64,000 nucleotides of DNA from a virus, in the IMG/VR virus record IMGVR_UViG_3300020438_000012, positions 38,474 through 102,473 of that record. One strand, 5' to 3'. The translations under genes and the position numbers were made by a program. This document shows, one piece after another, positions 1 through 64,000 of this stretch (positions are counted from its first letter, which is position 1; every line of letters starts with the position of its first letter). The notes below the pieces were generated by a model. It was not told the origin of the DNA. It was given only the letters and a program-made list of their open reading frames with translations, and ran no database searches.

Positions 1-557
1 GTTCGCCTGGTAACTTCGTTGACAAGACCACCGGCGTTGAAGCTTTCCGTTCTTCTACTCTTGCGTCTGGTCCGGCATTCACCGGTACGGTTCGTGAGTG
101 GTATGAGACTCTTATCGAGACGATCATCGACGTTGGTAATACCATCCACCGTAAGACTCTCCGCGGCGCGGCGAACTTCATCGTGGTTGGCCCAGACGTT
201 GCAACGATCCTCGAGGCTTCTGTCTACTACCGTCCGTCTCTGAGCATCGACGGTGATGGTCAGGTTGCTACTCCATTCAGCCTAGGTGCTGAAAAGGTTG
301 GCACTCTTTCCAATCGTTTCACAGTCTACAAGGATCCATACTTCCCACGGAACAAGATTCTCGTCGGATACAAGGGTGGTTCCTACCTCGAGACTGGTTA
401 CGTCTACGCTCCGTACGTGCCGTTGATCATCACGCCTACAATCTTTGCCCCAGAGGACTTCACCCCGCGTAAGGGTGTTATGACTCGCTACGGCAAGAAG
501 CTTGTTCGTGCCGACTTCTACGGTACCGTCACCTGCCTTAAGATGAACATTATTTAA
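1..557 (+). CDS. Major capsid protein, T4 gp23-like (C-terminal part, truncated by window start)
   Basis: Frame open from nt 3 (…IHRKTLRGAANFIVVGPDVATILE…) through GYVYAPYVPL and FTPRKGVMTRYG, typical gp23 C-terminal motifs. Confidence 0.93.
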   Translation, partial: SPGNFVDKTTGVEAFRSSTLASGPAFTGTVREWYETLIETIIDVGNTIHRKTLRGAANFIVVGPDVATILEASVYYRPSLSIDGDGQVATPFSLGAEKVGTLSNRFTVYKDPYFPRNKILVGYKGGSYLETGYVYAPYVPLIITPTIFAPEDFTPRKGVMTRYGKKLVRADFYGTVTCLKMNII

Positions 558-579
558 TCTTTTAGATTATTAATTTTCT

Positions 580-610
580 GGGTCGCCCTTTTGGGCGACC
601 CTTTTTTTTT
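580..610 (+). terminator. Rho-independent terminator after the capsid gene
   Basis: GGGTCGCCC-TTTT-GGGCGACCC perfect 9-bp stem followed by a T run. Confidence 0.9.
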
Positions 611-625
611 ATAAAGCGTACAAAC

Positions 626-633
626 ATACTTAG
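626..633 (+). promoter_or_regulatory. Putative late promoter octamer ATACTTAG
   Basis: Recurrent ATAYTTAK motif upstream of structural and late genes. Confidence 0.55.
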
Positions 634-704
634 TAATAGTTCGGTTCAAATAATCACTCAACACCCCGGGGGGACCGAAGCATGGGGAGCAAGGAGAAAG
701 ATTT

Positions 705-1193
705 ATGCCAAAAGTAACAATTGATAACAGTAGAGGTCTCGTTCAAGAGACGGGGACCGGCGTGGTAATTAAAGCATCCGGGGCAATCGGTCAGAAATAT
801 ACCGCAGTCACATCACTCATCTCTGGCGGTGCCAACGATGTAGAAATGACACTAACACAACCTGCAAACTCTGTTCTTTGTGATGTAGGGTTTATTTTGA
901 CAACTGCAATTGCAGGTTCTAGTGGTAACTCAAACTTTAAGGTAGGAACTGCCGACGATGGCGCACAAATTGTTGCAGCAACTGCTTTGATGAGTTCAGC
1001 AACGGCTGCGGCAATTGGTTCCGGCATTACACTTTCTGGTCTTAAGAGTGAAGGAGCAGCAGCCCTTGCCATTGTAGCCGATGCTGCAGTCTACACGGCA
1101 ACAGAGCGAACACTTTTTCTTCGTCTTGAAAATTCTGCAGCAATTACTGCCGGTGCTGGAAAAGCATTCATTAGTTACATGATCTTGCCGTAG
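705..1193 (+). CDS. Putative capsid decoration protein, paralogue 1
   Basis: Directly after the capsid gene; Ala/Gly/Thr-rich; SD AAGGAG; clearly paralogous to the next ORF. Confidence 0.5.
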   Translation: MPKVTIDNSRGLVQETGTGVVIKASGAIGQKYTAVTSLISGGANDVEMTLTQPANSVLCDVGFILTTAIAGSSGNSNFKVGTADDGAQIVAATALMSSATAAAIGSGITLSGLKSEGAAALAIVADAAVYTATERTLFLRLENSAAITAGAGKAFISYMILP

Positions 1194-1219
1194 GGTTAGG
1201 ATTACAAAGGAGAAAAATT

Positions 1220-1711
1220 ATGCCAAAAGTTGTAATTACAAATTCTAAAGGTTTGGTTCAAGAGACCGGAACTGGCTTCGAGCCAAACACGTCGGGTCTA
1301 GCAAGAGTTTTTTGGACTGCCACTACGACCTTAAACGCTGTAGGGGCTAATGATGTAGAAATGACACTAACACAGCCTGCAAACACGGTCATTACTGATA
1401 TGGGCTGGGTCTTTGATACGAATCAAATTGCAGGTACATCGGGAAATAGCAAAATTAAATTCGGAACTGCTGACGACGGTGCTGAGCTAGTTGCTCTTAC
1501 CGACATCATGAGCAGTGCAACTGCAACTGCTGCCGGATCTGGTATCTCGCTTTCAGGTCTTCGAAGCGAAGGAGATGCGGCTCTTGTCGTAGTTAACAGT
1601 GCACCGATGTACACGGCAACTGCGAGAACTGTTTTTATTCGCATTGAAAATTCAGCTGCAGTTACAGCAGGGGAAGGTCGTGCGTTTATAGTCTGCGAGA
1701 ATCTTGGATAA
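1220..1711 (+). CDS. Putative capsid decoration protein, paralogue 2
   Basis: Shares GLVQETGTG, GANDVEMTLTQPAN, GTADDGA and ENSAA with 705..1193. Confidence 0.5.
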   Translation: MPKVVITNSKGLVQETGTGFEPNTSGLARVFWTATTTLNAVGANDVEMTLTQPANTVITDMGWVFDTNQIAGTSGNSKIKFGTADDGAELVALTDIMSSATATAAGSGISLSGLRSEGDAALVVVNSAPMYTATARTVFIRIENSAAVTAGEGRAFIVCENLG

Positions 1712-1730
1712 ACATAGTTTGTTAAATGGT

Positions 1731-1760
1731 GGGAAAGGCTTTCCAAAAAAAGCCTTTCCT
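1731..1760. terminator. Hairpin, probable terminator
   Basis: GGAAAGGCTTT…AAAGCCTTTCC inverted repeat after the paralogue pair. Confidence 0.65.
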
Positions 1761-1792
1761 ACTTGAATTGATACATAGAATACGAGGTAAAA

Positions 1793-2044
1793 ATGGCGAC
1801 AAGAAAACTTAGCAATAAAGCTAGCAATGAGAAAGTAACAACATCAAAAAAAACTTCCACAACAAAGAAAGTTTCTACAGCAAAGAAAACTACGGTTGCA
1901 AAAAGACCGCTGCTTAGAAAACCTACCCATGAAGAACTCATGAGTGGCGGAAAAGGACTAAGTGGAGAAGCTAAACAGGTTGTAGAAGATTTTCTTGCAA
2001 ACAACCCTGATGCGCGTTTGTTTCTAGATCTAGCAAAAAAGTAG
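1793..2044 (+). CDS. Small Lys/Thr-rich basic protein
   Basis: ORF with SD GAGG; histone-like low-complexity N-terminus. Confidence 0.6.
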   Translation: MATRKLSNKASNEKVTTSKKTSTTKKVSTAKKTTVAKRPLLRKPTHEELMSGGKGLSGEAKQVVEDFLANNPDARLFLDLAKK

Positions 2045-2106
2045 CTTATACAAATTCGGATTTGAAGTTAGCTTAGCTTGCTTCATCTCCGTTTGTTCCA
2101 CCTGTG

Positions 2107-2114
2107 ATACTTAT
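2107..2114 (+). promoter_or_regulatory. Putative late promoter ATACTTAT
   Basis: Motif 14 nt upstream of the neck gene ATG. Confidence 0.6.
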
Positions 2115-2128
2115 GTACAGGTGAAACA

Positions 2129-3319
2129 ATGTCCTCCTTTACTACAACAGCAAATCCAACACCTTTTGGGTTCTTTGATGCCGATAGCGGCTTCCAGTCA
2201 GATGCCGACAGCATGGTCACTTTTGTCAAGCGAAAGCTTGGTGATGACGTTCTTTCTGTAGAGCTGACGAAAAAAATGGTCTGGGCATGCTTTGAAGAGG
2301 CAACCTTAGAATATAGTTCTATTATCAACATGCACGAAGCAGAAAGCACGTTGATGAATCTATTAGGTGTTGCAACTGGATCTGCAGTTTCCGGAAGCTT
2401 TAACATTGGACCTCACGGAAAAGAAGCACTGCTCCAGAGGTTTAATCTAGATTTTGCATCGAGGACTGCTTCTGCTTTTTCTACGGAAGCTTTTGTGGGT
2501 GGAGATTATAATCAAATTAGCGGGTCGATTCAGCTAGTTAGCGGACAGCAAGATTATGACATCTATTCAGAACTTAAAGATGAAGCCGGAACTGCGCTTA
2601 CTGCTTCAATGTCTTCTCCTGGGAAAATGAGAGTTACAGAAGTATTTCACTTCGACCCTCAGGCTGCCTATAGATTCTTCGATACGACTTCGGCCATGAA
2701 CTATCTTTCTAACGAATTTGCTTTTGAAAGTTTTACTCCCGAAACTGTTTTCTATGTTTTGCCTGTCTTTGAAGATGTTCTTCGAGCAGGGCAAATGGAT
2801 CTCTCTAATAGAGTTCGGCGCTCTAATTTTTCTTACAAGATTATTGGAACAAAGATTCGAGTGTATCCTACGCCAACGGCAGAAAGTCCTAAAAAGCTTT
2901 TTATGAGAGTTCTTCTCGGCGCAGATCCGTTTAATCCTGCGTATGAGGATGCATCAATATTTGGAACATCAAATGCTTCAAATGCCCCACTTGGACACCT
3001 AACATATCAGAACGTCAACTCGACGGGCAGACAGTGGATCAGGCAGTACTCGCTCTCTTGCGCAAAAGAACTTCTTGGAATGGTAAGAAATAAATTTTCA
3101 TCTGTCCCTATTCCTGGAGGCGACGTTACTTTAAATGGCGCCGAACTTGTATCACAGGGCCAAGCAGAAAAAGAAGCTTATCGAACTCAGCTAAAGGAGC
3201 AGCTCGACAAATTAACTTATGGCGCACTGATTACATCTGCTGCCGACGAAGCAGAAGCTTTAAACAGGTTGCTTAGGCTTATTCCAATGCCTAACGGTCT
3301 AACAATTTTTACGGGGTGA
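2129..3319 (+). CDS. Neck / head-completion protein (T4 gp13-like)
   Basis: VKRKLG..VLSVELT N-terminus; WIRQYSLSCAKELLGMVRNKF…PGGDVTLNG C-terminus; position in module. Confidence 0.75.
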   Translation: MSSFTTTANPTPFGFFDADSGFQSDADSMVTFVKRKLGDDVLSVELTKKMVWACFEEATLEYSSIINMHEAESTLMNLLGVATGSAVSGSFNIGPHGKEALLQRFNLDFASRTASAFSTEAFVGGDYNQISGSIQLVSGQQDYDIYSELKDEAGTALTASMSSPGKMRVTEVFHFDPQAAYRFFDTTSAMNYLSNEFAFESFTPETVFYVLPVFEDVLRAGQMDLSNRVRRSNFSYKIIGTKIRVYPTPTAESPKKLFMRVLLGADPFNPAYEDASIFGTSNASNAPLGHLTYQNVNSTGRQWIRQYSLSCAKELLGMVRNKFSSVPIPGGDVTLNGAELVSQGQAEKEAYRTQLKEQLDKLTYGALITSAADEAEALNRLLRLIPMPNGLTIFTG

Positions 3320-3322
3320 TAA

Positions 3323-3994
3323 ATGGCCAGACTATTCATTACTTCTAGAGAGATTGACTTTATTGCCGACGTCACTAAAGAGCTGACGAAGGATGTCATA
3401 GGCCAGAAAATTTACTACTACCATGTTAGAGAAGACCTTTCCGAAGTAAACGAGGTTTACGAAGAAGCTCCCGAGAAAGTATTTGATCCTCCAGTTGAAA
3501 TTGAATGCCTCGTAGCCTTTCAGCCTGGCGAATTTGTTTCTAACCGTTTCGGCGTCGACGAAAAATACAAGCAAGAAGTCTACATTCAATGGAGAGATCT
3601 CGTTGACAAAGGTTTAAACGAAACCGTACAAACTGGTGATTATTACAGCTATGGTCCTAACTTCTTTGAGATTACATCCGTTGTTTTTGATAAAGAAGTA
3701 TTTGGACAGATCGATCACTATGTTGGCGTTACGATGTTAGGTGTTCAAGCACGTCAAGGTCAGATCAGGTTTCAGCCTATTGGCCCAATCGGCGAGGAGT
3801 ATACTGACGAAGGTGCCGTACAAGACGTATTTGTGCAGCAGAGGGGACTTGAAGAAAATAGACTTGGTGCTACTAACGATAAAAGAGCGTTGCAAGAGAA
3901 CGGTGTTCTAGACAGTCCAATTACAGGTCCTGCAGAGGTTAGCCCCCAGGGCTCCGATAGTAAGGCCGGTTCTTCATTTTATGATGAGTCATAA
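3323..3994 (+). CDS. Neck / head-closure protein (T4 gp14-like)
   Basis: GQKIYYY…VYEEA..KVFDPPVEI pattern; follows the gp13-like gene. Confidence 0.6.
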   Translation: MARLFITSREIDFIADVTKELTKDVIGQKIYYYHVREDLSEVNEVYEEAPEKVFDPPVEIECLVAFQPGEFVSNRFGVDEKYKQEVYIQWRDLVDKGLNETVQTGDYYSYGPNFFEITSVVFDKEVFGQIDHYVGVTMLGVQARQGQIRFQPIGPIGEEYTDEGAVQDVFVQQRGLEENRLGATNDKRALQENGVLDSPITGPAEVSPQGSDSKAGSSFYDES

Positions 3995-5289
3995 TGTCAA
4001 CAAGATACTCAAAAACTTCGAATCACGAATTTGACACTCCGCAAGGATATGAAGGGTCTACAGCTCCGGAAGACTTTACTATTCCTTCGTGCACCATTGA
4101 AGACGTTGACAAGGCCGTATTTAATCTTTTTGAAAAAGATATACCGCTTTTTTACCTGATAGGGAAAGAGACTAGAAGAATACCGGTAATATTCGCAACA
4201 GGCGAGCGTTTTGCTATACTTCGTAGAAAACAACCTTTAAGAGACGAAAATAGCGTTGTTATTCTTCCCTTAATATCAATCATGAGAACAAGCGTCGATC
4301 AGAAACCTTCGATTGGTAACGGACCTCAGCAAACACTCCCGCAAGTTATTAGGCGGCGACTTAGTAAAGAAGATCCAAAATATCAAAGACTCTTAAACAA
4401 ACTAGGTCTAAAAAACCAAGGCGAGCTTGGAGCAGAAGACACAAGAAGAACGACAGAGGGTGTTGACGATTATTTAAAGGAATCTGGGAATGTTTTACGT
4501 TCGGTTCTTAATAACAACTTAGTAGAAACGATAGAAATTCCACCGGTAAAATACTACCAAGCTAGTTACGAAATCACTGTTTGGACTCAGTATACCGCTC
4601 AGATGAATGACGTTCTATCTGCAATTATGTCATCATACACCAATATGCATATGCGTGAGTTTCGTCTCGAGACAGACAAAGGCTACTGGTTTGTTGGATA
4701 TGTCGATAGCACGTTTTCCCCAGGCAATAACTTTGATGAGTTCTCGTCCGAAGAAAGGATTGTAAGGTATTCTTTTAATTTAGATGTCGTTGCATACCTT
4801 ATTGAACCAGACATTCCAGGAAGGCCTGTTGGCGTTAGAAGCTTTGTGTCTGCACCAACACTCGAGTTTGTCGTAGAAGACATACCCGCATTACCACTTG
4901 CCGTTGGAGGTCCTGCCTCTGGCGATATCAATGCTTATGTTCTACAGGATTTAGATGCTGTTGATGCTTTACTTCCTGGTCAAGCCATTGGATCGTCTTC
5001 AACAGCTTCGGCTGCTATGGCTGCAAATGGCGAATCTGGAACCGGGGCTTATCGAGCATCTTCCGATGCCCGAAGCCCACAATCATCTGAGCCACCACTT
5101 CAGAAATCGACGTCTGTAGGAACGACAAGCTCCGGTCCGGGTACAGAAATAATTAGAAGAACAATTGTTGATGAACAGACAGGTAATCGGAAAGAAGTGC
5201 TAGTTAGAGTAAAGGGAAGAAACTCTAGAAAAGGTGAGACGGTTCTTCGCGGAGAGATAGGAACTACTCTTGAAGACATTGTCTCTTGA
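3994..5289 (+). CDS. Tail terminator / sheath-stabilising protein (T4 gp15-like)
   Basis: IPVIFATGERF, LPLISIMRT, YEITVWTQY motifs; immediately before the sheath genes. Confidence 0.6.
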   Translation: MSTRYSKTSNHEFDTPQGYEGSTAPEDFTIPSCTIEDVDKAVFNLFEKDIPLFYLIGKETRRIPVIFATGERFAILRRKQPLRDENSVVILPLISIMRTSVDQKPSIGNGPQQTLPQVIRRRLSKEDPKYQRLLNKLGLKNQGELGAEDTRRTTEGVDDYLKESGNVLRSVLNNNLVETIEIPPVKYYQASYEITVWTQYTAQMNDVLSAIMSSYTNMHMREFRLETDKGYWFVGYVDSTFSPGNNFDEFSSEERIVRYSFNLDVVAYLIEPDIPGRPVGVRSFVSAPTLEFVVEDIPALPLAVGGPASGDINAYVLQDLDAVDALLPGQAIGSSSTASAAMAANGESGTGAYRASSDARSPQSSEPPLQKSTSVGTTSSGPGTEIIRRTIVDEQTGNRKEVLVRVKGRNSRKGETVLRGEIGTTLEDIVS

Positions 5290-5307
5290 CTTATCAAATT
5301 TGAAAGC

Positions 5308-5315
5308 ATATTTAT
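5308..5315 (+). promoter_or_regulatory. Putative late promoter ATATTTAT
   Basis: Motif in the intergenic gap before sheath 1. Confidence 0.6.
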
Positions 5316-5342
5316 CGATGAACATATTGGGAGATAAGCTCC

Positions 5343-8300
5343 ATGGCGGAACAGACATTTAGATCACCAGGCTTCTTTGAGCAGGAGATCGACTTATCCG
5401 GTCGAACGCAAGCTGTTGAAGGCGTCCCGGCAGGAATTATTGGAACATCAAAGCGTGGACCAGCTTTTGTACCTGTTACAATCGGTACTTTTGCCGATTT
5501 TCAGCAAACATTCGGTGGACTAGATCCGAAGCGTTTTGCTCCTTATGCGGTTGAGCAATGGCTTAAGAATAGAACCGCTGTAACTTTTACAAGGGTCTTA
5601 GGCGCCGGCGCAAATAGAACAGCCGAAGATATTGCTCGAACGCGCCAGTATGGCGTTGCAAAGGCTGCAGGGTTCATCATCAGTGGATCTCAGAACGCAG
5701 GGGCTTCCTATGCACGTTCACAGGGTTCTGTAAAGTTTCTCTGTGCTGTGCACGATGCCGTTGCTCAAGAAACGCAAGGTTTCCCTGTCCTTACTGACAA
5801 TGCGTCGATTGCTAGTGCAGATGCTGCAAACCTAGTAAGAGGAATGGTTCTTCTAGCTTCCGGAACTTCGATGTTTGTTACGGGAACTGAGTTAGGCCTT
5901 AGTTCTATGACTCCAGCCTTGATTGCCGGAGATACGCTGGCTGACGACGCAACTGCTGATGCATCGGGAGACTTTAGAATTATTCTCTCATCGTCTGCCA
6001 CTAACTTTACAAACGATGCAGGCAAAAAGGGTGGAAACACTCAAGCAAAAATCTTTGCAGCATCTTTTGTTCCACAAAGTGAAAACTACATCGGAAAAGT
6101 TCTTAACACTGATCCACTAAAATTCCAGCAAGAGCAGCATCTATTATATGCCGACTTCCTTGTTGAAGACGAACTTGCAACTACAAAGTCAAAAGCGGTA
6201 GCAATCGTTTCAGGTTCGGCAACAACCGCCGCGCAGAGCGCAGCGGGCGGAACAACGGGTAAGTTTGAAGACTTCTTTGGAAGATTCGATGCTAGGTACA
6301 CAACACCAACCACGACAAACGTAACATCTCAGCCTTTCGGAAAAAAGGTTTATGATCTATTCAGGTTTGAAACGCTGGATGATGGTGAGTTTGCAAATAA
6401 TCGATTTAAGATTTCGATTGCAAACATTGTTGCTTCTACAGATCCTTCCAACAAGTTTGGAAAGTTTGATGTTCAGGTAAGAGCATTTAGTGACACGGAT
6501 CTAGCACCTCAGATTTTAGAAGTATTCCCAGAGTGTAATCTTGACCCTACGAGTGATCGATATATCGCCGCGGTAGTCGGTGACAAGAAAGTTGTCTTTG
6601 ATCATGATGCTCAAATTGCGGAAGAGCGCAGGCTTGTTATTACAGGCAAATATGCGAACGTTTCGAGATTCATAAGAGTGCTTCCGGAAACAGGCGTTCA
6701 AGATGGAGACGTTCCTAACGATGCACTTCCTTTCGGTTTCAGAGGCATTCCGGTTGTTAAGACATCAGATACAATGACCGACACTAAGGCCGCCCTGGCT
6801 TTTGATGGGCGGACCCTAGGCGTAGAATCAGCATTCAGACTGCACGGCGTTGTTTCGGAGACTAAGGCAACTGCCGCGGCCAACGGTCTAACAGGCTCAA
6901 TTGTTCCTCCGCTACCTCTTCGCTACAAAGTCACTCGCGGAGCTACTCTTGGAACTGGATACGAAGGCAATCCTGGCGCCGATGAAAGAACCGACGGTAG
7001 ATTCTATTGGGGTGTCAAGTTTGAAAAAATGGCACACACAGAATCGCTAGGAACCCCGGTTCTAAATCCCAATGTTTCTTCAACACCTAATCCTCTAGTT
7101 GCAGCATATACCAAGTTAACTGGAATCTCTAAGCTTGATATGAGCGTTACGGGATCCGGCGCCGATGCGTTTAACAATAATGCTTTCACTCTTTCTCGAG
7201 TGGCTGTCGGCCCTGATACGGATAACGGTACCCCTGCAACTCCGCCTACAAAGTTTGCTGAGATTACTGGATCTGCAAAAGCACACATGCTTTCATCGGT
7301 CTACGTAAGAAATGGTACTCTTAAGTCTAACGTTGTAGACTCAGTTACGCAACAATACGTTGTTGATACTTCGCTAAACTCTAACCGAGTTACTTTGGCG
7401 ACTTTGCTTGCGTCCTCTTCGGTTGTGTTTAATAGGTTTACTCCTTTTGCTAAGTTTACAATTCCATTCCACGGTGGCACAGACGGATTCAACTTGCTTG
7501 ATCCCGATGCCGGCTTTGGCAATGATCGATCTACGTCACAAGATGCAGGTGGTTTAGCAGGATCGACAGCAGATATCGGCCTAAGAGCAACTTCTTACAT
7601 TGCTGATGCTCCTGGGGAAAGCACTAACGCCATGGGAATTGGTTTTAACAACAACTCAATTTCTTCCTTTAGGACTGCTGCAGAAATTAACACAGACCCG
7701 TTTGCGGTTAGGATTAATCTTCTGGCGATTCCTGGAATTAAGGATGCGGCAGTTTCAGACTTTGCAAGTGAGCGCATGCGAGATTACAGCCAAGGGTTGT
7801 ACGTTATGGATATTCCTGAATTTGGAATGAAAGACGGAACTACATCAACTCGGCTGTTTGATGACAGCACTCTTCGCGCGGACGTTTTAGAAACTGCTGA
7901 GCAATTTGCCGGAAGAGCGCTTGACAACAGTTTCGTTACATCATATTTCCCAAGCGTTATTATTGAAGATAGTCAAAACAAGCGTCGAGTCAAGGTTCCG
8001 CCTTCGATTGCTGCGCTTGCTGCTTTTGGTTTTAATGATCGTGTTGCTTATCCATGGTTTGCGCCGGCAGGGTTTAACAGAGGCGCTCTTGAGTTTGTCA
8101 AGAATACATCTACTAGACTTACGCAAGCCGATAGAGATACCCTGTATGAAAACAGGATCAATCCGATTGCAAACTTCCCAACAGGTGGATTTGTTATCTT
8201 CGGGCAGAAGACACTTCAGCAGACCTCCTCTGCACTCGACCGTGTAAATGTTAGAAGAATGTTGCTTGAAGTGAAGAGAATTATTTCCCAAGTTGCAAGA

Positions 8301-8552
8301 AACCTCTTGTTCGAACAGAATAACGCAACTACGAGGAATCGCTTTGTCTCTCAGACAACGCCGCTTCTTGCGCTTATTCAAGCTCAGCAGGGAATTGAAT
8401 CTTTTCAAGTTGTCATGGACAATACAAATAATACCGAGCTCGACAGAGAGCAAAATAGGCTTAACGGCAGAATTGTTGTGGTCCCAACAAGAGCAATCGA
8501 GTTTGTTGCTATTGACTTCATCATAACAAATGCCGGAGTATCCTTCGAATGA
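5343..8552 (+). CDS. Tail sheath protein 1
   Basis: SPGFFEQEID N-terminus; PWFAPAGFNRG, RINPIA, FGQKTLQ, DRVNVRR, PTRAIEFVAIDF C-terminal sheath motifs. Confidence 0.95.
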   Translation: MAEQTFRSPGFFEQEIDLSGRTQAVEGVPAGIIGTSKRGPAFVPVTIGTFADFQQTFGGLDPKRFAPYAVEQWLKNRTAVTFTRVLGAGANRTAEDIARTRQYGVAKAAGFIISGSQNAGASYARSQGSVKFLCAVHDAVAQETQGFPVLTDNASIASADAANLVRGMVLLASGTSMFVTGTELGLSSMTPALIAGDTLADDATADASGDFRIILSSSATNFTNDAGKKGGNTQAKIFAASFVPQSENYIGKVLNTDPLKFQQEQHLLYADFLVEDELATTKSKAVAIVSGSATTAAQSAAGGTTGKFEDFFGRFDARYTTPTTTNVTSQPFGKKVYDLFRFETLDDGEFANNRFKISIANIVASTDPSNKFGKFDVQVRAFSDTDLAPQILEVFPECNLDPTSDRYIAAVVGDKKVVFDHDAQIAEERRLVITGKYANVSRFIRVLPETGVQDGDVPNDALPFGFRGIPVVKTSDTMTDTKAALAFDGRTLGVESAFRLHGVVSETKATAAANGLTGSIVPPLPLRYKVTRGATLGTGYEGNPGADERTDGRFYWGVKFEKMAHTESLGTPVLNPNVSSTPNPLVAAYTKLTGISKLDMSVTGSGADAFNNNAFTLSRVAVGPDTDNGTPATPPTKFAEITGSAKAHMLSSVYVRNGTLKSNVVDSVTQQYVVDTSLNSNRVTLATLLASSSVVFNRFTPFAKFTIPFHGGTDGFNLLDPDAGFGNDRSTSQDAGGLAGSTADIGLRATSYIADAPGESTNAMGIGFNNNSISSFRTAAEINTDPFAVRINLLAIPGIKDAAVSDFASERMRDYSQGLYVMDIPEFGMKDGTTSTRLFDDSTLRADVLETAEQFAGRALDNSFVTSYFPSVIIEDSQNKRRVKVPPSIAALAAFGFNDRVAYPWFAPAGFNRGALEFVKNTSTRLTQADRDTLYENRINPIANFPTGGFVIFGQKTLQQTSSALDRVNVRRMLLEVKRIISQVARNLLFEQNNATTRNRFVSQTTPLLALIQAQQGIESFQVVMDNTNNTELDREQNRLNGRIVVVPTRAIEFVAIDFIITNAGVSFE

Positions 8553-8586
8553 AATATATATTACTAGCAAGATTGGAGCATAACAG

Positions 8587-11500
8587 ATGGCTGAGCTGAC
8601 TTTTAGAAGCCCCGGCGTTAGCACGAGGGAGATCGACCTCAGCGGTCCTCAACCGACACAACCTCAGGGAACACCTGCAGCGGTCGTTGGTACCGCAGAG
8701 AAAGGTCCGGCATTCGTTCCTGTGACCTTTGCATCCTATCGGGATTTTGCGTCAAAATTTGGCAACACCGATGGTGAAAAGTTTGGACCAATTGCAATTG
8801 CGCAGTGGTTTGCAAACAGGCAAGCCGGAACTTACTTAAGGGTTCTCGGCGCCGGCGATGGAAAAACAAGAGCCTCAGACGGATCTGTTACGAGAGCAGG
8901 CTTTGTCGTTGGCAGCCGGCTTCCTCAAGCCAGTGGATTGCTGGGAGATAATGTTCATGCAAACACAGGTGGCGTTGGTGAAGGTAGAACATTTTTTCTT
9001 GGCTGCTTCATGTCTGAATCAGCCGGAAGCACGATTTTTTCTGAAGCGGGATTAACTGGTAATAAGGCACACTCTATTCTCCGTGGCGTTATTCTGGCTC
9101 CTTCCGGAGTTGTTCCATTCCTTTCTTCAACACTCGAAACCGATAACGCTCCAAACGCCGCGGCTGGAGCTGCTGGTATTCCAAACTCGGCAGGTGGATC
9201 AGATGCCGGAGCATTGATTGGAACTGTTAATAAAGTTTCTCAAGAGTTTGTTCTTCTCCTTAATGGTCTTAAGCAAACCGAAAGCGAAGGAAAGAATATT
9301 ATTACAGCTTCTTTCGATCCGCAAGCTTCCAATTATTTCCCTAATGTCCTTAACACTGATCCGCTTCTTATCGAGTCTCAAGGTCATTTACTTTACCGTC
9401 ATTATGACGTCTACAGTTCATATGCTCAAATTACAGGAAGCGGATATGCCGGAAGCCTAGGCGCTCCCGTTCTCGGTGGAAATTTAGAGCAGGCAGCCTT
9501 TATTACAACAGGGTCACTTGCTAAGAATACCCAGTCTGCAGAAGTTCCAAACTTCGAAGCATTCAAAGATCGCTTCCAACATGCATTCTCTCCGTTCGTT
9601 GTTTCACAGAAATTTGGTGGTTCACCTACAAACCTCTTTAAGGTCCACTGCTTAGATGCTGGCTTGTATCCAAATAAGCGGTTTAAGGTAAGTGTTGAAA
9701 ACATTCAGAAGTCCAACAATCCAGACGTTAAGTTTGGAAAGTTTGACGTTGTTGTGCGAGAATTTGGCGATGATGACAGAAACCTAAGAGTTCTCGAAGC
9801 TTTCCGTGGCCTCTCTATTGATCCAAATTCAGAGAGATATGTCGCACGCGTCATTGGCGATCTAAACACTTTCTACGACTTTGATCAGAGACCCGGTAGC
9901 CAGAAGGTTGTTGTTGAGGGTAAGTTCCCTAATTCGTCAAACCTTATTCGAGTTCAGATGAACTCTGTGGTTGATGACGGAGAAATTGACCAAGAAGCTC
10001 TCCCGGTTGGCTTCAGAGGATTAAACCACCTCGTCACATCAGGAACTACCGCTGCTGGAAACGTTATGTTAGCGTCAACCGGTTCAACGGTTGGAGCTGT
10101 CGTTCATGTTTCGGCTTCATTGTTTAAGGGAACACCTGTTGAGCCACCTGTTCCATTCCGCAGAAACGTTGCAGTTGGAACCGGTACTGCTAAGAGATCA
10201 GATGCTCAGCTTTACTGGGGCGCTCAATTTGAGCCTCTGGACAGCTTGACACTGCCCAACAAGAATAACGCACCTCAAATCCAGCGTTCTCCGATGGATG
10301 CATACACAAATTACTTTGCAAACTACCATGTTGGTTCAAGAAATCCATCTGTCGGTGGTAACGAAGGAACGGCAAACGACGGCGGTGTTGTTCTAGACGC
10401 AGATGCGTTTAACAACAACATCTTCTCCCTAGAGAGGGTTCAGGTCGTAACAAGTTCAACCGACGTTGTTGATTCCAAGGAATGGCAGGCAGCCGTTTAC
10501 AGAAGAGACGAAGCACTGGCTTCGAGCCTTACTAAGAATGATGGAGTCACTCAACCTGGAAGATTCTTGAACATTGATAAAGACTTTGGTGATATTGCAT
10601 CTAAGCAATTCTTTAAGTTCTCATTCCCGGTTCAAGGTGGGTTTGACGGAGTAAACATCTTCGACGATGACAAGTCAAACCTTCTTGATGTTGCTATCAA
10701 GCGAGAGGTTGCCGACTCTAATCAGGGCGGCATCAACGGACCAACCGTACAGTCTTACAGAAAGGCTATAGACATTCTAGAAGAAAAGTCAGATGTCGAC
10801 ATTCAGTTGCTTGCAATTCCAGGTATCCGTCAGTCGCAGGTCACAGACTATGCCATTGACGCCGTTGAGAACAGGTTCGATGCTCTCTACATTATGGACA
10901 TCCCTGTTAGCGATGCCGAAAACAATGAAATTACCGGGTCGGCCGGCCTGCCAAATGTAACAAACACTGTTACGACATTCAAGGGTCGCCCACTCGATAG
11001 CAGCTTTGCCGCAGCGTACTTCCCCGACGTCGTCGTCACTGATCCAACTACCAACACTAACGTGCAAGTGCCGCCAAGTGTTGCTGTTCTCGGTGCCTTC
11101 GGTCTCAACGATGCCGTGGCTTTCCCTTGGTTCGCGCCTGCCGGGTTTGCCCGCGGTGCTCTTGCAGCCTCTGAGGTCGCAGTTAAGACGAACAGATCAA
11201 ACCTCGATGCTCTATACGACGCTAGGATTAATCCGATTACGGTATTCCCAGGTCAGGGTGGCCCAACGATCTTTGGACAGAAAACGTTGCAGGCCGCAGA
11301 GTCTGCGCTTGATCGTGTTAATGTTCGTCGCCTCCTTATCGAGATCAGACGCCAGGTCCGGCAGGTCGCGAACACCTTTATCTTCGAGCCGAACAGGGAG
11401 ACGACGCTTGCTCGATTCTCTGGCGCGGTAACTCCGATCCTTAATAGAATTCAGCAGCAGCAAGGTGTTGATAGGTTCAGAGTGCAGATTGATACGACAA

Positions 11501-11622
11501 CAACGACCCAGGCGGACGTTGAGAACAACACGGTGAGAGGAAAGATTTTCCTCCAGCCTACTCGCTCCGTCGAGTTCATCTCTCTTGACTTCGTCGTTTC
11601 GAACGCCGGTGCAGAGATCTAA
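8587..11622 (+). CDS. Tail sheath protein 2
   Basis: SPGVSTREID; PWFAPAGFARG; FGQKTLQ; DRVNVRR; PTRSVEFISLDF. Confidence 0.95.
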   Translation: MAELTFRSPGVSTREIDLSGPQPTQPQGTPAAVVGTAEKGPAFVPVTFASYRDFASKFGNTDGEKFGPIAIAQWFANRQAGTYLRVLGAGDGKTRASDGSVTRAGFVVGSRLPQASGLLGDNVHANTGGVGEGRTFFLGCFMSESAGSTIFSEAGLTGNKAHSILRGVILAPSGVVPFLSSTLETDNAPNAAAGAAGIPNSAGGSDAGALIGTVNKVSQEFVLLLNGLKQTESEGKNIITASFDPQASNYFPNVLNTDPLLIESQGHLLYRHYDVYSSYAQITGSGYAGSLGAPVLGGNLEQAAFITTGSLAKNTQSAEVPNFEAFKDRFQHAFSPFVVSQKFGGSPTNLFKVHCLDAGLYPNKRFKVSVENIQKSNNPDVKFGKFDVVVREFGDDDRNLRVLEAFRGLSIDPNSERYVARVIGDLNTFYDFDQRPGSQKVVVEGKFPNSSNLIRVQMNSVVDDGEIDQEALPVGFRGLNHLVTSGTTAAGNVMLASTGSTVGAVVHVSASLFKGTPVEPPVPFRRNVAVGTGTAKRSDAQLYWGAQFEPLDSLTLPNKNNAPQIQRSPMDAYTNYFANYHVGSRNPSVGGNEGTANDGGVVLDADAFNNNIFSLERVQVVTSSTDVVDSKEWQAAVYRRDEALASSLTKNDGVTQPGRFLNIDKDFGDIASKQFFKFSFPVQGGFDGVNIFDDDKSNLLDVAIKREVADSNQGGINGPTVQSYRKAIDILEEKSDVDIQLLAIPGIRQSQVTDYAIDAVENRFDALYIMDIPVSDAENNEITGSAGLPNVTNTVTTFKGRPLDSSFAAAYFPDVVVTDPTTNTNVQVPPSVAVLGAFGLNDAVAFPWFAPAGFARGALAASEVAVKTNRSNLDALYDARINPITVFPGQGGPTIFGQKTLQAAESALDRVNVRRLLIEIRRQVRQVANTFIFEPNRETTLARFSGAVTPILNRIQQQQGVDRFRVQIDTTTTTQADVENNTVRGKIFLQPTRSVEFISLDFVVSNAGAEI

Positions 11623-11635
11623 GCAAGCAAACCTG

Positions 11636-11643
11636 ATACTTAT
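11636..11643 (+). promoter_or_regulatory. Putative late promoter ATACTTAT
   Basis: Motif upstream of the tube gene; would also drive the downstream leader-gene array. Confidence 0.6.
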
Positions 11644-11661
11644 CGCTAGGAGAACAAAAAA

Positions 11662-12150
11662 ATGGCAGAGACACTTTCAGTCACCGATATGTTGCCGAAC
11701 AAGTTTGAGCCGAAGCGACAGTTTCGGTGGGTGTTCGCGATCGAGGGTATCGACGCGTTCCTCATGAAGACTGCTGCTCGTCCAACAATTAACACCGAGG
11801 AAGTGACGATTCCTTTTATCAACTCAACTCGCTACATCGCCGGCAAAACAACGTTTGATACGCTCAGCGTTACGCTCCACGATCCGATTGCACCTTCCGG
11901 TGCACAGCAGGTTATGGAATGGATCCGCACCCACTTTGAGTCTGTTTCAGGCCGCGCTGGTTATGCCGACTTTTACAAGCGAGATTGCCAGATCAAGATG
12001 CTTGACCCGGTCGGCACCGTCGTAGAGCTTTGGGACATCAAAGGATCGTTTATTACTTCTGCCGGGTTTGGAGACTTGAGCTACGATTCCTCAGATCCTT
12101 CTGAGATTTCGCTAACACTTAGGTTTGATAATTGCGTCCTGCAGTTCTGA
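11662..12150 (+). CDS. Tail tube protein (T4 gp19-like)
   Basis: EPKRQFRW, YIAGK..FD.LSVTLHDPI, VMEW, YKRD..IKMLDPVG.VVE.W motifs; follows the sheath genes. Confidence 0.9.
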   Translation: MAETLSVTDMLPNKFEPKRQFRWVFAIEGIDAFLMKTAARPTINTEEVTIPFINSTRYIAGKTTFDTLSVTLHDPIAPSGAQQVMEWIRTHFESVSGRAGYADFYKRDCQIKMLDPVGTVVELWDIKGSFITSAGFGDLSYDSSDPSEISLTLRFDNCVLQF

Positions 12151-12166
12151 TGTAGGGAAAACACTG

Positions 12167-12457
12167 ATGAAAATCACAAAACGACAACTTAGAAGAATCA
12201 TCAAGGAGGCAATGCACTCCGAGTATGAGGATCTCTTCGACAACTCCCCGCCTCGACGCAAGGAGTCAATGCACTCCGACCCTCGCGAAGAAGCGCGAGA
12301 TATTCTGCGACACTACGATATGATAGCGTCAGATGTTGGCGAGATCTATGTTGATGATTTAATCGATCACTGGGTTGGTCAAGGAAACCCTTCGCCAGGC
12401 CCTGGTGTTCGGGCGGAATTGATCAAGCTAAATTACGGAAACGAATATTTTAGGTGA
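12167..12457 (+). CDS. Leader-array protein 1 (putative internal head protein)
   Basis: Starts MKITKRQLRRIIKEA; start reassigned to ATG 12167. Confidence 0.8.
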   Translation: MKITKRQLRRIIKEAMHSEYEDLFDNSPPRRKESMHSDPREEARDILRHYDMIASDVGEIYVDDLIDHWVGQGNPSPGPGVRAELIKLNYGNEYFR

Positions 12458-12466
12458 TGGTTTAAA

Positions 12467-12733
12467 ATGCGAATTACAAAGCGACAGCTTAAAACAATCA
12501 TTAAGGAAGAGAGGTTCCGTCTTTTGAACGAGGCCTCGCTTCAGCGTTCCAAGGCCCAGGTAGAAAATGCTTTGGGCAGCTTGCTCGTTGATTACATGGA
12601 AGAGCACTTGGACATGAGCGGCTCAAATAGAGAAGACGCTTTGCGTCGTGCAAAGGAAGACCTCAAAAGCTTCGTTCGTGGCGCAATTGCAAACGCAGTA
12701 GACTTTGAACGAGATCCGCAGTCATACACTTGA
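12467..12733 (+). CDS. Leader-array protein 2
   Basis: MRITKRQLKTIIKEERFRLLNE. Confidence 0.8.
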   Translation: MRITKRQLKTIIKEERFRLLNEASLQRSKAQVENALGSLLVDYMEEHLDMSGSNREDALRRAKEDLKSFVRGAIANAVDFERDPQSYT

Positions 12734-12751
12734 TACACTTAGGGAAATACA

Positions 12752-13015
12752 ATGAAAATTACAAAGAGACAACTTAGAAGAATCATCAAGGAAGAGAGAA
12801 CGCGCATTCTCAGTGAGAACATGCATGACGCTCAGGGTTTCTACGAGAAGAAGCTCACAATTCTCAACACAGCACTTTCGGCCCTAGAGGCAGCCAAGGA
12901 TCACGAGAGAACAAGTGCAATGGGCGAAGATCCTGATCTAAACCAGCTTGTTAACATGGTCATTGGTTACATCGATGCCGTTGGTTCCATGGTTCAAATG
13001 GGAAGGCGCAGATAA
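12752..13015 (+). CDS. Leader-array protein 3
   Basis: MKITKRQLRRIIKEERTRILSE. Confidence 0.8.
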   Translation: MKITKRQLRRIIKEERTRILSENMHDAQGFYEKKLTILNTALSALEAAKDHERTSAMGEDPDLNQLVNMVIGYIDAVGSMVQMGRRR

Positions 13016-13016
13016 A

Positions 13017-13355
13017 ATGAAAATCACTAAAAGACAACTAAGAAGAATCATCAAGGAAGCCGCTATGCCGGGAGAAATGGTCAAAGTCACCGTTTCAATG
13101 GACGTTCCGTTCGGCTTGTTCCTTGATGTCGACGACCGCCGGCCGAACCCAGAAATGGAAAGTTTGGAAGATATTGAGATGAATATCGAGGACGCATTGC
13201 GCGACTGGTTACAGCAATCTCTCAGAGAATTTCAGGGAGGCAACAGTGCTGCGTTTAAGGGCAAGCAGGGTGTTGAGCAACTTAGTCATGTCGAAATAAT
13301 TGAAACCGCAACCTATTCAGCAATGGATGACATCAAAGTATCAGTGAAGAGGTAA
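13017..13355 (+). CDS. Leader-array protein 4
   Basis: MKITKRQLRRIIKEA; start reassigned to ATG 13017. Confidence 0.8.
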   Translation: MKITKRQLRRIIKEAAMPGEMVKVTVSMDVPFGLFLDVDDRRPNPEMESLEDIEMNIEDALRDWLQQSLREFQGGNSAAFKGKQGVEQLSHVEIIETATYSAMDDIKVSVKR

Positions 13356-13357
13356 CC

Positions 13358-13618
13358 ATGAAAATCACAAAGTCACAACTGAAGAGAATCATCAAGGAAG
13401 AAAGAGCTAAACTCGTGAACGAGGCTCCTTCGGAAGACCTTATTACACTAGCCGCCATAGAAAACCATATTGGCATGCTAAAGCGTATGCTTGATGTGGC
13501 GGTAGACGGGGGCATGATGTCCTACAATGAACATGACGACCTGGTCGACGCGCTCTACGATGTGGAAGGCGCGCTTCAAAAAGTAGCAGAAGGCGGCTCC
13601 GGCGCTCCGAGTTTCTAA
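13358..13618 (+). CDS. Leader-array protein 5
   Basis: MKITKSQLKRIIKEERAKLVNE. Confidence 0.8.
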   Translation: MKITKSQLKRIIKEERAKLVNEAPSEDLITLAAIENHIGMLKRMLDVAVDGGMMSYNEHDDLVDALYDVEGALQKVAEGGSGAPSF

Positions 13619-13634
13619 AAGGATTACCAAGCAT

Positions 13635-14051
13635 ATGAAAATCACGAAGCGCCAGCTTAGAAGAATCATCAAGGAAGAGTTGACTCGCGGTAGATACGAT
13701 GAGTTAACCGACGAGTTGTCAGACTTGTACTCCAAGATCGAAGACGCAAAAAGTTTACCTGAACCAAATCGCACTGCCTCTTTTCAGTTTTACCAGAATG
13801 CCATCAATCAGCTTCAAGCTTATCTTGCAAAAGCTCGTGCGGAAGGCCTTTCAGAAATAAGCGAAGACTCGAATCCCGGTGATTACTACGCCAGAAAGGA
13901 TCGAGAAGCTCGCGCACTTTCCGGCCAAGTTAATGCAATGCGTAAAAAGTTAAGCGGTTTACGTCAAGGTTCTCCCGAGCATCGCAAAGCCACTAAAGAA
14001 CTCCGGGGACTAGAACAACGCCTTGAGTTAGCAAAGTATGTAGGAGATTAA
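13635..14051 (+). CDS. Leader-array protein 6
   Basis: MKITKRQLRRIIKEEL; coiled-coil-like payload. Confidence 0.8.
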   Translation: MKITKRQLRRIIKEELTRGRYDELTDELSDLYSKIEDAKSLPEPNRTASFQFYQNAINQLQAYLAKARAEGLSEISEDSNPGDYYARKDREARALSGQVNAMRKKLSGLRQGSPEHRKATKELRGLEQRLELAKYVGD

Positions 14052-14052
14052 C

Positions 14053-14322
14053 ATGAAAATTGCAAAACGACAGCTTAGAAGAATTATCAGGGAAGAGAAG
14101 CAGAGAGTCATCAATGAAAAACTTGCCGGACACCAGCATCAAAGACTGCTTGAAGACATTAGCATCATGTTTGAGAAAGAAATAAACACAAGGCTCAGCC
14201 AGGTCGACGGCGACTGGTATAGAGACCCTGAAACAGTGCAGGCTGTATCCGATATGCTTGACATGCTAAAGCGGCAAATGAAGTCATATGGGAAAGAGCG
14301 CTCTTGGTGGAGGGAGCGGTGA
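14053..14322 (+). CDS. Leader-array protein 7
   Basis: MKIAKRQLRRIIREEKQRVINE. Confidence 0.8.
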   Translation: MKIAKRQLRRIIREEKQRVINEKLAGHQHQRLLEDISIMFEKEINTRLSQVDGDWYRDPETVQAVSDMLDMLKRQMKSYGKERSWWRER

Positions 14323-14585
14323 AAATCACAAGGCACCAACTCAGAAGAATCATTAAGGAAGAGAAGGCCCGGCTAGCCGAGGCAAACCCTGACGGAACTG
14401 TGTCCGACAACGAGGATGCAGAGATTTTTGTCTTTCTTGCCGACGTTGAGGAACGCATCGAAGAGCTCGCGCAATTCATTGTAATGGAGTCTGAGAGAAT
14501 CGGTGGTCGCTTCAGAGCACCCGGGCTTAGAAAGAGAGCGTTTCAGTCGATCCTCGAAATCATTCGTGAAGACTATAGGTTTTAG
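14319..14585 (+). CDS. Leader-array protein 8
   Basis: GTG start overlapping the previous stop (GTGA); (M)KITRHQLRRIIKEEKARLAE. Confidence 0.8.
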   Translation: MKITRHQLRRIIKEEKARLAEANPDGTVSDNEDAEIFVFLADVEERIEELAQFIVMESERIGGRFRAPGLRKRAFQSILEIIREDYRF

Positions 14586-14657
14586 AGTTTCGCGACGAAG
14601 CTCGTCAGCGTATCATGAACAATTTAGAGCACGCTTCAAACCAAAAAGGAAAGTAAA

Positions 14658-15083
14658 ATGAGAATCACAAAGAGGCAGCTTAGAAGAATTATTAAGGAAG
14701 AGAGATCACGTCTGCTTGCGGAGACCCGCGTTCGCCGTTTTGTAAGACGAAAGCTTATGGAACAGCGCGGAACTGCGGTCATTGATGAACTTGCCGTGGA
14801 CTTGCTGAGGGATCTCACCATGTATCACCAGCGAGGCGTCGACTCTCTGGCTAATGAGTACAGATCTAGAGTTGCTGCACTTGGGCTTAGCAGAGAAGAT
14901 TTCGAGGAGCAACTCGGCGATGCCTTCACTGACGGTGATCCAGAGGCTGCATCTCGTTTTGAAGAGTATCGTGATGAGGAAGACGCAATGCGCGACGGAA
15001 TGCCTCACAACGAAGAGATGGCTGCAGCATGGGACGACTTTGGTTTGATCCGGCGTGATTTGGCAGCAGCACTGTACCGATAG
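14658..15083 (+). CDS. Leader-array protein 9
   Basis: MRITKRQLRRIIKEERSRLLAE; shares a 62-aa domain with protein 10. Confidence 0.8.
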   Translation: MRITKRQLRRIIKEERSRLLAETRVRRFVRRKLMEQRGTAVIDELAVDLLRDLTMYHQRGVDSLANEYRSRVAALGLSREDFEEQLGDAFTDGDPEAASRFEEYRDEEDAMRDGMPHNEEMAAAWDDFGLIRRDLAAALYR

Positions 15084-15091
15084 GAAGTTCT

Positions 15092-15982
15092 GTGCGAATT
15101 AGAATTACGAGAACTCAGCTGCGTAGAGTCATTAGGGAATCCTGCCGCAGGATGGGTTCTCGTAATTCCTCTATTCGCTTGCTAGAAGATAATCACACCT
15201 ATTGGGACCGATACCACGCGAAATGGCTCGAAACCGCACAGATGAGTGAGGAAGATTTTCAAGCGCTCGCGGACGAGTACAGGGCCATGGCCGCCGCCGG
15301 TGAAAAGGCGGCGAAGGGATACAAGGAGCGCGACCCAGACAACGTCCCTCAGGGTCCATGGACCGGTAATCGCGAGTATTGGAAAAACCCTGACATGAAA
15401 GGTTACAAGTTTACAGCGCGTCATCGGAATGTCGTCCCGCCCATGAATCTTGACATTCGACCCGAATACCCTATATTGTTTGGTATGTCTCTCGAAGATG
15501 CTTACAATATCCACGCGGCCTCGCCCGCCGGGTTATATCCCTATGGTTCTGGCAAGCCGGCGGGGACGGGGTACGCGGACTACGTGGAATACTACACGCG
15601 GAAAGACGTGAAGGCTCGCATTGCTCAAGCGAAAAAAAAATTCGCAAGTACACCGAAAGCCAAGCGTGATTTTGAAGACGAGCGCTACAGATGGGCGATC
15701 TGGCAGGTCGGCGACGAAGGACCTCCAGAAGCAGTCATAGATGATCTTGCTTTGGACTTGTTGAGAAACGTTCGCAAGTACGCCAAGAGCGGCGTCGGGC
15801 GCCTGGCCGGCAGATACAGGAAAAAAATCCTTAAGCTTGGAATGAGTAAGGAAGATTTTGACACTGCGTTTGGCGATGCCATGACGGACGGTGATCCAGA
15901 AGTCTCTGACCGATTTTACAGGTACAAGGGTGATGATCTCCCGCAACTCATAAATGACTTAGTGTCAAAAATATATCGATAA
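15092..15982 (+). CDS. Leader-array protein 10
   Basis: MRIRITRTQLRRVIRES…IRLLE; C-terminal domain paralogous to protein 9. Confidence 0.75.
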   Translation: MRIRITRTQLRRVIRESCRRMGSRNSSIRLLEDNHTYWDRYHAKWLETAQMSEEDFQALADEYRAMAAAGEKAAKGYKERDPDNVPQGPWTGNREYWKNPDMKGYKFTARHRNVVPPMNLDIRPEYPILFGMSLEDAYNIHAASPAGLYPYGSGKPAGTGYADYVEYYTRKDVKARIAQAKKKFASTPKAKRDFEDERYRWAIWQVGDEGPPEAVIDDLALDLLRNVRKYAKSGVGRLAGRYRKKILKLGMSKEDFDTAFGDAMTDGDPEVSDRFYRYKGDDLPQLINDLVSKIYR

Positions 15983-15991
15983 GGAATTTCA

Positions 15992-16186
15992 ATGCGAATC
16001 ACAAAGCGCCAGCTTAAAAGAATCATTCTCGAAATGTACCATGATGACCAGCCGGATAGCATCTCGCAGAGACTAAAACTACGAAATGATATCGGAGAGC
16101 TGTCAATGAGCTTTGTTAGAACCGGTCTTGACAGAGACGAGGTTGCAGGAATCTTGCGTGACGTTGCAGACGGAATTGAGAGATAG
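15992..16186 (+). CDS. Leader-array protein 11
   Basis: MRITKRQLKRIILE. Confidence 0.75.
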   Translation: MRITKRQLKRIILEMYHDDQPDSISQRLKLRNDIGELSMSFVRTGLDRDEVAGILRDVADGIER

Positions 16187-16254
16187 TAAAAAAACGTAAG
16201 CTCTCTATTTATCTTTTACACAACCACGTTATGATTGTGTGAGAGGTTTATAGT

Positions 16255-17082
16255 ATGAGCAACCGTGGATCAAACGCCGTCTTTTCGGGTGGCATTCAAC
16301 AAACAGACGTAATGAAGGATTCTTTCGGCTACGAAGTGCCGGTTGAATCTGTTCCCCTGCCATCGCTTGGAAAGGCGTATCCAGAAGGAAACCCTCTCAG
16401 CGGTCAGGAAACCGTTGAGATTCGGGCAATGACAGCAAGAGAGGAAGATATCCTAACCTCTCGTGCGCTTATTAAAAAGGGCACTGTTATCACCCATCTT
16501 ATTAAGTCTTGCCTCACAAACAAGTCTATCGATGTCCGGAACATGATTTCTGGCGATCGTAACGCTTTGATGATCTCGCTGCGAATCACGGGTTACGGCC
16601 AAGAGTACGGTGTCGAGGTTGAGTGTCCGGCATGCGGAACTCGCTCAAAACAAGACTTTGATCTTGCAGCACTCGAGGTTAAGACCCTTGATATCGACCC
16701 GGTCACTCCCGGTACAAACGAATTTGAATTTGTTCTTCCGGTTACAAAGAAAAAAGTAACCTTTAAGTTTCTAACAGGGGCAGACGAAGAAGAGATTGCA
16801 GTTGTTCAAGAGCGCAAGAAGAAGAGTGGCTTTAAGTCCGATAATCTTATTACAACGCGCCTTATGTATTCCATTGTTTCAATCGACGGAATTACGGACA
16901 AATCAAAAATCAACGGCTTTATTCGAAACATGCCGGCTCGAGACTCACTCTTACTTCGCCGCTATATTGATCAGAATGAGCCAGGCATCGACATGAAGTC
17001 TTGGATGTCCTGCCAGAGTTGCTTTACTGATTCGGAGGTACGGTTGCCACTGGGCGCCACGTTTTTTTGGCCTGACGCCTAG
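16255..17082 (+). CDS. Tail / baseplate-hub assembly chaperone (T4 gp26-like)
   Basis: VPLPSLG, MTAREEDIL, GDRNALMISLRITGYG, two CxxC motifs, C-terminal FFWP. Confidence 0.75.
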   Translation: MSNRGSNAVFSGGIQQTDVMKDSFGYEVPVESVPLPSLGKAYPEGNPLSGQETVEIRAMTAREEDILTSRALIKKGTVITHLIKSCLTNKSIDVRNMISGDRNALMISLRITGYGQEYGVEVECPACGTRSKQDFDLAALEVKTLDIDPVTPGTNEFEFVLPVTKKKVTFKFLTGADEEEIAVVQERKKKSGFKSDNLITTRLMYSIVSIDGITDKSKINGFIRNMPARDSLLLRRYIDQNEPGIDMKSWMSCQSCFTDSEVRLPLGATFFWPDA

Positions 17083-17332
17083 CGACAAAGAGGTCTACCT
17101 CGAACAGATCTTTCTCTTGATGTACTACATGGGCTTCAGCTATAACGAAGGCTATGACCTTCCGATCTGGAAGCGGGTGTGGTTTATCAAGAGAATTAAC
17201 GATGAGATTAAGAAGTCTAACGATGCCAACGCCCCGGCTTCTCGTGCTGCTCACGATAACACACCCGATCAAAGAGCGGTTTCAGGTAGAAGTCGTGCAA
17301 ACGTTCCTGCAAAGCTCAGAAGGTTCACATAA
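17063..17332 (+). CDS. Chaperone extension ORF, probably reached by a +1 frameshift (independent start would be 17117/17120)
   Basis: Frame open across the T7 run: FFGLTPSDKEVYLEQIFLLMYYMGFSYNEGYDLPIWKRVWF; no SD close to the ATG. Confidence 0.6.
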   Translation, partial: FFGLTPSDKEVYLEQIFLLMYYMGFSYNEGYDLPIWKRVWFIKRINDEIKKSNDANAPASRAAHDNTPDQRAVSGRSRANVPAKLRRFT

Positions 17333-17334
17333 CG

Positions 17335-17556
17335 ATGGATAAAAAACAGCGGCATGATATTGCGACCTATTTGTTAGGTGCCTCAGAGATGCCAACTGGA
17401 ATCTCTGGAAACACTCAGCAGGCCGCCTTTGCAACCAAAAAGCTTAAGATGGCTCTTGACACTGGTGACATTGGTGGTATTTCTGATGCGATAAAGGTCA
17501 GGAGCACCGCCGCGGCGGCATACACGGTTCAAACTAAAAAGCCTTGGCCCTTTTGA
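17335..17556 (+). CDS. Hypothetical protein
   Basis: Tightly packed ORF in the tail module. Confidence 0.6.
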   Translation: MDKKQRHDIATYLLGASEMPTGISGNTQQAAFATKKLKMALDTGDIGGISDAIKVRSTAAAAYTVQTKKPWPF

Positions 17557-17572
17557 GCACCCGCGCAAGAGA

Positions 17573-17580
17573 ATACTTAT
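17573..17580 (+). promoter_or_regulatory. Putative late promoter ATACTTAT
   Basis: Motif upstream of the tape measure gene. Confidence 0.6.
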
Positions 17581-17597
17581 AGCCTGAGGATTCTGAC

Positions 17598-20500
17598 GTG
17601 GCAGACGATCTAGGAACACAACTGGGCATTCAGAACGAGATCAACAAAGTTCTCGTTGCACGCGAAGCAATAATGAAGCGTAATGCAAGCTTGCTTCAAG
17701 GACAGGCTCAGCTTGCTAAAGAACTTTGCAATGCTCTGCGCTGCGAAAATTTAGACGGCATGGATGACCGGCTAAGAGGCATCAACGATGCCATGGAAGA
17801 TGCTGCAAATGCTGCTCAAAATGCCGGAAATAACTTTAATAGCACAACAGAAGAAATTGGGCAAATGGTCGATGAGCTCGATAGCGCTTCGACTTCGACC
17901 AAAGCCTTAACCGCTGCGTCTCAAGGACTTAAGGCCGTCGGCTCGGCTTTTAAGGTTGTCGGCGGATCGATTATGGGAGCCTTTAGTGCTGCATTTAACG
18001 CGGTATCTGCAGTGGCGGCCGGCATTGGAAAAGCATTTAGTGCAATCTTGGCGGCTTCAAATGAAGCTGCAGCTGCCGGAAGGGCCGTGGCGGAAGCGTT
18101 TGAGGACGTTCGTGAAACATTCGGAGACCTTTCGACAGGCGAAGGCTTAGCGGTTACCGAAGCTTTTCATCACGTCGATAAAGCGGCTAACGATTTTGGC
18201 GTAAGCCTAGGAAGCCGTTTTGGTCCTTTTGCCGAGGGTACTGTTGCAAAGCTAAAGGCTATGTCGGCGGCGATGGAGAATCTAGGATCTTTAGGTCCGC
18301 TACTTGAAAAGCAATTTACTGGAAAAGTCGTATTTGCAATGGATAGCCTTGCAAAGGGAGCAGGAATTAGCGGAGAAGCTTTCCAGTCCCTTGCAAATAG
18401 ATCCCTAAACGCAGGCCAGTCCCTGGAAGGAGTTCTTGAGCAGACTTCCAAAAGCATTGCGGCTGTCGCAAGGGGAATCGGCGTTAGTACAAAAACCCTT
18501 GGCAAGAGCTTTGATGCAATCGCTAAAGATGTTTCAAACTTTGGACATCTAACCGTTCAGGAGATGACAAACCTTGCGGCCGTCATGACAAAGACCGGTA
18601 TCACGATGACAACGGTTCAAGGGGTTGCTTCAAAGTTCGATCAGTTCGACAGTGCGGCAGAAAGTGTTGCAAAACTGACTCAAGCGTTTGGCTTAAACCT
18701 TAATGCGATTGATCTGCTAAACGCATCCGATGAAGAGCGACTTCAAATGCTTAAGACTTCCTTCATGCAGCAAGGAAAGTCGATCGACCAACTTAGTAGA
18801 CAAGAGAGAGCTTACCTAGCATCTAGCGCCGGTATAGCAGATTCCGATCTCGAGCGTGTCTTCGGAGACCAAGCTGGCTCAATTGATGAAACTGCAACGG
18901 CGGCCGAGAGAGCACAGGAAGCTCAGATCACCATGGCAGCTTCAATGCAGGAAATGGAGAAGAGCATCAAGAAAATATTCGGCCCTCTTCTTTCTCTAAC
19001 CGGCTTGTTTTCATCTTTCTTTGAAGGGTTTGACAAAGCGTTCTTATTGAGTGGAATCCTAAGTCCTCTTAGGCAAGTACTTCAGGAAATATTTGATCTA
19101 GGTTTTAAGTCCGGGACTGACTTTGCGGCGGCGATTAAAAGTATCAATGAAAATCTAGGCGGCTTGGACGGAGCTCTGGGGGGCTTAAAGAAACCGTTTG
19201 AGATACTCAGGGATTTTTTCTTTGAGATTAAAATTGCATTTCAGGAAGGGTTTGAAGAAGACATTTTTGGAAATAAAACTTTCAACCCCGGCTATCTCAA
19301 AACTGCGTTTCTCAACTTTTTCAATCGTTCTATAACAGTGATTGAATCAGTTGTAACCGAAGTTGCACCTACAATTGCAACTGCCATGGGATCCGTGTTT
19401 GGTGCTGCGATGCAGGCAGTCAAAAATAACCCTGGTGCTATTGCTTCAATTCAGACAGGGGTTAGTGAAGCGCTTACTTTTGTGTTTGATCAACTTACTA
19501 GTTTTCTTACAAGTGGCCCTGGGAAAGCACTAATGATGGCTTCGGCCGGCGCCATTGCTGTCTCTTACGGTCCGATGATAATTGCGATGTTTGCTCCTCT
19601 AATGGCGTTTGCTGGTCCTTCAATCAAAACCGGCCTTGAAGCAGTCGGATCTATATCACCGGCAACGGTCGGCAAAGCTGCCCTAGCAATTGGGGCTCTG
19701 GCACTTCTGGCGTCAGGTAGTCTGTTTCTGTTTGGTCAAGCGCTAGGATCTATGGCCGGATTAACGATGCAAAACGTAAAAGTCGGTGCAGCGGTAATGT
19801 TGTTTGCGCTTGGTAGCATTGGTGCAATTGCAGTAGCGGCCGGTATTATGGGGGCCGTATTGTCCGCACCGCCGATTGTGTTTGCCGTTGGCGTCGGAGC
19901 AGTTGCTATTGCAGCGTTTGGGGTCTTTCTAACAAAGGTTCTGGTTCCGTTAGCTGTTCAAATGGTGGATGGTTTAAAGAAAATTAAGCCTGGAGCTGCG
20001 AAAAAAGCTTCTGAAGTTGCCTCTGACCTAACGTCTGCAGCAGCATCTCTGGCTGCCCTCGGCGCCGTTCTTGCAGGGACAAGTGTGGCTGGTGCAGCAT
20101 CGGGAGTTGTTTCATTCCTAACCGGCGGCAAAATAAGCCCGGAAGATGGTATGAAAAAACTGGTTAGCGTTGGAATGCTTGCTGCAAAACACATGCCTAG
20201 GCTTGACAGAGCTATATCGAAAGCCAACGTCGATGCGGATGCGATTTCAGCATTTACAAGAGACACGATCCGAACCGGTATCAATATATCGAAATTTGCC
20301 GGCGGGATCAAAGAAATGTCTGAAAGTCTAGACATTGCCAAAGAAGCACTTGGTTCTGGAAATGCAGGAGCGCTGGCTGTTGCAACCGCCCTAGTGACAG
20401 ATTATAACTTGGTTGTCGACGAACTTCGAAAGCTAGGACACAACGGTGTTGATCTTGACGCTACGATTGACACGATTCAGAAAGGAATTACAACCAATAA

Positions 20501-20654
20501 AACGAAAATTACAATCGATAGAGATAAGATTGAGTTGAACGTTAAGCTAAATGTCAACCTTGTTGCGGACAAGCTAGCCGAAGCTCTTTCTGACCGAAGC
20601 GTTGTTAGCGACGAATTCAGACTGGTAAGATCCGGCGGCGGAGTGAATGTATAA
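17598..20654 (+). CDS. Tape measure protein
   Basis: 1018 aa, Ala/Gly-rich, helical, hydrophobic central segments; follows the tail chaperones. Confidence 0.8.
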   Translation: MADDLGTQLGIQNEINKVLVAREAIMKRNASLLQGQAQLAKELCNALRCENLDGMDDRLRGINDAMEDAANAAQNAGNNFNSTTEEIGQMVDELDSASTSTKALTAASQGLKAVGSAFKVVGGSIMGAFSAAFNAVSAVAAGIGKAFSAILAASNEAAAAGRAVAEAFEDVRETFGDLSTGEGLAVTEAFHHVDKAANDFGVSLGSRFGPFAEGTVAKLKAMSAAMENLGSLGPLLEKQFTGKVVFAMDSLAKGAGISGEAFQSLANRSLNAGQSLEGVLEQTSKSIAAVARGIGVSTKTLGKSFDAIAKDVSNFGHLTVQEMTNLAAVMTKTGITMTTVQGVASKFDQFDSAAESVAKLTQAFGLNLNAIDLLNASDEERLQMLKTSFMQQGKSIDQLSRQERAYLASSAGIADSDLERVFGDQAGSIDETATAAERAQEAQITMAASMQEMEKSIKKIFGPLLSLTGLFSSFFEGFDKAFLLSGILSPLRQVLQEIFDLGFKSGTDFAAAIKSINENLGGLDGALGGLKKPFEILRDFFFEIKIAFQEGFEEDIFGNKTFNPGYLKTAFLNFFNRSITVIESVVTEVAPTIATAMGSVFGAAMQAVKNNPGAIASIQTGVSEALTFVFDQLTSFLTSGPGKALMMASAGAIAVSYGPMIIAMFAPLMAFAGPSIKTGLEAVGSISPATVGKAALAIGALALLASGSLFLFGQALGSMAGLTMQNVKVGAAVMLFALGSIGAIAVAAGIMGAVLSAPPIVFAVGVGAVAIAAFGVFLTKVLVPLAVQMVDGLKKIKPGAAKKASEVASDLTSAAASLAALGAVLAGTSVAGAASGVVSFLTGGKISPEDGMKKLVSVGMLAAKHMPRLDRAISKANVDADAISAFTRDTIRTGINISKFAGGIKEMSESLDIAKEALGSGNAGALAVATALVTDYNLVVDELRKLGHNGVDLDATIDTIQKGITTNKTKITIDRDKIELNVKLNVNLVADKLAEALSDRSVVSDEFRLVRSGGGVNV

Positions 20655-20878
20655 TGAAAGTTTATGACTATATGATGGAAAACAAGATGCTAAGTGGACT
20701 GATCGATGCGTGCGAATCGGATGATCAGAAAGAAGCCATTAAGGCATACGCAAAAGATGTTTGCGAAAAGTACGAACCATTCCTGAAGAGCGTTAGAGAA
20801 AACGTTAAGACAAAAGATGACAGAGACGCTCTTTTAAAAGCAATTATGAATTCAAGGAAGCGTGGAAATGCCGACTGA
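20654..20878 (+). CDS. Hypothetical protein
   Basis: TAATG-coupled ORF. Confidence 0.65.
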   Translation: MKVYDYMMENKMLSGLIDACESDDQKEAIKAYAKDVCEKYEPFLKSVRENVKTKDDRDALLKAIMNSRKRGNAD

Positions 20879-23800
20879 TCCACCTGACAATTATCTAATC
20901 GATGATACGAATGGAAGCGGAGACTTTAACGAGGGCGACGATCTTAAGCCCGCGTTAAAAAGAACTCTTGGTAGCTTTATTTCTGAGCTTACAAAGACGC
21001 AACCTACCAAGAATTCGTATCAGATTGAACCTGATATTGTCGAGCCGGCATCTTTTCAAGAAGTAACAAACCGAACTCCCGGAATGGTTTCTGCAACAAG
21101 TACGCTTTCTGATTCTTTTATTAAAGAAGTTTCAGAAGATGCAAAGGCTTATTTCGAGTCTCTTAACCAGGGCGACTACGGCGGCGGAAAAAATCCTCTC
21201 ATTGATATATTTGACAAAGAGCTTCGCCAGGCAAAGCACGGTGAAAAAATTGCGGCCATTACCGGGAAAGGCCGAAAAACAAAAATTGAGAAAAAAGTTT
21301 CAGAAGTTCTAAAGAATAACAGGTTTCACCCCGGCGGAAACACTCCGTATGTAAACAATAGAGGGATTTCAAAAGATCTCAGAGTTCAGAAACTTTTTGG
21401 CGAGTACATACCCGAAGGCGAAAACGGCGCTTCCGATTATAGCATCGACGACATGCAGCGAATTGCATATTCGCTTTTGCTCAAAGCATCAGGAAGATTA
21501 CAGTCCGATGACAACCCAGATGAATTTGACTCCGGAAAAATTCTAACGACAACCGGCGGTGAAGGAGTTCAGGTTGCTACGGTACGTGTTGGAAATAAAA
21601 AGGTAGACACCGGCGATATGTACGCCGCAAACGCTTACCAAGGTCCAAACAACGAAAAGATCGTAAAAGAAAATGCTGCCGAATACTTTGTCAACGACCC
21701 TGAATTAAACGAGAAGGCAGGTCCAGGTGGATTCAGAAAGCCTGGAACATCGTTCGGTCAGACGTACAGTCACCTCGAACAATTTGCTCCGTTTGGCGCT
21801 TATTCACCATCGCCTATCGCTCTACTGGTCCCTCAGTTTGTCACAATTGCTGCGTCCACTGCAGCCGTCGGAGCTCTTCTTCAGCTTCTTGTTTTAGGGT
21901 TTGATCTTGGTGCTAACGATTTAGACCCTAATTCTAATGTTTTACCTTTTGGAAAGTCAAAAGAATCCGTAAGAGACACTTCTCCCTTAGGTTTTCCTCC
22001 AAGCTTTCGAAGTATATTAGGGATTCCTTACTTAGAGCACGGTCCTTCTTTGATAGTCAATGTTGCATTAGGTCTTGGCTGGTTTCAGGCAGCTTCGTTA
22101 TGGGGCGGAGCAGGATTTGTAACCTCTGTCCAAAGAACTGTTGCACGAGACGTTGTCGATTTTATGGGAACTTTTACTGATCCCAATGGGCCTTTCTCTG
22201 GTGGACCAATCTCTGACTTATTCGGGGTTGGGGTTGTCATAGACTCGCTACTTAGATCACCGTTCTATCGCTTTGTAGTCGTAATGATGATTATTGGCGA
22301 CAAGATTCAAGCAAAGCGTCTCTACAAGACTGACGATATTGATCCCAAGGATCTCCCCAAGCATAGGGGAGGCGCAAACAGAAAAGTCTCTGGTGAAAAA
22401 TCACTTGTATGGGCCTCGAACCAATCTAAAAGTGCTTACATCGAACCTACACTGTTGCCTAAGGATAACCAATTTAAAAAACCTACAAGTGGCAACGATC
22501 AATTTTTCCCCCTTGAAAAAGGAATCTCTAGAATCTCTGCCGACAATGTAAGGGAAATTGAAGACAACCTCGACGCCGAGTACATGCCTTTCTATTTTCA
22601 AGACCTTAGAACGAATGAAATAATTTCTTTTCATGCGTTTTTGTCTAACATATCTGATTCATATTCTCCAACCATTAATTCACAGACTGGCATTGGTAGA
22701 ATTGAGCCTGTATTGATTTATGGAGGAACAAGCAGATCAATTTCGCTTGAATTTGTTGTTGCTTCACTTAATCCTGCTGACCATAATTCAATGTACACAA
22801 AAATCAATAAGCTTACGACCATGGTCTATCCTCAGTTTTCACGCGGTAAGCAGCTTTTAATTGAAGATGGCGGCAAGTTTGTGCAGCCTTTCTCACAAGT
22901 TCAGACGTCTAGTCCCTTAATTCGAGTCAGACTTGGTGACATTCTTTCTTCGAATTATACAACAGCTGCAATCCAAAGACTTTTTGGCTTACAGAAAGAA
23001 GGTACTTTTGAGTCACCAACGCCACAGCCTGAGGGACAAAGCGCCGGCGACGATAATGCCGCTGAAGTGTCTCAGAAAGAAATTGAAATAGAAGCATCAC
23101 GATACGAAACACCTAAGTTTCCCGGGGATCCAAGCAGCGGACTAAAGCCAGGTGATAAGGTTGATCTAATTGGTCTTCCTAGCATCGGCGTTAAAAAACC
23201 GACAACTTTACCTACGTCACCGTTTGATTTTCAAGTTCCGGTAATTGGTGGCGCCCCGATATCTTTGACAATTAACGCCATGGTCGGGTTTCAGTATTAC
23301 AGAAAAGACCCTTCAGGGTTAAGTCCGAATGCGTTAGTATTAGCCGGTGCCGGCGCTAAGCCGTCGCCAGATTCGGACATAATTTTAAGTGACCCGATAT
23401 ACTCCGCAACATACTCTAAAGAAACTTTTGATGAACTCAGTCGAAACGTTGATTTTCCAATAGTTCAAACTACTACGATTACGCATCGCACATTCCAGGG
23501 TTTTGGATTTTTAAATGGAAAATTTTTAACAGACGAGGCAAGAAGACAGATAGGTGGTGATGCTGCGAACCAAGCGTTTAAAGAAGATTTTTTCGCACCA
23601 GAAAAGAACGCAATTATTCGTAGCTTCGAATCTACGCGCGGAAGAGGCTTGGCGGGCATGATTACAAACCTTGACATTAAGTGGGGAGATACATGGTCGG
23701 TCGACAAAGGATCGAGGGCTCCTAAGTACTGCACAATTTCAATCGGATTCTCGCCGATACATGATATTACTCCGGGAATCGACCATAACGGAATCAATAG

Positions 23801-23879
23801 ATCTCCAATATACGGTGTTGGATCTACGTCTAGATCAATTAGAGGTGGAGACGTTTACGACAGTGAGGACGAATCATGA
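20868..23879 (+). CDS. Baseplate / tail-tube-initiator-like protein
   Basis: Internal MPFYFQDLRTNEIISFHAFL…GRIEPVLIYGGTSRSISLEF…PLIRVRLGD segment resembles tube-initiator domains; position in module. Confidence 0.5.
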   Translation: MPTDPPDNYLIDDTNGSGDFNEGDDLKPALKRTLGSFISELTKTQPTKNSYQIEPDIVEPASFQEVTNRTPGMVSATSTLSDSFIKEVSEDAKAYFESLNQGDYGGGKNPLIDIFDKELRQAKHGEKIAAITGKGRKTKIEKKVSEVLKNNRFHPGGNTPYVNNRGISKDLRVQKLFGEYIPEGENGASDYSIDDMQRIAYSLLLKASGRLQSDDNPDEFDSGKILTTTGGEGVQVATVRVGNKKVDTGDMYAANAYQGPNNEKIVKENAAEYFVNDPELNEKAGPGGFRKPGTSFGQTYSHLEQFAPFGAYSPSPIALLVPQFVTIAASTAAVGALLQLLVLGFDLGANDLDPNSNVLPFGKSKESVRDTSPLGFPPSFRSILGIPYLEHGPSLIVNVALGLGWFQAASLWGGAGFVTSVQRTVARDVVDFMGTFTDPNGPFSGGPISDLFGVGVVIDSLLRSPFYRFVVVMMIIGDKIQAKRLYKTDDIDPKDLPKHRGGANRKVSGEKSLVWASNQSKSAYIEPTLLPKDNQFKKPTSGNDQFFPLEKGISRISADNVREIEDNLDAEYMPFYFQDLRTNEIISFHAFLSNISDSYSPTINSQTGIGRIEPVLIYGGTSRSISLEFVVASLNPADHNSMYTKINKLTTMVYPQFSRGKQLLIEDGGKFVQPFSQVQTSSPLIRVRLGDILSSNYTTAAIQRLFGLQKEGTFESPTPQPEGQSAGDDNAAEVSQKEIEIEASRYETPKFPGDPSSGLKPGDKVDLIGLPSIGVKKPTTLPTSPFDFQVPVIGGAPISLTINAMVGFQYYRKDPSGLSPNALVLAGAGAKPSPDSDIILSDPIYSATYSKETFDELSRNVDFPIVQTTTITHRTFQGFGFLNGKFLTDEARRQIGGDAANQAFKEDFFAPEKNAIIRSFESTRGRGLAGMITNLDIKWGDTWSVDKGSRAPKYCTISIGFSPIHDITPGIDHNGINRSPIYGVGSTSRSIRGGDVYDSEDES

Positions 23880-24169
23880 TTAGACGCTACACTAATGACA
23901 ACAAGATTCGTACTGGCAGAATGATTGGAACTCCAAAGGCTTCAAGAATTCTTTCAAAGGCAGTTCGAAACGGAACAATTCGAGTAAACAATCGAGTGCT
24001 TAAAGAAGGCGAACGGCTAGACTCTATCGCCGGAGAACTCTACGGAGATGCAAGACTCTGGTGGATCATTGCTGCGTGTAGCGGCGTCGGATGGGCGCTA
24101 CAAGCTCCGGGCGGAACAATTCTGAAAATACCGGCTTCGCTGGCGCAAGTTCGGGCATTGGTGGGTTAA
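23876..24169 (+). CDS. Baseplate LysM / tail-X-like protein
   Basis: ERLDSIAGELYGDARLWWIIA…GTILKIP. Confidence 0.75.
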   Translation: MIRRYTNDNKIRTGRMIGTPKASRILSKAVRNGTIRVNNRVLKEGERLDSIAGELYGDARLWWIIAACSGVGWALQAPGGTILKIPASLAQVRALVG

Positions 24170-24170
24170 A

Positions 24171-26981
24171 ATGGCCGTTGATTCTAATGGCACAAGCCTT
24201 GCTGCGCTGCAAGAGCTGGCGGCTTACTTCGGAGGAAAAAGCGAGGTTGAAAACCAGGCATTCACCGTTTCCGAAGGAAAGATGCTTCTTGATGAAGTCA
24301 GAAGCTACTTGCACAAAGAAGTCCTTCCAAGGATTACTCGGAGTGAACTTGGCGGAGCAACAGCTCTGCAGCTTGCACAAATCATAACAACTGGCATCGA
24401 TCAAGAAGATGTCAACGCCGCAAGGAAGATTATTGCAATCACGGCAGAGGCTGGTGCTGGTAAATTTGAAACGGCAGTAAAGCCTTCCGAATGTGTTTTT
24501 GGCCTCGAGTCTGGAGACAACGAAAGCGTGTCGGCAATACAGGTATTTCCGGTGGATCTCAGTTTTTCCGGAAGAAGCAGCGAGATTCTCGATGTTTTTT
24601 TCAACGGAATCCCGAACATCGAATGGTCAAGGTGCGTTCCGTTCTTCGACCTCATGATTGTGTCATCGAGATTTCCCACAGATGAAGGGGGCAAACCGAG
24701 CACCATGAGCCAGTCGTTGTTCCTGTCAAGCGGTGAGTCACTAGATCCAGACATCGGCATGAAGATTGCAAAAGCGAAGCCGGAGGGATTCAAACCACCA
24801 GGCGGTGCCGATGAGGATGAGCAGTTCACGGTTTCCGGGATGGAGCTGTTTACCTCACCACAGACGCTAGTAAACGCCGATAACGAATACTTCGAGGTTG
24901 ACGAAACCGGGCAGGGAGGCACTGCGATCCTAGACCGCTTCCGGCCGTTCATGACAATCAAGTCGTTCGCCGTTAACGTTACACCGGCTTTCGGTCTTCA
25001 GGGATTCAAGAAGGCAAAGATGTCCCTCACCCTGCACGATCGATCTCGCCTAGGGCAGATCGAGCCGCTTGTCCAGCCAGACATGTACGGAAAAACAGAG
25101 CTAAGGGTTGAGTACGGTTGGTCACATCCAGCAATCAACGATCCCGGAACGAATCCTATAGGTGAGTTCCTCAACTCTCTTCGCGTAAAAGAAAAGTACG
25201 GAATCATCAATTCAAGCTTTTCGTTTACTGACGATGGCCAGGTCGACATAAACCTAGAGCTTGCGATGAGAGGTGCTTCGGACTCATTCACCACAAACGT
25301 GAATGACACGGCCACGTCCTCAAACTTGCTCGAGCAGCTGGATGGCACGGTAGAGAAACTGCAGGAAGAATTGTCAAGAATCCGAGGTGCGAACACGAAG
25401 CTCTCGGATGTTGTCGGAAAAACAATCATTCCCGCATCGTCAAGCACGAGCTCGGTTTTAAGAATCAGCGATAAGGATCGAGTCGTAATCCAGCAGTTCA
25501 TAAGAAACAGATCAAATAAAGGGACCGAACTTCAGAAACTGTTGAAAGATTTGTTTGGAACGAAAGGCGACGACGGCCAGAGAGGTAAAATAGTAGATTC
25601 ATCTTCCAGTACCTTTACAGAAAAAATCAGAATCTTAAGTAATGGTAATGATCCGTTTGCCTCTCGATTTCCTTCTCAAGCAATGACGACGGCAGACTAT
25701 GACAATGATTTTTCCACAAGCCGCGGCGTGATGAAAGAATCGTACTGCTCGCTAGGCAAGCTGCTGATGAACTTTGTTGGTGCGCCCCTGGCAGCGACCG
25801 GTAAATTTGATGAAGTGCAGTTCATCTTTTATTCGTTTAATAGGCTGGCTGGCCACGTTAGACATCACAACATTGCTCAGTTTCCAATCAGTGTCAGCGA
25901 TTTCAATACGAAGTTCAAGAAGGAGTTTCCGCTAAAGGACTGCACGATCAGGCAGTTCATCGATTTCATAAATCGTGAATTCATTCAAGACGAGTTTACA
26001 AGCAAGGTCTATCGTCTAGACAGTCTTTATCAGGCCGGAGATGACGGAAATATAGAGGTCAAGCCTGCGTACGAAGACCCGTCAGACCTTGCTGACGAAA
26101 AGACTAAATCACTAAAGCAGGCATACCCAGAAAATTCTTCGATTGAGTTTAGAAAACCCCAGCTTCAAATGGTCATGGAAGCGGTTCCTGGAATCACCAT
26201 TGAAGGTGATGCGTACTCTGTGGACGAGGAAAAAACAATCCTTCGCATATTCATGTTCGACAAGTCGGCAACGACATCAGAGTCGCAGGCAATGATCTAC
26301 AACTCTCTCGCCCGACAGAACTTTGGAATATCCCAAACAACCTCAACCGAGAAGAACGAACTTGATAACAGCGGGTTCGAGGAACAAGGATCGATCGCAG
26401 GTCACAACGAAAGGCTTGCCAAGATTCTTGCAAACCTTGACGCATCGGGTGCAATTGAATCACCGGTCGCGGCAGAAACATCGGAGGGAACTCAGGCTGC
26501 GACCGAAAACCTCATTAAGCCACGCGTTTCTGCAAGAGCGCTCAAGGAAGCTCTCAAGAAAACCACGCCTAGCTGCCTGATCGGCTCGACCGGAAACCCT
26601 GTCATCAACGCTCAGCTTTCTAGCATGAATGATCCAGCATTGGCATCAATTAGAATTGCAAACAACGCCTCTTCGAAGGGCTCAGCAACGGGCAACGACG
26701 ACCAAGGGTTTCCAACATTCATTCAGCCAACACAACTTAACGTCACCATGTTTGGAATGCCACTAATCTCATATGGGACAGAGATGTTCTTTGATTTTGG
26801 TACAAACACAAACGTTGATAACTTCTACGTCTGTACGGGAATCGATCATAGCTTCTCGCCTGGAGAATTCAAGACGAACGCAAAGTTCACACAGGTCGAC
26901 GGGTTTGAGAAGTTCCGATCGGCAATCACCCAAGTTCAGGCCATTCAGTCAACCCTGAAGGAAATCAACGAAAAAGACTAG
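24171..26981 (+). CDS. Baseplate hub-like protein
   Basis: LRVEYGWS; C-terminal FFDFGTNTNVDNFYVCTGIDHSFSPGEFKT; follows the LysM gene. Confidence 0.5.
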   Translation: MAVDSNGTSLAALQELAAYFGGKSEVENQAFTVSEGKMLLDEVRSYLHKEVLPRITRSELGGATALQLAQIITTGIDQEDVNAARKIIAITAEAGAGKFETAVKPSECVFGLESGDNESVSAIQVFPVDLSFSGRSSEILDVFFNGIPNIEWSRCVPFFDLMIVSSRFPTDEGGKPSTMSQSLFLSSGESLDPDIGMKIAKAKPEGFKPPGGADEDEQFTVSGMELFTSPQTLVNADNEYFEVDETGQGGTAILDRFRPFMTIKSFAVNVTPAFGLQGFKKAKMSLTLHDRSRLGQIEPLVQPDMYGKTELRVEYGWSHPAINDPGTNPIGEFLNSLRVKEKYGIINSSFSFTDDGQVDINLELAMRGASDSFTTNVNDTATSSNLLEQLDGTVEKLQEELSRIRGANTKLSDVVGKTIIPASSSTSSVLRISDKDRVVIQQFIRNRSNKGTELQKLLKDLFGTKGDDGQRGKIVDSSSSTFTEKIRILSNGNDPFASRFPSQAMTTADYDNDFSTSRGVMKESYCSLGKLLMNFVGAPLAATGKFDEVQFIFYSFNRLAGHVRHHNIAQFPISVSDFNTKFKKEFPLKDCTIRQFIDFINREFIQDEFTSKVYRLDSLYQAGDDGNIEVKPAYEDPSDLADEKTKSLKQAYPENSSIEFRKPQLQMVMEAVPGITIEGDAYSVDEEKTILRIFMFDKSATTSESQAMIYNSLARQNFGISQTTSTEKNELDNSGFEEQGSIAGHNERLAKILANLDASGAIESPVAAETSEGTQAATENLIKPRVSARALKEALKKTTPSCLIGSTGNPVINAQLSSMNDPALASIRIANNASSKGSATGNDDQGFPTFIQPTQLNVTMFGMPLISYGTEMFFDFGTNTNVDNFYVCTGIDHSFSPGEFKTNAKFTQVDGFEKFRSAITQVQAIQSTLKEINEKD

Positions 26982-26982
26982 T

Positions 26983-27011
26983 CTGTAAAGCCGCTGTTTT
27001 GTGGTTAAGAT
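26983..27011 (+). promoter_or_regulatory. Sigma70-like promoter CTGTAA-17-TAAGAT
   Basis: 17-nt spacing; at the boundary between structural and replication modules. Confidence 0.5.
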
Positions 27012-27016
27012 TTTGC

Positions 27017-28186
27017 ATGCAGTACTTTATCAATAGTTGTGTTATTGGAACCGATGCCCACATGAATGTTCAAGATGGCTATCGATGGACATCAGAGATC
27101 CCTGACGATAAATGGGCTCTTGGAGATAGAAGACATCTCATGAACATCGAAAGCATGGCTGAGTTATTCCGAGCCGAGGTTACGACGTTTATGTCGCTTC
27201 CTCAGGCAAAGTTCTTTTCGTCACTTGGAATCAAGCCAAAAGAAATTGGATGGTCTAAAGCCATCGATCCCAAGGTCTATAGGAAGACTATGGAAGACCT
27301 TATCAGTGGTTGCTCTGGCATCTTAGAGGAACTTGAAAAATCAGGCTATGAAAATACGTACATCAATAATCAGAAGTTTCTAAGAACCCTTCAGGGCGCG
27401 CATGTAGACCAAAAAGCTGTTGAACGAGCAATGAGGACTGAGGGTGACAGCACGCAGCTAACAAACCTTCGTAGTTTTAAGTCCGATTCTGGAGTTGTGA
27501 AAAGGGTCGTATACAATGTTACCGAGAGCTCGACCGGTCGGATGAAGGTTAAGTCTGGTCCAAAGATCCTAACTCTCAAGAGGGAACATAGGAGTATTGT
27601 AAAGTCTCGCTTTACAAACGGTGAAATTATATCAATTGATTATTCAAGCCTTGAGCCTAGGATCGCTTTAGCACTTCAGGGACACAACCCAAAAGGGGAT
27701 GTGTATTCATGGATTGACAAGTCGATATTTGACGGAAAATTAGGAAGGTCAACGGCAAAAATCATGACACTTTCAATCATTTATGGAATGTCTATTCATG
27801 CCGCCGGAAGAAAGTATGGAAAAGTAACACGCAATCAGCAAAAACAATTAAGAGAAATTTTTGGAATCGATAAGATCGAAAAACTAGACGCCGAGTACAA
27901 TGCATATGGCCGGCCTATTTATCCTGATAGCGATCGAAAAAAGTTTAACTCATATATTCAAAGCACTGCTGTAGATGCTGCAGTGCTCGGGTTTTCTAAA
28001 ATACATGATATGGGATGCACAGAAGCAATTCCCTTATTTATGATTCACGATGAACTTGTCTGTGATGTCCCGGAAGGTTACAGCAAGTTTGTCAAACACA
28101 TACTTAGTAATGGGATAACTGTTGATTTGCTTGGAAAGCCTGCAAATCTCGAAGTTAAAGTGGAGACGTTCGGTGGATGCAATTAA
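27017..28186 (+). CDS. Family A DNA polymerase, minimal polymerase domain only
   Basis: STGRM; motif A IDYSSLEPRI; motif B AKIMTLSIIYGM; NSYIQSTA; motif C IHDELV; only ~390 aa. Confidence 0.8.
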   Translation: MQYFINSCVIGTDAHMNVQDGYRWTSEIPDDKWALGDRRHLMNIESMAELFRAEVTTFMSLPQAKFFSSLGIKPKEIGWSKAIDPKVYRKTMEDLISGCSGILEELEKSGYENTYINNQKFLRTLQGAHVDQKAVERAMRTEGDSTQLTNLRSFKSDSGVVKRVVYNVTESSTGRMKVKSGPKILTLKREHRSIVKSRFTNGEIISIDYSSLEPRIALALQGHNPKGDVYSWIDKSIFDGKLGRSTAKIMTLSIIYGMSIHAAGRKYGKVTRNQQKQLREIFGIDKIEKLDAEYNAYGRPIYPDSDRKKFNSYIQSTAVDAAVLGFSKIHDMGCTEAIPLFMIHDELVCDVPEGYSKFVKHILSNGITVDLLGKPANLEVKVETFGGCN

Positions 28187-28667
28187 GCTATTAGTCGAAA
28201 AAAGAACCCGAGCAGGAAATGATGTTGTTTCCTCATATCCCGGGCGACCTCGAGATGATCTAAGGCTTAAAAAGCCAAAAGAGATTTTTAGAAAACTAGG
28301 AATTTCTGGCGCATCGAAAAAAAATACTGCAACCGAGGCCGTGGGTGATTTAATCCAGACCGCAAGGAAAGAGCAAGCATTCAGAAATGCTTTTGGACCG
28401 CCAATCGGTGTTCTGGATAATAATGGAATAAAAGGCATTTTCGTACCAATCGGAAATATCGACATTAAGTCTATGACTCAGTATCTTGCCTTATTCTTAA
28501 TTGCAGCATTTGATGGTGGCTTCATTAGAAATATCGACGACGTTAGAGTTCAGCACGAGACAACCGGCCGTGGGGTAATTGTGTATGCTACGAAAGGCGG
28601 AAAATCTAGGTGGAGCGGTAAAGCAGTTCCCGCTAAAACCACTGAACAAACTGATAAAAACGAATAA
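28173..28667 (+). CDS. Hypothetical protein (probably late)
   Basis: GTG start with GGAG SD; ATACTTAG motif at 28100. Confidence 0.6.
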   Translation: MDAIKLLVEKRTRAGNDVVSSYPGRPRDDLRLKKPKEIFRKLGISGASKKNTATEAVGDLIQTARKEQAFRNAFGPPIGVLDNNGIKGIFVPIGNIDIKSMTQYLALFLIAAFDGGFIRNIDDVRVQHETTGRGVIVYATKGGKSRWSGKAVPAKTTEQTDKNE

Positions 28668-28686
28668 CATTTAACCGGAGGGTTAG

Positions 28687-29259
28687 ATGGATATCGAAAG
28701 TTTGTGGGCTCAATATAGTTCTTTTGCAAAGTCAGCGTTTAGTGACCCTAAGCCGCTAGAGTCCTTGTTCGATCAACTCGGCGAACGTATCATCATGACA
28801 CCAAGTACTAGATTTGTTCATGAAACCGGGTGCGAGCCTGGTGGAATGATTTATACGTCTATGCAGGTTGCAAAGACTGCGATGAAGTTAGTCGAGGCTT
28901 ATAATTTTGACATGAGTCTAAAGCGATCAATTATTAAAGTTGCACTACTTCACGACCTTGGAAAGATTGGTGATTTAGAGCACGACTGGCTTCTGCCTCA
29001 AGACAACGGCTGGTATAGAGATAAGCACGGCGCGCACTATAAGTTTAATGATGCAGATGGAGTTCAGAAGATGTCCGTCTCTCATAGGACGCTCTATCTA
29101 CTTCAGCATTTTGGTGTAAAGCTCTCGAGGGATGAATGGCTGGCAATTCAACTTGCTAATGGCTTTCACTTTGAGGAGAATCGCTGGTACGTTTACAGCG
29201 AGCCTGATATTGCCACAGTTATCCAGCATGCAAAACATATCGTTTTAAAACGAGCCTAA
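28687..29259 (+). CDS. HD-domain phosphohydrolase
   Basis: ALLHDLGKIG; SD GGAGG; upstream CTGAAC-17-TAACAT. Confidence 0.7.
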   Translation: MDIESLWAQYSSFAKSAFSDPKPLESLFDQLGERIIMTPSTRFVHETGCEPGGMIYTSMQVAKTAMKLVEAYNFDMSLKRSIIKVALLHDLGKIGDLEHDWLLPQDNGWYRDKHGAHYKFNDADGVQKMSVSHRTLYLLQHFGVKLSRDEWLAIQLANGFHFEENRWYVYSEPDIATVIQHAKHIVLKRA

Positions 29260-29266
29260 TATTTAT
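29259..29266 (+). promoter_or_regulatory. Putative late promoter ATATTTAT
   Basis: Upstream of the 29286-30417 cluster that includes two leader genes. Confidence 0.6.
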
Positions 29267-29285
29267 AAAAGCGTTGGGTGGTTAA

Positions 29286-29531
29286 ATGTCAGAGCGGCAA
29301 ATTAGATCTTTTGTTCGTCGTGTTCTCGAATCATCAGTGATCGACGAGGACGACGAACAAGAAGGCGAAGAAAAAGACGAAGTCTCGGCCGGAGGAGTTG
29401 CAGGGGTTTCAACACCACTGGGAACTGGTCCTAGCTATCCAAACCGCGAGAAGTCACGCCGTGTACCTCCCTACGTTGCAGCAGGAAAGGCTTTCGGCAA
29501 CGCAAAGCTAAAAAAGAAAAAGAGAAAATAA
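29286..29531 (+). CDS. Hypothetical protein with leader-like N-terminus
   Basis: MSERQIRSFVRRVLES; GGVAGVSTPLG; basic tail. Confidence 0.65.
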   Translation: MSERQIRSFVRRVLESSVIDEDDEQEGEEKDEVSAGGVAGVSTPLGTGPSYPNREKSRRVPPYVAAGKAFGNAKLKKKKRK

Positions 29532-29938
29532 TGGCAGTTTCATATAACAGGGCGCCGCTAGGTCTTACACTATCGCATGTTACACCAACCGGTGCAACGC
29601 ACTCTAACGCATTTCACACTATTTCTTCGTGCTATGTAAATAATAAAAGAATCAACAACAATGTCACGGTTAAAGTAGAAATATATAATAGCCTTTCTGA
29701 CTACAACGCAGGGAAGCCCCAAATTGATGATTTGAACTTTACTTTTACCTTGTTGAAGAATTTAGTCAACAAGCAGACTGTTACCAGAAGAGACGATATA
29801 CTAGTGCAAGCATATAATAATCTTATGACTCTTAATGCACCTGATGGATCTGCAACCAACTATTCTGGGGTTAAAAACGATAGTACCTCCACAGAGGATA
29901 ATGAAACTCGGAAAGGCAAAGACAACACAGAAGTATAG
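29531..29938 (+). CDS. Hypothetical protein
   Basis: Coupled ORF, Asn/Thr-rich. Confidence 0.6.
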   Translation: MAVSYNRAPLGLTLSHVTPTGATHSNAFHTISSCYVNNKRINNNVTVKVEIYNSLSDYNAGKPQIDDLNFTFTLLKNLVNKQTVTRRDDILVQAYNNLMTLNAPDGSATNYSGVKNDSTSTEDNETRKGKDNTEV

Positions 29939-29965
29939 TCGCAAAATATAAAAGGATTCTAAATA

Positions 29966-30184
29966 ATGAAGATCACTAAAAGACAGTTAAGAAAACTTGT
30001 GCTTGAAGCACAGAGTACCGAAGCAACATACGTTTCGCCCGATGTAGTTTCTAAGTACATGCGAGAGATCGAGGCTAAGCTAAACGAACTTTCTGACATG
30101 GGGATGACGAACGATCAGCTCGTTATTATTATGGAAGAAATTACTCAAGACATCAGAGATGGATTCGTAGGAGAATCAACATGA
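29966..30184 (+). CDS. Leader-family protein 12
   Basis: MKITKRQLRKLVLE. Confidence 0.8.
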   Translation: MKITKRQLRKLVLEAQSTEATYVSPDVVSKYMREIEAKLNELSDMGMTNDQLVIIMEEITQDIRDGFVGEST

Positions 30185-30417
30185 AAATCACAAAGAGACA
30201 ACTTAAGAAGCTTATTAACGAAGAAAAGGCTCGTCTAACCGAAGCAGCTAGCATTACGGCAACAGACAACTTAGAGACCGCCATGGATGAGTACGTTAGT
30301 TCATATCTAAGGATTTCTAAGGGACAAGACATGAGTGGTGCGCTTGCATCCTTAAGTGAGCAAGTTGAAGGATACATCGAGTTCCAGAGCGGTCTAGACG
30401 AACCCGAGCGACCATAG
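30181..30417 (+). CDS. Leader-family protein 13
   Basis: MKITKRQLKKLINEEKARLTE. Confidence 0.8.
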   Translation: MKITKRQLKKLINEEKARLTEAASITATDNLETAMDEYVSSYLRISKGQDMSGALASLSEQVEGYIEFQSGLDEPERP

Positions 30418-30445
30418 ATTTTCTTCCGTAACAAACAAAAACTAT

Positions 30446-30474
30446 TTGAAAATTTACTACATTTAATATACAGT
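30446..30474 (+). promoter_or_regulatory. Sigma70-like promoter TTGAAA-17-TACAGT
   Basis: AT-rich gap before the SSB gene. Confidence 0.5.
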
Positions 30475-30532
30475 TTGGTGAGTGAAAAAACTCACTGAAA
30501 CACGATAGCAAGTTACCAATTTGGAGGTTTGA

Positions 30533-31342
30533 ATGGCTATTGACTTTGATGCGCTTCGCCGGAAGCTCGGCCAGCTTAGTGGCAATAACTCTCGTCGCAA
30601 CATTATGTGGCGACCACAAGAAGGCGAAACCTCAACCGTTCGTCTCATTGCTTTTCCCGACAACGACGGACAGCCTTTTGCTGAGCGCTGGTTCTATTAT
30701 GGGATTGGTGCAAACCGCGGTCTTCTAACGCCGCATCAGTTCGGTAATCCAGATCCTTTTCAGGAGCTTATCAATAAGCTTCGAGATGATGGTTCAAAGG
30801 AGTCTTACGAACTGGCAAAGAAGCTTTATCCGAAGATGCGTAGTTACGCATACGTTGTCGTCAGAGGTGAGGAAGACAAGGGTCCTCGGATCTGGTCCTT
30901 TGGCAAAACGGTCTATCAGGATCTTCTAAACATCATGCTTGATGAAGATTTTGGAGACATTACAGATCCGCTCGAAGGGTTTGACATCAAGGTCGAATGC
31001 GTTAAGCAGCCTGGCCGTAAGTGGGCTAACACCAGCGTCCGCGCTCGACCTCGATCGACACCTCTCTCCGAGGACAAGGCGCAAATCAAGCAGTGGACGG
31101 ATAGTCTTCCAAGTCTAGACGACATGTTTAGTTGCAAGTCGTACGAGGAGCTTGAAAAGATTATTAACGAGTGGCTAGACGCCGGAGCACCGGACGAGGA
31201 CACTGCTCGAGCGAGTCAGGCTTCAAGTGGACGTTCAAATCCATTTTCTTCAGAGCAGAAGCCAAAAAATGACTCCGTAACTTCTTCAAGTCCTAAGTAC
31301 AAGGACCTCGATGATGCATTCAGTGACCTAGCTAACTTTTAG
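30533..31342 (+). CDS. Single-stranded DNA-binding protein (T4 gp32-like)
   Basis: VVVRGEEDKGPRIWSFGKTVY, DITDPLEGFDI, acidic C-terminus DLDDAFSDL. Confidence 0.85.
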   Translation: MAIDFDALRRKLGQLSGNNSRRNIMWRPQEGETSTVRLIAFPDNDGQPFAERWFYYGIGANRGLLTPHQFGNPDPFQELINKLRDDGSKESYELAKKLYPKMRSYAYVVVRGEEDKGPRIWSFGKTVYQDLLNIMLDEDFGDITDPLEGFDIKVECVKQPGRKWANTSVRARPRSTPLSEDKAQIKQWTDSLPSLDDMFSCKSYEELEKIINEWLDAGAPDEDTARASQASSGRSNPFSSEQKPKNDSVTSSSPKYKDLDDAFSDLANF

Positions 31343-31369
31343 TTAAGTCATTTCTGAGTTGATCGTTGA

Positions 31370-31397
31370 ACAGCGCCTTCGGGCGCTGTATTTTTTT
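31370..31397 (+). terminator. Terminator hairpin
   Basis: ACAGCGCC-TTCG-GGCGCTGT followed by a T run. Confidence 0.85.
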
Positions 31398-31410
31398 ATG
31401 TGAGGTTTTT

Positions 31411-32583
31411 ATGGCAAAGAAGAAGAAGCAAGAAGAAGATTTTACGGCAGAACTAATTTCTCAACTTAACAAGGACTGTGGTTCAAAAGTTGCATATAAT
31501 CTAGCATATGATGATTCACCAACCCATGTCAATCGATGGATTAGTACAGGGTCTAGGCAGCTTGATACGATTATTGCAAACAGAATAGACGGTGGATTCC
31601 CTGAAGGCAGAATTGTTGAAATTTTTGGTCCTCCCTCTATCGGTAAATCGCACATCGCAATCCAACTAGCCGTAAGTACGCAAAGGGTTGGTGGAATAGT
31701 AGTCTACATCGATACTGAAAACGCAACATCCGTTGAGAATCTATCGCTGCTAGGCGTTAATATCAAGAAGAGGTTTGTGTATGTTGACACGCATTGCACA
31801 GAGGAAGTCCTAAGCATTGCGGAAGCAACAATCATGAAGGCTCGCGCTATGCAAAAAGATGTTCCAATTACGATCATCTGGGATTCTGTTGCAGCCTCTT
31901 CGCCTAAGGCGGAACTTGTTGGAGACTACGACAAGGACAGCATCGGACTACAGGCTCGAGCAATCTCAAAAGGCATGAGAAAGATTAACGGCATCATCGC
32001 AAATCAAAAGGTTTTGTTTGTTTGCCTTAACCAGATTCGAACGAAGATTGGTGTCATGTACGGCGATCCGACTACAACACCTGGCGGTAAAGCAATTCCA
32101 TTCCACTCTTCGGTTCGAATCAAGCTTGGTGCAGGTCGCCCAATTGAGAATAAGGACAAGGAAGTAATCGGCATTAATGTTTCTGCAAAGACGATCAAGA
32201 ATAAGGTCGCGCCTCCTTTCAGAACAGTTAAATTTCAAATTCACTTTGGAAAGGGAATCTTTGAGCACGAAGAGTTGTTTGACGAGCTTCGTAGATTTGA
32301 CCCTATTACGGTAGACGGCAAAGAAGTTAACGTGTCTGGAACCGGTGCTTGGAAACACTTTACTGTCGACGATGTTAAAACTGGCAAGTCTATTGTTAGC
32401 AAGAAGTTTTACAAAGCTGACTTTGCAGAGATCGTAAATAATGCAGAATACAAGCAATACATCGACGCGTTAATCGAAAACGCGTTTGTTAGACGGGCTG
32501 AGGTTGACGTTGATACAGAATCGTACGAAGAAGTTAGAGCAATTTCCATGGAGCTTGAAGACGATTTTGTTGCACCGGAGTAA
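31411..32583 (+). CDS. recA: RecA/UvsX recombinase
   Basis: GRIVEIFGPPSIGKS, YIDTENA, IIWDSVAA, NQIRTKIGVMYGDPTTTPGGKAIPFHSSVR, KNKVAPPF. Confidence 0.95.
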   Translation: MAKKKKQEEDFTAELISQLNKDCGSKVAYNLAYDDSPTHVNRWISTGSRQLDTIIANRIDGGFPEGRIVEIFGPPSIGKSHIAIQLAVSTQRVGGIVVYIDTENATSVENLSLLGVNIKKRFVYVDTHCTEEVLSIAEATIMKARAMQKDVPITIIWDSVAASSPKAELVGDYDKDSIGLQARAISKGMRKINGIIANQKVLFVCLNQIRTKIGVMYGDPTTTPGGKAIPFHSSVRIKLGAGRPIENKDKEVIGINVSAKTIKNKVAPPFRTVKFQIHFGKGIFEHEELFDELRRFDPITVDGKEVNVSGTGAWKHFTVDDVKTGKSIVSKKFYKADFAEIVNNAEYKQYIDALIENAFVRRAEVDVDTESYEEVRAISMELEDDFVAPE

Positions 32584-32585
32584 CC

Positions 32586-33530
32586 ATGGTCCTATTAGTT
32601 GATGGGATGAATTGCTTTATTCGGCATTACATAGCGAATCCGTCGATGACAAACAATGGGGATCCTGCGGGTGGCGTCGTAGGGTTTCTTAGAATGTTAG
32701 CGAGTCTTTCGGAAAAGTTTTCACCAAGTGAAATTCACGTTGTTTGGGAAGGTGGCGGCAGTCTTCGCCGGCGGGCAATCTTTTCCGACTACAAGAAAGG
32801 TAAGAAGCCTAAGAAGATGAATCGCTACTACGGCGATGAGATTCCTGATTCACATCAAAACAAGATTGGACAAGTTGAGTTTCTCACAAAGTGTTTAAGA
32901 CATCTTCCAGTTACGCAACACTACGTAAAAGACTGTGAGGCAGATGATGTAATTGGCTACCTCGGAAGGTACAAGTTTAAAAATACGGAAGTAGTAATAG
33001 TGTCTTCGGACAAAGATTTCTATCAATTGATCGATGACCGCGTTACTGTTTGGTCACCAAATCAGAAAAAAATAATCGGTAAGGCGGACGTTCTGGAGAA
33101 AATGCATTCATTGCCATCAAATATGACAGTGGTAAGGGCTTGTGTCGGAGACTCTAGTGACAACATTGGCGGTGTCAAGAGAGTTGGTTTAAAAAGTTTG
33201 TCAAACCGAGTTGAGATTTTGCGGTCAACCGAGAATGTCAGCTTAGACGATTTATTTATAGAGTGCCAAGAACGAGCGAAGACGTCTAAACTTCAAATCT
33301 ATGCGAGCATACTAGAAAGCAAAGATCTCATCAGGCGCAACTTTAAACTCATGCATCTCGACATTTCAAACTTGGCAGGCAATCAAATACAAAAAATTGA
33401 AGGAAGCTTAGAGATCTATGAGAAGTCATATAACAAGATTGCATTCTTGAGCTGTCTTAAAAAATTTGGTTTAGTAAACTATGATCCTTCGCGGTTATTC
33501 TTGTCCATGAACATTCTCAATAGGCGATAA
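32586..33530 (+). CDS. 5'-3' exonuclease / flap endonuclease (PolA N-terminal, T4 RNase H family)
   Basis: LLVDGMN, EADDVIG, SSDKDFYQL, GDSSDNIGGV. Confidence 0.9.
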   Translation: MVLLVDGMNCFIRHYIANPSMTNNGDPAGGVVGFLRMLASLSEKFSPSEIHVVWEGGGSLRRRAIFSDYKKGKKPKKMNRYYGDEIPDSHQNKIGQVEFLTKCLRHLPVTQHYVKDCEADDVIGYLGRYKFKNTEVVIVSSDKDFYQLIDDRVTVWSPNQKKIIGKADVLEKMHSLPSNMTVVRACVGDSSDNIGGVKRVGLKSLSNRVEILRSTENVSLDDLFIECQERAKTSKLQIYASILESKDLIRRNFKLMHLDISNLAGNQIQKIEGSLEIYEKSYNKIAFLSCLKKFGLVNYDPSRLFLSMNILNRR

Positions 33531-33532
33531 AA

Positions 33533-34945
33533 ATGCAAGCAGAAAAAGTAGAACTACACGGGAACAATTCATGTTTTTCACATTATGGAAAACCGTTTCA
33601 GGAAAAGATCTTCCAAGGTCTCCTTATGGATCGAGAATGGGCTTCCCAGATGTACGAGGTCATGCTCCCGGAGTTCTTTGATCTCAATTATCTGAACTAC
33701 CTAACAAAACTATACTTCAAGTACTACGGCCAATACAAGGCGTTTCCTACACTTCAGCTTCTCATAACGATTATCAAGGAAGATCTGAGCGAGGGAAATG
33801 ATGTGATTCTAAGAGATCAGATTGTTGAGTTTCTTCACAGGCTCAAGTCTAATCCTCATCCTGGTGATATTGGATATGTTAAGGACAAGACACTAGACTT
33901 CTGCAAGCGCCAGGCTTTTAAGGACGCTTTGCACAAGGCCGTTGAACTGATCCAGACAGATCGCTTTGATAGCGTCATTGCACTAATGAAAGATGCTGTC
34001 GCGGTGGGCATGCCTCACTCTATTGGTCATGATTTCTTTGAAGATATCGAAGCTCGATTTGTTAAGTCGCACCGTATTCCTTGTCCTACCGGCTTGCGTA
34101 AACTCGATGCTCCAGACATCTTTGACGGAGGGTTGGGTCGTGGAGAGATCGGTGTTGTAACTGCAAATACCGGTGTTGGTAAGTCTCACTACCTTGTCGC
34201 GATGGGCGCAAACGCTCTTCGTTATGGGAAGAACGTTCTCCATTACACGTTTGAGTTAACCGAGACGGCGGTCGGCCGGCGATACGATGCAAACCTAGCC
34301 GGCATTGATGTCAATGATTTACTTTCCTCAAAGAAGAAAGTTCTTGATTTTTACGAAAACGAGAAACTCGGCCGACTCATTATCAAGGAATACCCGACAG
34401 GGTCGGCTAGCGTTATTACGATTAGAAACCACGTAGAGAAGCTTTCGCTTAAGGGTTTCAAGCCTAACCTAATCGTAATTGATTATGCTGACATTATGAA
34501 GTCAACTAAGTCTTATGACTCGCTTAGGCATGAGCTTAAGCTTGTTTACGAAGAGCTTCGCAACCTTGCAATGGAGATGAACATTCCTGTCTGGACTGCA
34601 AGTCAGGCAAATAGAGATTCTGCAAATAGTGACATTGTCGGCCTTGAGAACATGTCAGAAGCTTACGGAAAAGCCATGGTTGCAGATGTTGTTGTTTCTT
34701 TGAGTAGAAAGGCAATGGAAAAATCGACCGGTCATGGTCGTCTGTATATTGCCAAAAACAGAGCTGGTCGTGATGGAATTTTATTTCCCATGAATATCAA
34801 TACAGCGCAGTCTAGAATTACGTTGCTGGATGAGTCTGAGCTATCGCTCAACGAAGCTGTGAATCAAGATAGCAATGCCGAAAAGAAGCTACTACGCAAG
34901 AAGTGGCGAGAAGTGACACACAAACTTAAGAACGGAGAAGAATAA
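33533..34945 (+). CDS. Replicative DNA helicase (DnaB / gp41-like)
   Basis: ANTGVGKS Walker A; IKEYPTG; VIDYADI; WTASQANR; AKNRAG. Confidence 0.92.
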   Translation: MQAEKVELHGNNSCFSHYGKPFQEKIFQGLLMDREWASQMYEVMLPEFFDLNYLNYLTKLYFKYYGQYKAFPTLQLLITIIKEDLSEGNDVILRDQIVEFLHRLKSNPHPGDIGYVKDKTLDFCKRQAFKDALHKAVELIQTDRFDSVIALMKDAVAVGMPHSIGHDFFEDIEARFVKSHRIPCPTGLRKLDAPDIFDGGLGRGEIGVVTANTGVGKSHYLVAMGANALRYGKNVLHYTFELTETAVGRRYDANLAGIDVNDLLSSKKKVLDFYENEKLGRLIIKEYPTGSASVITIRNHVEKLSLKGFKPNLIVIDYADIMKSTKSYDSLRHELKLVYEELRNLAMEMNIPVWTASQANRDSANSDIVGLENMSEAYGKAMVADVVVSLSRKAMEKSTGHGRLYIAKNRAGRDGILFPMNINTAQSRITLLDESELSLNEAVNQDSNAEKKLLRKKWREVTHKLKNGEE

Positions 34946-36801
34946 TGGAAATCGCGTCAAAGATTTTGTCTGACGTAACGGTTCACATGAAGTACGCACG
35001 CTATGATTCCGAAAAGTTTCGGCGCGAAACTTTCGATGAGATCGTCAAAAGAAATGTGGCCATGCATGTAAAAAAGCACCCAGAACTAAAAGAAGAGATC
35101 GAAGAGGCCTACAAGTTTGTCTATGATCGAAAAATTCTTCCTTCTATGCGTTCTATGCAGTTTGGTGGCAAACCTATCGAGGTAGCTCCAAACAGAATCT
35201 ACAATTGTGCATATATGCCAATCGATGATCCCCGTGCTTTTTCGGAAGCCATGTTCCTTCTTCTTGGCGGAACCGGGGTAGGGTACTCAGTTCAGGCTCA
35301 TCATGTAGAAAATCTTCCAGAAATTAGTCTTCCAAACTTAAATCGCACTCGCCGTTTTTTAGTTGGTGATTCAATTGAAGGATGGGCGGATGCCGTAAAG
35401 GCTCTTCTGCATTCTTATTTTAAGGGCACATCAAAGTTACGCTTTGACTTCTCTGACATTCGGCCTAAGGGTGCTAGGCTTGTAACATCGGGTGGAAAAG
35501 CTCCAGGTCCACAACCACTGAAAGAGTGTTTGGTTAAGGTCGAAGGCATCTTGGCTTGCAAACAAACCGGTGATAAGCTTACGCCTATCGAGTGTCACGA
35601 TATCATGTGCCACATTGCCGATGCCGTTCTTGCCGGCGGAATCCGGCGCGCCGCACTTATTTGTCTATTCTCCGCAGATGACGGAGAGATGATTTCTTGT
35701 AAGTCTGGAAACTGGTGGGAAACAAATCCGCAGCGTGGTAGAGCTAACAATTCCGTTGTTCTTCTGCGTCACCTTATTGACAAGGAGTATTTTGACGATC
35801 TCTGGGAGCGTATTCGAGCGTCAGGGGCTGGTGAGCCAGGGATCTACTTATCACACGACAAAGACTGGGGAACAAATCCTTGTTGTGAAATTGCTCTTCG
35901 TCCAAATCAGTTCTGCAATCTTACCGAGATCAATGTTTCCAACGTTGATAGCCAGGAAGAATATGAGGCTCGTGTTCGAGCAGCTACGTTTATTGGAACG
36001 CTGCAGACTTCTTATACCGACTTCCATTACCTGAGACCTGTTTGGCAACGTAATACCGAAAAGGATGCTCTCATAGGTGTTTCAATGACCGGCATTGCTT
36101 CTGGGCAAGTGCTAAACCTCGACATGAAGGCCGGCGCAAAAATTGTAAAGGAAGAGAATGCCCGCGTAGCAGCGCTTCTAGGGGTTAATCCTGCAGCTCG
36201 AACTACTTGTGTCAAGCCAGCTGGAACAACTTCTCTAACGCTAGGGACTTCTTCAGGTATTCACGCTTGGCATAACGGATATTATATTCGTCGCCTTCGC
36301 GTTGGAAAGAACGAAGCAATCTACAAATATCTGGCTCAGTTTCATCCGGAGCTTATTGAAGATGAGTTCTTTAGACCACACGACACGGCAGTTATTTCTG
36401 CCCCTCAAAAGGCTCCACCTGGCGCGATCCTTCGTTCTGAACCTGCACTCGAGCTTCTAGAAAGAGTTAAGCGAGTTAGCGTAGATTGGATTCGCAATGG
36501 CCACAGGAAAGGTCAAAATACACACAATGTTTCGGCAACTATAAACATTGAAGAAGATGAGTGGGACGACGTTCGCGAATGGATGTGGGAAAACAGAGAT
36601 CACTACAATGGACTGTCTGTATTGCCAGCTTCTGATCACACCTACAAGCAAGCGCCATTTGAAGATTGTGATGTGGAAACTTACAATCGACTTATGGAAA
36701 GTATGAAAAATGTAGATCTTACCAACGTTATCGAGATGGAAGACAACACAGAGCTAACGGATCAAGCGGCTTGTGCTGGCGGTGCTTGTGAAATTATCTA
36801 A
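34945..36801 (+). CDS. nrdJ: Class II (B12-dependent) ribonucleotide reductase
   Basis: RIYNCAY, GGTGVGYS, TNPCCEI, CNLTE, TCVKPAGT, C-terminal ACAGGACEI; no beta subunit nearby. Confidence 0.9.
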   Translation: MEIASKILSDVTVHMKYARYDSEKFRRETFDEIVKRNVAMHVKKHPELKEEIEEAYKFVYDRKILPSMRSMQFGGKPIEVAPNRIYNCAYMPIDDPRAFSEAMFLLLGGTGVGYSVQAHHVENLPEISLPNLNRTRRFLVGDSIEGWADAVKALLHSYFKGTSKLRFDFSDIRPKGARLVTSGGKAPGPQPLKECLVKVEGILACKQTGDKLTPIECHDIMCHIADAVLAGGIRRAALICLFSADDGEMISCKSGNWWETNPQRGRANNSVVLLRHLIDKEYFDDLWERIRASGAGEPGIYLSHDKDWGTNPCCEIALRPNQFCNLTEINVSNVDSQEEYEARVRAATFIGTLQTSYTDFHYLRPVWQRNTEKDALIGVSMTGIASGQVLNLDMKAGAKIVKEENARVAALLGVNPAARTTCVKPAGTTSLTLGTSSGIHAWHNGYYIRRLRVGKNEAIYKYLAQFHPELIEDEFFRPHDTAVISAPQKAPPGAILRSEPALELLERVKRVSVDWIRNGHRKGQNTHNVSATINIEEDEWDDVREWMWENRDHYNGLSVLPASDHTYKQAPFEDCDVETYNRLMESMKNVDLTNVIEMEDNTELTDQAACAGGACEII

Positions 36802-36809
36802 CTTAGGTG

Positions 36810-36817
36810 ATATTTAT
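36810..36817 (+). promoter_or_regulatory. Putative late promoter ATATTTAT
   Basis: Upstream of the membrane-protein pair. Confidence 0.55.
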
Positions 36818-36842
36818 AAAGGAGAACCCGGGACTCCGCAGT

Positions 36843-37241
36843 ATGAAAATTTTACAGAACCTTAAGCAAATACTCGTCTACTCCGACAGCGAGTTAACTG
36901 AGTTGATGTTGGTTCTAGTTCTTCTTTTCGTAGATCCTATGCGGTCCCATGTATTTTGCTGCTCACCAGCCACCTGGTCGGCAGTTGGAGTTATATCTGG
37001 GATCGTTTTATTTTTTGGACTTGTATTTTCTAAACTTAGGGTCAGACAAGTCGGCCTGCTTATTGCAGTCGCTTTTTTCATTGCAGCTAGCATGATTGAA
37101 TTTAATCATGGCCACTGGAATTATTCTGATCATGGAACCTATTTAGTCCAAGCTTTAGTGGCAATGTTTTTGTGGGTTAGAGACGATAAGGAAAGACTGG
37201 TAATGTCTGCAAAGAGGAGAGCAAAAAATGGAACAGAGTGA
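36843..37241 (+). CDS. Multi-pass membrane protein (holin-like candidate)
   Basis: About four hydrophobic segments and a basic C-terminus. Confidence 0.5.
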   Translation: MKILQNLKQILVYSDSELTELMLVLVLLFVDPMRSHVFCCSPATWSAVGVISGIVLFFGLVFSKLRVRQVGLLIAVAFFIAASMIEFNHGHWNYSDHGTYLVQALVAMFLWVRDDKERLVMSAKRRAKNGTE

Positions 37242-37569
37242 CATCATAACGCTTCTAGTAGCGGTAGTTGGCACACTCGGCGGTGCTTCTGCATGGCAAT
37301 TTTATCAGAAAAAGCTTGAAATAAAAGCTGCATCTGAAGAAAAAGATAAAGCGCAGCAGCACGTATATCGCGATGACCTCAGGGAACGAGTTGCAATTCT
37401 AGAAGCTAAGCTTGACACTTCTAGAAGTGAAAGAGACGAACTTCTAGAAAAACTTAGAATCTTAGCAGAAGAAACCGCTGCGCTCCGAGTCGAAGTTCAG
37501 TTCCTTAGAGAAGAGAGAGAAAAGCTAACCGCTCTTGTCGAGAAGCTAAGTATGAAAGGTAACTCTTAA
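37228..37569 (+). CDS. Membrane-anchored coiled-coil protein
   Basis: N-terminal TM (IITLLVAVVGTLGGASAW) followed by a heptad-rich helix. Confidence 0.6.
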   Translation: MEQSDIITLLVAVVGTLGGASAWQFYQKKLEIKAASEEKDKAQQHVYRDDLRERVAILEAKLDTSRSERDELLEKLRILAEETAALRVEVQFLREEREKLTALVEKLSMKGNS

Positions 37570-37812
37570 ATTACTTTCCTCATATTTTTGAATCTGCAAT
37601 TTTATATTTCAATTTTTTGTATAATCGGATCATTTACGATATATTGTTGAGTCGGTGAGAAACCATGGCGTTCTATAGTGGTTTCCCCTCGATAATAAAT
37701 CGGATCACAGTCCATGCTATTCTTTAGAAAGCAATGCGTTGTGCATTAAATCATTGCCATGTCTGGTTTATCAGTAACTTTAAAATCGTATAATAATTCA
37801 AAAGGAGACAAC

Positions 37813-38031
37813 ATGGATAAGATTACATTAGGCGACCCGGCAATTGCAGAAATTGCACGACTGGTTCAGCTTGCAATTCTCACAGGGACGGACGTAACAG
37901 ATCAACTTCGGACCCTGTCCCTTACGGTTGAAGATTCAGTTCTATACCCTCATCCTGAATTTACCGAATACATTGAATCATCGATCGAAAAGCTTCTTCA
38001 GGAAGCAGAAAACATTAAGGTCGAGGCTTGA
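37813..38031 (+). CDS. Hypothetical protein
   Basis: SD AAAGGAG, TATAAT upstream. Confidence 0.7.
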   Translation: MDKITLGDPAIAEIARLVQLAILTGTDVTDQLRTLSLTVEDSVLYPHPEFTEYIESSIEKLLQEAENIKVEA

Positions 38032-38273
38032 AATACAGTGAAGGCGACCTAGTTATCTGCCGAACACCTTTTATGATGTTCTTTGATTCCGAGGATGAAC
38101 AGCTACTAATGGCACCTGCACAGTTAGAGCCGGGTGATGTTGGAATGTGTATCGACTCTTCTAGGGTCGGCGAAACAGCTTTCATGTTTGGTAATGCAGT
38201 TTTGTATCACCTTGAAAATGGTTTAGATTTTAGTGTCAATAAAATCGAGGATTGCATTGAAGTCTTTTTGTAG
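38028..38273 (+). CDS. Hypothetical protein
   Basis: TTGA-overlap coupled ORF. Confidence 0.55.
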   Translation: MKYSEGDLVICRTPFMMFFDSEDEQLLMAPAQLEPGDVGMCIDSSRVGETAFMFGNAVLYHLENGLDFSVNKIEDCIEVFL

Positions 38274-38314
38274 CAAAGCTGTATAGAGAATTTTTAAAAC
38301 TTTATCTAAACTAG

Positions 38315-38352
38315 TTGCCTGCCTTGAAAAAGGCAGGCAATTTTATTATGAT
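38315..38352 (+). terminator. Terminator hairpin overlapping promoter TTGAAA-17-TATGAT
   Basis: TTGCCTGCCTT-GAAA-AAGGCAGGCAA then TTTTATT. Confidence 0.75.
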
Positions 38353-38374
38353 TAGACCAAAGAGAGGTATTAAC

Positions 38375-41300
38375 ATGAGCAAAGTTCCATCTAGGTTTGT
38401 TGGCCTACACGCACATTCCGGCTTTTCAACTTTTGACGGTCTTGGGTATCCGCAAGAGCACATTGACTTTGTTCGTGAAAACGGCATGGATGCATGGTCG
38501 CTAACTGACCATGGTCACATGAATGGTTTCGCTCATGCATATCTGCATTCAGAGAAACTAAATTCTAAGGGTGCAAACTTCAAGTTTATTCCTGGATGTG
38601 AGATGTATGTGCATCCTGATCTTACTGCCTGGAATCTTGATTACGAAATTAAGAGAGCAGCTAAGAAAGGAGATTCACTAGCGCTAGCAAAGCTCCGTCG
38701 CATGCGAGAAGAACTGGTTACGCCACTAAAGGTCCAGACTGACGAAGACGATGAGATCGTTGATATTGCAATTGAAGAAGCCGGTCTTACTGTTGAAAAT
38801 GAGGAAGAAACAAAATCTGGCAAGTTCTACGACCCTATTAAGCGCCGCCATCACCTTGTTGTATTGCCAAAGACCTCTGTAGGCCTCGAGAGACTATTTG
38901 GTCTTGTTAGTCGTGGTTACTCAGAGGGATTTTATAGGTTTCCCCGTGTGGACTACGGCATGCTAAAAGAGGCAGCGAAGGGTGACCATCTTCTTGTTAG
39001 TACAGCATGTCTAGGTGGGCCTCTAGCATATGAAGCTTTTTCACATCTTCAGAAAGTTGAGTTCGATGATTTGAACGCAAAGCTTCTAGACAATCCGGCA
39101 CTTCTAAAAAAGATGATGAATTCGGTTGGCAATGGGTATGAAATGCTTGCCGATGCCGTAGGTAGTCATAACGTCATGCTAGAGATTCAGTTCAACCAAC
39201 TTTCGGCTCAGCATCTTGTCAATAGGGCAATCATTGAGTTTGCTAAGCAAAACGGTCTTTCCGATCAGCTAGTTGTGACTTGTGATTCACACTACGCGCA
39301 TCCAGAACACTGGAAAGAGCGTGAGCTGTACAAGAAGCTTGGATGGCTTAACTACAAGGATTTTGATCCCTCTAAACTTCCTCAGTCAAGAGAAGACTTA
39401 AAGTGTGAACTATATCCTAAGAATGCAAACCAGGTTTGGGAAACTTATCACGCAACAAAGCAAGGTTACGATTTCTACGATGATGATGTTGTTTGCGCAG
39501 CAATCGAAAGAACACATGACATCGCACACGAAGTTATTGGAGATATTCAACCTGATAAGTCAATGAAGCTTCCTTCGTACACAATCCCTGCTGGAAAGAC
39601 AGCAAACGATGCTTTGCTAGAAGCTTCAAAAGATGGGTTGATAAAGAAGAATCTCCACCAAAAGCCGGAGTATGTCTCACGTCTTAAGGAAGAGCTTCAG
39701 GTTATTTTTGATAAGAAGTTCTCTGAGTACTTTCTTACAACAAAGGCAATCATCGATCTTGCCAAGACACAGATGCGAGTTGGCCCAGGCCGTGGTTCCG
39801 GAGCTGGCTCTCTGGTAAACTATGTTCTAGGAATTACGGACGTCGATCCGTTGAAGTACGGTCTTCTATTTTCTCGCTTTATGGATCCCACACGTACTGA
39901 TTATCCCGATATCGACACTGACGTTGGAGACCGCGACAAGCTACTTGGTCTACTTCGAGGTGAGTTTGGTGAAGACAACATTGTACCTATCTCTAACTAC
40001 AATAGGTTTCAACTGAAGTCTCTCGTCAAGGATATTTCACGCTTTTACGGAATAGAGTTTGCAAAGGTAAACCGTGCTCTTGGTCCTCTTGACAAGGACA
40101 TTAAGTCTGGTCTCAAGCGTGACAAAATTCCAATTAACGGACCAATTACCCCTACCCTTGAGTGGGCGCTCGAGTATTCTGAATCTTTTCGCAAGCTAGC
40201 GTCTGAATGTCCAGAGATCATCGAGCCTATCGGGGTTTTGTTTCAACAGAACAAGTCGCTTGGCCGCCACGCTGGAGGTGTCATTGTTTCTGAGAACATC
40301 AAGGAAAGGATGCCGCTTATCCTTTCAAAGGGAGAACTCCAGACTCCGTGGGTAGAAGGCGCCTCCTATAAGCATCTTGAGCACTTTGGCTGGATTAAGT
40401 TTGACCTTCTAGGCCTAGAAACACTTCGAATGATCGATCGAGCCATTGAACTAATCTTGGTACGAAAGCATGGTATTGAAAATCCAACCTATGCAGACGT
40501 TACCGAGTGGTTTGAAAACAACATGGCAAATGAAGTGATTGACTTCGAAGACCCAGAGGTCTACCGTGTCTATGCAGAAGCTAGGTGGGGCGGCGTCTTT
40601 CAGTGCACGAACCACGGCGCGCAGCGTTTGTTTAAAAAGGCTAAGCCAAAATCAATTGAAGAAATTGCTGCGCTGACTTCTATCTACCGACCAGGTCCGC
40701 TTGCAATGAAGATTGACAAAAAGTATTTGCAGTCTAAGGCAGACCCTGATAGCGTTATTTACAAACACCCTATCCTAGAAGAGATTCTTGCACCTACGTT
40801 TGGTCATATTGTCTTTCAGGAACAGACTATGGCAATCGTTAACCGTGTTGCAGGTATTCCACTGAAGGAATGCAACTCTGTTCGGAAGATGATGAAGCCT
40901 CAGCAGTCTTCTGGTGATGCTGCAAAAAAGGCAAAGGCTCTTAAGAGCAAAATCATTGATGGCTTTGTTGGTAACGGTATGGACCAATACGATGCCGAAA
41001 ATCTATACGACGACATCATGAAGTTTACCGCTTACTCGTTCAACAAGTCGCACGCTGTTTCTTACGCTATTGATTCGTTCTACTGCGCTTGGCTGATGAC
41101 TTACTACGAAGAGGAGTGGCTCTGCGCTTATCTTGAGTCGATGGAAGGCAATCCTGACAAGCGCGCAAAGGCATTCAGTGAAGTTGCCGCGCTAGGCTAT
41201 AAGATTGTCCCACTTGATATCAACGAAGCTCAAAAGAGCTGGACAATTCTCAGCGGAAAGAGGTTCATGCCGTCATTTATGTCTTGCAAGGGAGTTGGAG

Positions 41301-41962
41301 AATCTGCTATTGATGAGATCATGGAGAATCGGCCCTATCGCGACGTTAAGTCAATGTTGTGGACTGACGAAGGAAAGTGGCGACACTCCAAGTTTAACAA
41401 GAAGACCATGGAATCGCTGATTCGTATTCGTGCTTTTGAGTCTATGGGAATTGTCGGCAAGGAGTTTGAATCTTATAAACACATGCTCAATACTATGATT
41501 CCGAATTGGAACTCTCTTCGAAAGTCGCTTAAGAGAAATCGGTGGGAAGGATATGACAACTTCATGCGCGTTAGCTTAATAAACTCCGGCATGCCAGAGT
41601 TTACGAAGAATGAGATTATTGCAAACGAGAACGATCTATTCGGGTACGTGAGTCCTGATACTATTATTACCGAAGAACAGATTAGGCGGCTTCGGGATAA
41701 TGATGTAAGACCAATCGGCGAATGGGACAACGAGTGGATGTACTGGTTTGTTCCTACAACCGTTCAGGAAAAGAGAACTCGCAACGGCAAGAACTATCTT
41801 CGAATGAAGGTAACATCAAATGACGGTAACAGCGAATGGATGAACTGCTGGGGCTGGGATGGAAAAACCAAGATTCACCCTTACAGTATCTGCGTTTCAA
41901 TTATTAGCGAGCAAGAAGGTTGGGGCAAGTCTTGCCGTTGGTCTAAGTTCAAGATCATGTAA
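38375..41962 (+). CDS. dnaE: DNA polymerase III alpha subunit (family C)
   Basis: PHP motifs HAHS, TDHG, GCEMY, DSHY; GPGRGSGAGS; PDIDTD; KFDLLGL; YSFNKSHAVSY. Confidence 0.96.
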   Translation: MSKVPSRFVGLHAHSGFSTFDGLGYPQEHIDFVRENGMDAWSLTDHGHMNGFAHAYLHSEKLNSKGANFKFIPGCEMYVHPDLTAWNLDYEIKRAAKKGDSLALAKLRRMREELVTPLKVQTDEDDEIVDIAIEEAGLTVENEEETKSGKFYDPIKRRHHLVVLPKTSVGLERLFGLVSRGYSEGFYRFPRVDYGMLKEAAKGDHLLVSTACLGGPLAYEAFSHLQKVEFDDLNAKLLDNPALLKKMMNSVGNGYEMLADAVGSHNVMLEIQFNQLSAQHLVNRAIIEFAKQNGLSDQLVVTCDSHYAHPEHWKERELYKKLGWLNYKDFDPSKLPQSREDLKCELYPKNANQVWETYHATKQGYDFYDDDVVCAAIERTHDIAHEVIGDIQPDKSMKLPSYTIPAGKTANDALLEASKDGLIKKNLHQKPEYVSRLKEELQVIFDKKFSEYFLTTKAIIDLAKTQMRVGPGRGSGAGSLVNYVLGITDVDPLKYGLLFSRFMDPTRTDYPDIDTDVGDRDKLLGLLRGEFGEDNIVPISNYNRFQLKSLVKDISRFYGIEFAKVNRALGPLDKDIKSGLKRDKIPINGPITPTLEWALEYSESFRKLASECPEIIEPIGVLFQQNKSLGRHAGGVIVSENIKERMPLILSKGELQTPWVEGASYKHLEHFGWIKFDLLGLETLRMIDRAIELILVRKHGIENPTYADVTEWFENNMANEVIDFEDPEVYRVYAEARWGGVFQCTNHGAQRLFKKAKPKSIEEIAALTSIYRPGPLAMKIDKKYLQSKADPDSVIYKHPILEEILAPTFGHIVFQEQTMAIVNRVAGIPLKECNSVRKMMKPQQSSGDAAKKAKALKSKIIDGFVGNGMDQYDAENLYDDIMKFTAYSFNKSHAVSYAIDSFYCAWLMTYYEEEWLCAYLESMEGNPDKRAKAFSEVAALGYKIVPLDINEAQKSWTILSGKRFMPSFMSCKGVGESAIDEIMENRPYRDVKSMLWTDEGKWRHSKFNKKTMESLIRIRAFESMGIVGKEFESYKHMLNTMIPNWNSLRKSLKRNRWEGYDNFMRVSLINSGMPEFTKNEIIANENDLFGYVSPDTIITEEQIRRLRDNDVRPIGEWDNEWMYWFVPTTVQEKRTRNGKNYLRMKVTSNDGNSEWMNCWGWDGKTKIHPYSICVSIISEQEGWGKSCRWSKFKIM

Positions 41963-41985
41963 AAGTAAAAAGACAAACGTATAAT
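41957..41985 (+). promoter_or_regulatory. Sigma70-like promoter ATGTAA-17-TATAAT
   Basis: Perfect -10 box and 17-nt spacer before the nucleotide-metabolism operon. Confidence 0.6.
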
Positions 41986-42000
41986 CAGTAAAGGAAAAAC

Positions 42001-42879
42001 ATGCAAACATACAAGAATCTAAACGAAGCCTTTGTCGAATCTCTAAAGTTGTTAAACAAAGGCTCGATCGTGAATTCTAGAGGTTCAAAGCAGAAAGAGA
42101 TTCTTTGGCACTCAATGATGATCGAAGATCCAACCGCTCTTTCTATCGAAGTTCCAGCTAGAAAGTTTCGCCCTTCGTATGCCGTGGCAGAATGGCTCTG
42201 GTATCTTTCTGAAGACCGCAATGTTGAGAACATTGGTAAACTAGCCAGCATTTGGCAAAGAATCGCCAATGATAAAAATGAAGTTGAATCGAATTATGGA
42301 TTCTGGATTCACGGACTTGAGAATAGCAAGACAGGAAAGAACCAGTGGGACTGGGTTGTTGAAGAGCTATTGAATGATTGTGATACAAGGCGAGCCAGTG
42401 TTACTATCAATCAATCTCATCACAAAGGTCAAAATAATTCCGATTATCCATGCACGCAATACATTCACTTCTTTATTCGTGACAACAAGCTGCATCTAGG
42501 CGTTCACATGAGATCTAATGATGCAGTCTTTGGTTTCTGCAATGACGTGTTTACGTTCTGCATGTATCAGCAGTTAATGCTTAACGAGCTTAATGCAAGG
42601 GTTTCTGGAGATAAGATCGAGCTAGGGCACTATTACCATTCAGCAGGTTCGTTTCATATTTACGAATCTCACTTTGCAATGATGGACAAGATCGTTGCAA
42701 ATTATGGAGCCAACCATCCTGACAGTATTCCTTACCCAGATCTTAAGAAGTACACGCTTCGTGATTCACTAACTCGCAATAAGTTGTGGCAAATGCACGT
42801 GAATCTACCATCATATAAACTTACAAAGGAAGAGATCAATACTCGGACCGAAGAAAAAATGGAGTTAATCTATGTCTAA
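42001..42879 (+). CDS. Thymidylate-synthase-family enzyme, possibly a dCMP hydroxymethyl/methyl-transferase
   Basis: DTRRA, catalytic YPCT, MRSNDAVFGFCND, GSFHIY. Confidence 0.8.
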   Translation: MQTYKNLNEAFVESLKLLNKGSIVNSRGSKQKEILWHSMMIEDPTALSIEVPARKFRPSYAVAEWLWYLSEDRNVENIGKLASIWQRIANDKNEVESNYGFWIHGLENSKTGKNQWDWVVEELLNDCDTRRASVTINQSHHKGQNNSDYPCTQYIHFFIRDNKLHLGVHMRSNDAVFGFCNDVFTFCMYQQLMLNELNARVSGDKIELGHYYHSAGSFHIYESHFAMMDKIVANYGANHPDSIPYPDLKKYTLRDSLTRNKLWQMHVNLPSYKLTKEEINTRTEEKMELIYV

Positions 42880-43141
42880 CATTTTAGAACAAGCAAATGA
42901 AATCGTCAATAATCGTTCTGAAGAAAAAGAGCGTGAGTACGGACCATTTGGTGAGGGCATGAAGCGAGCAGCAAAGATTGCCTCAGGGATGTCCGGCAAG
43001 GACATGACTAGTCATGATATGTACATTGCACTAGTTGCACTAAAGCTAAGCCGCCAGTCTTACAATTTTAAGAAAGATAACCTGCTGGATGCCGTTGCAT
43101 ACCTCGGCGCCTGGCAAAATCACATTGAGGGAAAGTCATGA
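42872..43141 (+). CDS. DUF6378-like all-alpha protein (possible NTP pyrophosphatase)
   Basis: ILEQANEIVNNR..EREYG…LKLSR…DNLLDAVAY pattern. Confidence 0.55.
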   Translation: MSNILEQANEIVNNRSEEKEREYGPFGEGMKRAAKIASGMSGKDMTSHDMYIALVALKLSRQSYNFKKDNLLDAVAYLGAWQNHIEGKS

Positions 43142-43575
43142 GAATCAGCAAGGTTAGAGAAGTAAAGACTCCGACGCGTGGTACAGATAAGAGCGCAGGA
43201 ATTGACTTCTACGTTCCGCGTAGTACAGAATACATAACGCTAAGTCCTGGAGAGTCCTGTCTTATCCCGAGCGGCATTAAAGCCGATGTCCCAAAGGATC
43301 ATGCACTAATTGCGTTTAACAAGAGCGGGGTCGCCGTTAAGAAAGGTTTGCACGTTGGTGCATCCGTAGTTGACGAAGACTATCAGGGCGAGATACATAT
43401 TAACCTGATGAACGTAAGCGACAAAGAGGTTGTAATCTCCCCTGGAGAAAAAATTATTCAGTTTCTTTTAGTACCTGTTTTTTATGACAGCATTGAAGTT
43501 GTAGAAGAAGAAAACTTATTCAAAGCCGTGACTGAGCGTGGCACCGGCGGATTTGGAAGTACAGGGGTTTCCTGA
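43138..43575 (+). CDS. dut: Trimeric dUTPase
   Basis: SAGID, KSG, VVDEDYQGEI, GEKIIQ, RGTGGFGSTG. Confidence 0.93.
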   Translation: MRISKVREVKTPTRGTDKSAGIDFYVPRSTEYITLSPGESCLIPSGIKADVPKDHALIAFNKSGVAVKKGLHVGASVVDEDYQGEIHINLMNVSDKEVVISPGEKIIQFLLVPVFYDSIEVVEEENLFKAVTERGTGGFGSTGVS

Positions 43576-44417
43576 TGACAGTTGCCAGACCGAGTGAAGT
43601 AGATTGCGTAATTTATCATGCTAATTGCAACGATGGGTTCGGAGCTGCTTTTTCTGCTTGGAAATTTCTTGGTAATAGGGCGGAATACCATGCGTGCAGT
43701 CACGGTGATCCGCCTCCGGACGTAAAAGGAAAGAACGTTGCAGTTCTTGACTTTTCGTTCAACAATGCAACCACAAAGAGGATGATCGAAGAAGCAGAAA
43801 GTTTCATCATCATTGATCACCACAAGTCTGCAATGGTTGAACTCCATGACGTCTCGCACGCCATGTTTGATATGAACCACAGTGGTGCAATGCTAGCTTG
43901 GAACTTTTTTCACCCTGGAAAGGAATCACCAAAGTTTATTCAGTACATTGAAGACAGGGACCTTTGGAAGTGGGAGCTTCCATACAGCAAAGAGTTCAGT
44001 GCTGCCTTTGACATGGTCCCGTGGGAGTTTGAAGAGTACGAGAAGTTTGAAGACGACAGCGTTTTTGATGATGCAGTCAAGCGCGGATCGTTTATTCTTG
44101 CATACTCTAAGACCGTTGTGAAGAAAGTTTGCGAACGAGCACAGCCTAGAAAGCTAGGTGGACATAATGTTCTGATAGTTAACTCGCCTCACTGGATGTC
44201 GGAGATTGGATCTAGGCTAGCTCCCGATTGCGACTTTGCCGTAATCTGGTACTGGGATCATTCAGATCATATGACCAAGGTTTCCCTTAGGGCATTCCAT
44301 GAGACGGTCGATGTTAGTGAGATTGCCAAGAAGTTCGGAGGCGGCGGTCATAAAAAGGCTGCCGGTTTTACTCTGCCTGCTGGAAAGCACATCGAGGAGA
44401 TTTTTGATGCGCCCTAG
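43575..44417 (+). CDS. DHH/DHHA1 family phosphoesterase
   Basis: YHANCNDG, IIDHH, SLR, GGGGHKKAAG. Confidence 0.85.
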   Translation: MTVARPSEVDCVIYHANCNDGFGAAFSAWKFLGNRAEYHACSHGDPPPDVKGKNVAVLDFSFNNATTKRMIEEAESFIIIDHHKSAMVELHDVSHAMFDMNHSGAMLAWNFFHPGKESPKFIQYIEDRDLWKWELPYSKEFSAAFDMVPWEFEEYEKFEDDSVFDDAVKRGSFILAYSKTVVKKVCERAQPRKLGGHNVLIVNSPHWMSEIGSRLAPDCDFAVIWYWDHSDHMTKVSLRAFHETVDVSEIAKKFGGGGHKKAAGFTLPAGKHIEEIFDAP

Positions 44418-44814
44418 TTGGGACAAAATCTGGATGAGGTTTGCAAAGTCAGTTTCAGAAAGATCTTACGATCCTCGCTTTAAAGTTGGGTCTGTTGTAG
44501 TAACATCAGACAACACACAGGTACTTGCCATGGGCTACAATGGCAACTACGCTGGTGGTCCAAACGAAGCAGAGTCTGCAGAACCTGGTAAATCCGGTAT
44601 GCTACACTCCGAAATTAATGCTCTCATTAAGCTTGATTACAACAATCCAAAAAAGAAAAAGCTGTATGTCACATTGTCGCCATGTAGAATGTGTGCTAAA
44701 GCCATCATCAATGCTGGAATCAGTGAAGTAATCTACGGCGAGCAGTATCGTGACAGTAGCGGCATCGAACTACTAGAGTCTGTTGGGATCCTAGTCAGGA
44801 GAACACATATTTAG
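44407..44814 (+). CDS. dCMP deaminase family protein
   Basis: MGYNG, HSEINAL, TLSPCRMCAKAII. Confidence 0.88.
   Translation: MRPSWDKIWMRFAKSVSERSYDPRFKVGSVVVTSDNTQVLAMGYNGNYAGGPNEAESAEPGKSGMLHSEINALIKLDYNNPKKKKLYVTLSPCRMCAKAIINAGISEVIYGEQYRDSSGIELLESVGILVRRTHI
44807..44814 (+). promoter_or_regulatory. Putative late promoter ATATTTAG
   Basis: Upstream of the 44831 operon. Confidence 0.55.
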
Positions 44815-44830
44815 TCTTGAGGAATAACTT

Positions 44831-46057
44831 ATGTCCGATAAAGAGTTTTCGATAAGGCTTGCAGAAAAAGCCTACAGAATTGCATACTTCGATGCAGGGA
44901 ACATTATTTCCGAAGGTAACATTTCAATTCTTACCGAGCGCGTAACAGACAAAGAGGTCGAACGACTAAAGAAGAATTTGGATGCTACAAAGAAAGCAAT
45001 GGACGATCTAAGGAAAATGGTCCCTGAGCAAATGACCAACGTCACTTTGTATCTAGATAAAATTGATGCTGAGTTTGGTGACATAAACCCTGCAAAAATT
45101 AAACTAGTTGGAAACAAGAAGAGGGTTGCAAAAATTATTGGCAGTGCTGCATCTGCAATTGAAAAAATGCAAAGCATAACTCAGAGCGTTACAACTGCAT
45201 TTGAGGATCTTAAGTCAGCAATTGCCGCAGATAGTTTAGCAAAGCAGTCGCTTAAAGCTAACGCCAAAGATGTAAGGCAGCTTTCCATCGAACAATTTAT
45301 GGAAAAGCATGATGGACTCGGGTCTCTTGATGATGCAACATTTCGGAAGGGAATCAAGAACGCTTATAGAAAACCGCCTAAAGCAAAAGGTTTTTTTGCT
45401 AAAATCGTAAGAGCTCTAGGGTTCGAGGCACTGCCACCATCAGACGCTAAGTTTGTTGAAGACTTGATGAAAATTCCTCTAGAAAAAATTATTGCGTGGA
45501 AACCAACTCCTGCGATGGGGGGAGTTTCGACGCCTGAGGCCGATGATGCCGTTGGCGATGCAACCAATGCCGTGGTTGATGACGTCGAAGATCTTTATGG
45601 TGCCGGCGGTCGTACCGAAACGCCGGCGGAACAGCCAGTTAAACCAAGTAAATCAAATGAACCAGCTGAACCAGATGAACCAGATGAGACCGGTGAAGCG
45701 GAGGAAGCGGAGGAAGTAGAGCCGCAAGAAGAAGAGGCCGAGCTACCAAGGCTTTCAGATCTTTTATTTGAGCCTATTGATCCTGAAAACAAGGAGAAAG
45801 GCATGAGAGTAAAAGAGCCAGAGGGAGAAGCTGCAAAGGCAATAGAGATTGCCTTAAATAACATTGCAGACACAAGCCTTCGTTCAAGCTATCAGGGGCT
45901 TAAAAATAGTCCAAACACTGCAAACAGGAGAAGCTTTATGAGCAACCTCAGTAATCTAAAGGGGGCTCTTGAAAAAGTCAAGATGGAATCTAAGAAAGAA
46001 AACGGCGACCTCATTGTAGAAAGATGGAGCAAACTAGCGGGTATGGAAAATGAATAA
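44831..46057 (+). CDS. Hypothetical protein (putative virion / internal protein)
   Basis: Glu/Pro-rich linker; C-terminal MES…ERWSKLAGM. Confidence 0.7.
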   Translation: MSDKEFSIRLAEKAYRIAYFDAGNIISEGNISILTERVTDKEVERLKKNLDATKKAMDDLRKMVPEQMTNVTLYLDKIDAEFGDINPAKIKLVGNKKRVAKIIGSAASAIEKMQSITQSVTTAFEDLKSAIAADSLAKQSLKANAKDVRQLSIEQFMEKHDGLGSLDDATFRKGIKNAYRKPPKAKGFFAKIVRALGFEALPPSDAKFVEDLMKIPLEKIIAWKPTPAMGGVSTPEADDAVGDATNAVVDDVEDLYGAGGRTETPAEQPVKPSKSNEPAEPDEPDETGEAEEAEEVEPQEEEAELPRLSDLLFEPIDPENKEKGMRVKEPEGEAAKAIEIALNNIADTSLRSSYQGLKNSPNTANRRSFMSNLSNLKGALEKVKMESKKENGDLIVERWSKLAGMENE

Positions 46058-46334
46058 AACAATTTTAGAATCAATGAGAAGAGTAATGCTTCGAAGGATT
46101 GTTGAAAACCTAGACGAAGCAGACGTAACCGATTCGCGCGGAAACATTGTAATCAGTAAAGATCTTAAAATTCGGCATGTTCCTTCACAGTTTGAATACA
46201 CGGTTGCAGACGTCATCCACGGTCGCGATGGAATTCAGATAGTTTTAAGATCTCCAGAGTCATCTAGATTCGAACCTGGCACAGATCTCGTAATTTCTGA
46301 AGACGAGTTTGAAAAAGAATACGAGGTGAAATAA
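46050..46334 (+). CDS. Hypothetical protein
   Basis: Coupled ORF; N-terminal ILE…IVE..LDE motifs. Confidence 0.65.
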   Translation: MNKTILESMRRVMLRRIVENLDEADVTDSRGNIVISKDLKIRHVPSQFEYTVADVIHGRDGIQIVLRSPESSRFEPGTDLVISEDEFEKEYEVK

Positions 46335-47035
46335 TGAAGCTCAAATTTGATGATCTTGAATTAAGAGAGCTACGTAATGTAGTTAGGAAGAATACACACG
46401 TTGTAACAATGAACGAAGCATACGTGGTTCAATCCCCGAAAAACAGAATTGAGACCGAAGCACTAAGCGAGAAGTCTAAAAAGATTCTACAGAGCAAGTT
46501 AGATCTCTATGCTTCGGAATTAAATTTTGTCAGCGCCAAGCTTGACTCAACAGCCCGTGACGTTGCAATGCCCGATGCATCTGCATACAACTCCCTGAAG
46601 GCTCAGGAAGGCCGTCTGCTGCAACTTAGTTTTTTCCTAGGTTTGCACTCAACGAATATTGGAGACCCTCAGTCAAGCCTCGCCATGGACACCCTGACAT
46701 ACATGAGACTCGAGAGGGATTGGGGAACGTTTGATTCTTGGCAGAAAGATTTTATTGCATGCGCAATGACTGCAGGTAACTTTGCTGTAACGGCATACAG
46801 CTATGACCTTCGAAGATACATGAACCTAGTTGTTGACAGCATGCACGCTCTTCCACCAAATGTTACACCGGTTATTAGCTTGGCTGTAATGCCCGATCTA
46901 TACGTTAGAGACTATCTTGATGATAGAAAATCATATGTCTTTTCAATGATTAAAGAACTCAACTGGGATAAGATCGATGCAAGGTTCAAAAGAGCAGAAA
47001 GAGCTGCCGCAGCCTATGAAGGAAGGGAACGATGA
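46334..47035 (+). CDS. Fe/Mn superoxide dismutase-like protein, probably inactive
   Basis: ERDWGTFDSWQKDF and PVISLAV…YV..MIKELNWDKI; the DxWEHAY ligand motif is replaced. Confidence 0.6.
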   Translation: MKLKFDDLELRELRNVVRKNTHVVTMNEAYVVQSPKNRIETEALSEKSKKILQSKLDLYASELNFVSAKLDSTARDVAMPDASAYNSLKAQEGRLLQLSFFLGLHSTNIGDPQSSLAMDTLTYMRLERDWGTFDSWQKDFIACAMTAGNFAVTAYSYDLRRYMNLVVDSMHALPPNVTPVISLAVMPDLYVRDYLDDRKSYVFSMIKELNWDKIDARFKRAERAAAAYEGRER

Positions 47036-47637
47036 GACTAAATTTTGACAAGGCAAGACGGGCAATGCTGAACGAAGACATCTCGACCGTGGGTGCTACA
47101 CCTTCCGAAGAAGTTGCAATGGATTCAATCGAGGCCGGCCGAGAGTCGCGTGAGTTTGCCGAAGCAGATATTATTCGTGAACAAGAAGAGGAAGAAGAAG
47201 AGGAGAGCGACGACGAGGACGAAGTTGAAGAAGTTTCTCCGGATGACAAAGAATCTCTAGAAAAATCTGTAGACGATGCTATCGAAGGAATCTTGGTAGA
47301 CTATGAATCTAATGCAAGAAAATCGGCTGAGCTTCAAACCGAGTCAAGGTATTCTCTTAGGCGCTACCTCTTAACGGAAGCTGATGACAAACTTGATGTT
47401 GACATGTTCTCATCAGACGTCGCTAGACTAATAAAAAACTACGATACGCTTCTTGACATGGAAGCCATCATTATCAATAAGGCTATACAGTTCTTAGAAA
47501 AGAATTATGATTCAGATATAGCTGAGGAATTTGTCGAACTGCTCGATGTTCGACATGACATTTCGATCGGTGAAGATCCTGATGAGTTGGAGCAACCAAT
47601 TGCCGTAGGCGCGTCAGGAGGCGGAGGAGCTGCTTGA
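47032..47637 (+). CDS. Acidic hypothetical protein
   Basis: Coupled ORF with a poly-Glu tract. Confidence 0.7.
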   Translation: MRLNFDKARRAMLNEDISTVGATPSEEVAMDSIEAGRESREFAEADIIREQEEEEEEESDDEDEVEEVSPDDKESLEKSVDDAIEGILVDYESNARKSAELQTESRYSLRRYLLTEADDKLDVDMFSSDVARLIKNYDTLLDMEAIIINKAIQFLEKNYDSDIAEEFVELLDVRHDISIGEDPDELEQPIAVGASGGGGAA

Positions 47638-47915
47638 GTCAGTTTAACGATTTTGAGACTCGCGTCTCAACTCACATTGCACTTGAAAAATGGTGTCATG
47701 GAGAGTTCAGAAAACTTCTTATTGACTACAATCTGTCAATGCAGGAAGTTTTTCGAGAGTTTGTTTCAAGAACTGTGTCAAAAGACAAGTACATCATCGA
47801 TATGCTAGAAAGATTAGAATACGAGAAAAGAAACAAAATCGTTAAAAAGAGAGTTGCAAAAGCCGATGCTGAATCTATTTTCAAAGAGATTGAACAATCA
47901 ACGCCTTTTGGGTGA
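47634..47915 (+). CDS. Hypothetical protein
   Basis: TTG start overlapping the previous stop, GGAGG upstream. Confidence 0.6.
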   Translation: MSQFNDFETRVSTHIALEKWCHGEFRKLLIDYNLSMQEVFREFVSRTVSKDKYIIDMLERLEYEKRNKIVKKRVAKADAESIFKEIEQSTPFG

Positions 47916-48123
47916 GGTTGATGATCTAAAAAAAAGAATTGATGAGCTTGAAGAAGAAAATCAAAAGCTTGTATCTGCATTAAGGAAAACCCAAGACGTT
48001 GTAGCCGCAGTGTCAAAAGCTCAAAGCGAATTTATAGTAGAGTTCAACCGGGTGCTTTTGCCGGTTCTGGATGCAGCCAGAGAATCTCACCAGGTGTTTT
48101 TTCAAGATGAAGATTGGAACTAA
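47908..48123 (+). CDS. Short coiled-coil protein
   Basis: DDLKKRIDELEEENQKL; start uncertain. Confidence 0.5.
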   Translation: MGEVDDLKKRIDELEEENQKLVSALRKTQDVVAAVSKAQSEFIVEFNRVLLPVLDAARESHQVFFQDEDWN

Positions 48124-48964
48124 ACAAAAAATAGTAATCGTTTTTTCTGCTGTCCTTTTGCTTGTACTCGGAGCTTGGTTCGGATCATACGTAACTACAT
48201 TCATAAAAGATCGAGAGATTGAAGAAATACTCGGAATCAATGAAACGCTGCATAAAAAAATAGCTTTAACGAAAACCAGAACAACTAGCCTTTCAAAGTC
48301 ATTGAAAAACCTGACAGATGAAAACACGCAACTAGTTGACCTTGTTACCGAACTTAGGGATAGGCCGGCAAAAATTCAGTATGTTACAAGGGTAGAAACG
48401 GTAGTTGTTCCTGTAGAAACCGAAAAGGCATTTTCAGAGCCCCCTAAAGAATACTTGTTTGAGTTAAAGCCAAACCTTTCTGTTGCCAGGTTTTCCTACG
48501 ACAAGGAACTCCAAGAGCCATACAGGTTTGAAACATACTCTCTAAGTTTTAGAAACAGTATTGTGGTTTCCAAAAAGAGTGCCACTGCTCTACTTCAGAT
48601 TTCGTCTAGCGGCAATCCAGGTCAGTTTATCGACATTCCTATCGATGAATTGTCAGTTGATTTTGTAGAAGAGCAGAAACTCTTTGAACCCAACATTGGT
48701 GTTGGAATGACAGTTGCTGCAAGTCCCTCTCCTGATTTACTAGGCTCTGTTTTCATTTCTTTTATTCATCCCACAAAAAATATCGACGTCGCAGGCTTAA
48801 GAATTGCAGCAAACGGATCGACTGCTCATTTCTCTTTTGACGCCGTGGGATATAACATCGGTCATCACATTCCTATTTTCACCGATTTATGGGTTCATGC
48901 GGGAGTCGGGGTCGATATTTATGCACATCCACATGGTCACGTTTCGCTAGGCACGAAATTTTAG
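48107..48964 (+). CDS. Membrane-anchored coiled-coil protein with beta-rich C-terminus
   Basis: N-terminal TM, coiled coil, amphipathic strands ending in Phe. Confidence 0.6.
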   Translation: MKIGTKQKIVIVFSAVLLLVLGAWFGSYVTTFIKDREIEEILGINETLHKKIALTKTRTTSLSKSLKNLTDENTQLVDLVTELRDRPAKIQYVTRVETVVVPVETEKAFSEPPKEYLFELKPNLSVARFSYDKELQEPYRFETYSLSFRNSIVVSKKSATALLQISSSGNPGQFIDIPIDELSVDFVEEQKLFEPNIGVGMTVAASPSPDLLGSVFISFIHPTKNIDVAGLRIAANGSTAHFSFDAVGYNIGHHIPIFTDLWVHAGVGVDIYAHPHGHVSLGTKF

Positions 48965-48992
48965 CGAAGATTATTTATCTTTAGAGGTCAAA

Positions 48993-50273
48993 ATGTCAAA
49001 GAAAAACTTAGATCGCCTTGTTGAATCAGTGATTTTTGAAAATTACTTGAATGAAGACATGGGCAGTCGAGCTGTAGCACCGGGAACTTTACATGCAGAC
49101 CCAGTGCTTGGTAGCACTGGTTATGGTAAGCTTGTTGCTAAAAAGAATCCCGACACAACAGTCGGAGAAGATTTACCATTAGCCCCGTCTTCAGTGATGA
49201 GTGCACAGTTAACGGATGAACTACCGCCTGTTGACGACCCAAATTACAAGCCAAAGACGGCATCTGATTTTGGCTTGGCAATGCACGCAATAGTAAATGA
49301 TTTGCCGGAGGATCAAATGGAAAAACTTTACAGATCAATTCGAAGAGCTGCTGAAAAAATGCTTGGTAGAATTAACGAGCAGGCCGGCGACGACTATTAC
49401 ATGGGTCTTACCGACGAAGATTTGTTTGACGGAATTACCGACGAGGAAAAGAAAGAGCTTCAGGCACTTGCGGATAAGCTAAAAGCTGCTGGTGAAAATG
49501 TTCCGGCAAGCTGGGATACAATCTTAACTTCCGACGATCCTATTAAAAAAATCAAAGGTTCGTATGGTGACAATGCACCAGGAGAAGTCGTCGCACCGGT
49601 TGAGGTAACAAAAGACGGTATGACGCTAGAAGACCTTGCGGATGTTATGGGAATTGGTGTTTCCGGAGCAAGGCAAGCTGTAGAAAAACTAGTTCGAAGA
49701 ACTGGTACACTTGAAAAAATTCTGTCACCACAAGATCTTAAGTCACTAGAAATATTTGCAACAATCCAGTTTATCAAAGGTCTTGCTCCGTTTGTAGAAC
49801 CGGATGACATTGACGAGCTTAAGCTTAATCGAGACATCACTAGGGACTTAGAATCTTATCGATTTTTCTTCGTTAACTCATTTATTCTGCCTGTGTATAA
49901 TAAACTCTATCGAACAGCATCAAAAGATATCGAAGCTCGTTTGATTAACAGTGGTTTTCCAAAGCGTTCTGCTTTAACAATTAAGAACATTATGTTCGGC
50001 GAATCTATGATGACACCTGAGAAGCTAAAGAAGAAAATTCAAAAGGATATTACGGCCGAAGGATTAGAAGTAGACGTTGAAACTTTGGTTGATCGTCTTA
50101 AAGGATTTTACTCTACCCTTAGAAAAATTGCCAGTCTAGACGGTGCTGACGTTACCGGAATGGCAAGAGCTCGATGGGAAAAATTTTCAGACAAGCGAAA
50201 ATCTCAGGAAATTGAGAAAGCGCTAAATGCAACACAGGCGTTCCAAGATGAATTTGAAGGCAAGGATGCTTAG
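48993..50273 (+). CDS. Hypothetical protein (late)
   Basis: Long ORF; TTATTTAT motif upstream; HTH-like MTLEDLADVMGIGVSGARQ segment. Confidence 0.7.
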   Translation: MSKKNLDRLVESVIFENYLNEDMGSRAVAPGTLHADPVLGSTGYGKLVAKKNPDTTVGEDLPLAPSSVMSAQLTDELPPVDDPNYKPKTASDFGLAMHAIVNDLPEDQMEKLYRSIRRAAEKMLGRINEQAGDDYYMGLTDEDLFDGITDEEKKELQALADKLKAAGENVPASWDTILTSDDPIKKIKGSYGDNAPGEVVAPVEVTKDGMTLEDLADVMGIGVSGARQAVEKLVRRTGTLEKILSPQDLKSLEIFATIQFIKGLAPFVEPDDIDELKLNRDITRDLESYRFFFVNSFILPVYNKLYRTASKDIEARLINSGFPKRSALTIKNIMFGESMMTPEKLKKKIQKDITAEGLEVDVETLVDRLKGFYSTLRKIASLDGADVTGMARARWEKFSDKRKSQEIEKALNATQAFQDEFEGKDA

Positions 50274-50646
50274 AGAAATTTTTGATTTGAGCGATGACCC
50301 ACATGTGGAGAAAACACAGTTTGAGTTTTTACCGCCAAGGGAAAGAATCAAATCACCAGGTTCACCTATCGGTGCTTGGACTGGCATGGGCTGGGCCATG
50401 TCGATGTGCAAGACAAAGCTTAGTCGAAGATTTGCGTTTCCAAACAAGCAATCAAGAGACGTTTTTGTTCTTGATATTATGGATCTTGAACGAACAACCG
50501 GTCACAACGTTGATTACCATGTCTGTGACTATGATGTCTCGGTAGTTCTAACAACAAAAGATATTGATGAAGTCACAGACATGGACATGAAGTGCGCTAA
50601 ACACCTGTCAGACTGTGAAGAAGAGATTAGGTCGTCTGCAATTTGA
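50248..50646 (+). CDS. Pterin-4a-carbinolamine dehydratase-like protein (degenerate)
   Basis: W…LSRRFAF…GH…VSVVLTTKDIDEVTDMD..CA pattern; HHP motif not intact. Confidence 0.5.
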   Translation: MNLKARMLREIFDLSDDPHVEKTQFEFLPPRERIKSPGSPIGAWTGMGWAMSMCKTKLSRRFAFPNKQSRDVFVLDIMDLERTTGHNVDYHVCDYDVSVVLTTKDIDEVTDMDMKCAKHLSDCEEEIRSSAI

Positions 50647-50653
50647 TACTTAG
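50646..50653 (+). promoter_or_regulatory. Putative late promoter ATACTTAG
   Basis: Recurrent motif. Confidence 0.5.
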
Positions 50654-50666
50654 GGTAGGGTGAAAG

Positions 50667-50828
50667 ATGAAAAACTTTGAATTTGACAAATTTATGAATG
50701 ACATTGAGAAGCGAGAAAAGCCAATCAGTGAAATCAAAAAGGCTCCAGAAACACCTCAGGAGTATCTTCACCGCCGCTACCGAGAAGACTACCGTCACAG
50801 GATGAAGGTAAAGGTTGACAAAAAATGA
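50667..50828 (+). CDS. Small hypothetical protein (53 aa, not in the ORF track)
   Basis: MKNFEFDKFMNDIEKRE…; fills the gap and overlaps the next gene by ATGA. Confidence 0.6.
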   Translation: MKNFEFDKFMNDIEKREKPISEIKKAPETPQEYLHRRYREDYRHRMKVKVDKK

Positions 50829-51337
50829 ATACTAGAAAAGCAAAGCTGCTTAAGCGACTTATATCTGAGGCAACTGACGAGCGGTCTATACAAAAGAAAT
50901 TTTCAAGAGATCAAAAGCCGTTTAGACTTCGGAGAAAAAAGACAACATCAGAAATGCAAGAGCATGATGATGAAAAAGAAAGCGAAGCAATTGATACGCC
51001 GTCGTACGCAAGAGTCATTGACAAGCTCAACCTCATGCGAAGTGGTAAGTCAGTGAAGGACAAAGAAGTTTCTGCTCAAGTCAAAAAGTACTTTAACTCC
51101 TTAAGTGGCCCAGAACGTACTGCATTGTTTGCTTACCTTGATGCTCTAACGGAAATTATGTCCGGTGGAGAAGACGCATCCAAGGTTGAAGACCCATCCG
51201 AAGACCCCTACTTCCTAACCATTGACCGTAAAGGCGGCGGTGCAAAGAAGCAGCAAAAAAAGCAGAAGCCTTCCGGAAAGAAAAAGTCTCCTGAAGTTGA
51301 TAAAGCCAAGGGTGCGGCGATCGTCGTAGGACAGTAG
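50825..51337 (+). CDS. Hypothetical protein with leader-like N-terminus
   Basis: MNTRKAKLLKRLISE. Confidence 0.7.
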   Translation: MNTRKAKLLKRLISEATDERSIQKKFSRDQKPFRLRRKKTTSEMQEHDDEKESEAIDTPSYARVIDKLNLMRSGKSVKDKEVSAQVKKYFNSLSGPERTALFAYLDALTEIMSGGEDASKVEDPSEDPYFLTIDRKGGGAKKQQKKQKPSGKKKSPEVDKAKGAAIVVGQ

Positions 51338-51338
51338 A

Positions 51339-52298
51339 ATGCAAAAGCCAGACGTAATTGAAGAACTGTTTAAGCTTAGCGACATTAAAGGTGGACTGGA
51401 AAATGCTAGAGATGTCACCAAGGTTGTTGCCGGCAGCTTTTTGCAAATGGTCAGAGAGTTAGCACTGCCATTTAGAATTGCATTTAGTCTAGGCGATGAT
51501 GAAAAGCTGAAGAAAACAATTGACAATTATAAAAAAGCAACTGAAGATTACAATTCCAACACAAGGCGAGACTTGAGAGCACTGGGTGCATTCGAGGTTG
51601 ATCCGGATCAATTGATTTACAATCCTATTGGTTTTTTTCTAACGCTACCAATGAACTCTTATAGGTTCATGATGGATGATCCGGGAGCAGACGATCTTCC
51701 TCCTTTTCTTGAAAAAACCCTGAGAGACATGAGTGGGGATACCAAGGAGCTAAGGAAAGGGTTATCGGCTCTAGAGAAAATATTCTTTGAATCAAAAAAT
51801 TCTGTTGAAATTCTCATCTCTGAACAGAAAGTTCCTAAGGGCCTTACGGCAAAAGCAGTCGATGAGCTTCTTTCATTTTTTGGAATTGACGCTAAAAGCC
51901 AAAGAGACAAACACTTTGATACACTGATTGATATGCTAGAGCAGGGAAAAGCATCGATCGAACAAAGAACAAAGATCATCGAGATGATGAAAAAAGTTGA
52001 TAATGTCGAAACGCTAAAGTCACTTGTCAAAGCACTCAACGCTTCCGGGGCCAAAGTAGATGTTGGAAAAATTGATAAGCTGATCAAAGACTTTCAGGAA
52101 AATAGCCCTGAAAGTGACGATATCAAAGATCTAATGATTAGTTTAGTTAACTCCGGAGTTGCAGAACTTAAGTCAGACATTAAAAAGTTTCTTGACAGGG
52201 CTCCCGAAGAAGAAGATCTAAAGGCATCTGAAGATAGCAGAGCAGGTCAGGCGCTAAACATTATCAATCAAATCAAAAGTTTGGAATCTCGCATTTAA
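51339..52298 (+). CDS. Hypothetical protein
   Basis: Long coupled ORF. Confidence 0.7.
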   Translation: MQKPDVIEELFKLSDIKGGLENARDVTKVVAGSFLQMVRELALPFRIAFSLGDDEKLKKTIDNYKKATEDYNSNTRRDLRALGAFEVDPDQLIYNPIGFFLTLPMNSYRFMMDDPGADDLPPFLEKTLRDMSGDTKELRKGLSALEKIFFESKNSVEILISEQKVPKGLTAKAVDELLSFFGIDAKSQRDKHFDTLIDMLEQGKASIEQRTKIIEMMKKVDNVETLKSLVKALNASGAKVDVGKIDKLIKDFQENSPESDDIKDLMISLVNSGVAELKSDIKKFLDRAPEEEDLKASEDSRAGQALNIINQIKSLESRI

Positions 52299-52346
52299 CC
52301 TTTTTATGTTTTTGCTTTATTATTGAGCAACACTTGAGAGGAAAAG

Positions 52347-52697
52347 ATGAGTAGCAATTGGATTCCAGAGTTTTGTTATGAAGAAGACCAGGAAGGAATA
52401 ACATCAAATATTCCGTTTGTACCGGTTCCCAAAGACGAACAGATGCCTGGTTTTATTTTTGTGTTTGAGTCAAGAGAAACTGGCGAGTTTGAACCAGGGG
52501 CTGAAGGCGAAGAGCTTCCAGTTACCGAGATGATCCTTCACCAATATGCAGATATGCAAACCCTGAAGGAGAGATTAAGTCCGATTGAATTTGACAATGT
52601 CAGATTTGCGCTAGGCCTAGAACCTCTCAGCGTTGCTGCAGCGAAGGGAAAACAAATTACTGCCAACGTTAGAGACGTCGTTTCTCCTCAGCAATAG
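52347..52697 (+). CDS. Hypothetical protein
   Basis: SD GAGG. Confidence 0.7.
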   Translation: MSSNWIPEFCYEEDQEGITSNIPFVPVPKDEQMPGFIFVFESRETGEFEPGAEGEELPVTEMILHQYADMQTLKERLSPIEFDNVRFALGLEPLSVAAAKGKQITANVRDVVSPQQ

Positions 52698-52726
52698 CTG
52701 TAAACTGCACTAATGACTGATATACT
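52698..52726 (+). promoter_or_regulatory. Sigma70-like promoter CTGTAA-17-TATACT
   Basis: 17-nt spacing, followed by a GGAGG SD. Confidence 0.55.
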
Positions 52727-52741
52727 CATACTGGAGGTTTG

Positions 52742-53536
52742 ATGTATATCAGTCGAAACCAAACAGAGAACGCAGTTAAGAACATGCAGCAGTTTTATAG
52801 TTCCCTAAGGAAAGTCTACGCCGACTCTGGCATGAACGTCGAAGAAGATCTTGGGCGAAGGAATATTTTGATGTCAGGTCCTCAGGAATACTATTTTGCA
52901 GAGCAAATTAAAAGTAACTTTCCAAACGCTTACAACAATGGAAAGACAGGGGAGCCTGACATTGTGATTCCTGAGATTTCAAAGAATCTTGAATGTAAGC
53001 TTACGACCCGTCATCGATCAGGCGCATTAAGCTTTCAATCAGATTCAATGACCTTTGAAGGCAATAAGGATGGCGTAGATTTTCTATATGTTGTTGCAGA
53101 CGATTACTTTGAAAAATTTGCCGTCCTTCACTTTGAGGGATTGGTAAGAGATGATTTTCATGTAGAGTCACCTGGTGCCCGTGGAAGAGTTCGCATGAAG
53201 AAGCATGTTGCAATGGATAAGTGCAATGTTCTTATGGGCAACGTAGTTGATCGCCGCAACGAATTTATTTCGCAGTACGAAGTCGAACTCAACTCTGTTT
53301 CTCAAAGTCGCGCAGAAAGAATTGCAAGCCTGAATAGCAGGTTGACTAAGGAAACTCCAGCTAAAGCAAACAAGACGGTTAAGATTATCAATCGCGAGCT
53401 AGTTAGGTTCTCAAAGAAAATGAATAGAATCAACGAAAAGATTTCGTTGTGGAAGTCAAAGAATCCTAGTTACACAGTGGTTCTTGAAAATATTGATGGA
53501 GATAACATATGTCAAAATTCAACTTACGCGGCGTGA
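52742..53536 (+). CDS. PD-(D/E)xK nuclease-like protein
   Basis: GEPDIVI…LECKLT motif. Confidence 0.5.
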   Translation: MYISRNQTENAVKNMQQFYSSLRKVYADSGMNVEEDLGRRNILMSGPQEYYFAEQIKSNFPNAYNNGKTGEPDIVIPEISKNLECKLTTRHRSGALSFQSDSMTFEGNKDGVDFLYVVADDYFEKFAVLHFEGLVRDDFHVESPGARGRVRMKKHVAMDKCNVLMGNVVDRRNEFISQYEVELNSVSQSRAERIASLNSRLTKETPAKANKTVKIINRELVRFSKKMNRINEKISLWKSKNPSYTVVLENIDGDNICQNSTYAA

Positions 53537-53739
53537 TACGCCAAGAAATAGTTCGCTCGCTTGAACAGCGTGGAGATTCTTCCGCAAGGTTTGAAATTTC
53601 TAGACTTCAGAAGTCTAAAAGTCTTTCTGATGCTTTTGGTTTTGCAGGTCCAGGTTTTCAGAGTTCGAACAACCGAGGCTCGACTTCAATCGGTGCAGGT
53701 GGAACGAAAGGTTTTGTAGGTCCAGGATTTAAAAAGTAG
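53509..53739 (+). CDS. Hypothetical protein with leader-like N-terminus
   Basis: MSKFNLRGVIRQEIVRSLE; Gly-rich tail. Confidence 0.55.
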   Translation: MSKFNLRGVIRQEIVRSLEQRGDSSARFEISRLQKSKSLSDAFGFAGPGFQSSNNRGSTSIGAGGTKGFVGPGFKK

Positions 53740-53748
53740 GAGTTACTA

Positions 53749-54102
53749 ATGAATGTAGGCGATGTTGCATATGTTAGAGTTACCGCTAGAGGCGGCAGTG
53801 AACAGCTTATGCCAATTAAGGTTGCGGAAAAGATTGTTCGTGAAACTCTGGAAGGAAAAATTATTTCCTACGTGGTTAGATCTCCGACAGGGGAAGACTA
53901 CGAGCTAGATCCAGAAAGGGAAGAGTACTTTACGGGAATTAAAGCAGCAGAAGATACGATCACTAACGAAGCAATGGTCAAGATTGATAAGATCATCTCT
54001 CAGGCAAAAAGACTTGAACAAAAGTACTTTGGTCGTGATATTATAAAGCATGAACCAATACCTGATGTGAGTGACAATGACCAAGACGATACTGCTGCTT
54101 GA
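53749..54102 (+). CDS. Hypothetical protein
   Basis: SD AGGAG. Confidence 0.65.
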   Translation: MNVGDVAYVRVTARGGSEQLMPIKVAEKIVRETLEGKIISYVVRSPTGEDYELDPEREEYFTGIKAAEDTITNEAMVKIDKIISQAKRLEQKYFGRDIIKHEPIPDVSDNDQDDTAA

Positions 54103-54886
54103 TGGTGCAAACTTAATGCAACGAGCTCGTTTCTCCAGTAGGAGGAACTTGGGAGATAGGGACAATGCAATTGTCTATGCATTCTTCAGGTCTCTTCGAC
54201 CTCTCGTTGAGAAGTTTAGTCCATCAAAGATTGTCCTAGCTCTCGAGGGCCGTCCAGTCAAAAGACTGCAGGCTCACGAAGGCTACAAGGCAACGAGAGT
54301 TTTTGACTCTTCAGACAACTATGGTGAGCAGCGTAAGAAGATTCTAGACTTGTTGAAGAGTATGCCAATCGAGGTTGTACGACACCCTGAACGTGAAGCA
54401 GACGACGTCATTGGTCACTATGCTCTTTCAGGTGATTGGGATCGCAGAGTCGTTATTTCAAGTGACACCGACTTCCTTCAGTTGCTAAATCAAGATTCTC
54501 GTTGCGAATTGTATAATCCGATTGCAAAGAAGTTTCGAGAAACGCCATGCGATGACTATGTTAGCTGGAAAGCTCTCGTCGGAGATAAGTCAGATAACAT
54601 TGAAGGCTTCAGGGGAGTAGGGAACAAGACTGCCTTGAAGCTTTTGAACTCACCCGAGAAGCTTCATCAGTTCCTCTCTGACAAAGATGGTCACGAAAAG
54701 TACGAGCTCAATCGCACCCTCATTCAGTTTGAACACCTGGACGAATCCGATGTGGAAGTTAGTCAAGGAAAAACAAACTGGGATACATTGCGCGATGCTT
54801 TTCGTGACCTAGGGTTTTGGTCGATGGTAAACAACACGGCTTGGACCAATTATACTACAACATTCAAAGGAGTTTTAAATGATTGA
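54077..54886 (+). CDS. Second 5'-3' exonuclease (PolA N-terminal / RNase H family)
   Basis: LLLDGANL, EADDVIG, SSDTDFLQL, GDKSDNIEGFRGVGNKTA. Confidence 0.9.
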   Translation: MTKTILLLDGANLMQRARFSSRRNLGDRDNAIVYAFFRSLRPLVEKFSPSKIVLALEGRPVKRLQAHEGYKATRVFDSSDNYGEQRKKILDLLKSMPIEVVRHPEREADDVIGHYALSGDWDRRVVISSDTDFLQLLNQDSRCELYNPIAKKFRETPCDDYVSWKALVGDKSDNIEGFRGVGNKTALKLLNSPEKLHQFLSDKDGHEKYELNRTLIQFEHLDESDVEVSQGKTNWDTLRDAFRDLGFWSMVNNTAWTNYTTTFKGVLND

Positions 54887-55064
54887 ACAACCTCTAAACG
54901 ACAGTGTCCAGCATGATCTACGTGCAAAGGGCATTCTTTCTGAAAATGAGATTGCGGTTAAAGCCGGAGACCTTCACGTTGCACAAAACGTTGTTACCGG
55001 AGATCGCCGAGTCATTACAGTTATTGAATCTGTTACAGAGACTAAGCAAGTCCTGAGGGGATAA
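54879..55064 (+). CDS. Small hypothetical protein
   Basis: Coupled to groEL; no GroES motifs recognised. Confidence 0.6.
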
Positions 55065-56662
55065 TGTCTAGACAAGACCGCGTCGTTGAGTTTGACACCT
55101 CTGCACGACGAAAAATGCTTGATGGGATTAATGTCCTTGCTGGTGCCGTAAGGGTAACCATGGGACCTCGTGGTCGCAACGTGGTAATTGAGCAGGACCA
55201 CGGTCCTCCAGTTCTTACAAAGGACGGCGTGACCGTTGCTAAGGCGTTAAACCTAAGAGATCAATATCCAGATCTAGGCGTACAGCTTGTTAAGGAGGCG
55301 GCAGGTAGAACTGCTGAGGTTGCTGGAGATGGTACGACAACAGCAACCGTACTAGCTCAAGCACTTTGTAATGAAGGTATGAGGGCATTAGAAGCTGGGT
55401 ATGACTATGCAGACCTTAAGAGGGGAATGATTTGGGCACATTCCTGGATTAATAACTCTCTTCAGGAAATGTCAACACCAGTAAGCAATAGCGATCAGAT
55501 TTCAAATGTTGCACTTATCAGTGCAAATGGTGAAGAAGATATTTCTAAGATTATCGTTGAAGCGATTGAAGCCGTTGGTCCCGATGGCCCGGTTACTGTT
55601 GAAGAAGCAAGGGGCTTTAAGAGTTCTCTTGAAGTAATTGACGGTACAGAGATCGATCGTGGTTACCTATCTCCCTATTTTGCCGATGATCAACAGCGTA
55701 TGATCTGTACACTGGAAAACCCTAGGGTCTTAATTGTAAACAAGACTATTGAAACACTGCAGGAAATTGTTCCGATTCTAGAAAAGATTCACTCTTCTTC
55801 ATCCCCGCTTTTGATTGTGGCCGATGGCATTGAGGGTGAAGCACTTCAGATGCTTGTCTTGAATAGAATGAAGAACGTTCTAAAGGTTTGTGCAATTGCA
55901 TCGCCAGAGTTCGGGCAAGGCAGGATCAATGCACTTGATGACCTTGCTTTCCTTTTAGGGACTCGGGTTTTTGGTGCAGCAGACATCGATGATTTAAAAG
56001 ACGCGTCTATTGAGGATTTAGGAACCTGTTCCAAGGCTGTGATTCATCGCCGTAGAAGTATCTTTATTGGAACTAACGCTGATAGTGATGATACTGCTGA
56101 AAGGATTTCAGAACTAAAGTCTCAAACAGAAGACCCTAGTATTTCTGATGACCACAAGAACGTGTTGCTTCGTAGGGTAAGGCGTCTGTCTTCCGGAATC
56201 TGTGTTCTGCGTGTCGGCGGAAGCACTCAGATAGAACTTCAGGAAAGAAAGGATCGCGTCGACGACGCTCTTCATGCAACACGGGCAGCAGTTGTTTCTG
56301 GAATTCTTCCGGGTGGTGGATCAGCACTAGCAAAAGCATCCAAAGGTCTAAAGGTTCCTAAGAACAGTTCAGGTAGCTTTAGGGTTGGTGTCGAGGTTGT
56401 TTCTCGTGCATGTACAGCTCCCTTGAGGCAGATTATTGAAAACGCCGGCGGAGTTCCAGACATTGTTATTCAGAAAGTTTTGCGCTCAAGGAATGCAGAA
56501 TATGGATACGATGCAAGGAACGAGCGATATTGCAATATGGTAGAGTCAGGAATCATTGACCCTACACTGGTTGCTACATCTGCTTTAGAGAATGCCGTGT
56601 CTGTTTCTGTAAACTTCCTATCCGTTGGTGCAGCAATGATTTCCGATGAAGGCGAAATCTGA
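55064..56662 (+). CDS. groEL: Chaperonin GroEL
   Basis: [55 protein letters not shown]. Confidence 0.95.
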
Positions 56663-56691
56663 GTGTAAACCCAGGGTTCCTGTGGTATAAT
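56663..56691 (+). promoter_or_regulatory. Sigma70-like promoter GTGTAA-17-TATAAT (extended TG)
   Basis: Perfect -10 box with TG extension, upstream of the sigma operon. Confidence 0.65.
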
Positions 56692-56757
56692 AACAAAGTG
56701 AGCGGATAACTGTTCACTCTTTAAATTATGTGACTACATTAATAAAGTAAGTCGAGG

Positions 56758-56994
56758 TTGAAATTGCGTAACAAGTCTTTGCCACTCGATACATACGAGC
56801 TCGCAGTCATGGATGAAAGCGTCCTTCGAAGCATGCTCGGTAGTGTTCGCCGAGCACTTGGTCGTACAAAGGATCGTAGCATCCGCCAGGGCCTAGAGCT
56901 AAATGCCTGCTATCTCTATCGTGAGATTGAGATTCGTGAGAATCGACGAAAAGCACATCAACAATGGATTTCAAAAAGAAAGGGAGTAGCATGA
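56758..56994 (+). CDS. Hypothetical protein
   Basis: TTG start with GAGG SD. Confidence 0.6.
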   Translation: MKLRNKSLPLDTYELAVMDESVLRSMLGSVRRALGRTKDRSIRQGLELNACYLYREIEIRENRRKAHQQWISKRKGVA

Positions 56995-57725
56995 GTTTAA
57001 CCTCTTATTTCAGTAATGTCGGTAGTCACAAACTGCTGACGAGAGAAGAGGAAGTAGAACTAGCCAAGAGGATTAAGGCTGGCGATAAGTCGGCACGAGA
57101 CCAAATGGTCTCAGCAAATCTTCGGTTGGCGGTTTCTATTGCCAAGAAGTATCAAAATCGTGGTTCTGATTTTGAAGACCTTATTCAAGAGTCGAATATC
57201 GGCTTGATGAAGGCGGTTGATCGGTTTGATCATACGCGGGGTTTTAAGTTTTCAACGTATGCCGTATGGTGGATTCGTCAAGCCGTATTGAAGCATATTG
57301 GAAACCACAAGACAGACGTGAGGATTCCTTCCCACCTTCGACTGATTGCATGGAAAGCAAACCAGTATGAGAAGGAATATGAAGAAGAGTTCGGCATTCT
57401 TCCAACGGCTGATGAACTGGCCGCTGCACTAGACGTTAGTGTAAAGCTACTTCGCCGAGTCCGCGCCATGCATCATGGCTTCGTGTCTCTTGATGCAGAG
57501 GTTGGTTCAGAGGATGGCTCTCGTAAACTTGGCGAGGTTATTCCTGATGAAAACATGATTGATCCAGCAACTGCACTTGACAGTGCAAAGATGCAGTCGA
57601 TTATTCGTAACGCCATGCGTAGTCTATCCCCTAGGGAAGAGGCAGTGTTACGCATGCGTTTTGGAATCGGACCTGATGATAGTGATCGAAAATACTTGGA
57701 GGAGCAGCAAAATGGGAATGCCTAA
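56991..57725 (+). CDS. Sigma70-family factor (regions 1.2-3 and 4.1; lacks the 4.2 HTH)
   Basis: LLTREEEVELA, NLRLAVSIAKKY, DLIQE.NIGLMKAVDRFD..RGFKFSTYAVWWIRQA, LSPREEAVLRMRFG, then stop. Confidence 0.9.
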   Translation: MSLTSYFSNVGSHKLLTREEEVELAKRIKAGDKSARDQMVSANLRLAVSIAKKYQNRGSDFEDLIQESNIGLMKAVDRFDHTRGFKFSTYAVWWIRQAVLKHIGNHKTDVRIPSHLRLIAWKANQYEKEYEEEFGILPTADELAAALDVSVKLLRRVRAMHHGFVSLDAEVGSEDGSRKLGEVIPDENMIDPATALDSAKMQSIIRNAMRSLSPREEAVLRMRFGIGPDDSDRKYLEEQQNGNA

Positions 57726-57984
57726 CGGAAAGAAGTTTAATCACGGATACGGTTCAAAGGCCCCCGATGGAATTGGCTATCGGGAGATTGCAGAGCGAAT
57801 GACTGCATCTGGAGATAAGATGAATCATTCAACTGCCCGCAACGTTTGCCTAAGGGCTTTAGAAAAGATTGCCGTTCCTCTTTGCAATGCGTTCTCAGAT
57901 GAACTCGGCAGCGACCCGCAGGTCATTGCAAAGGATCCCAGGTTTCAAGAGAGTATGATCGCCATGCTCCGTGATATTTATTGA
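57712..57984 (+). CDS. Stand-alone HTH resembling sigma region 4.2
   Basis: GYREIAERM…NHSTARNVCLRALEKI; own SD GGAGGAG. Confidence 0.6.
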   Translation: MGMPNGKKFNHGYGSKAPDGIGYREIAERMTASGDKMNHSTARNVCLRALEKIAVPLCNAFSDELGSDPQVIAKDPRFQESMIAMLRDIY

Positions 57985-57988
57985 GGAA

Positions 57989-58270
57989 ATGTTTACTTTC
58001 CTGACAGACAGAATCGCTTCGGTCCGAGCACATACCTCACTTCTCGAGGCTTGTGACTGGGATGACGAGGTGGCTGAAAGAGTGGTGAAAGATCTAGACA
58101 GAAGTTTGGCATCATTTTCCGGTGCTTCACTTAGCGAACTGACTATCCATGTTAGAAAAGATCTTAGAGAAAAATATGATGACGAGATCGTAAAACAGGT
58201 TTTAGATCTCATGAAAGTAGAAGTTTCCATGGAAGTCAGGGAACTGCAAATTACTAGGGGTGAAGCATGA
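57989..58270 (+). CDS. Hypothetical protein
   Basis: ATG after a GAGG SD. Confidence 0.6.
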   Translation: MFTFLTDRIASVRAHTSLLEACDWDDEVAERVVKDLDRSLASFSGASLSELTIHVRKDLREKYDDEIVKQVLDLMKVEVSMEVRELQITRGEA

Positions 58271-58557
58271 ATGTAAGTTGGGATTTTTTCTCGAAGCGTA
58301 GAAGAATTGATTTGAAAGACTTTGTATCAAAGTTTTCTTCGTATAACGAGATTTGTGAATGGTGCGAAGCAAAAGGTGTTAATCCTCCTTCAGAGGCAGC
58401 GGTCAAGGTAATTCTTAATCCGCCAAAGCCTAAACCGGTTAGGAAACCTAGGGTCGCAAAGCCTAAGGCCGTGACCAAAGCTACCAATAAAAATGAAAGC
58501 AGAAATGCCCCACCAGCAAATAAAACCGTGGTAGGAAAAAAGAAGTCGGATGTATAA
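58267..58557 (+). CDS. Hypothetical protein, Lys/Pro-rich tail
   Basis: ATGA-coupled ORF. Confidence 0.6.
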   Translation: MNVSWDFFSKRRRIDLKDFVSKFSSYNEICEWCEAKGVNPPSEAAVKVILNPPKPKPVRKPRVAKPKAVTKATNKNESRNAPPANKTVVGKKKSDV

Positions 58558-58747
58558 ACCCGGGCAGCTAAAAATAGTTCCAAATGGATTTTATCTTGTA
58601 AAAGATGGGAATGCCCCTTACTATTTTAAAGTCTGTGGTGACCAGCCTGGTCTTATACTTGATCGGCTCACAGACAAAAAAGATACAAGATACATCGTTT
58701 TAGTTAACGACAAGCCTTTAATAGTAGAAAGTTTTAAACTAGCCTAG
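58550..58747 (+). CDS. Hypothetical protein
   Basis: Overlapping coupled ORF. Confidence 0.55.
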   Translation: MYKPGQLKIVPNGFYLVKDGNAPYYFKVCGDQPGLILDRLTDKKDTRYIVLVNDKPLIVESFKLA

Positions 58748-58748
58748 A

Positions 58749-58973
58749 GTGGAGAAAATAATGCGACATTTTGTAATTGAACTTGCCAACGAAATCAACC
58801 GAATTGAGAACGAAAAGACATTGCTTACAGAGCAACTCAAGGAGACTTACGCTAGCTATGAAGATAAGTTAGATACAAAGGCATTCAAGGCAGCACTGCG
58901 CATTGCAAAGATCAAGGCGAGGCACAAGGGAAGCGATGTTGAACTTGATAATATTCTTGAAGCTCTTAGCTGA
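58749..58973 (+). CDS. GapR/DUF2312-like (T4 DsbA-like) DNA-binding protein
   Basis: RIENEK..L.EQLKE.YA…DTKAFKAALRIAK pattern. Confidence 0.55.
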   Translation: MEKIMRHFVIELANEINRIENEKTLLTEQLKETYASYEDKLDTKAFKAALRIAKIKARHKGSDVELDNILEALS

Positions 58974-58980
58974 TATTTAT
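58973..58980 (+). promoter_or_regulatory. Putative late promoter ATATTTAT
   Basis: Upstream of 58998. Confidence 0.55.
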
Positions 58981-58997
58981 GTTCGGGAGATCTGGAC

Positions 58998-59465
58998 ATG
59001 AAAGAACTTGAGATTGCAATTAGCCTCGCCCTTGCGGGGCTTCGTATTACGCCAGAACAACAGATGGCAATTTCGGAAGCTAAGTTTGTTGACCTAGTTG
59101 ACCTAGGTCTTTCTCTTGATGAGATTGCAAACCTTAAAAACGCAACTACAAAAGAAATGCAAAGGTCAATTGCTCAGTTTGCATCATACGGCGATAAGAG
59201 CGAGATGCTTTCTGAAGGTCATGGAATGCACATGGACAACATGGCTGCTCGCGACTTTGATTACGGAAGCGGCGAAGCAAAAATGACAAAGCGACAGCTT
59301 TATCACATTGCAAAGAATGCAATGATGCTTCACGAATCATTGATGGATGGCGATGACCTTCCAGAGTGGTGCCAGTCAAAAATTGCCCAAGCTGAACAGG
59401 CCGTCGATGATGTTGCTGAGTATCTAGAATATAAGATGCTTAACAGTATGATGCAAGAGTCTTGA
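58998..59465 (+). CDS. Hypothetical late protein, possibly extended by readthrough to 59654
   Basis: EAKMTKRQL…DDLPEWCQSKI…EYLEY domain; in-frame open segment after the TGA. Confidence 0.7.
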   Translation: MKELEIAISLALAGLRITPEQQMAISEAKFVDLVDLGLSLDEIANLKNATTKEMQRSIAQFASYGDKSEMLSEGHGMHMDNMAARDFDYGSGEAKMTKRQLYHIAKNAMMLHESLMDGDDLPEWCQSKIAQAEQAVDDVAEYLEYKMLNSMMQES

Positions 59466-59656
59466 AGCGGTTCACGCTCAGCGGTCGCTGAGCTCGATGA
59501 GGACGACGATCCTCTCGGCGGTAGCGATCCTGGAGAAGGATATCAGAAAGCAACAGCCAAGAAAATGTTTCTAGATCCACAGAGTGGCGGCTACGAAGAC
59601 AAAAGCAAAGAGAACGTTTTAAGATTCCTAAGAAGCCTAGGCTTGATGTCTTAGCC

Positions 59657-60724
59657 TTACTTCTTTTTCTTTGCTTTAGATTTCTTGACAACAGCCCATG
59701 GTTTAGAAGGAGTCGCAGAGTTAACTCTGGCATGAGCCCACTGGTGTTGCGACATTCCTTTTCTAGATCCGGAAGATGCCCAAGCAGCTAATCCCTTCTT
59801 GTACTCAGCGTAGACTGAACCAGGGGTTAGCCCTCTTTTTTCTGCTTTCTTTTTAAGAGTTGCCTTAGTCTTCTTGCTAAGCTCTTCTCGGATGATACTT
59901 CGGATTCTACGTAGGTCTTTTGATTCGTTCTTTGTATCTTTTCTTTGAACGTTTCGGAAGCTTTTCTTACTTAGCTCTTTCTTTTCCATTCTTTCTCTCC
60001 TACGATATGCTTTTTGTTTAAGCTTTTCGGCTTGCTTTGTTTTACCTTGCTTCTTAAGTTCGGCAGCTTTCTTCAAGTCAGCCTGAGATTGATCAAGTTG
60101 TTTATCTCTCTTCGAACCTTGCGGAGCACCGTACTGCTTAAGGTGAGGCCTATCGGATTCTGCAATTTCATCCTCAGGAACCATATCCATTTCATCTGGG
60201 CCTTTAGGATCGATGCCTACTAACGGACCACGTCCATCTGGCACCACAACTTTGCCTGTGACGTTTTTACCATTTTTCTTGTAAGAAACAGTGTCACCTT
60301 TTTTAACCTCGCTTAGAAGGTCATCCAGTGGCAACAGGCTACTTTCATTTTTTGCTTTTTTATCGGCTGCGTCCATCTGTCTTACCCTTGCATTTGCCCA
60401 ACTACGACCAGGGTTTCCTCCCCACAGAAGCCAGGCAACATAGCCTCGATCTTCGTAGGGCTTTTTGCCTTTGTCGATTTTGGAGTTTTTTTCATGGCGA
60501 TCGAAAAAAGCTTTCATTCGTCGCACAACTCGAGGAGACATGTTGCTTCTTTTTTTCAAGCTAGATGCTCTTGAAACTCCGCTGCCGATTCCTAATGACC
60601 CAGCTTGCTTCGAAGTAAGACCACCACCACCGCCTTTCTTACGATATTCAAGTCCTCGCTCCGCTGCTTTGGCCATGGCCTCAGTAGGTTTAAAATTGAT
60701 ATGAGAATACTTCTTTGCAGGCAT
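59657..60724 (-). CDS. Multi-domain basic phage protein (head-associated domain plus DUF5824-like domain)
   Basis: RMKAFFDRH…GYVAWLLWGG..GRSWA; C-terminal KKGLAAWASSGSRKGMSQHQWAHARVNS; SD GGAG; only convincing minus-strand gene. Confidence 0.7.
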   Translation of the reverse strand: MPAKKYSHINFKPTEAMAKAAERGLEYRKKGGGGGLTSKQAGSLGIGSGVSRASSLKKRSNMSPRVVRRMKAFFDRHEKNSKIDKGKKPYEDRGYVAWLLWGGNPGRSWANARVRQMDAADKKAKNESSLLPLDDLLSEVKKGDTVSYKKNGKNVTGKVVVPDGRGPLVGIDPKGPDEMDMVPEDEIAESDRPHLKQYGAPQGSKRDKQLDQSQADLKKAAELKKQGKTKQAEKLKQKAYRRRERMEKKELSKKSFRNVQRKDTKNESKDLRRIRSIIREELSKKTKATLKKKAEKRGLTPGSVYAEYKKGLAAWASSGSRKGMSQHQWAHARVNSATPSKPWAVVKKSKAKKKK

Positions 60725-60840
60725 TTTGTCTCCAAATATATTTAGTTGCCAAAAACAATAAAATACTCAACTAATATTACACTTTTCGGCGTACAAGTAG
60801 AAACCTCGCAATATAATCAACTAAGTTTTTTGGAGGACCT

Positions 60841-61896
60841 ATGATCATAAGCCCTATTAATAATCATGCGAATCGCACTTACTCGCATCGAACAGGTTGG
60901 GGAAGGATGTGGGCCAACTGTCTTGATACTGAAGTCGGCTTCAATTCCGATTGGTCGAATGAGGAACGTGTCTATCTTGAACACGGCATGGAATGGAAGG
61001 TTGGAGCAAAGTCCATCAACTACTTTCTTGCATCGGAAAAGCAGCTTCAAGAACTTGCAGATGAAAACAAGCAAAGAGTTGCAGATGGAAAAGATTCGAA
61101 GCTTTCTGCTTGGGACAAGCTGGCCGCGAAGGCCCGAATGTTTGAACAGTTTGAAGGTGAGCTGTTCTCCTTAGACGTTGATTGCCCAATGTACGGAACC
61201 CTTCTTAAAACCCGGGTGAAGCCTTGGGTCCCTGATTCATTCCAGAGCTTGGACTTTGACAAAATTGATGAGGTCTGCAGTCGTGCTAAGACAATCAGGC
61301 AAGAGCATCTTGGCCGAGACTTCGTTGTATTTGGAGACTCGCACTCACTTTCTGCATGGCACCCGGAAGCTGCACTATCAAGAAACGACGGGCAAACTTT
61401 AAACGGAGCAATAAAGAAGGGGTTCGACGCCTGGCTTCAGCCGTTTCATGACGAAACACAGATTAAGAAGCTAAGGACTTACCTTGGGAACATTGATATT
61501 CGTCACCACATCTGCCGTATCTACGAACACGAAGATCAGCTTGAAGCTACTCGCAAACTTGTTTGGAGATATTTTGAAGAACTTGGTCGAGTAAAGTTGC
61601 TTTACGGAATTAAACACATCGAAGTTGTTGCAGCAATTCCTATCGAGAACATTAGTCGGAAGTTACCGAAAACTGGTTATCATAAAGGCAAGCCGTACTG
61701 GGGAACTTGGGAACAGCGAACGGCAATAGTCAAAGAGTTCAACGACTATAGTCGACTTCTTTGCGATCATCCAAGCTATAGATTTATTGAGTGGCCAAAT
61801 CATTTTAAAAATGATTCAGACGAGTTAGACTTCCAGTACATGGAGCGACCTCAGTCGGTGCACATCTCGCCAGAACACTACAAGTGGGGCATCTAA
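60841..61896 (+). CDS. Hypothetical protein with SGNH-like motifs, first gene of the modification cassette
   Basis: VFGDSHS, YLGNIDIRHH, SVHISP; SD GGAGG; TATAAT at 60812. Confidence 0.6.
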   Translation: MIISPINNHANRTYSHRTGWGRMWANCLDTEVGFNSDWSNEERVYLEHGMEWKVGAKSINYFLASEKQLQELADENKQRVADGKDSKLSAWDKLAAKARMFEQFEGELFSLDVDCPMYGTLLKTRVKPWVPDSFQSLDFDKIDEVCSRAKTIRQEHLGRDFVVFGDSHSLSAWHPEAALSRNDGQTLNGAIKKGFDAWLQPFHDETQIKKLRTYLGNIDIRHHICRIYEHEDQLEATRKLVWRYFEELGRVKLLYGIKHIEVVAAIPIENISRKLPKTGYHKGKPYWGTWEQRTAIVKEFNDYSRLLCDHPSYRFIEWPNHFKNDSDELDFQYMERPQSVHISPEHYKWGI

Positions 61897-62981
61897 TGGA
61901 AGACAAGATCAGGTTGAATGAGTACTACTACGACTTTCTGGAGTACTATAAAAAGGCAAAGCATGTCCAAGGTCACTCGAACCTTGGAGGTAATCCCTAT
62001 ATTGGTTCTTGCGGTGACGATCTAATCGAAAACGTAACGATTTACGACACGGTTGAACGAAGGCATGCCGGATTTCAGAACATGCTGCAGGACCTTTGGT
62101 TCGGAAGCAATGCTCCAAAGTACTATAAGTGGACTGAAGAACACAAGCAGCGAAATCAATCATATGATAGGCAGCATGAACATTGGTCGGGATCCCGACA
62201 ATGGCTCTGGATCTGCATGTTTCACAGAATCACGGGAAGTGGGGCATCATTTGAGGAAGACCATGGCTATCGAAACACTGTTATCCCAGAGTTGGCAAAG
62301 CTAAAGACGTGCGAAGAAATGGCTGAATGGGTGAAGCATAACGACGACATGCCAATGTTTACCTCAATCGGAAACCAGATACCAATGTTTCCGAGCAAGC
62401 ACCTATGGGAATCTCTTAACAAATCTGGTTTTGAATATAAGACTCCGGGAAAGTTATGGATCAGTGAATGTATGACAGACCTTGTTGATGACACTTGGAA
62501 ATTCATCTTCAAGATTCGTGATCTAGAAAATCGAAAGGCCAACATACGAGAAATTGTAGACTTCATGTGCGAGTGGAACAGGGAAAGAGGGATAAAGCGT
62601 TTCCACTTTCAGTTCACTGCAACCGCGGCTGATATTGCAGATTACTACCCAGACCTTGTAGATCCTTTGTCACACATGTATTATGGTAAGAACGCTAAGG
62701 AATCCATGGACCTGTTCGCTGAAAAGCTAGGTCGCTACAAAAAGGATCTTTACTATGACTACGTAATGGAAGCAGCTGTTAGGGATACTGGCGGTGCCCC
62801 AAGGGACCTCGAGGATGTAATGTGCGATTACATTAGGTGGGTTGAAAACTATATTCCTGATAGCAAGAAGAAAACTTACGAGCATCTTGATCGAACATCA
62901 ATCTGGAATACATCAGCCATTGCTAATCACCCTAAGGGAAGGCAGCGTTGGATGATCGGAACAAACAAATGGGAGTGGTAA
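61896..62981 (+). CDS. Putative amino-acid:DNA transferase (aGPT-PPlase1-like base hypermodification enzyme)
   Basis: DDLIENVTIYDTVERR N-terminal motif, HFQFT..AADIA, PRDLEDVMCDYIRW C-terminal motif. Confidence 0.5.
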   Translation: MEDKIRLNEYYYDFLEYYKKAKHVQGHSNLGGNPYIGSCGDDLIENVTIYDTVERRHAGFQNMLQDLWFGSNAPKYYKWTEEHKQRNQSYDRQHEHWSGSRQWLWICMFHRITGSGASFEEDHGYRNTVIPELAKLKTCEEMAEWVKHNDDMPMFTSIGNQIPMFPSKHLWESLNKSGFEYKTPGKLWISECMTDLVDDTWKFIFKIRDLENRKANIREIVDFMCEWNRERGIKRFHFQFTATAADIADYYPDLVDPLSHMYYGKNAKESMDLFAEKLGRYKKDLYYDYVMEAAVRDTGGAPRDLEDVMCDYIRWVENYIPDSKKKTYEHLDRTSIWNTSAIANHPKGRQRWMIGTNKWEW

Positions 62982-63872
62982 ATGGCACACAATAAGCATG
63001 TAGTTGATGGAATCAACAAAGACCTTCAGCTTCGGACAAAAGAAGAGTGGTTAGCAATGACCGAAGGTTGGGTTGACCCTTATGGTCTGCCGATCGTTGC
63101 TCGTCATGAGGGCGTCAACGTTGTTCGCGATGACCACATGGTCGGATCAAAGTGCCGGTTTGCAGATATGTTGATGGCTTCCACAAAGGAAGATACTATA
63201 GTTTACGTCCAGCCTCGGTTCGGACTAGCGGGGCCTTCTATTGTCGAAGCCGCAAGTCGTTACAACAAGAAGGTTGTTCTGTTTATGCCTGCCTCTAAGA
63301 AGATTTCACAACATCAGGCGGTCTGTATTGAGCGAGGGGCAGAAGTTCGGTTTGTTAGAATTGCTGCAATGCCAAACCTTAACGGATATGCAAAAAAGTG
63401 GGCAGAAGAACGTGGCGCTGCATTCATTCCTCTCGGCCTCCGTCACGAATTAGTAACAGCTTGTGCGGTTCGTGTTGTTGAAAACATCCGAGAGGTTTAC
63501 GGAGATCCGGGTCACGTCTGGTTTGCCATTTCAACCGGCGTGCTTGGCCGCTCACTTCAGATTGGCTGGCAAAATTCTGAGCATCATGCAATTGCAGTTT
63601 CAAGAAATTTAAAGGCTGGAGAACTAGGCGTCGCTTCTGTAGATTCTGATTCACTTGCATTTGCTCAGATGGAAAAGAAACATAACTTCCCTCCTTTTCC
63701 GACCGTTGGAAACTATGATGCAAAAGTTTGGAAGTACATTCCAAAGAATCGACCGGAAGAAAATCACTGGATGTGGAACGTTGGAAAGGAACCAAACTTA
63801 AACGATCAAACTATTTTTGACAAGGTCGACTCGTATCGTGACTGGAACGACAAGAGAGACCTGTTGTCTTAA
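62982..63872 (+). CDS. PLP-dependent fold-type II-like enzyme (cysteine synthase / TrpB-like)
   Basis: VVRDD..VGSKCR (candidate PLP lysine), WFAISTGVLGR loop, YDAKVW. Confidence 0.6.
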   Translation: MAHNKHVVDGINKDLQLRTKEEWLAMTEGWVDPYGLPIVARHEGVNVVRDDHMVGSKCRFADMLMASTKEDTIVYVQPRFGLAGPSIVEAASRYNKKVVLFMPASKKISQHQAVCIERGAEVRFVRIAAMPNLNGYAKKWAEERGAAFIPLGLRHELVTACAVRVVENIREVYGDPGHVWFAISTGVLGRSLQIGWQNSEHHAIAVSRNLKAGELGVASVDSDSLAFAQMEKKHNFPPFPTVGNYDAKVWKYIPKNRPEENHWMWNVGKEPNLNDQTIFDKVDSYRDWNDKRDLLS

Positions 63873-63931
63873 CCCTGAGTGCAGATTCGGCGGTTTGCGT
63901 GTTATAGTAAACATGATCGGAGGTTAAAAAC

Positions 63932-64000
63932 ATGAGACTAGGTTACGCATGCATCAACGAAACGCTAACAAACCAAGGGATCAAGGCAAACCGCACAGCA
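63932..64000 (+). CDS. uvsE: UV-damage endonuclease, N-terminus (truncated by window end)
   Basis: MRLGYACIN… after a GGAGG SD; only 23 codons visible. Confidence 0.65.
   Translation, partial: MRLGYACINETLTNQGIKANRTA

Follow-up and report, generated by a model that had tools for sequence, protein, structure and literature searches.

A probable T4-like capsid-targeting leader shared by a hypervariable array of small phage genes

Thirteen small genes of a T4-like phage begin with a common 14-residue N-terminus, M-K-I-T-K-R-Q-L-R-R-I-I-K-E, which, to judge from the sequences, is probably a T4-like capsid-targeting propeptide carried by a hypervariable library of cargo proteins. The genes lie in the window, by which we mean the whole 64,000-nucleotide stretch of DNA that was analysed. 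Eleven of them form a tightly packed array at 12167-16186, all ORFs on the + strand and each opening with the leader, as a previous reading made from the sequence alone had described. That sequence-only reading missed two further leader genes outside the array, B1 and B2 (29966-30417), and a leader HMM run on the 102-kb contig recovers these 13 and no others (E 4e-13 to 3e-6). It had also proposed that the leader is a capsid tag removed by a gp21-type protease. That interpretation is partly supported, and several independent lines of evidence at the sequence level favour its core idea: the contig encodes an S77 protease within a T4-type head module, the leaders end in I-x-E and fall into nested length classes, the payloads avoid the cleavage motif, and the array is hypervariable; the primary site, however, is placed at I-K-E, residues 12-14.

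The array is flanked upstream by the tail tube gene (11662..12150, + strand), which is 96-97% identical in close relatives, and downstream by a T4_baseplate or baseplate-hub-like gene (16255..17082, + strand; 93-96% identical in close relatives) that matches phrog_150 at 1.2e-20 and whose counterpart in LR756508 matches PF12322. The tube gene had been recognized correctly, whereas these matches do not show the chaperone that had been proposed for the downstream gene. Gaps between the genes of the array range from -4 to +18 nt, with a single exception of 72 nt. Short leaders are carried by A1 (12167..12457, 96 aa, IIKE↓A, where the arrow marks a predicted cut), A4 (13017..13355, 112 aa, IIKE↓A) and A11 (15992..16186, 64 aa, IILE↓M). 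The payloads of A1 and A4 are acidic, and that of A4 occurs only in this phage's haplotype; A11 belongs to cassette family F2, which is also present in the relatives L007 and L012. Long leaders are found in A2 (12467..12733, 88 aa, second site LLNE at residues 19-22), A3 (12752..13015, 87 aa, ILSE), A5 (13358..13618, 86 aa, LVNE↓A) and A7 (14053..14322, 89 aa, MKIAKRQLRRIIRE, VINE), with A3 representing a cassette family, F0, that is found in all four array haplotypes. A6 (13635..14051, 138 aa) has a leader with IIKE only, and its payload family, F4, is present in L012 and L018 at another array position. Two members start with GTG: A8 (14319..14585, 88 aa), whose family F1 is conserved in every haplotype and also in jumbo relatives, and A10 (15092..15982, 296 aa), which carries a variant leader, MRIRITRTQLRRVIRE↓S, with a two-residue insertion. 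Public gene calls of A10 begin at an internal Met, and the leader is thereby missed. A9 (14658..15083, 141 aa) has an extended leader of 35 residues that contains IKE, LAE and KLME. Outside the array, B1 (29966..30184, + strand, 72 aa, leader MKITKRQLRKLVLE↓A) is located immediately upstream of the gp32 gene, together with B2 (30181..30417, + strand, 78 aa, leader MKITKRQLKKLINEEKARLTE↓A).

The I-K-E of residues 12-14, within the leader itself, is the main candidate for the cleavage site. All 13 leaders of this genome end in L/I-x-E, and [ILVM]-x-E occupies residues 12-14 in 273 of 276 unique relatives, which were gathered by a search anchored on leader residues 1-9 only. An L-x-E motif following the leader had been noticed previously; its LLNE and ILSE stand as a second site in the long-leader class only, and the invariant motif is the internal one. 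Leader lengths are in fact nested, at 14, 22 and 35 residues, with every class terminating in a cleavage-type motif. Where Glu15 is present, a second [LIVM]-x-E falls within residues 19-26 in 153 of 179 proteins, mostly ending at 21-22, whereas of the 91 that lack it (Ala in most cases, hence IKE↓A) only 18 have a second motif, which is about background (Fisher 1e-26). Leaders of the third class run to 35 residues and finish with KLME. The leader is a basic amphipathic helix with a strongly basic charge (+3 to +5), and in the structural model of A8 (pLDDT 82) the leader helix covers residues 5-21, a flexible linker begins exactly at the predicted cut site, LAE↓A, and after the linker comes a confidently folded helical payload in which the motif IGGxFRxPG is invariant.

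A T4-type head module is encoded on the contig, including a portal (Portal_T4, 1e-75), a Gp23 major capsid protein and a gp21-family prohead protease (Peptidase_S77, 1.2e-25, above the cut-off). The scaffold is acidic (24% D+E, pI 4.6) and contains 24 L/I-x-E sites in 504 residues. The phage also encodes a Cpn60 chaperonin. Of 14 large related contigs, 13 have the S77 protease. This co-occurrence is required by the capsid reading but weak as evidence, since no T4-like phage lacks the protease. Proteases of the gp21 family cleave after L/I-x-E, the T4 CTS is an N-terminal tag of 10-20 residues, and replacement of Glu by Asp blocks processing (PMC9026906, PMC5694885). The N-termini of two conserved core genes that follow the protease gene have no significant likeness to the leader (leader-HMM E 0.2-3.5).

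The payloads had been described as mostly unrelated and usually acidic, and both descriptions hold with exceptions. By blastp the payloads of the 13 genes are unrelated, apart from A9 and A10 (C-terminal domain), which have in common a 69-aa domain at 51% identity; family-wide, 270 payloads fall into 157 clusters and thus are not one homologous family. Ten of the 13 are acidic (payload pI 4.1-6.1), and A6, A7 and A10 are basic. Acidic payloads are awkward to pack alongside DNA, and we counted this against packaging. In the family as a whole, L/I-x-E occurs within payloads at 0.98 of expectation, L/I-x-D at 1.42 and the mirror motif E-x-L/I at 1.30, whereas small proteins without the leader in the same genome give corresponding values of 1.46, 0.89 and 1.27 (Fisher P 7e-7 for the shift, and 1e-6 against an acidic subset). 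This is a relative deficit of about 30%, measured family-wide; in the window's 13 payloads alone, L/I-x-E was observed 13 times against 11.3 expected, which is not significant. The shift from E to D is seen for L and I, M and F follow the same trend, and it is absent for V, A or S. Avoidance of L/I-x-E suggests, from residue counts, that payloads are selected to survive the protease. Neither a significant Pfam family, nor a significant match to PF12699, nor an enzyme or inhibitor domain was found in 10 of the 13 window members (A1 to A7 and A9 to A11) or in the 66 largest related payloads, nor does any payload show a recognizable fold; one protein of LR756508 has a sub-threshold PF12699 score (16.4 bits).

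Comparison of close relatives had been proposed as a check on cassette exchange, and it revealed variable array content, of 5, 10 or 11 cassettes, between conserved flanks. The four haplotypes have 11, 5, 10 and 11 genes between tube and hub flanks that are 93-97% identical, and the cassettes common to haplotypes are only 52-91% identical. B1 and B2 have 45% and 59% identity, respectively, to the copies in relatives, and their flanks 84-92%. Blocks of homology between haplotypes begin at leader starts and stop 35-45 nt into the following leader, and two cassettes occur in swapped order with junctions at leader DNA. Since the leaders are all similar to one another, an alignment artefact accounts in part for block ends that fall within them. 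As had been noted, the leader is conserved in DNA as well, at a mean identity of 73-75% compared with 28% for a stretch of the same length 72 nt downstream. Conservation lies at codon positions 1 and 2, with position 3 free to change; there are 317 synonymous and 263 non-synonymous codon differences, and the longest exact runs between leaders are merely 17-25 nt (median 10). Leader DNA may aid recombination as a by-product. As for the late-type promoter that had been proposed, ATACTTA occurs 7 times against 5.4 expected, TATAAATA is absent from the coding strand, and promoter-like and terminator-like sites show no excess at the array, nor is each cassette flanked by a non-coding recombination site of the attC or promoter-plus-stem-loop kind.

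An exhaustive profile search identified at least 8,474 distinct leader-bearing proteins, in very diverged genomes, and their source names say nothing beyond "hypothetical protein". Our literature searches found no paper on this leader, and we found no cultured phage that carries it. Five surveyed large relatives have 13-21 leader genes each, on one strand. Leader-payload-leader-payload fusions account for 267 representatives at E<=1e-10, and all 150 among the matches listed have 2-3 leader copies; such fusions would be tolerable if every leader brings its own cut site. Five jumbo relatives, whose tube is 75-86% identical, have about 300 bp between neighbouring tube and hub genes; their 13-21 leader genes all lie at other sites, in accessory regions remote from the head genes. 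The tail-side position and the "late promoter" that had been invoked are therefore without weight. A degenerate version of the array occupies the same place between tube and hub in the distant 484-kb phage LR756508. With B1 and B2 beside replication genes and relatives' arrays in accessory regions, late expression is at best presumptive, a point that we counted against the capsid reading.

If the leader is a capsid-targeting propeptide, it would dock each tagged protein onto the prohead core during head assembly, with the very acidic scaffold as a plausible docking partner, and the gp21-family (Peptidase_S77) protease would then cleave behind the leader's terminal I-x-E or L-x-E. The mature payload would remain in the head and be delivered into the host together with the DNA, and cassettes would be acquired, dropped and rearranged, their junctions falling at leader-coding DNA or close to it. 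Among the tagged internal proteins of T4, IPI* is a restriction inhibitor and Alt a modifier of RNA polymerase, both injected with the DNA, and by analogy our guess is that the payloads have a role in counter-defence or host takeover. If the leader works as in T4, thousands of "hypothetical" proteins of ocean viromes would become candidate first-strike effectors against host defences, recognizable by a 14-residue signature. We put forward more tentatively, as less likely than not, the wider idea of a universal capsid address for an uncultured clade of large T4-like phages, seen for the most part in marine samples, with a vast and fast-changing set of virion-delivered effectors (at least 8,474 tagged proteins, 13-21 or more per genome), swapping at leader DNA and polyproteins cut by the protease. 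If true, no larger family of phage-injected proteins would be known, and its members would be marked by a portable packaging tag of 14-22 residues. Should the leader work as in T4, it would also illustrate how capsid cargo can grow, within one phage lineage, into a library open to exchange. For the engineering of large phage capsids the leader could provide a ready-made packaging tag, and the change from L/I-x-E to L/I-x-D could serve as a general, purely computational flag for proteins that pass through a gp21-type prohead.

Several other explanations were weighed. It is conceivable, though we consider it unlikely, that targeting to the prohead core and cleavage of the leader both take place, yet without yielding effectors: the payloads would then be core components or fillers used in assembly, and would be degraded or expelled in maturation, like scaffold fragments, instead of reaching the host. 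Like the scaffold, most payloads are small, acidic and helical, no payload scanned has an enzyme or inhibitor domain, and the conserved core genes after the protease have N-termini that are leader-like, if not significantly so. Yet the payloads avoid internal L/I-x-E where the scaffold does the opposite, and turnover as extreme as theirs, among phages that are nearly identical, is typically seen in arms-race genes and is unusual in components of assembly. We are a shade more sceptical of an uncleaved leader, a basic amphipathic helix that docks proteins on a common intracellular partner and is never packaged. Nucleic acid, membrane, ribosome, RNA polymerase and the phage's own GroEL were proposed as partners. 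The placement of B1 and B2 beside the gp32 and RecA genes, the distance of the jumbo relatives' arrays from head genes and the phage-encoded chaperonin would all suit such a helix, as would acidic payloads acting as DNA mimics or cytoplasmic inhibitors. Gene position, however, is uninformative, because in T4 the packaged alt gene adjoins tail genes and the IP genes sit among early genes. An uncleaved helix also leaves unexplained the I-x-E ending in 99% of cases, the further L-x-E motifs that end longer leaders, the replacement of L/I-x-E by L/I-x-D in payloads, and the flexible linker that starts at the predicted cut site in the A8 model.

The remaining explanations fare worse. That the conserved 42-45 nt are mainly a DNA recombination joint, comparable to integron attC or PeSL, with the peptide incidental, agrees with the haplotype block ends and swapped-cassette junctions at leader DNA, and PeSL-mediated shuffling provides a precedent (PMC2839356). 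We regard it as very improbable; the pattern of conservation by codon position, with its ratio of synonymous to non-synonymous differences, and the shortness of the exact runs speak against it, as does the peptide's conservation over 8,474 clusters of proteins from greatly diverged genomes. Least probable of all, in our judgment, is a tag that addresses proteins to the tail, whether to the tube lumen, the tape measure or the baseplate. The array does lie between tube and baseplate-hub genes, here and in degenerate form in LR756508, but the five jumbo relatives keep tube and hub adjacent and their leader genes elsewhere, B1 and B2 are outside the tail module, and the leader end motif fits the head protease.

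The closest known counterparts of the leader genes are the T4 CTS proteins (IPI, IPII, IPIII and Alt), in which a short N-terminal tag is likewise placed on otherwise unrelated proteins. The T4 tags (from NC_000866: MKTYQEFIAE↓A, MKTFKEF..ITE↓A and MELITE↓L) and the leader both begin with MK (ME in Alt) and end in I-x-E, and a gp21-family protease, T4-type portal, scaffold and gp23 capsid protein are present in both systems. Both sets of genes are hypervariable between close relatives, and both have members that adjoin tail or early genes; the T-even IP loci hold more than 30 IP variants (PMC2839356, PMC3012670). We detected no sequence homology between the leader and the T4 CTS (MKTYQEFIAE), and the resemblance is one of form and not of demonstrable descent. 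The leader is 14-35 residues long and strongly basic, whereas the T4 tag has 6-19 residues and is not basic; tagged genes number 13 on this 102-kb contig and 13-21 in each relative's genome, compared with about 4 in T4, and at least 8,474 tagged proteins overall compare with about 30 known IP variants. Mature T4 IPs are basic (pI 7.9-9.7), IPII and IPIII being associated with DNA, in contrast to the 10 acidic payloads among the 13 here. Unlike in T4, the leader genes stand in tandem arrays and some encode multi-cassette fusion proteins.

The large phages phiKZ, 201phi2-1 and SPN3US have a divergent homologue of gp21 that cleaves many head-internal proteins after x-x-E; a propeptide can contain several such sites, redundant with one another, and the number of genes differs from phage to phage (PMC9026906, PMC5694885). 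Those inner-body proteins belong to few paralogous families (e.g. PF12699) and have propeptides of more than 100 residues with S/A-x-E, whereas here a single short leader with L/I-x-E precedes mostly unrelated payloads. The cargo-loading peptide of encapsulins resembles the leader in being short and conserved and in directing diverse cargo into an HK97-fold shell. Encapsulin tags, however, are usually C-terminal and uncleaved and bind the shell protein itself, and encapsulins have few cargo types per system and no delivery to another cell. In the hyperplastic regions of T4-type phages, PeSL shuffling involves short repeats that flank small ORFan genes, and phages that are otherwise nearly identical differ there by insertions, deletions, replacements and reorderings whose junctions coincide with the repeats (PMC2839356). 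Unlike PeSL (promoter plus stem-loop) or integron attC, the repeat here is coding sequence under peptide selection, and no integrase happened to be noticed beside the arrays. The concept is already known from T4, and what is new is the leader, its scale and its acidic cargo.

The sequence-only reading had claimed an array of 11 leader genes, and this was borne out: on the plus strand at 12167-16186 lie 11 consecutive ORFs (A1-A11), each opening M-(K/R)-I-T-(K/R)-x-Q-L-(K/R)-R-I-I-K-E and spaced by -4 to +18 nt, plus a single 72-nt gap. GTG starts are used by A8 and A10, and A10 carries a two-residue insertion. We ran the leader-HMM scan that had been proposed over the whole contig (102,473 bp, of which the window is bases 38474-102473). 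The profile, built from related loci, selects exactly 13 of the 1,208 ORFs (E 4e-13 to 3e-6): the 11 array ORFs and two extra members, B1 (29966-30184) and B2 (30181-30417), immediately 5' of the genes for gp32 and RecA. Once the leader is removed, the remaining payloads are acidic in 10 of 13 cases. The assertion that they are mostly unrelated stood: blastp finds no similarity among them, A9 and A10 excepted, which share a 69-residue domain at 51% identity.

Because GTG-initiated leaders are missed in gene calls, standard annotations undercount leader genes. Public calls for A10 (15092-15982) begin at an internal Met (residue 21) and omit the leader, and in the related loci L007, L012 and L018 GTG-start leader genes are concealed in seeming array "gaps". 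An 81-aa protein at 29286-29531 opens MSERQIRSFVRRVLE, a leader-like helix ending V-L-E, and continues with an acidic stretch; it is 90% conserved across relatives, in contrast to its neighbours B1 and B2.

We considered whether the leader is purely a DNA-level element. Between copies, leader DNA is about 75% identical, versus 28% in an equal-length stretch 72 nt downstream, but it is codon positions 1 and 2 that are conserved, and among leaders 317 codon differences are synonymous against 263 non-synonymous. We conclude that selection acts on the leader peptide, and the synonymous variation led us to reject the DNA-level explanation; the longest exact runs common to leader DNAs are only 17-25 nt. 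A tail-related role is suggested by the flanks of the array: the tube gene and a tandem pair of sheath paralogues border it on one side, a T4_baseplate/hub-like gene and a tape-measure-sized gene on the other. This too was rejected, because tube and hub are adjacent in relatives: in five large related phage contigs (the jumbo relatives) the two are separated by about 300 bp that contain no array, and every leader gene is found elsewhere. The distant, uncultured 484-kb LR756508 does have degenerate leader variants between tube and hub (for example MKVSADTLRKIIKEETRDLLNE, and a shorter LKKLLVE type as well), and the T4 alt gene adjoins tail genes 48 and 54 in the T4 record. Given these three cases, array position says nothing firm about the destination of the proteins. 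Promoter-like and terminator-like sites show no excess inside the array, which suggests that transcription continues into it from the tube gene. The "late-type promoter" placed upstream by the earlier reading did not hold up: ATACTTA occurs at chance frequency, and the coding strand has no T4 late-promoter consensus.

The best-supported mechanism, and a probable one on the sequence evidence, is that the leader serves as a T4-like capsid-targeting propeptide cut by a gp21-family protease. Proteases of this family cut after L/I-x-E, and the T4 capsid targeting sequence makes up the N-terminal 10-20 residues of Alt and the internal proteins; separate residues of this tag direct targeting and processing, and changing its terminal Glu to Asp blocks processing and not targeting (PMC9026906, PMC5694885). 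In the T4 record the tags read MKTYQEFIAE/A (ipII and ipIII), MKTFKEF...ITE/A (ipI) and MELITE/L (alt). Using a search anchored on residues 1-9 only, to avoid circularity, we found [ILVM]-x-E at residues 12-14 in 273 of 276 unique leader proteins. Where residue 15 is Glu, a second [LIVM]-x-E falls within residues 19-26 in 153/179, mostly ending at 21-22 with the consensus EEKARLLxE. Where it is not, the second motif is present in 18/91, near the 17% background (Fisher 1e-26), and residue 15 is then mostly Ala, giving a T4-like Glu-Ala bond. A9 and its database relatives have in common a 35-residue leader ending KLME, beyond which divergence is complete. In the A8 family the residue after the long leader is almost always Ala (LAE/A, VLE/A), and in an AlphaFold model of A8 (21 relatives; mean pLDDT 82) residues 5-21 form the leader helix, residues 22-29 form a low-confidence linker whose start coincides with the predicted cut site, and the payload is helical and confidently modelled.

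Multiple leaders can also occupy a single protein. At least 267 database proteins match at E<=1e-10, and all 150 of those listed (P0027-P0176) carry 2-3 leader copies, with a leader-payload-leader-payload layout in 8/8 fusions read. The fusion junctions read E-(G/S)-K-M, which is a translated ribosome-binding (Shine-Dalgarno) spacer; neighbouring cassettes have therefore lost the stop codon that separated them. Such a loss would be harmless if each leader carries its own predicted cut site.

The composition of the payloads bears on the same question. Taking one payload per cluster from residue 37 onward (154 payloads, 13,055 residues), we found L/I-x-E at 0.98 times the frequency expected from composition, the mirrored E-x-L/I at 1.30 and L/I-x-D at 1.42. 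Non-leader proteins encoded by the same genome show the reverse pattern: the corresponding values are 1.23, 1.23 and 1.07 for large proteins, 1.46, 1.27 and 0.89 for small ones (80-250 aa), and 1.36, 1.20 and 0.72 for the acidic subset of the small ones. Fisher tests of L/I-x-E versus L/I-x-D counts gave 7e-7 (small), 1e-6 (small acidic) and 3e-5 (large controls). The shift is seen with L and I, with a like trend for M and F; V, A and S do not show it. Such avoidance would be expected of payloads that have to withstand a protease requiring L/I at P3 and Glu at P1. Among the 13 payloads of the window itself, too few to be read alone, the family-wide trend recurs (L/I-x-E 13 versus 11.3 expected; L/I-x-D 17 versus 11.4).

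A T4-type head module lies upstream on the same contig. Its members are the large terminase, Portal_T4 (1e-75) and a 275-aa protein; a prohead protease of the T4 gp21 family, which matches Peptidase_S77 above the Pfam cut-off (1.2e-25) and is encoded at 33087-33695 in whole-contig coordinates; four small proteins; a scaffold of 504 aa (24% Asp+Glu, 24 L/I-x-E motifs); and a Gp23-type major capsid protein. Peptidase_S77 was found in 13 of 14 large related contigs, the sole miss being a 45%-complete fragment, although such co-occurrence is expected of any feature in a T4-like clade. Two conserved small basic genes directly after the protease (33709-34164 and 34199-34462 in whole-contig coordinates; 14709-15164 and 15199-15462 in the related locus L002) open with leader-like helices, MAKISKTALKGLIKECLVEILQE and MKKMSVTRLRKFILEEAAKVNE, with L/I-x-E clusters at residues 15-23. 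Their N-terminal patterns, MAKISKxxLKGIVKECLVEIL and ...LLKKLVLEEKKKMxE, visibly resemble the leader in the five jumbo relatives, and with the leader HMM the resemblance is not significant (E 0.2-3.5). The pair may be prohead core proteins with the ancestral form of the tag.

Among the other products of the window are gp32, RecA and DnaB, together with a class II ribonucleotide reductase, a DnaE-type polymerase and a Cpn60 chaperonin. The replication and chaperone genes at 38315-41962, 55064-56662 and 31366-32583 are an unusual set for a phage with a T4-type head: the polymerase is of the Pol III alpha type (1.8e-51), Cpn60/GroEL is phage-encoded (2.5e-69), and a bacterial-type RecA (2.4e-63) replaces a UvsX-like protein. 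The tandem sheath paralogues (5343-8552, 1069 aa; 8587-11622, 1011 aa) both match phrog_23 (1e-52 and 2e-62), and LR756508 also has a doubled sheath, of two 824-aa genes. A DNA-level search of deposited phages returned no close relative. Proteins identical to A9 and A8 are present on a 184-kb contig, which means that the present contig falls short of the true genome length.

Leader-tagged phage proteins form a real, very large and apparently undescribed family. A back-translated leader pattern matched 66 stretches of IMG/VR contigs, many multi-copy; these loci hold 321 leader ORFs, among whose payloads 270 are unique and form 157 clusters (102 singletons). The five jumbo relatives (267-293 kb, four at least 92% complete) have one S77 protease each and 13-21 leader genes apiece, all on one strand in several clusters; a reversed-pattern control matched none. 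Searching 1.84 billion cluster representatives exhaustively with the profile returned 8,474 leader proteins at E<=0.001. In cellular genome collections the pattern occurs on four MAG contigs only; one of these, NHDW01000006.1 (305,838 bp; loci L075/L077), has two canonical leader genes and, binned as "Methylococcaceae bacterium TMED69", is probably a mis-binned jumbo phage contig. No cultured phage has the leader, a 22-aa tblastn of deposited phages gave only one weak match, to LR756508, public sources name the proteins nothing beyond "hypothetical protein", and literature searches for the motif strings retrieved no paper.

Other N-terminal tags occur beside canonical leader genes in a 293-kb relative (M..LREYIRxxLxE / MRFLKEYISQVLKE; L008 3374-4930 and 12242-13832), and LR756508 has types MxLKKLLVE and MQKLQDLLFE (L069 16653-28412); their sequences suggest several related address classes. 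Small lipoprotein-like ORFs (signal peptide plus Cys, such as MKNILTVLLLTFVIGCGSC) are scattered in relatives' leader arrays (L032 6183-6563 and 9093-9536; L047 2514-2951).

Comparison of close relatives, also proposed earlier, revealed that array content and order vary between conserved flanks: metagenomic relatives with tube and hub 93-97% identical hold different arrays. By payload family, the 11 genes of the window array read F9 F10 F0 F11 F12 F4 F13 F1 F5 F5 F2, and the five of L018, L009 and L035 read F4 F0 F14 F3 F1; the arrays of L007 and L012 number 10 and 11 genes, respectively. F0...F1...F2 is retained as a loose backbone, F3 and F6 swap order between L007 and L012, the position of F4 shifts, and cassettes in common are only 52-91% identical. 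At the second locus B1/B2 are 45-59% identical versus 84-92% for the flanks, and L004 and L006, two of the relatives, carry three leader genes at this site. Haplotype homology blocks start at most 13 nt from the beginning of a leader and extend 35-45 nt into the one that follows; these boundaries fit exchange at leaders, and are partly forced because all leaders are alike.

Delivery of the payloads as effectors is a more tentative proposal than the capsid-targeting role. Searched against Pfam and PHROGs, 10 of the 13 window members and the 66 largest related payloads matched no informative family, only unnamed PHROGs. The A8 model had no meaningful match in PDB or BFVD, ESM Atlas returned nothing for A10, and a single-sequence model of A10 (pLDDT 37) was unusable. 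A payload of LR756508 has weak similarity to Tpt1/KptA, an enzyme with the ADP-ribosyltransferase fold (23.6 bits, under cut-off).

The tagging concept is already known from T4. The leader here is basic and without detectable homology to the T4 tag, and the payloads are mostly acidic, whereas the T4 internal proteins are basic. What is new is the leader sequence and its basic character, the nesting of predicted cut sites, the acidic cargo, the scale of the family, and the occurrence of tandem arrays and fusions. In their hypervariability the leader loci resemble those of T-even phages, in which two internal protein loci hold more than 30 variants (PMC2839356, PMC3012670).
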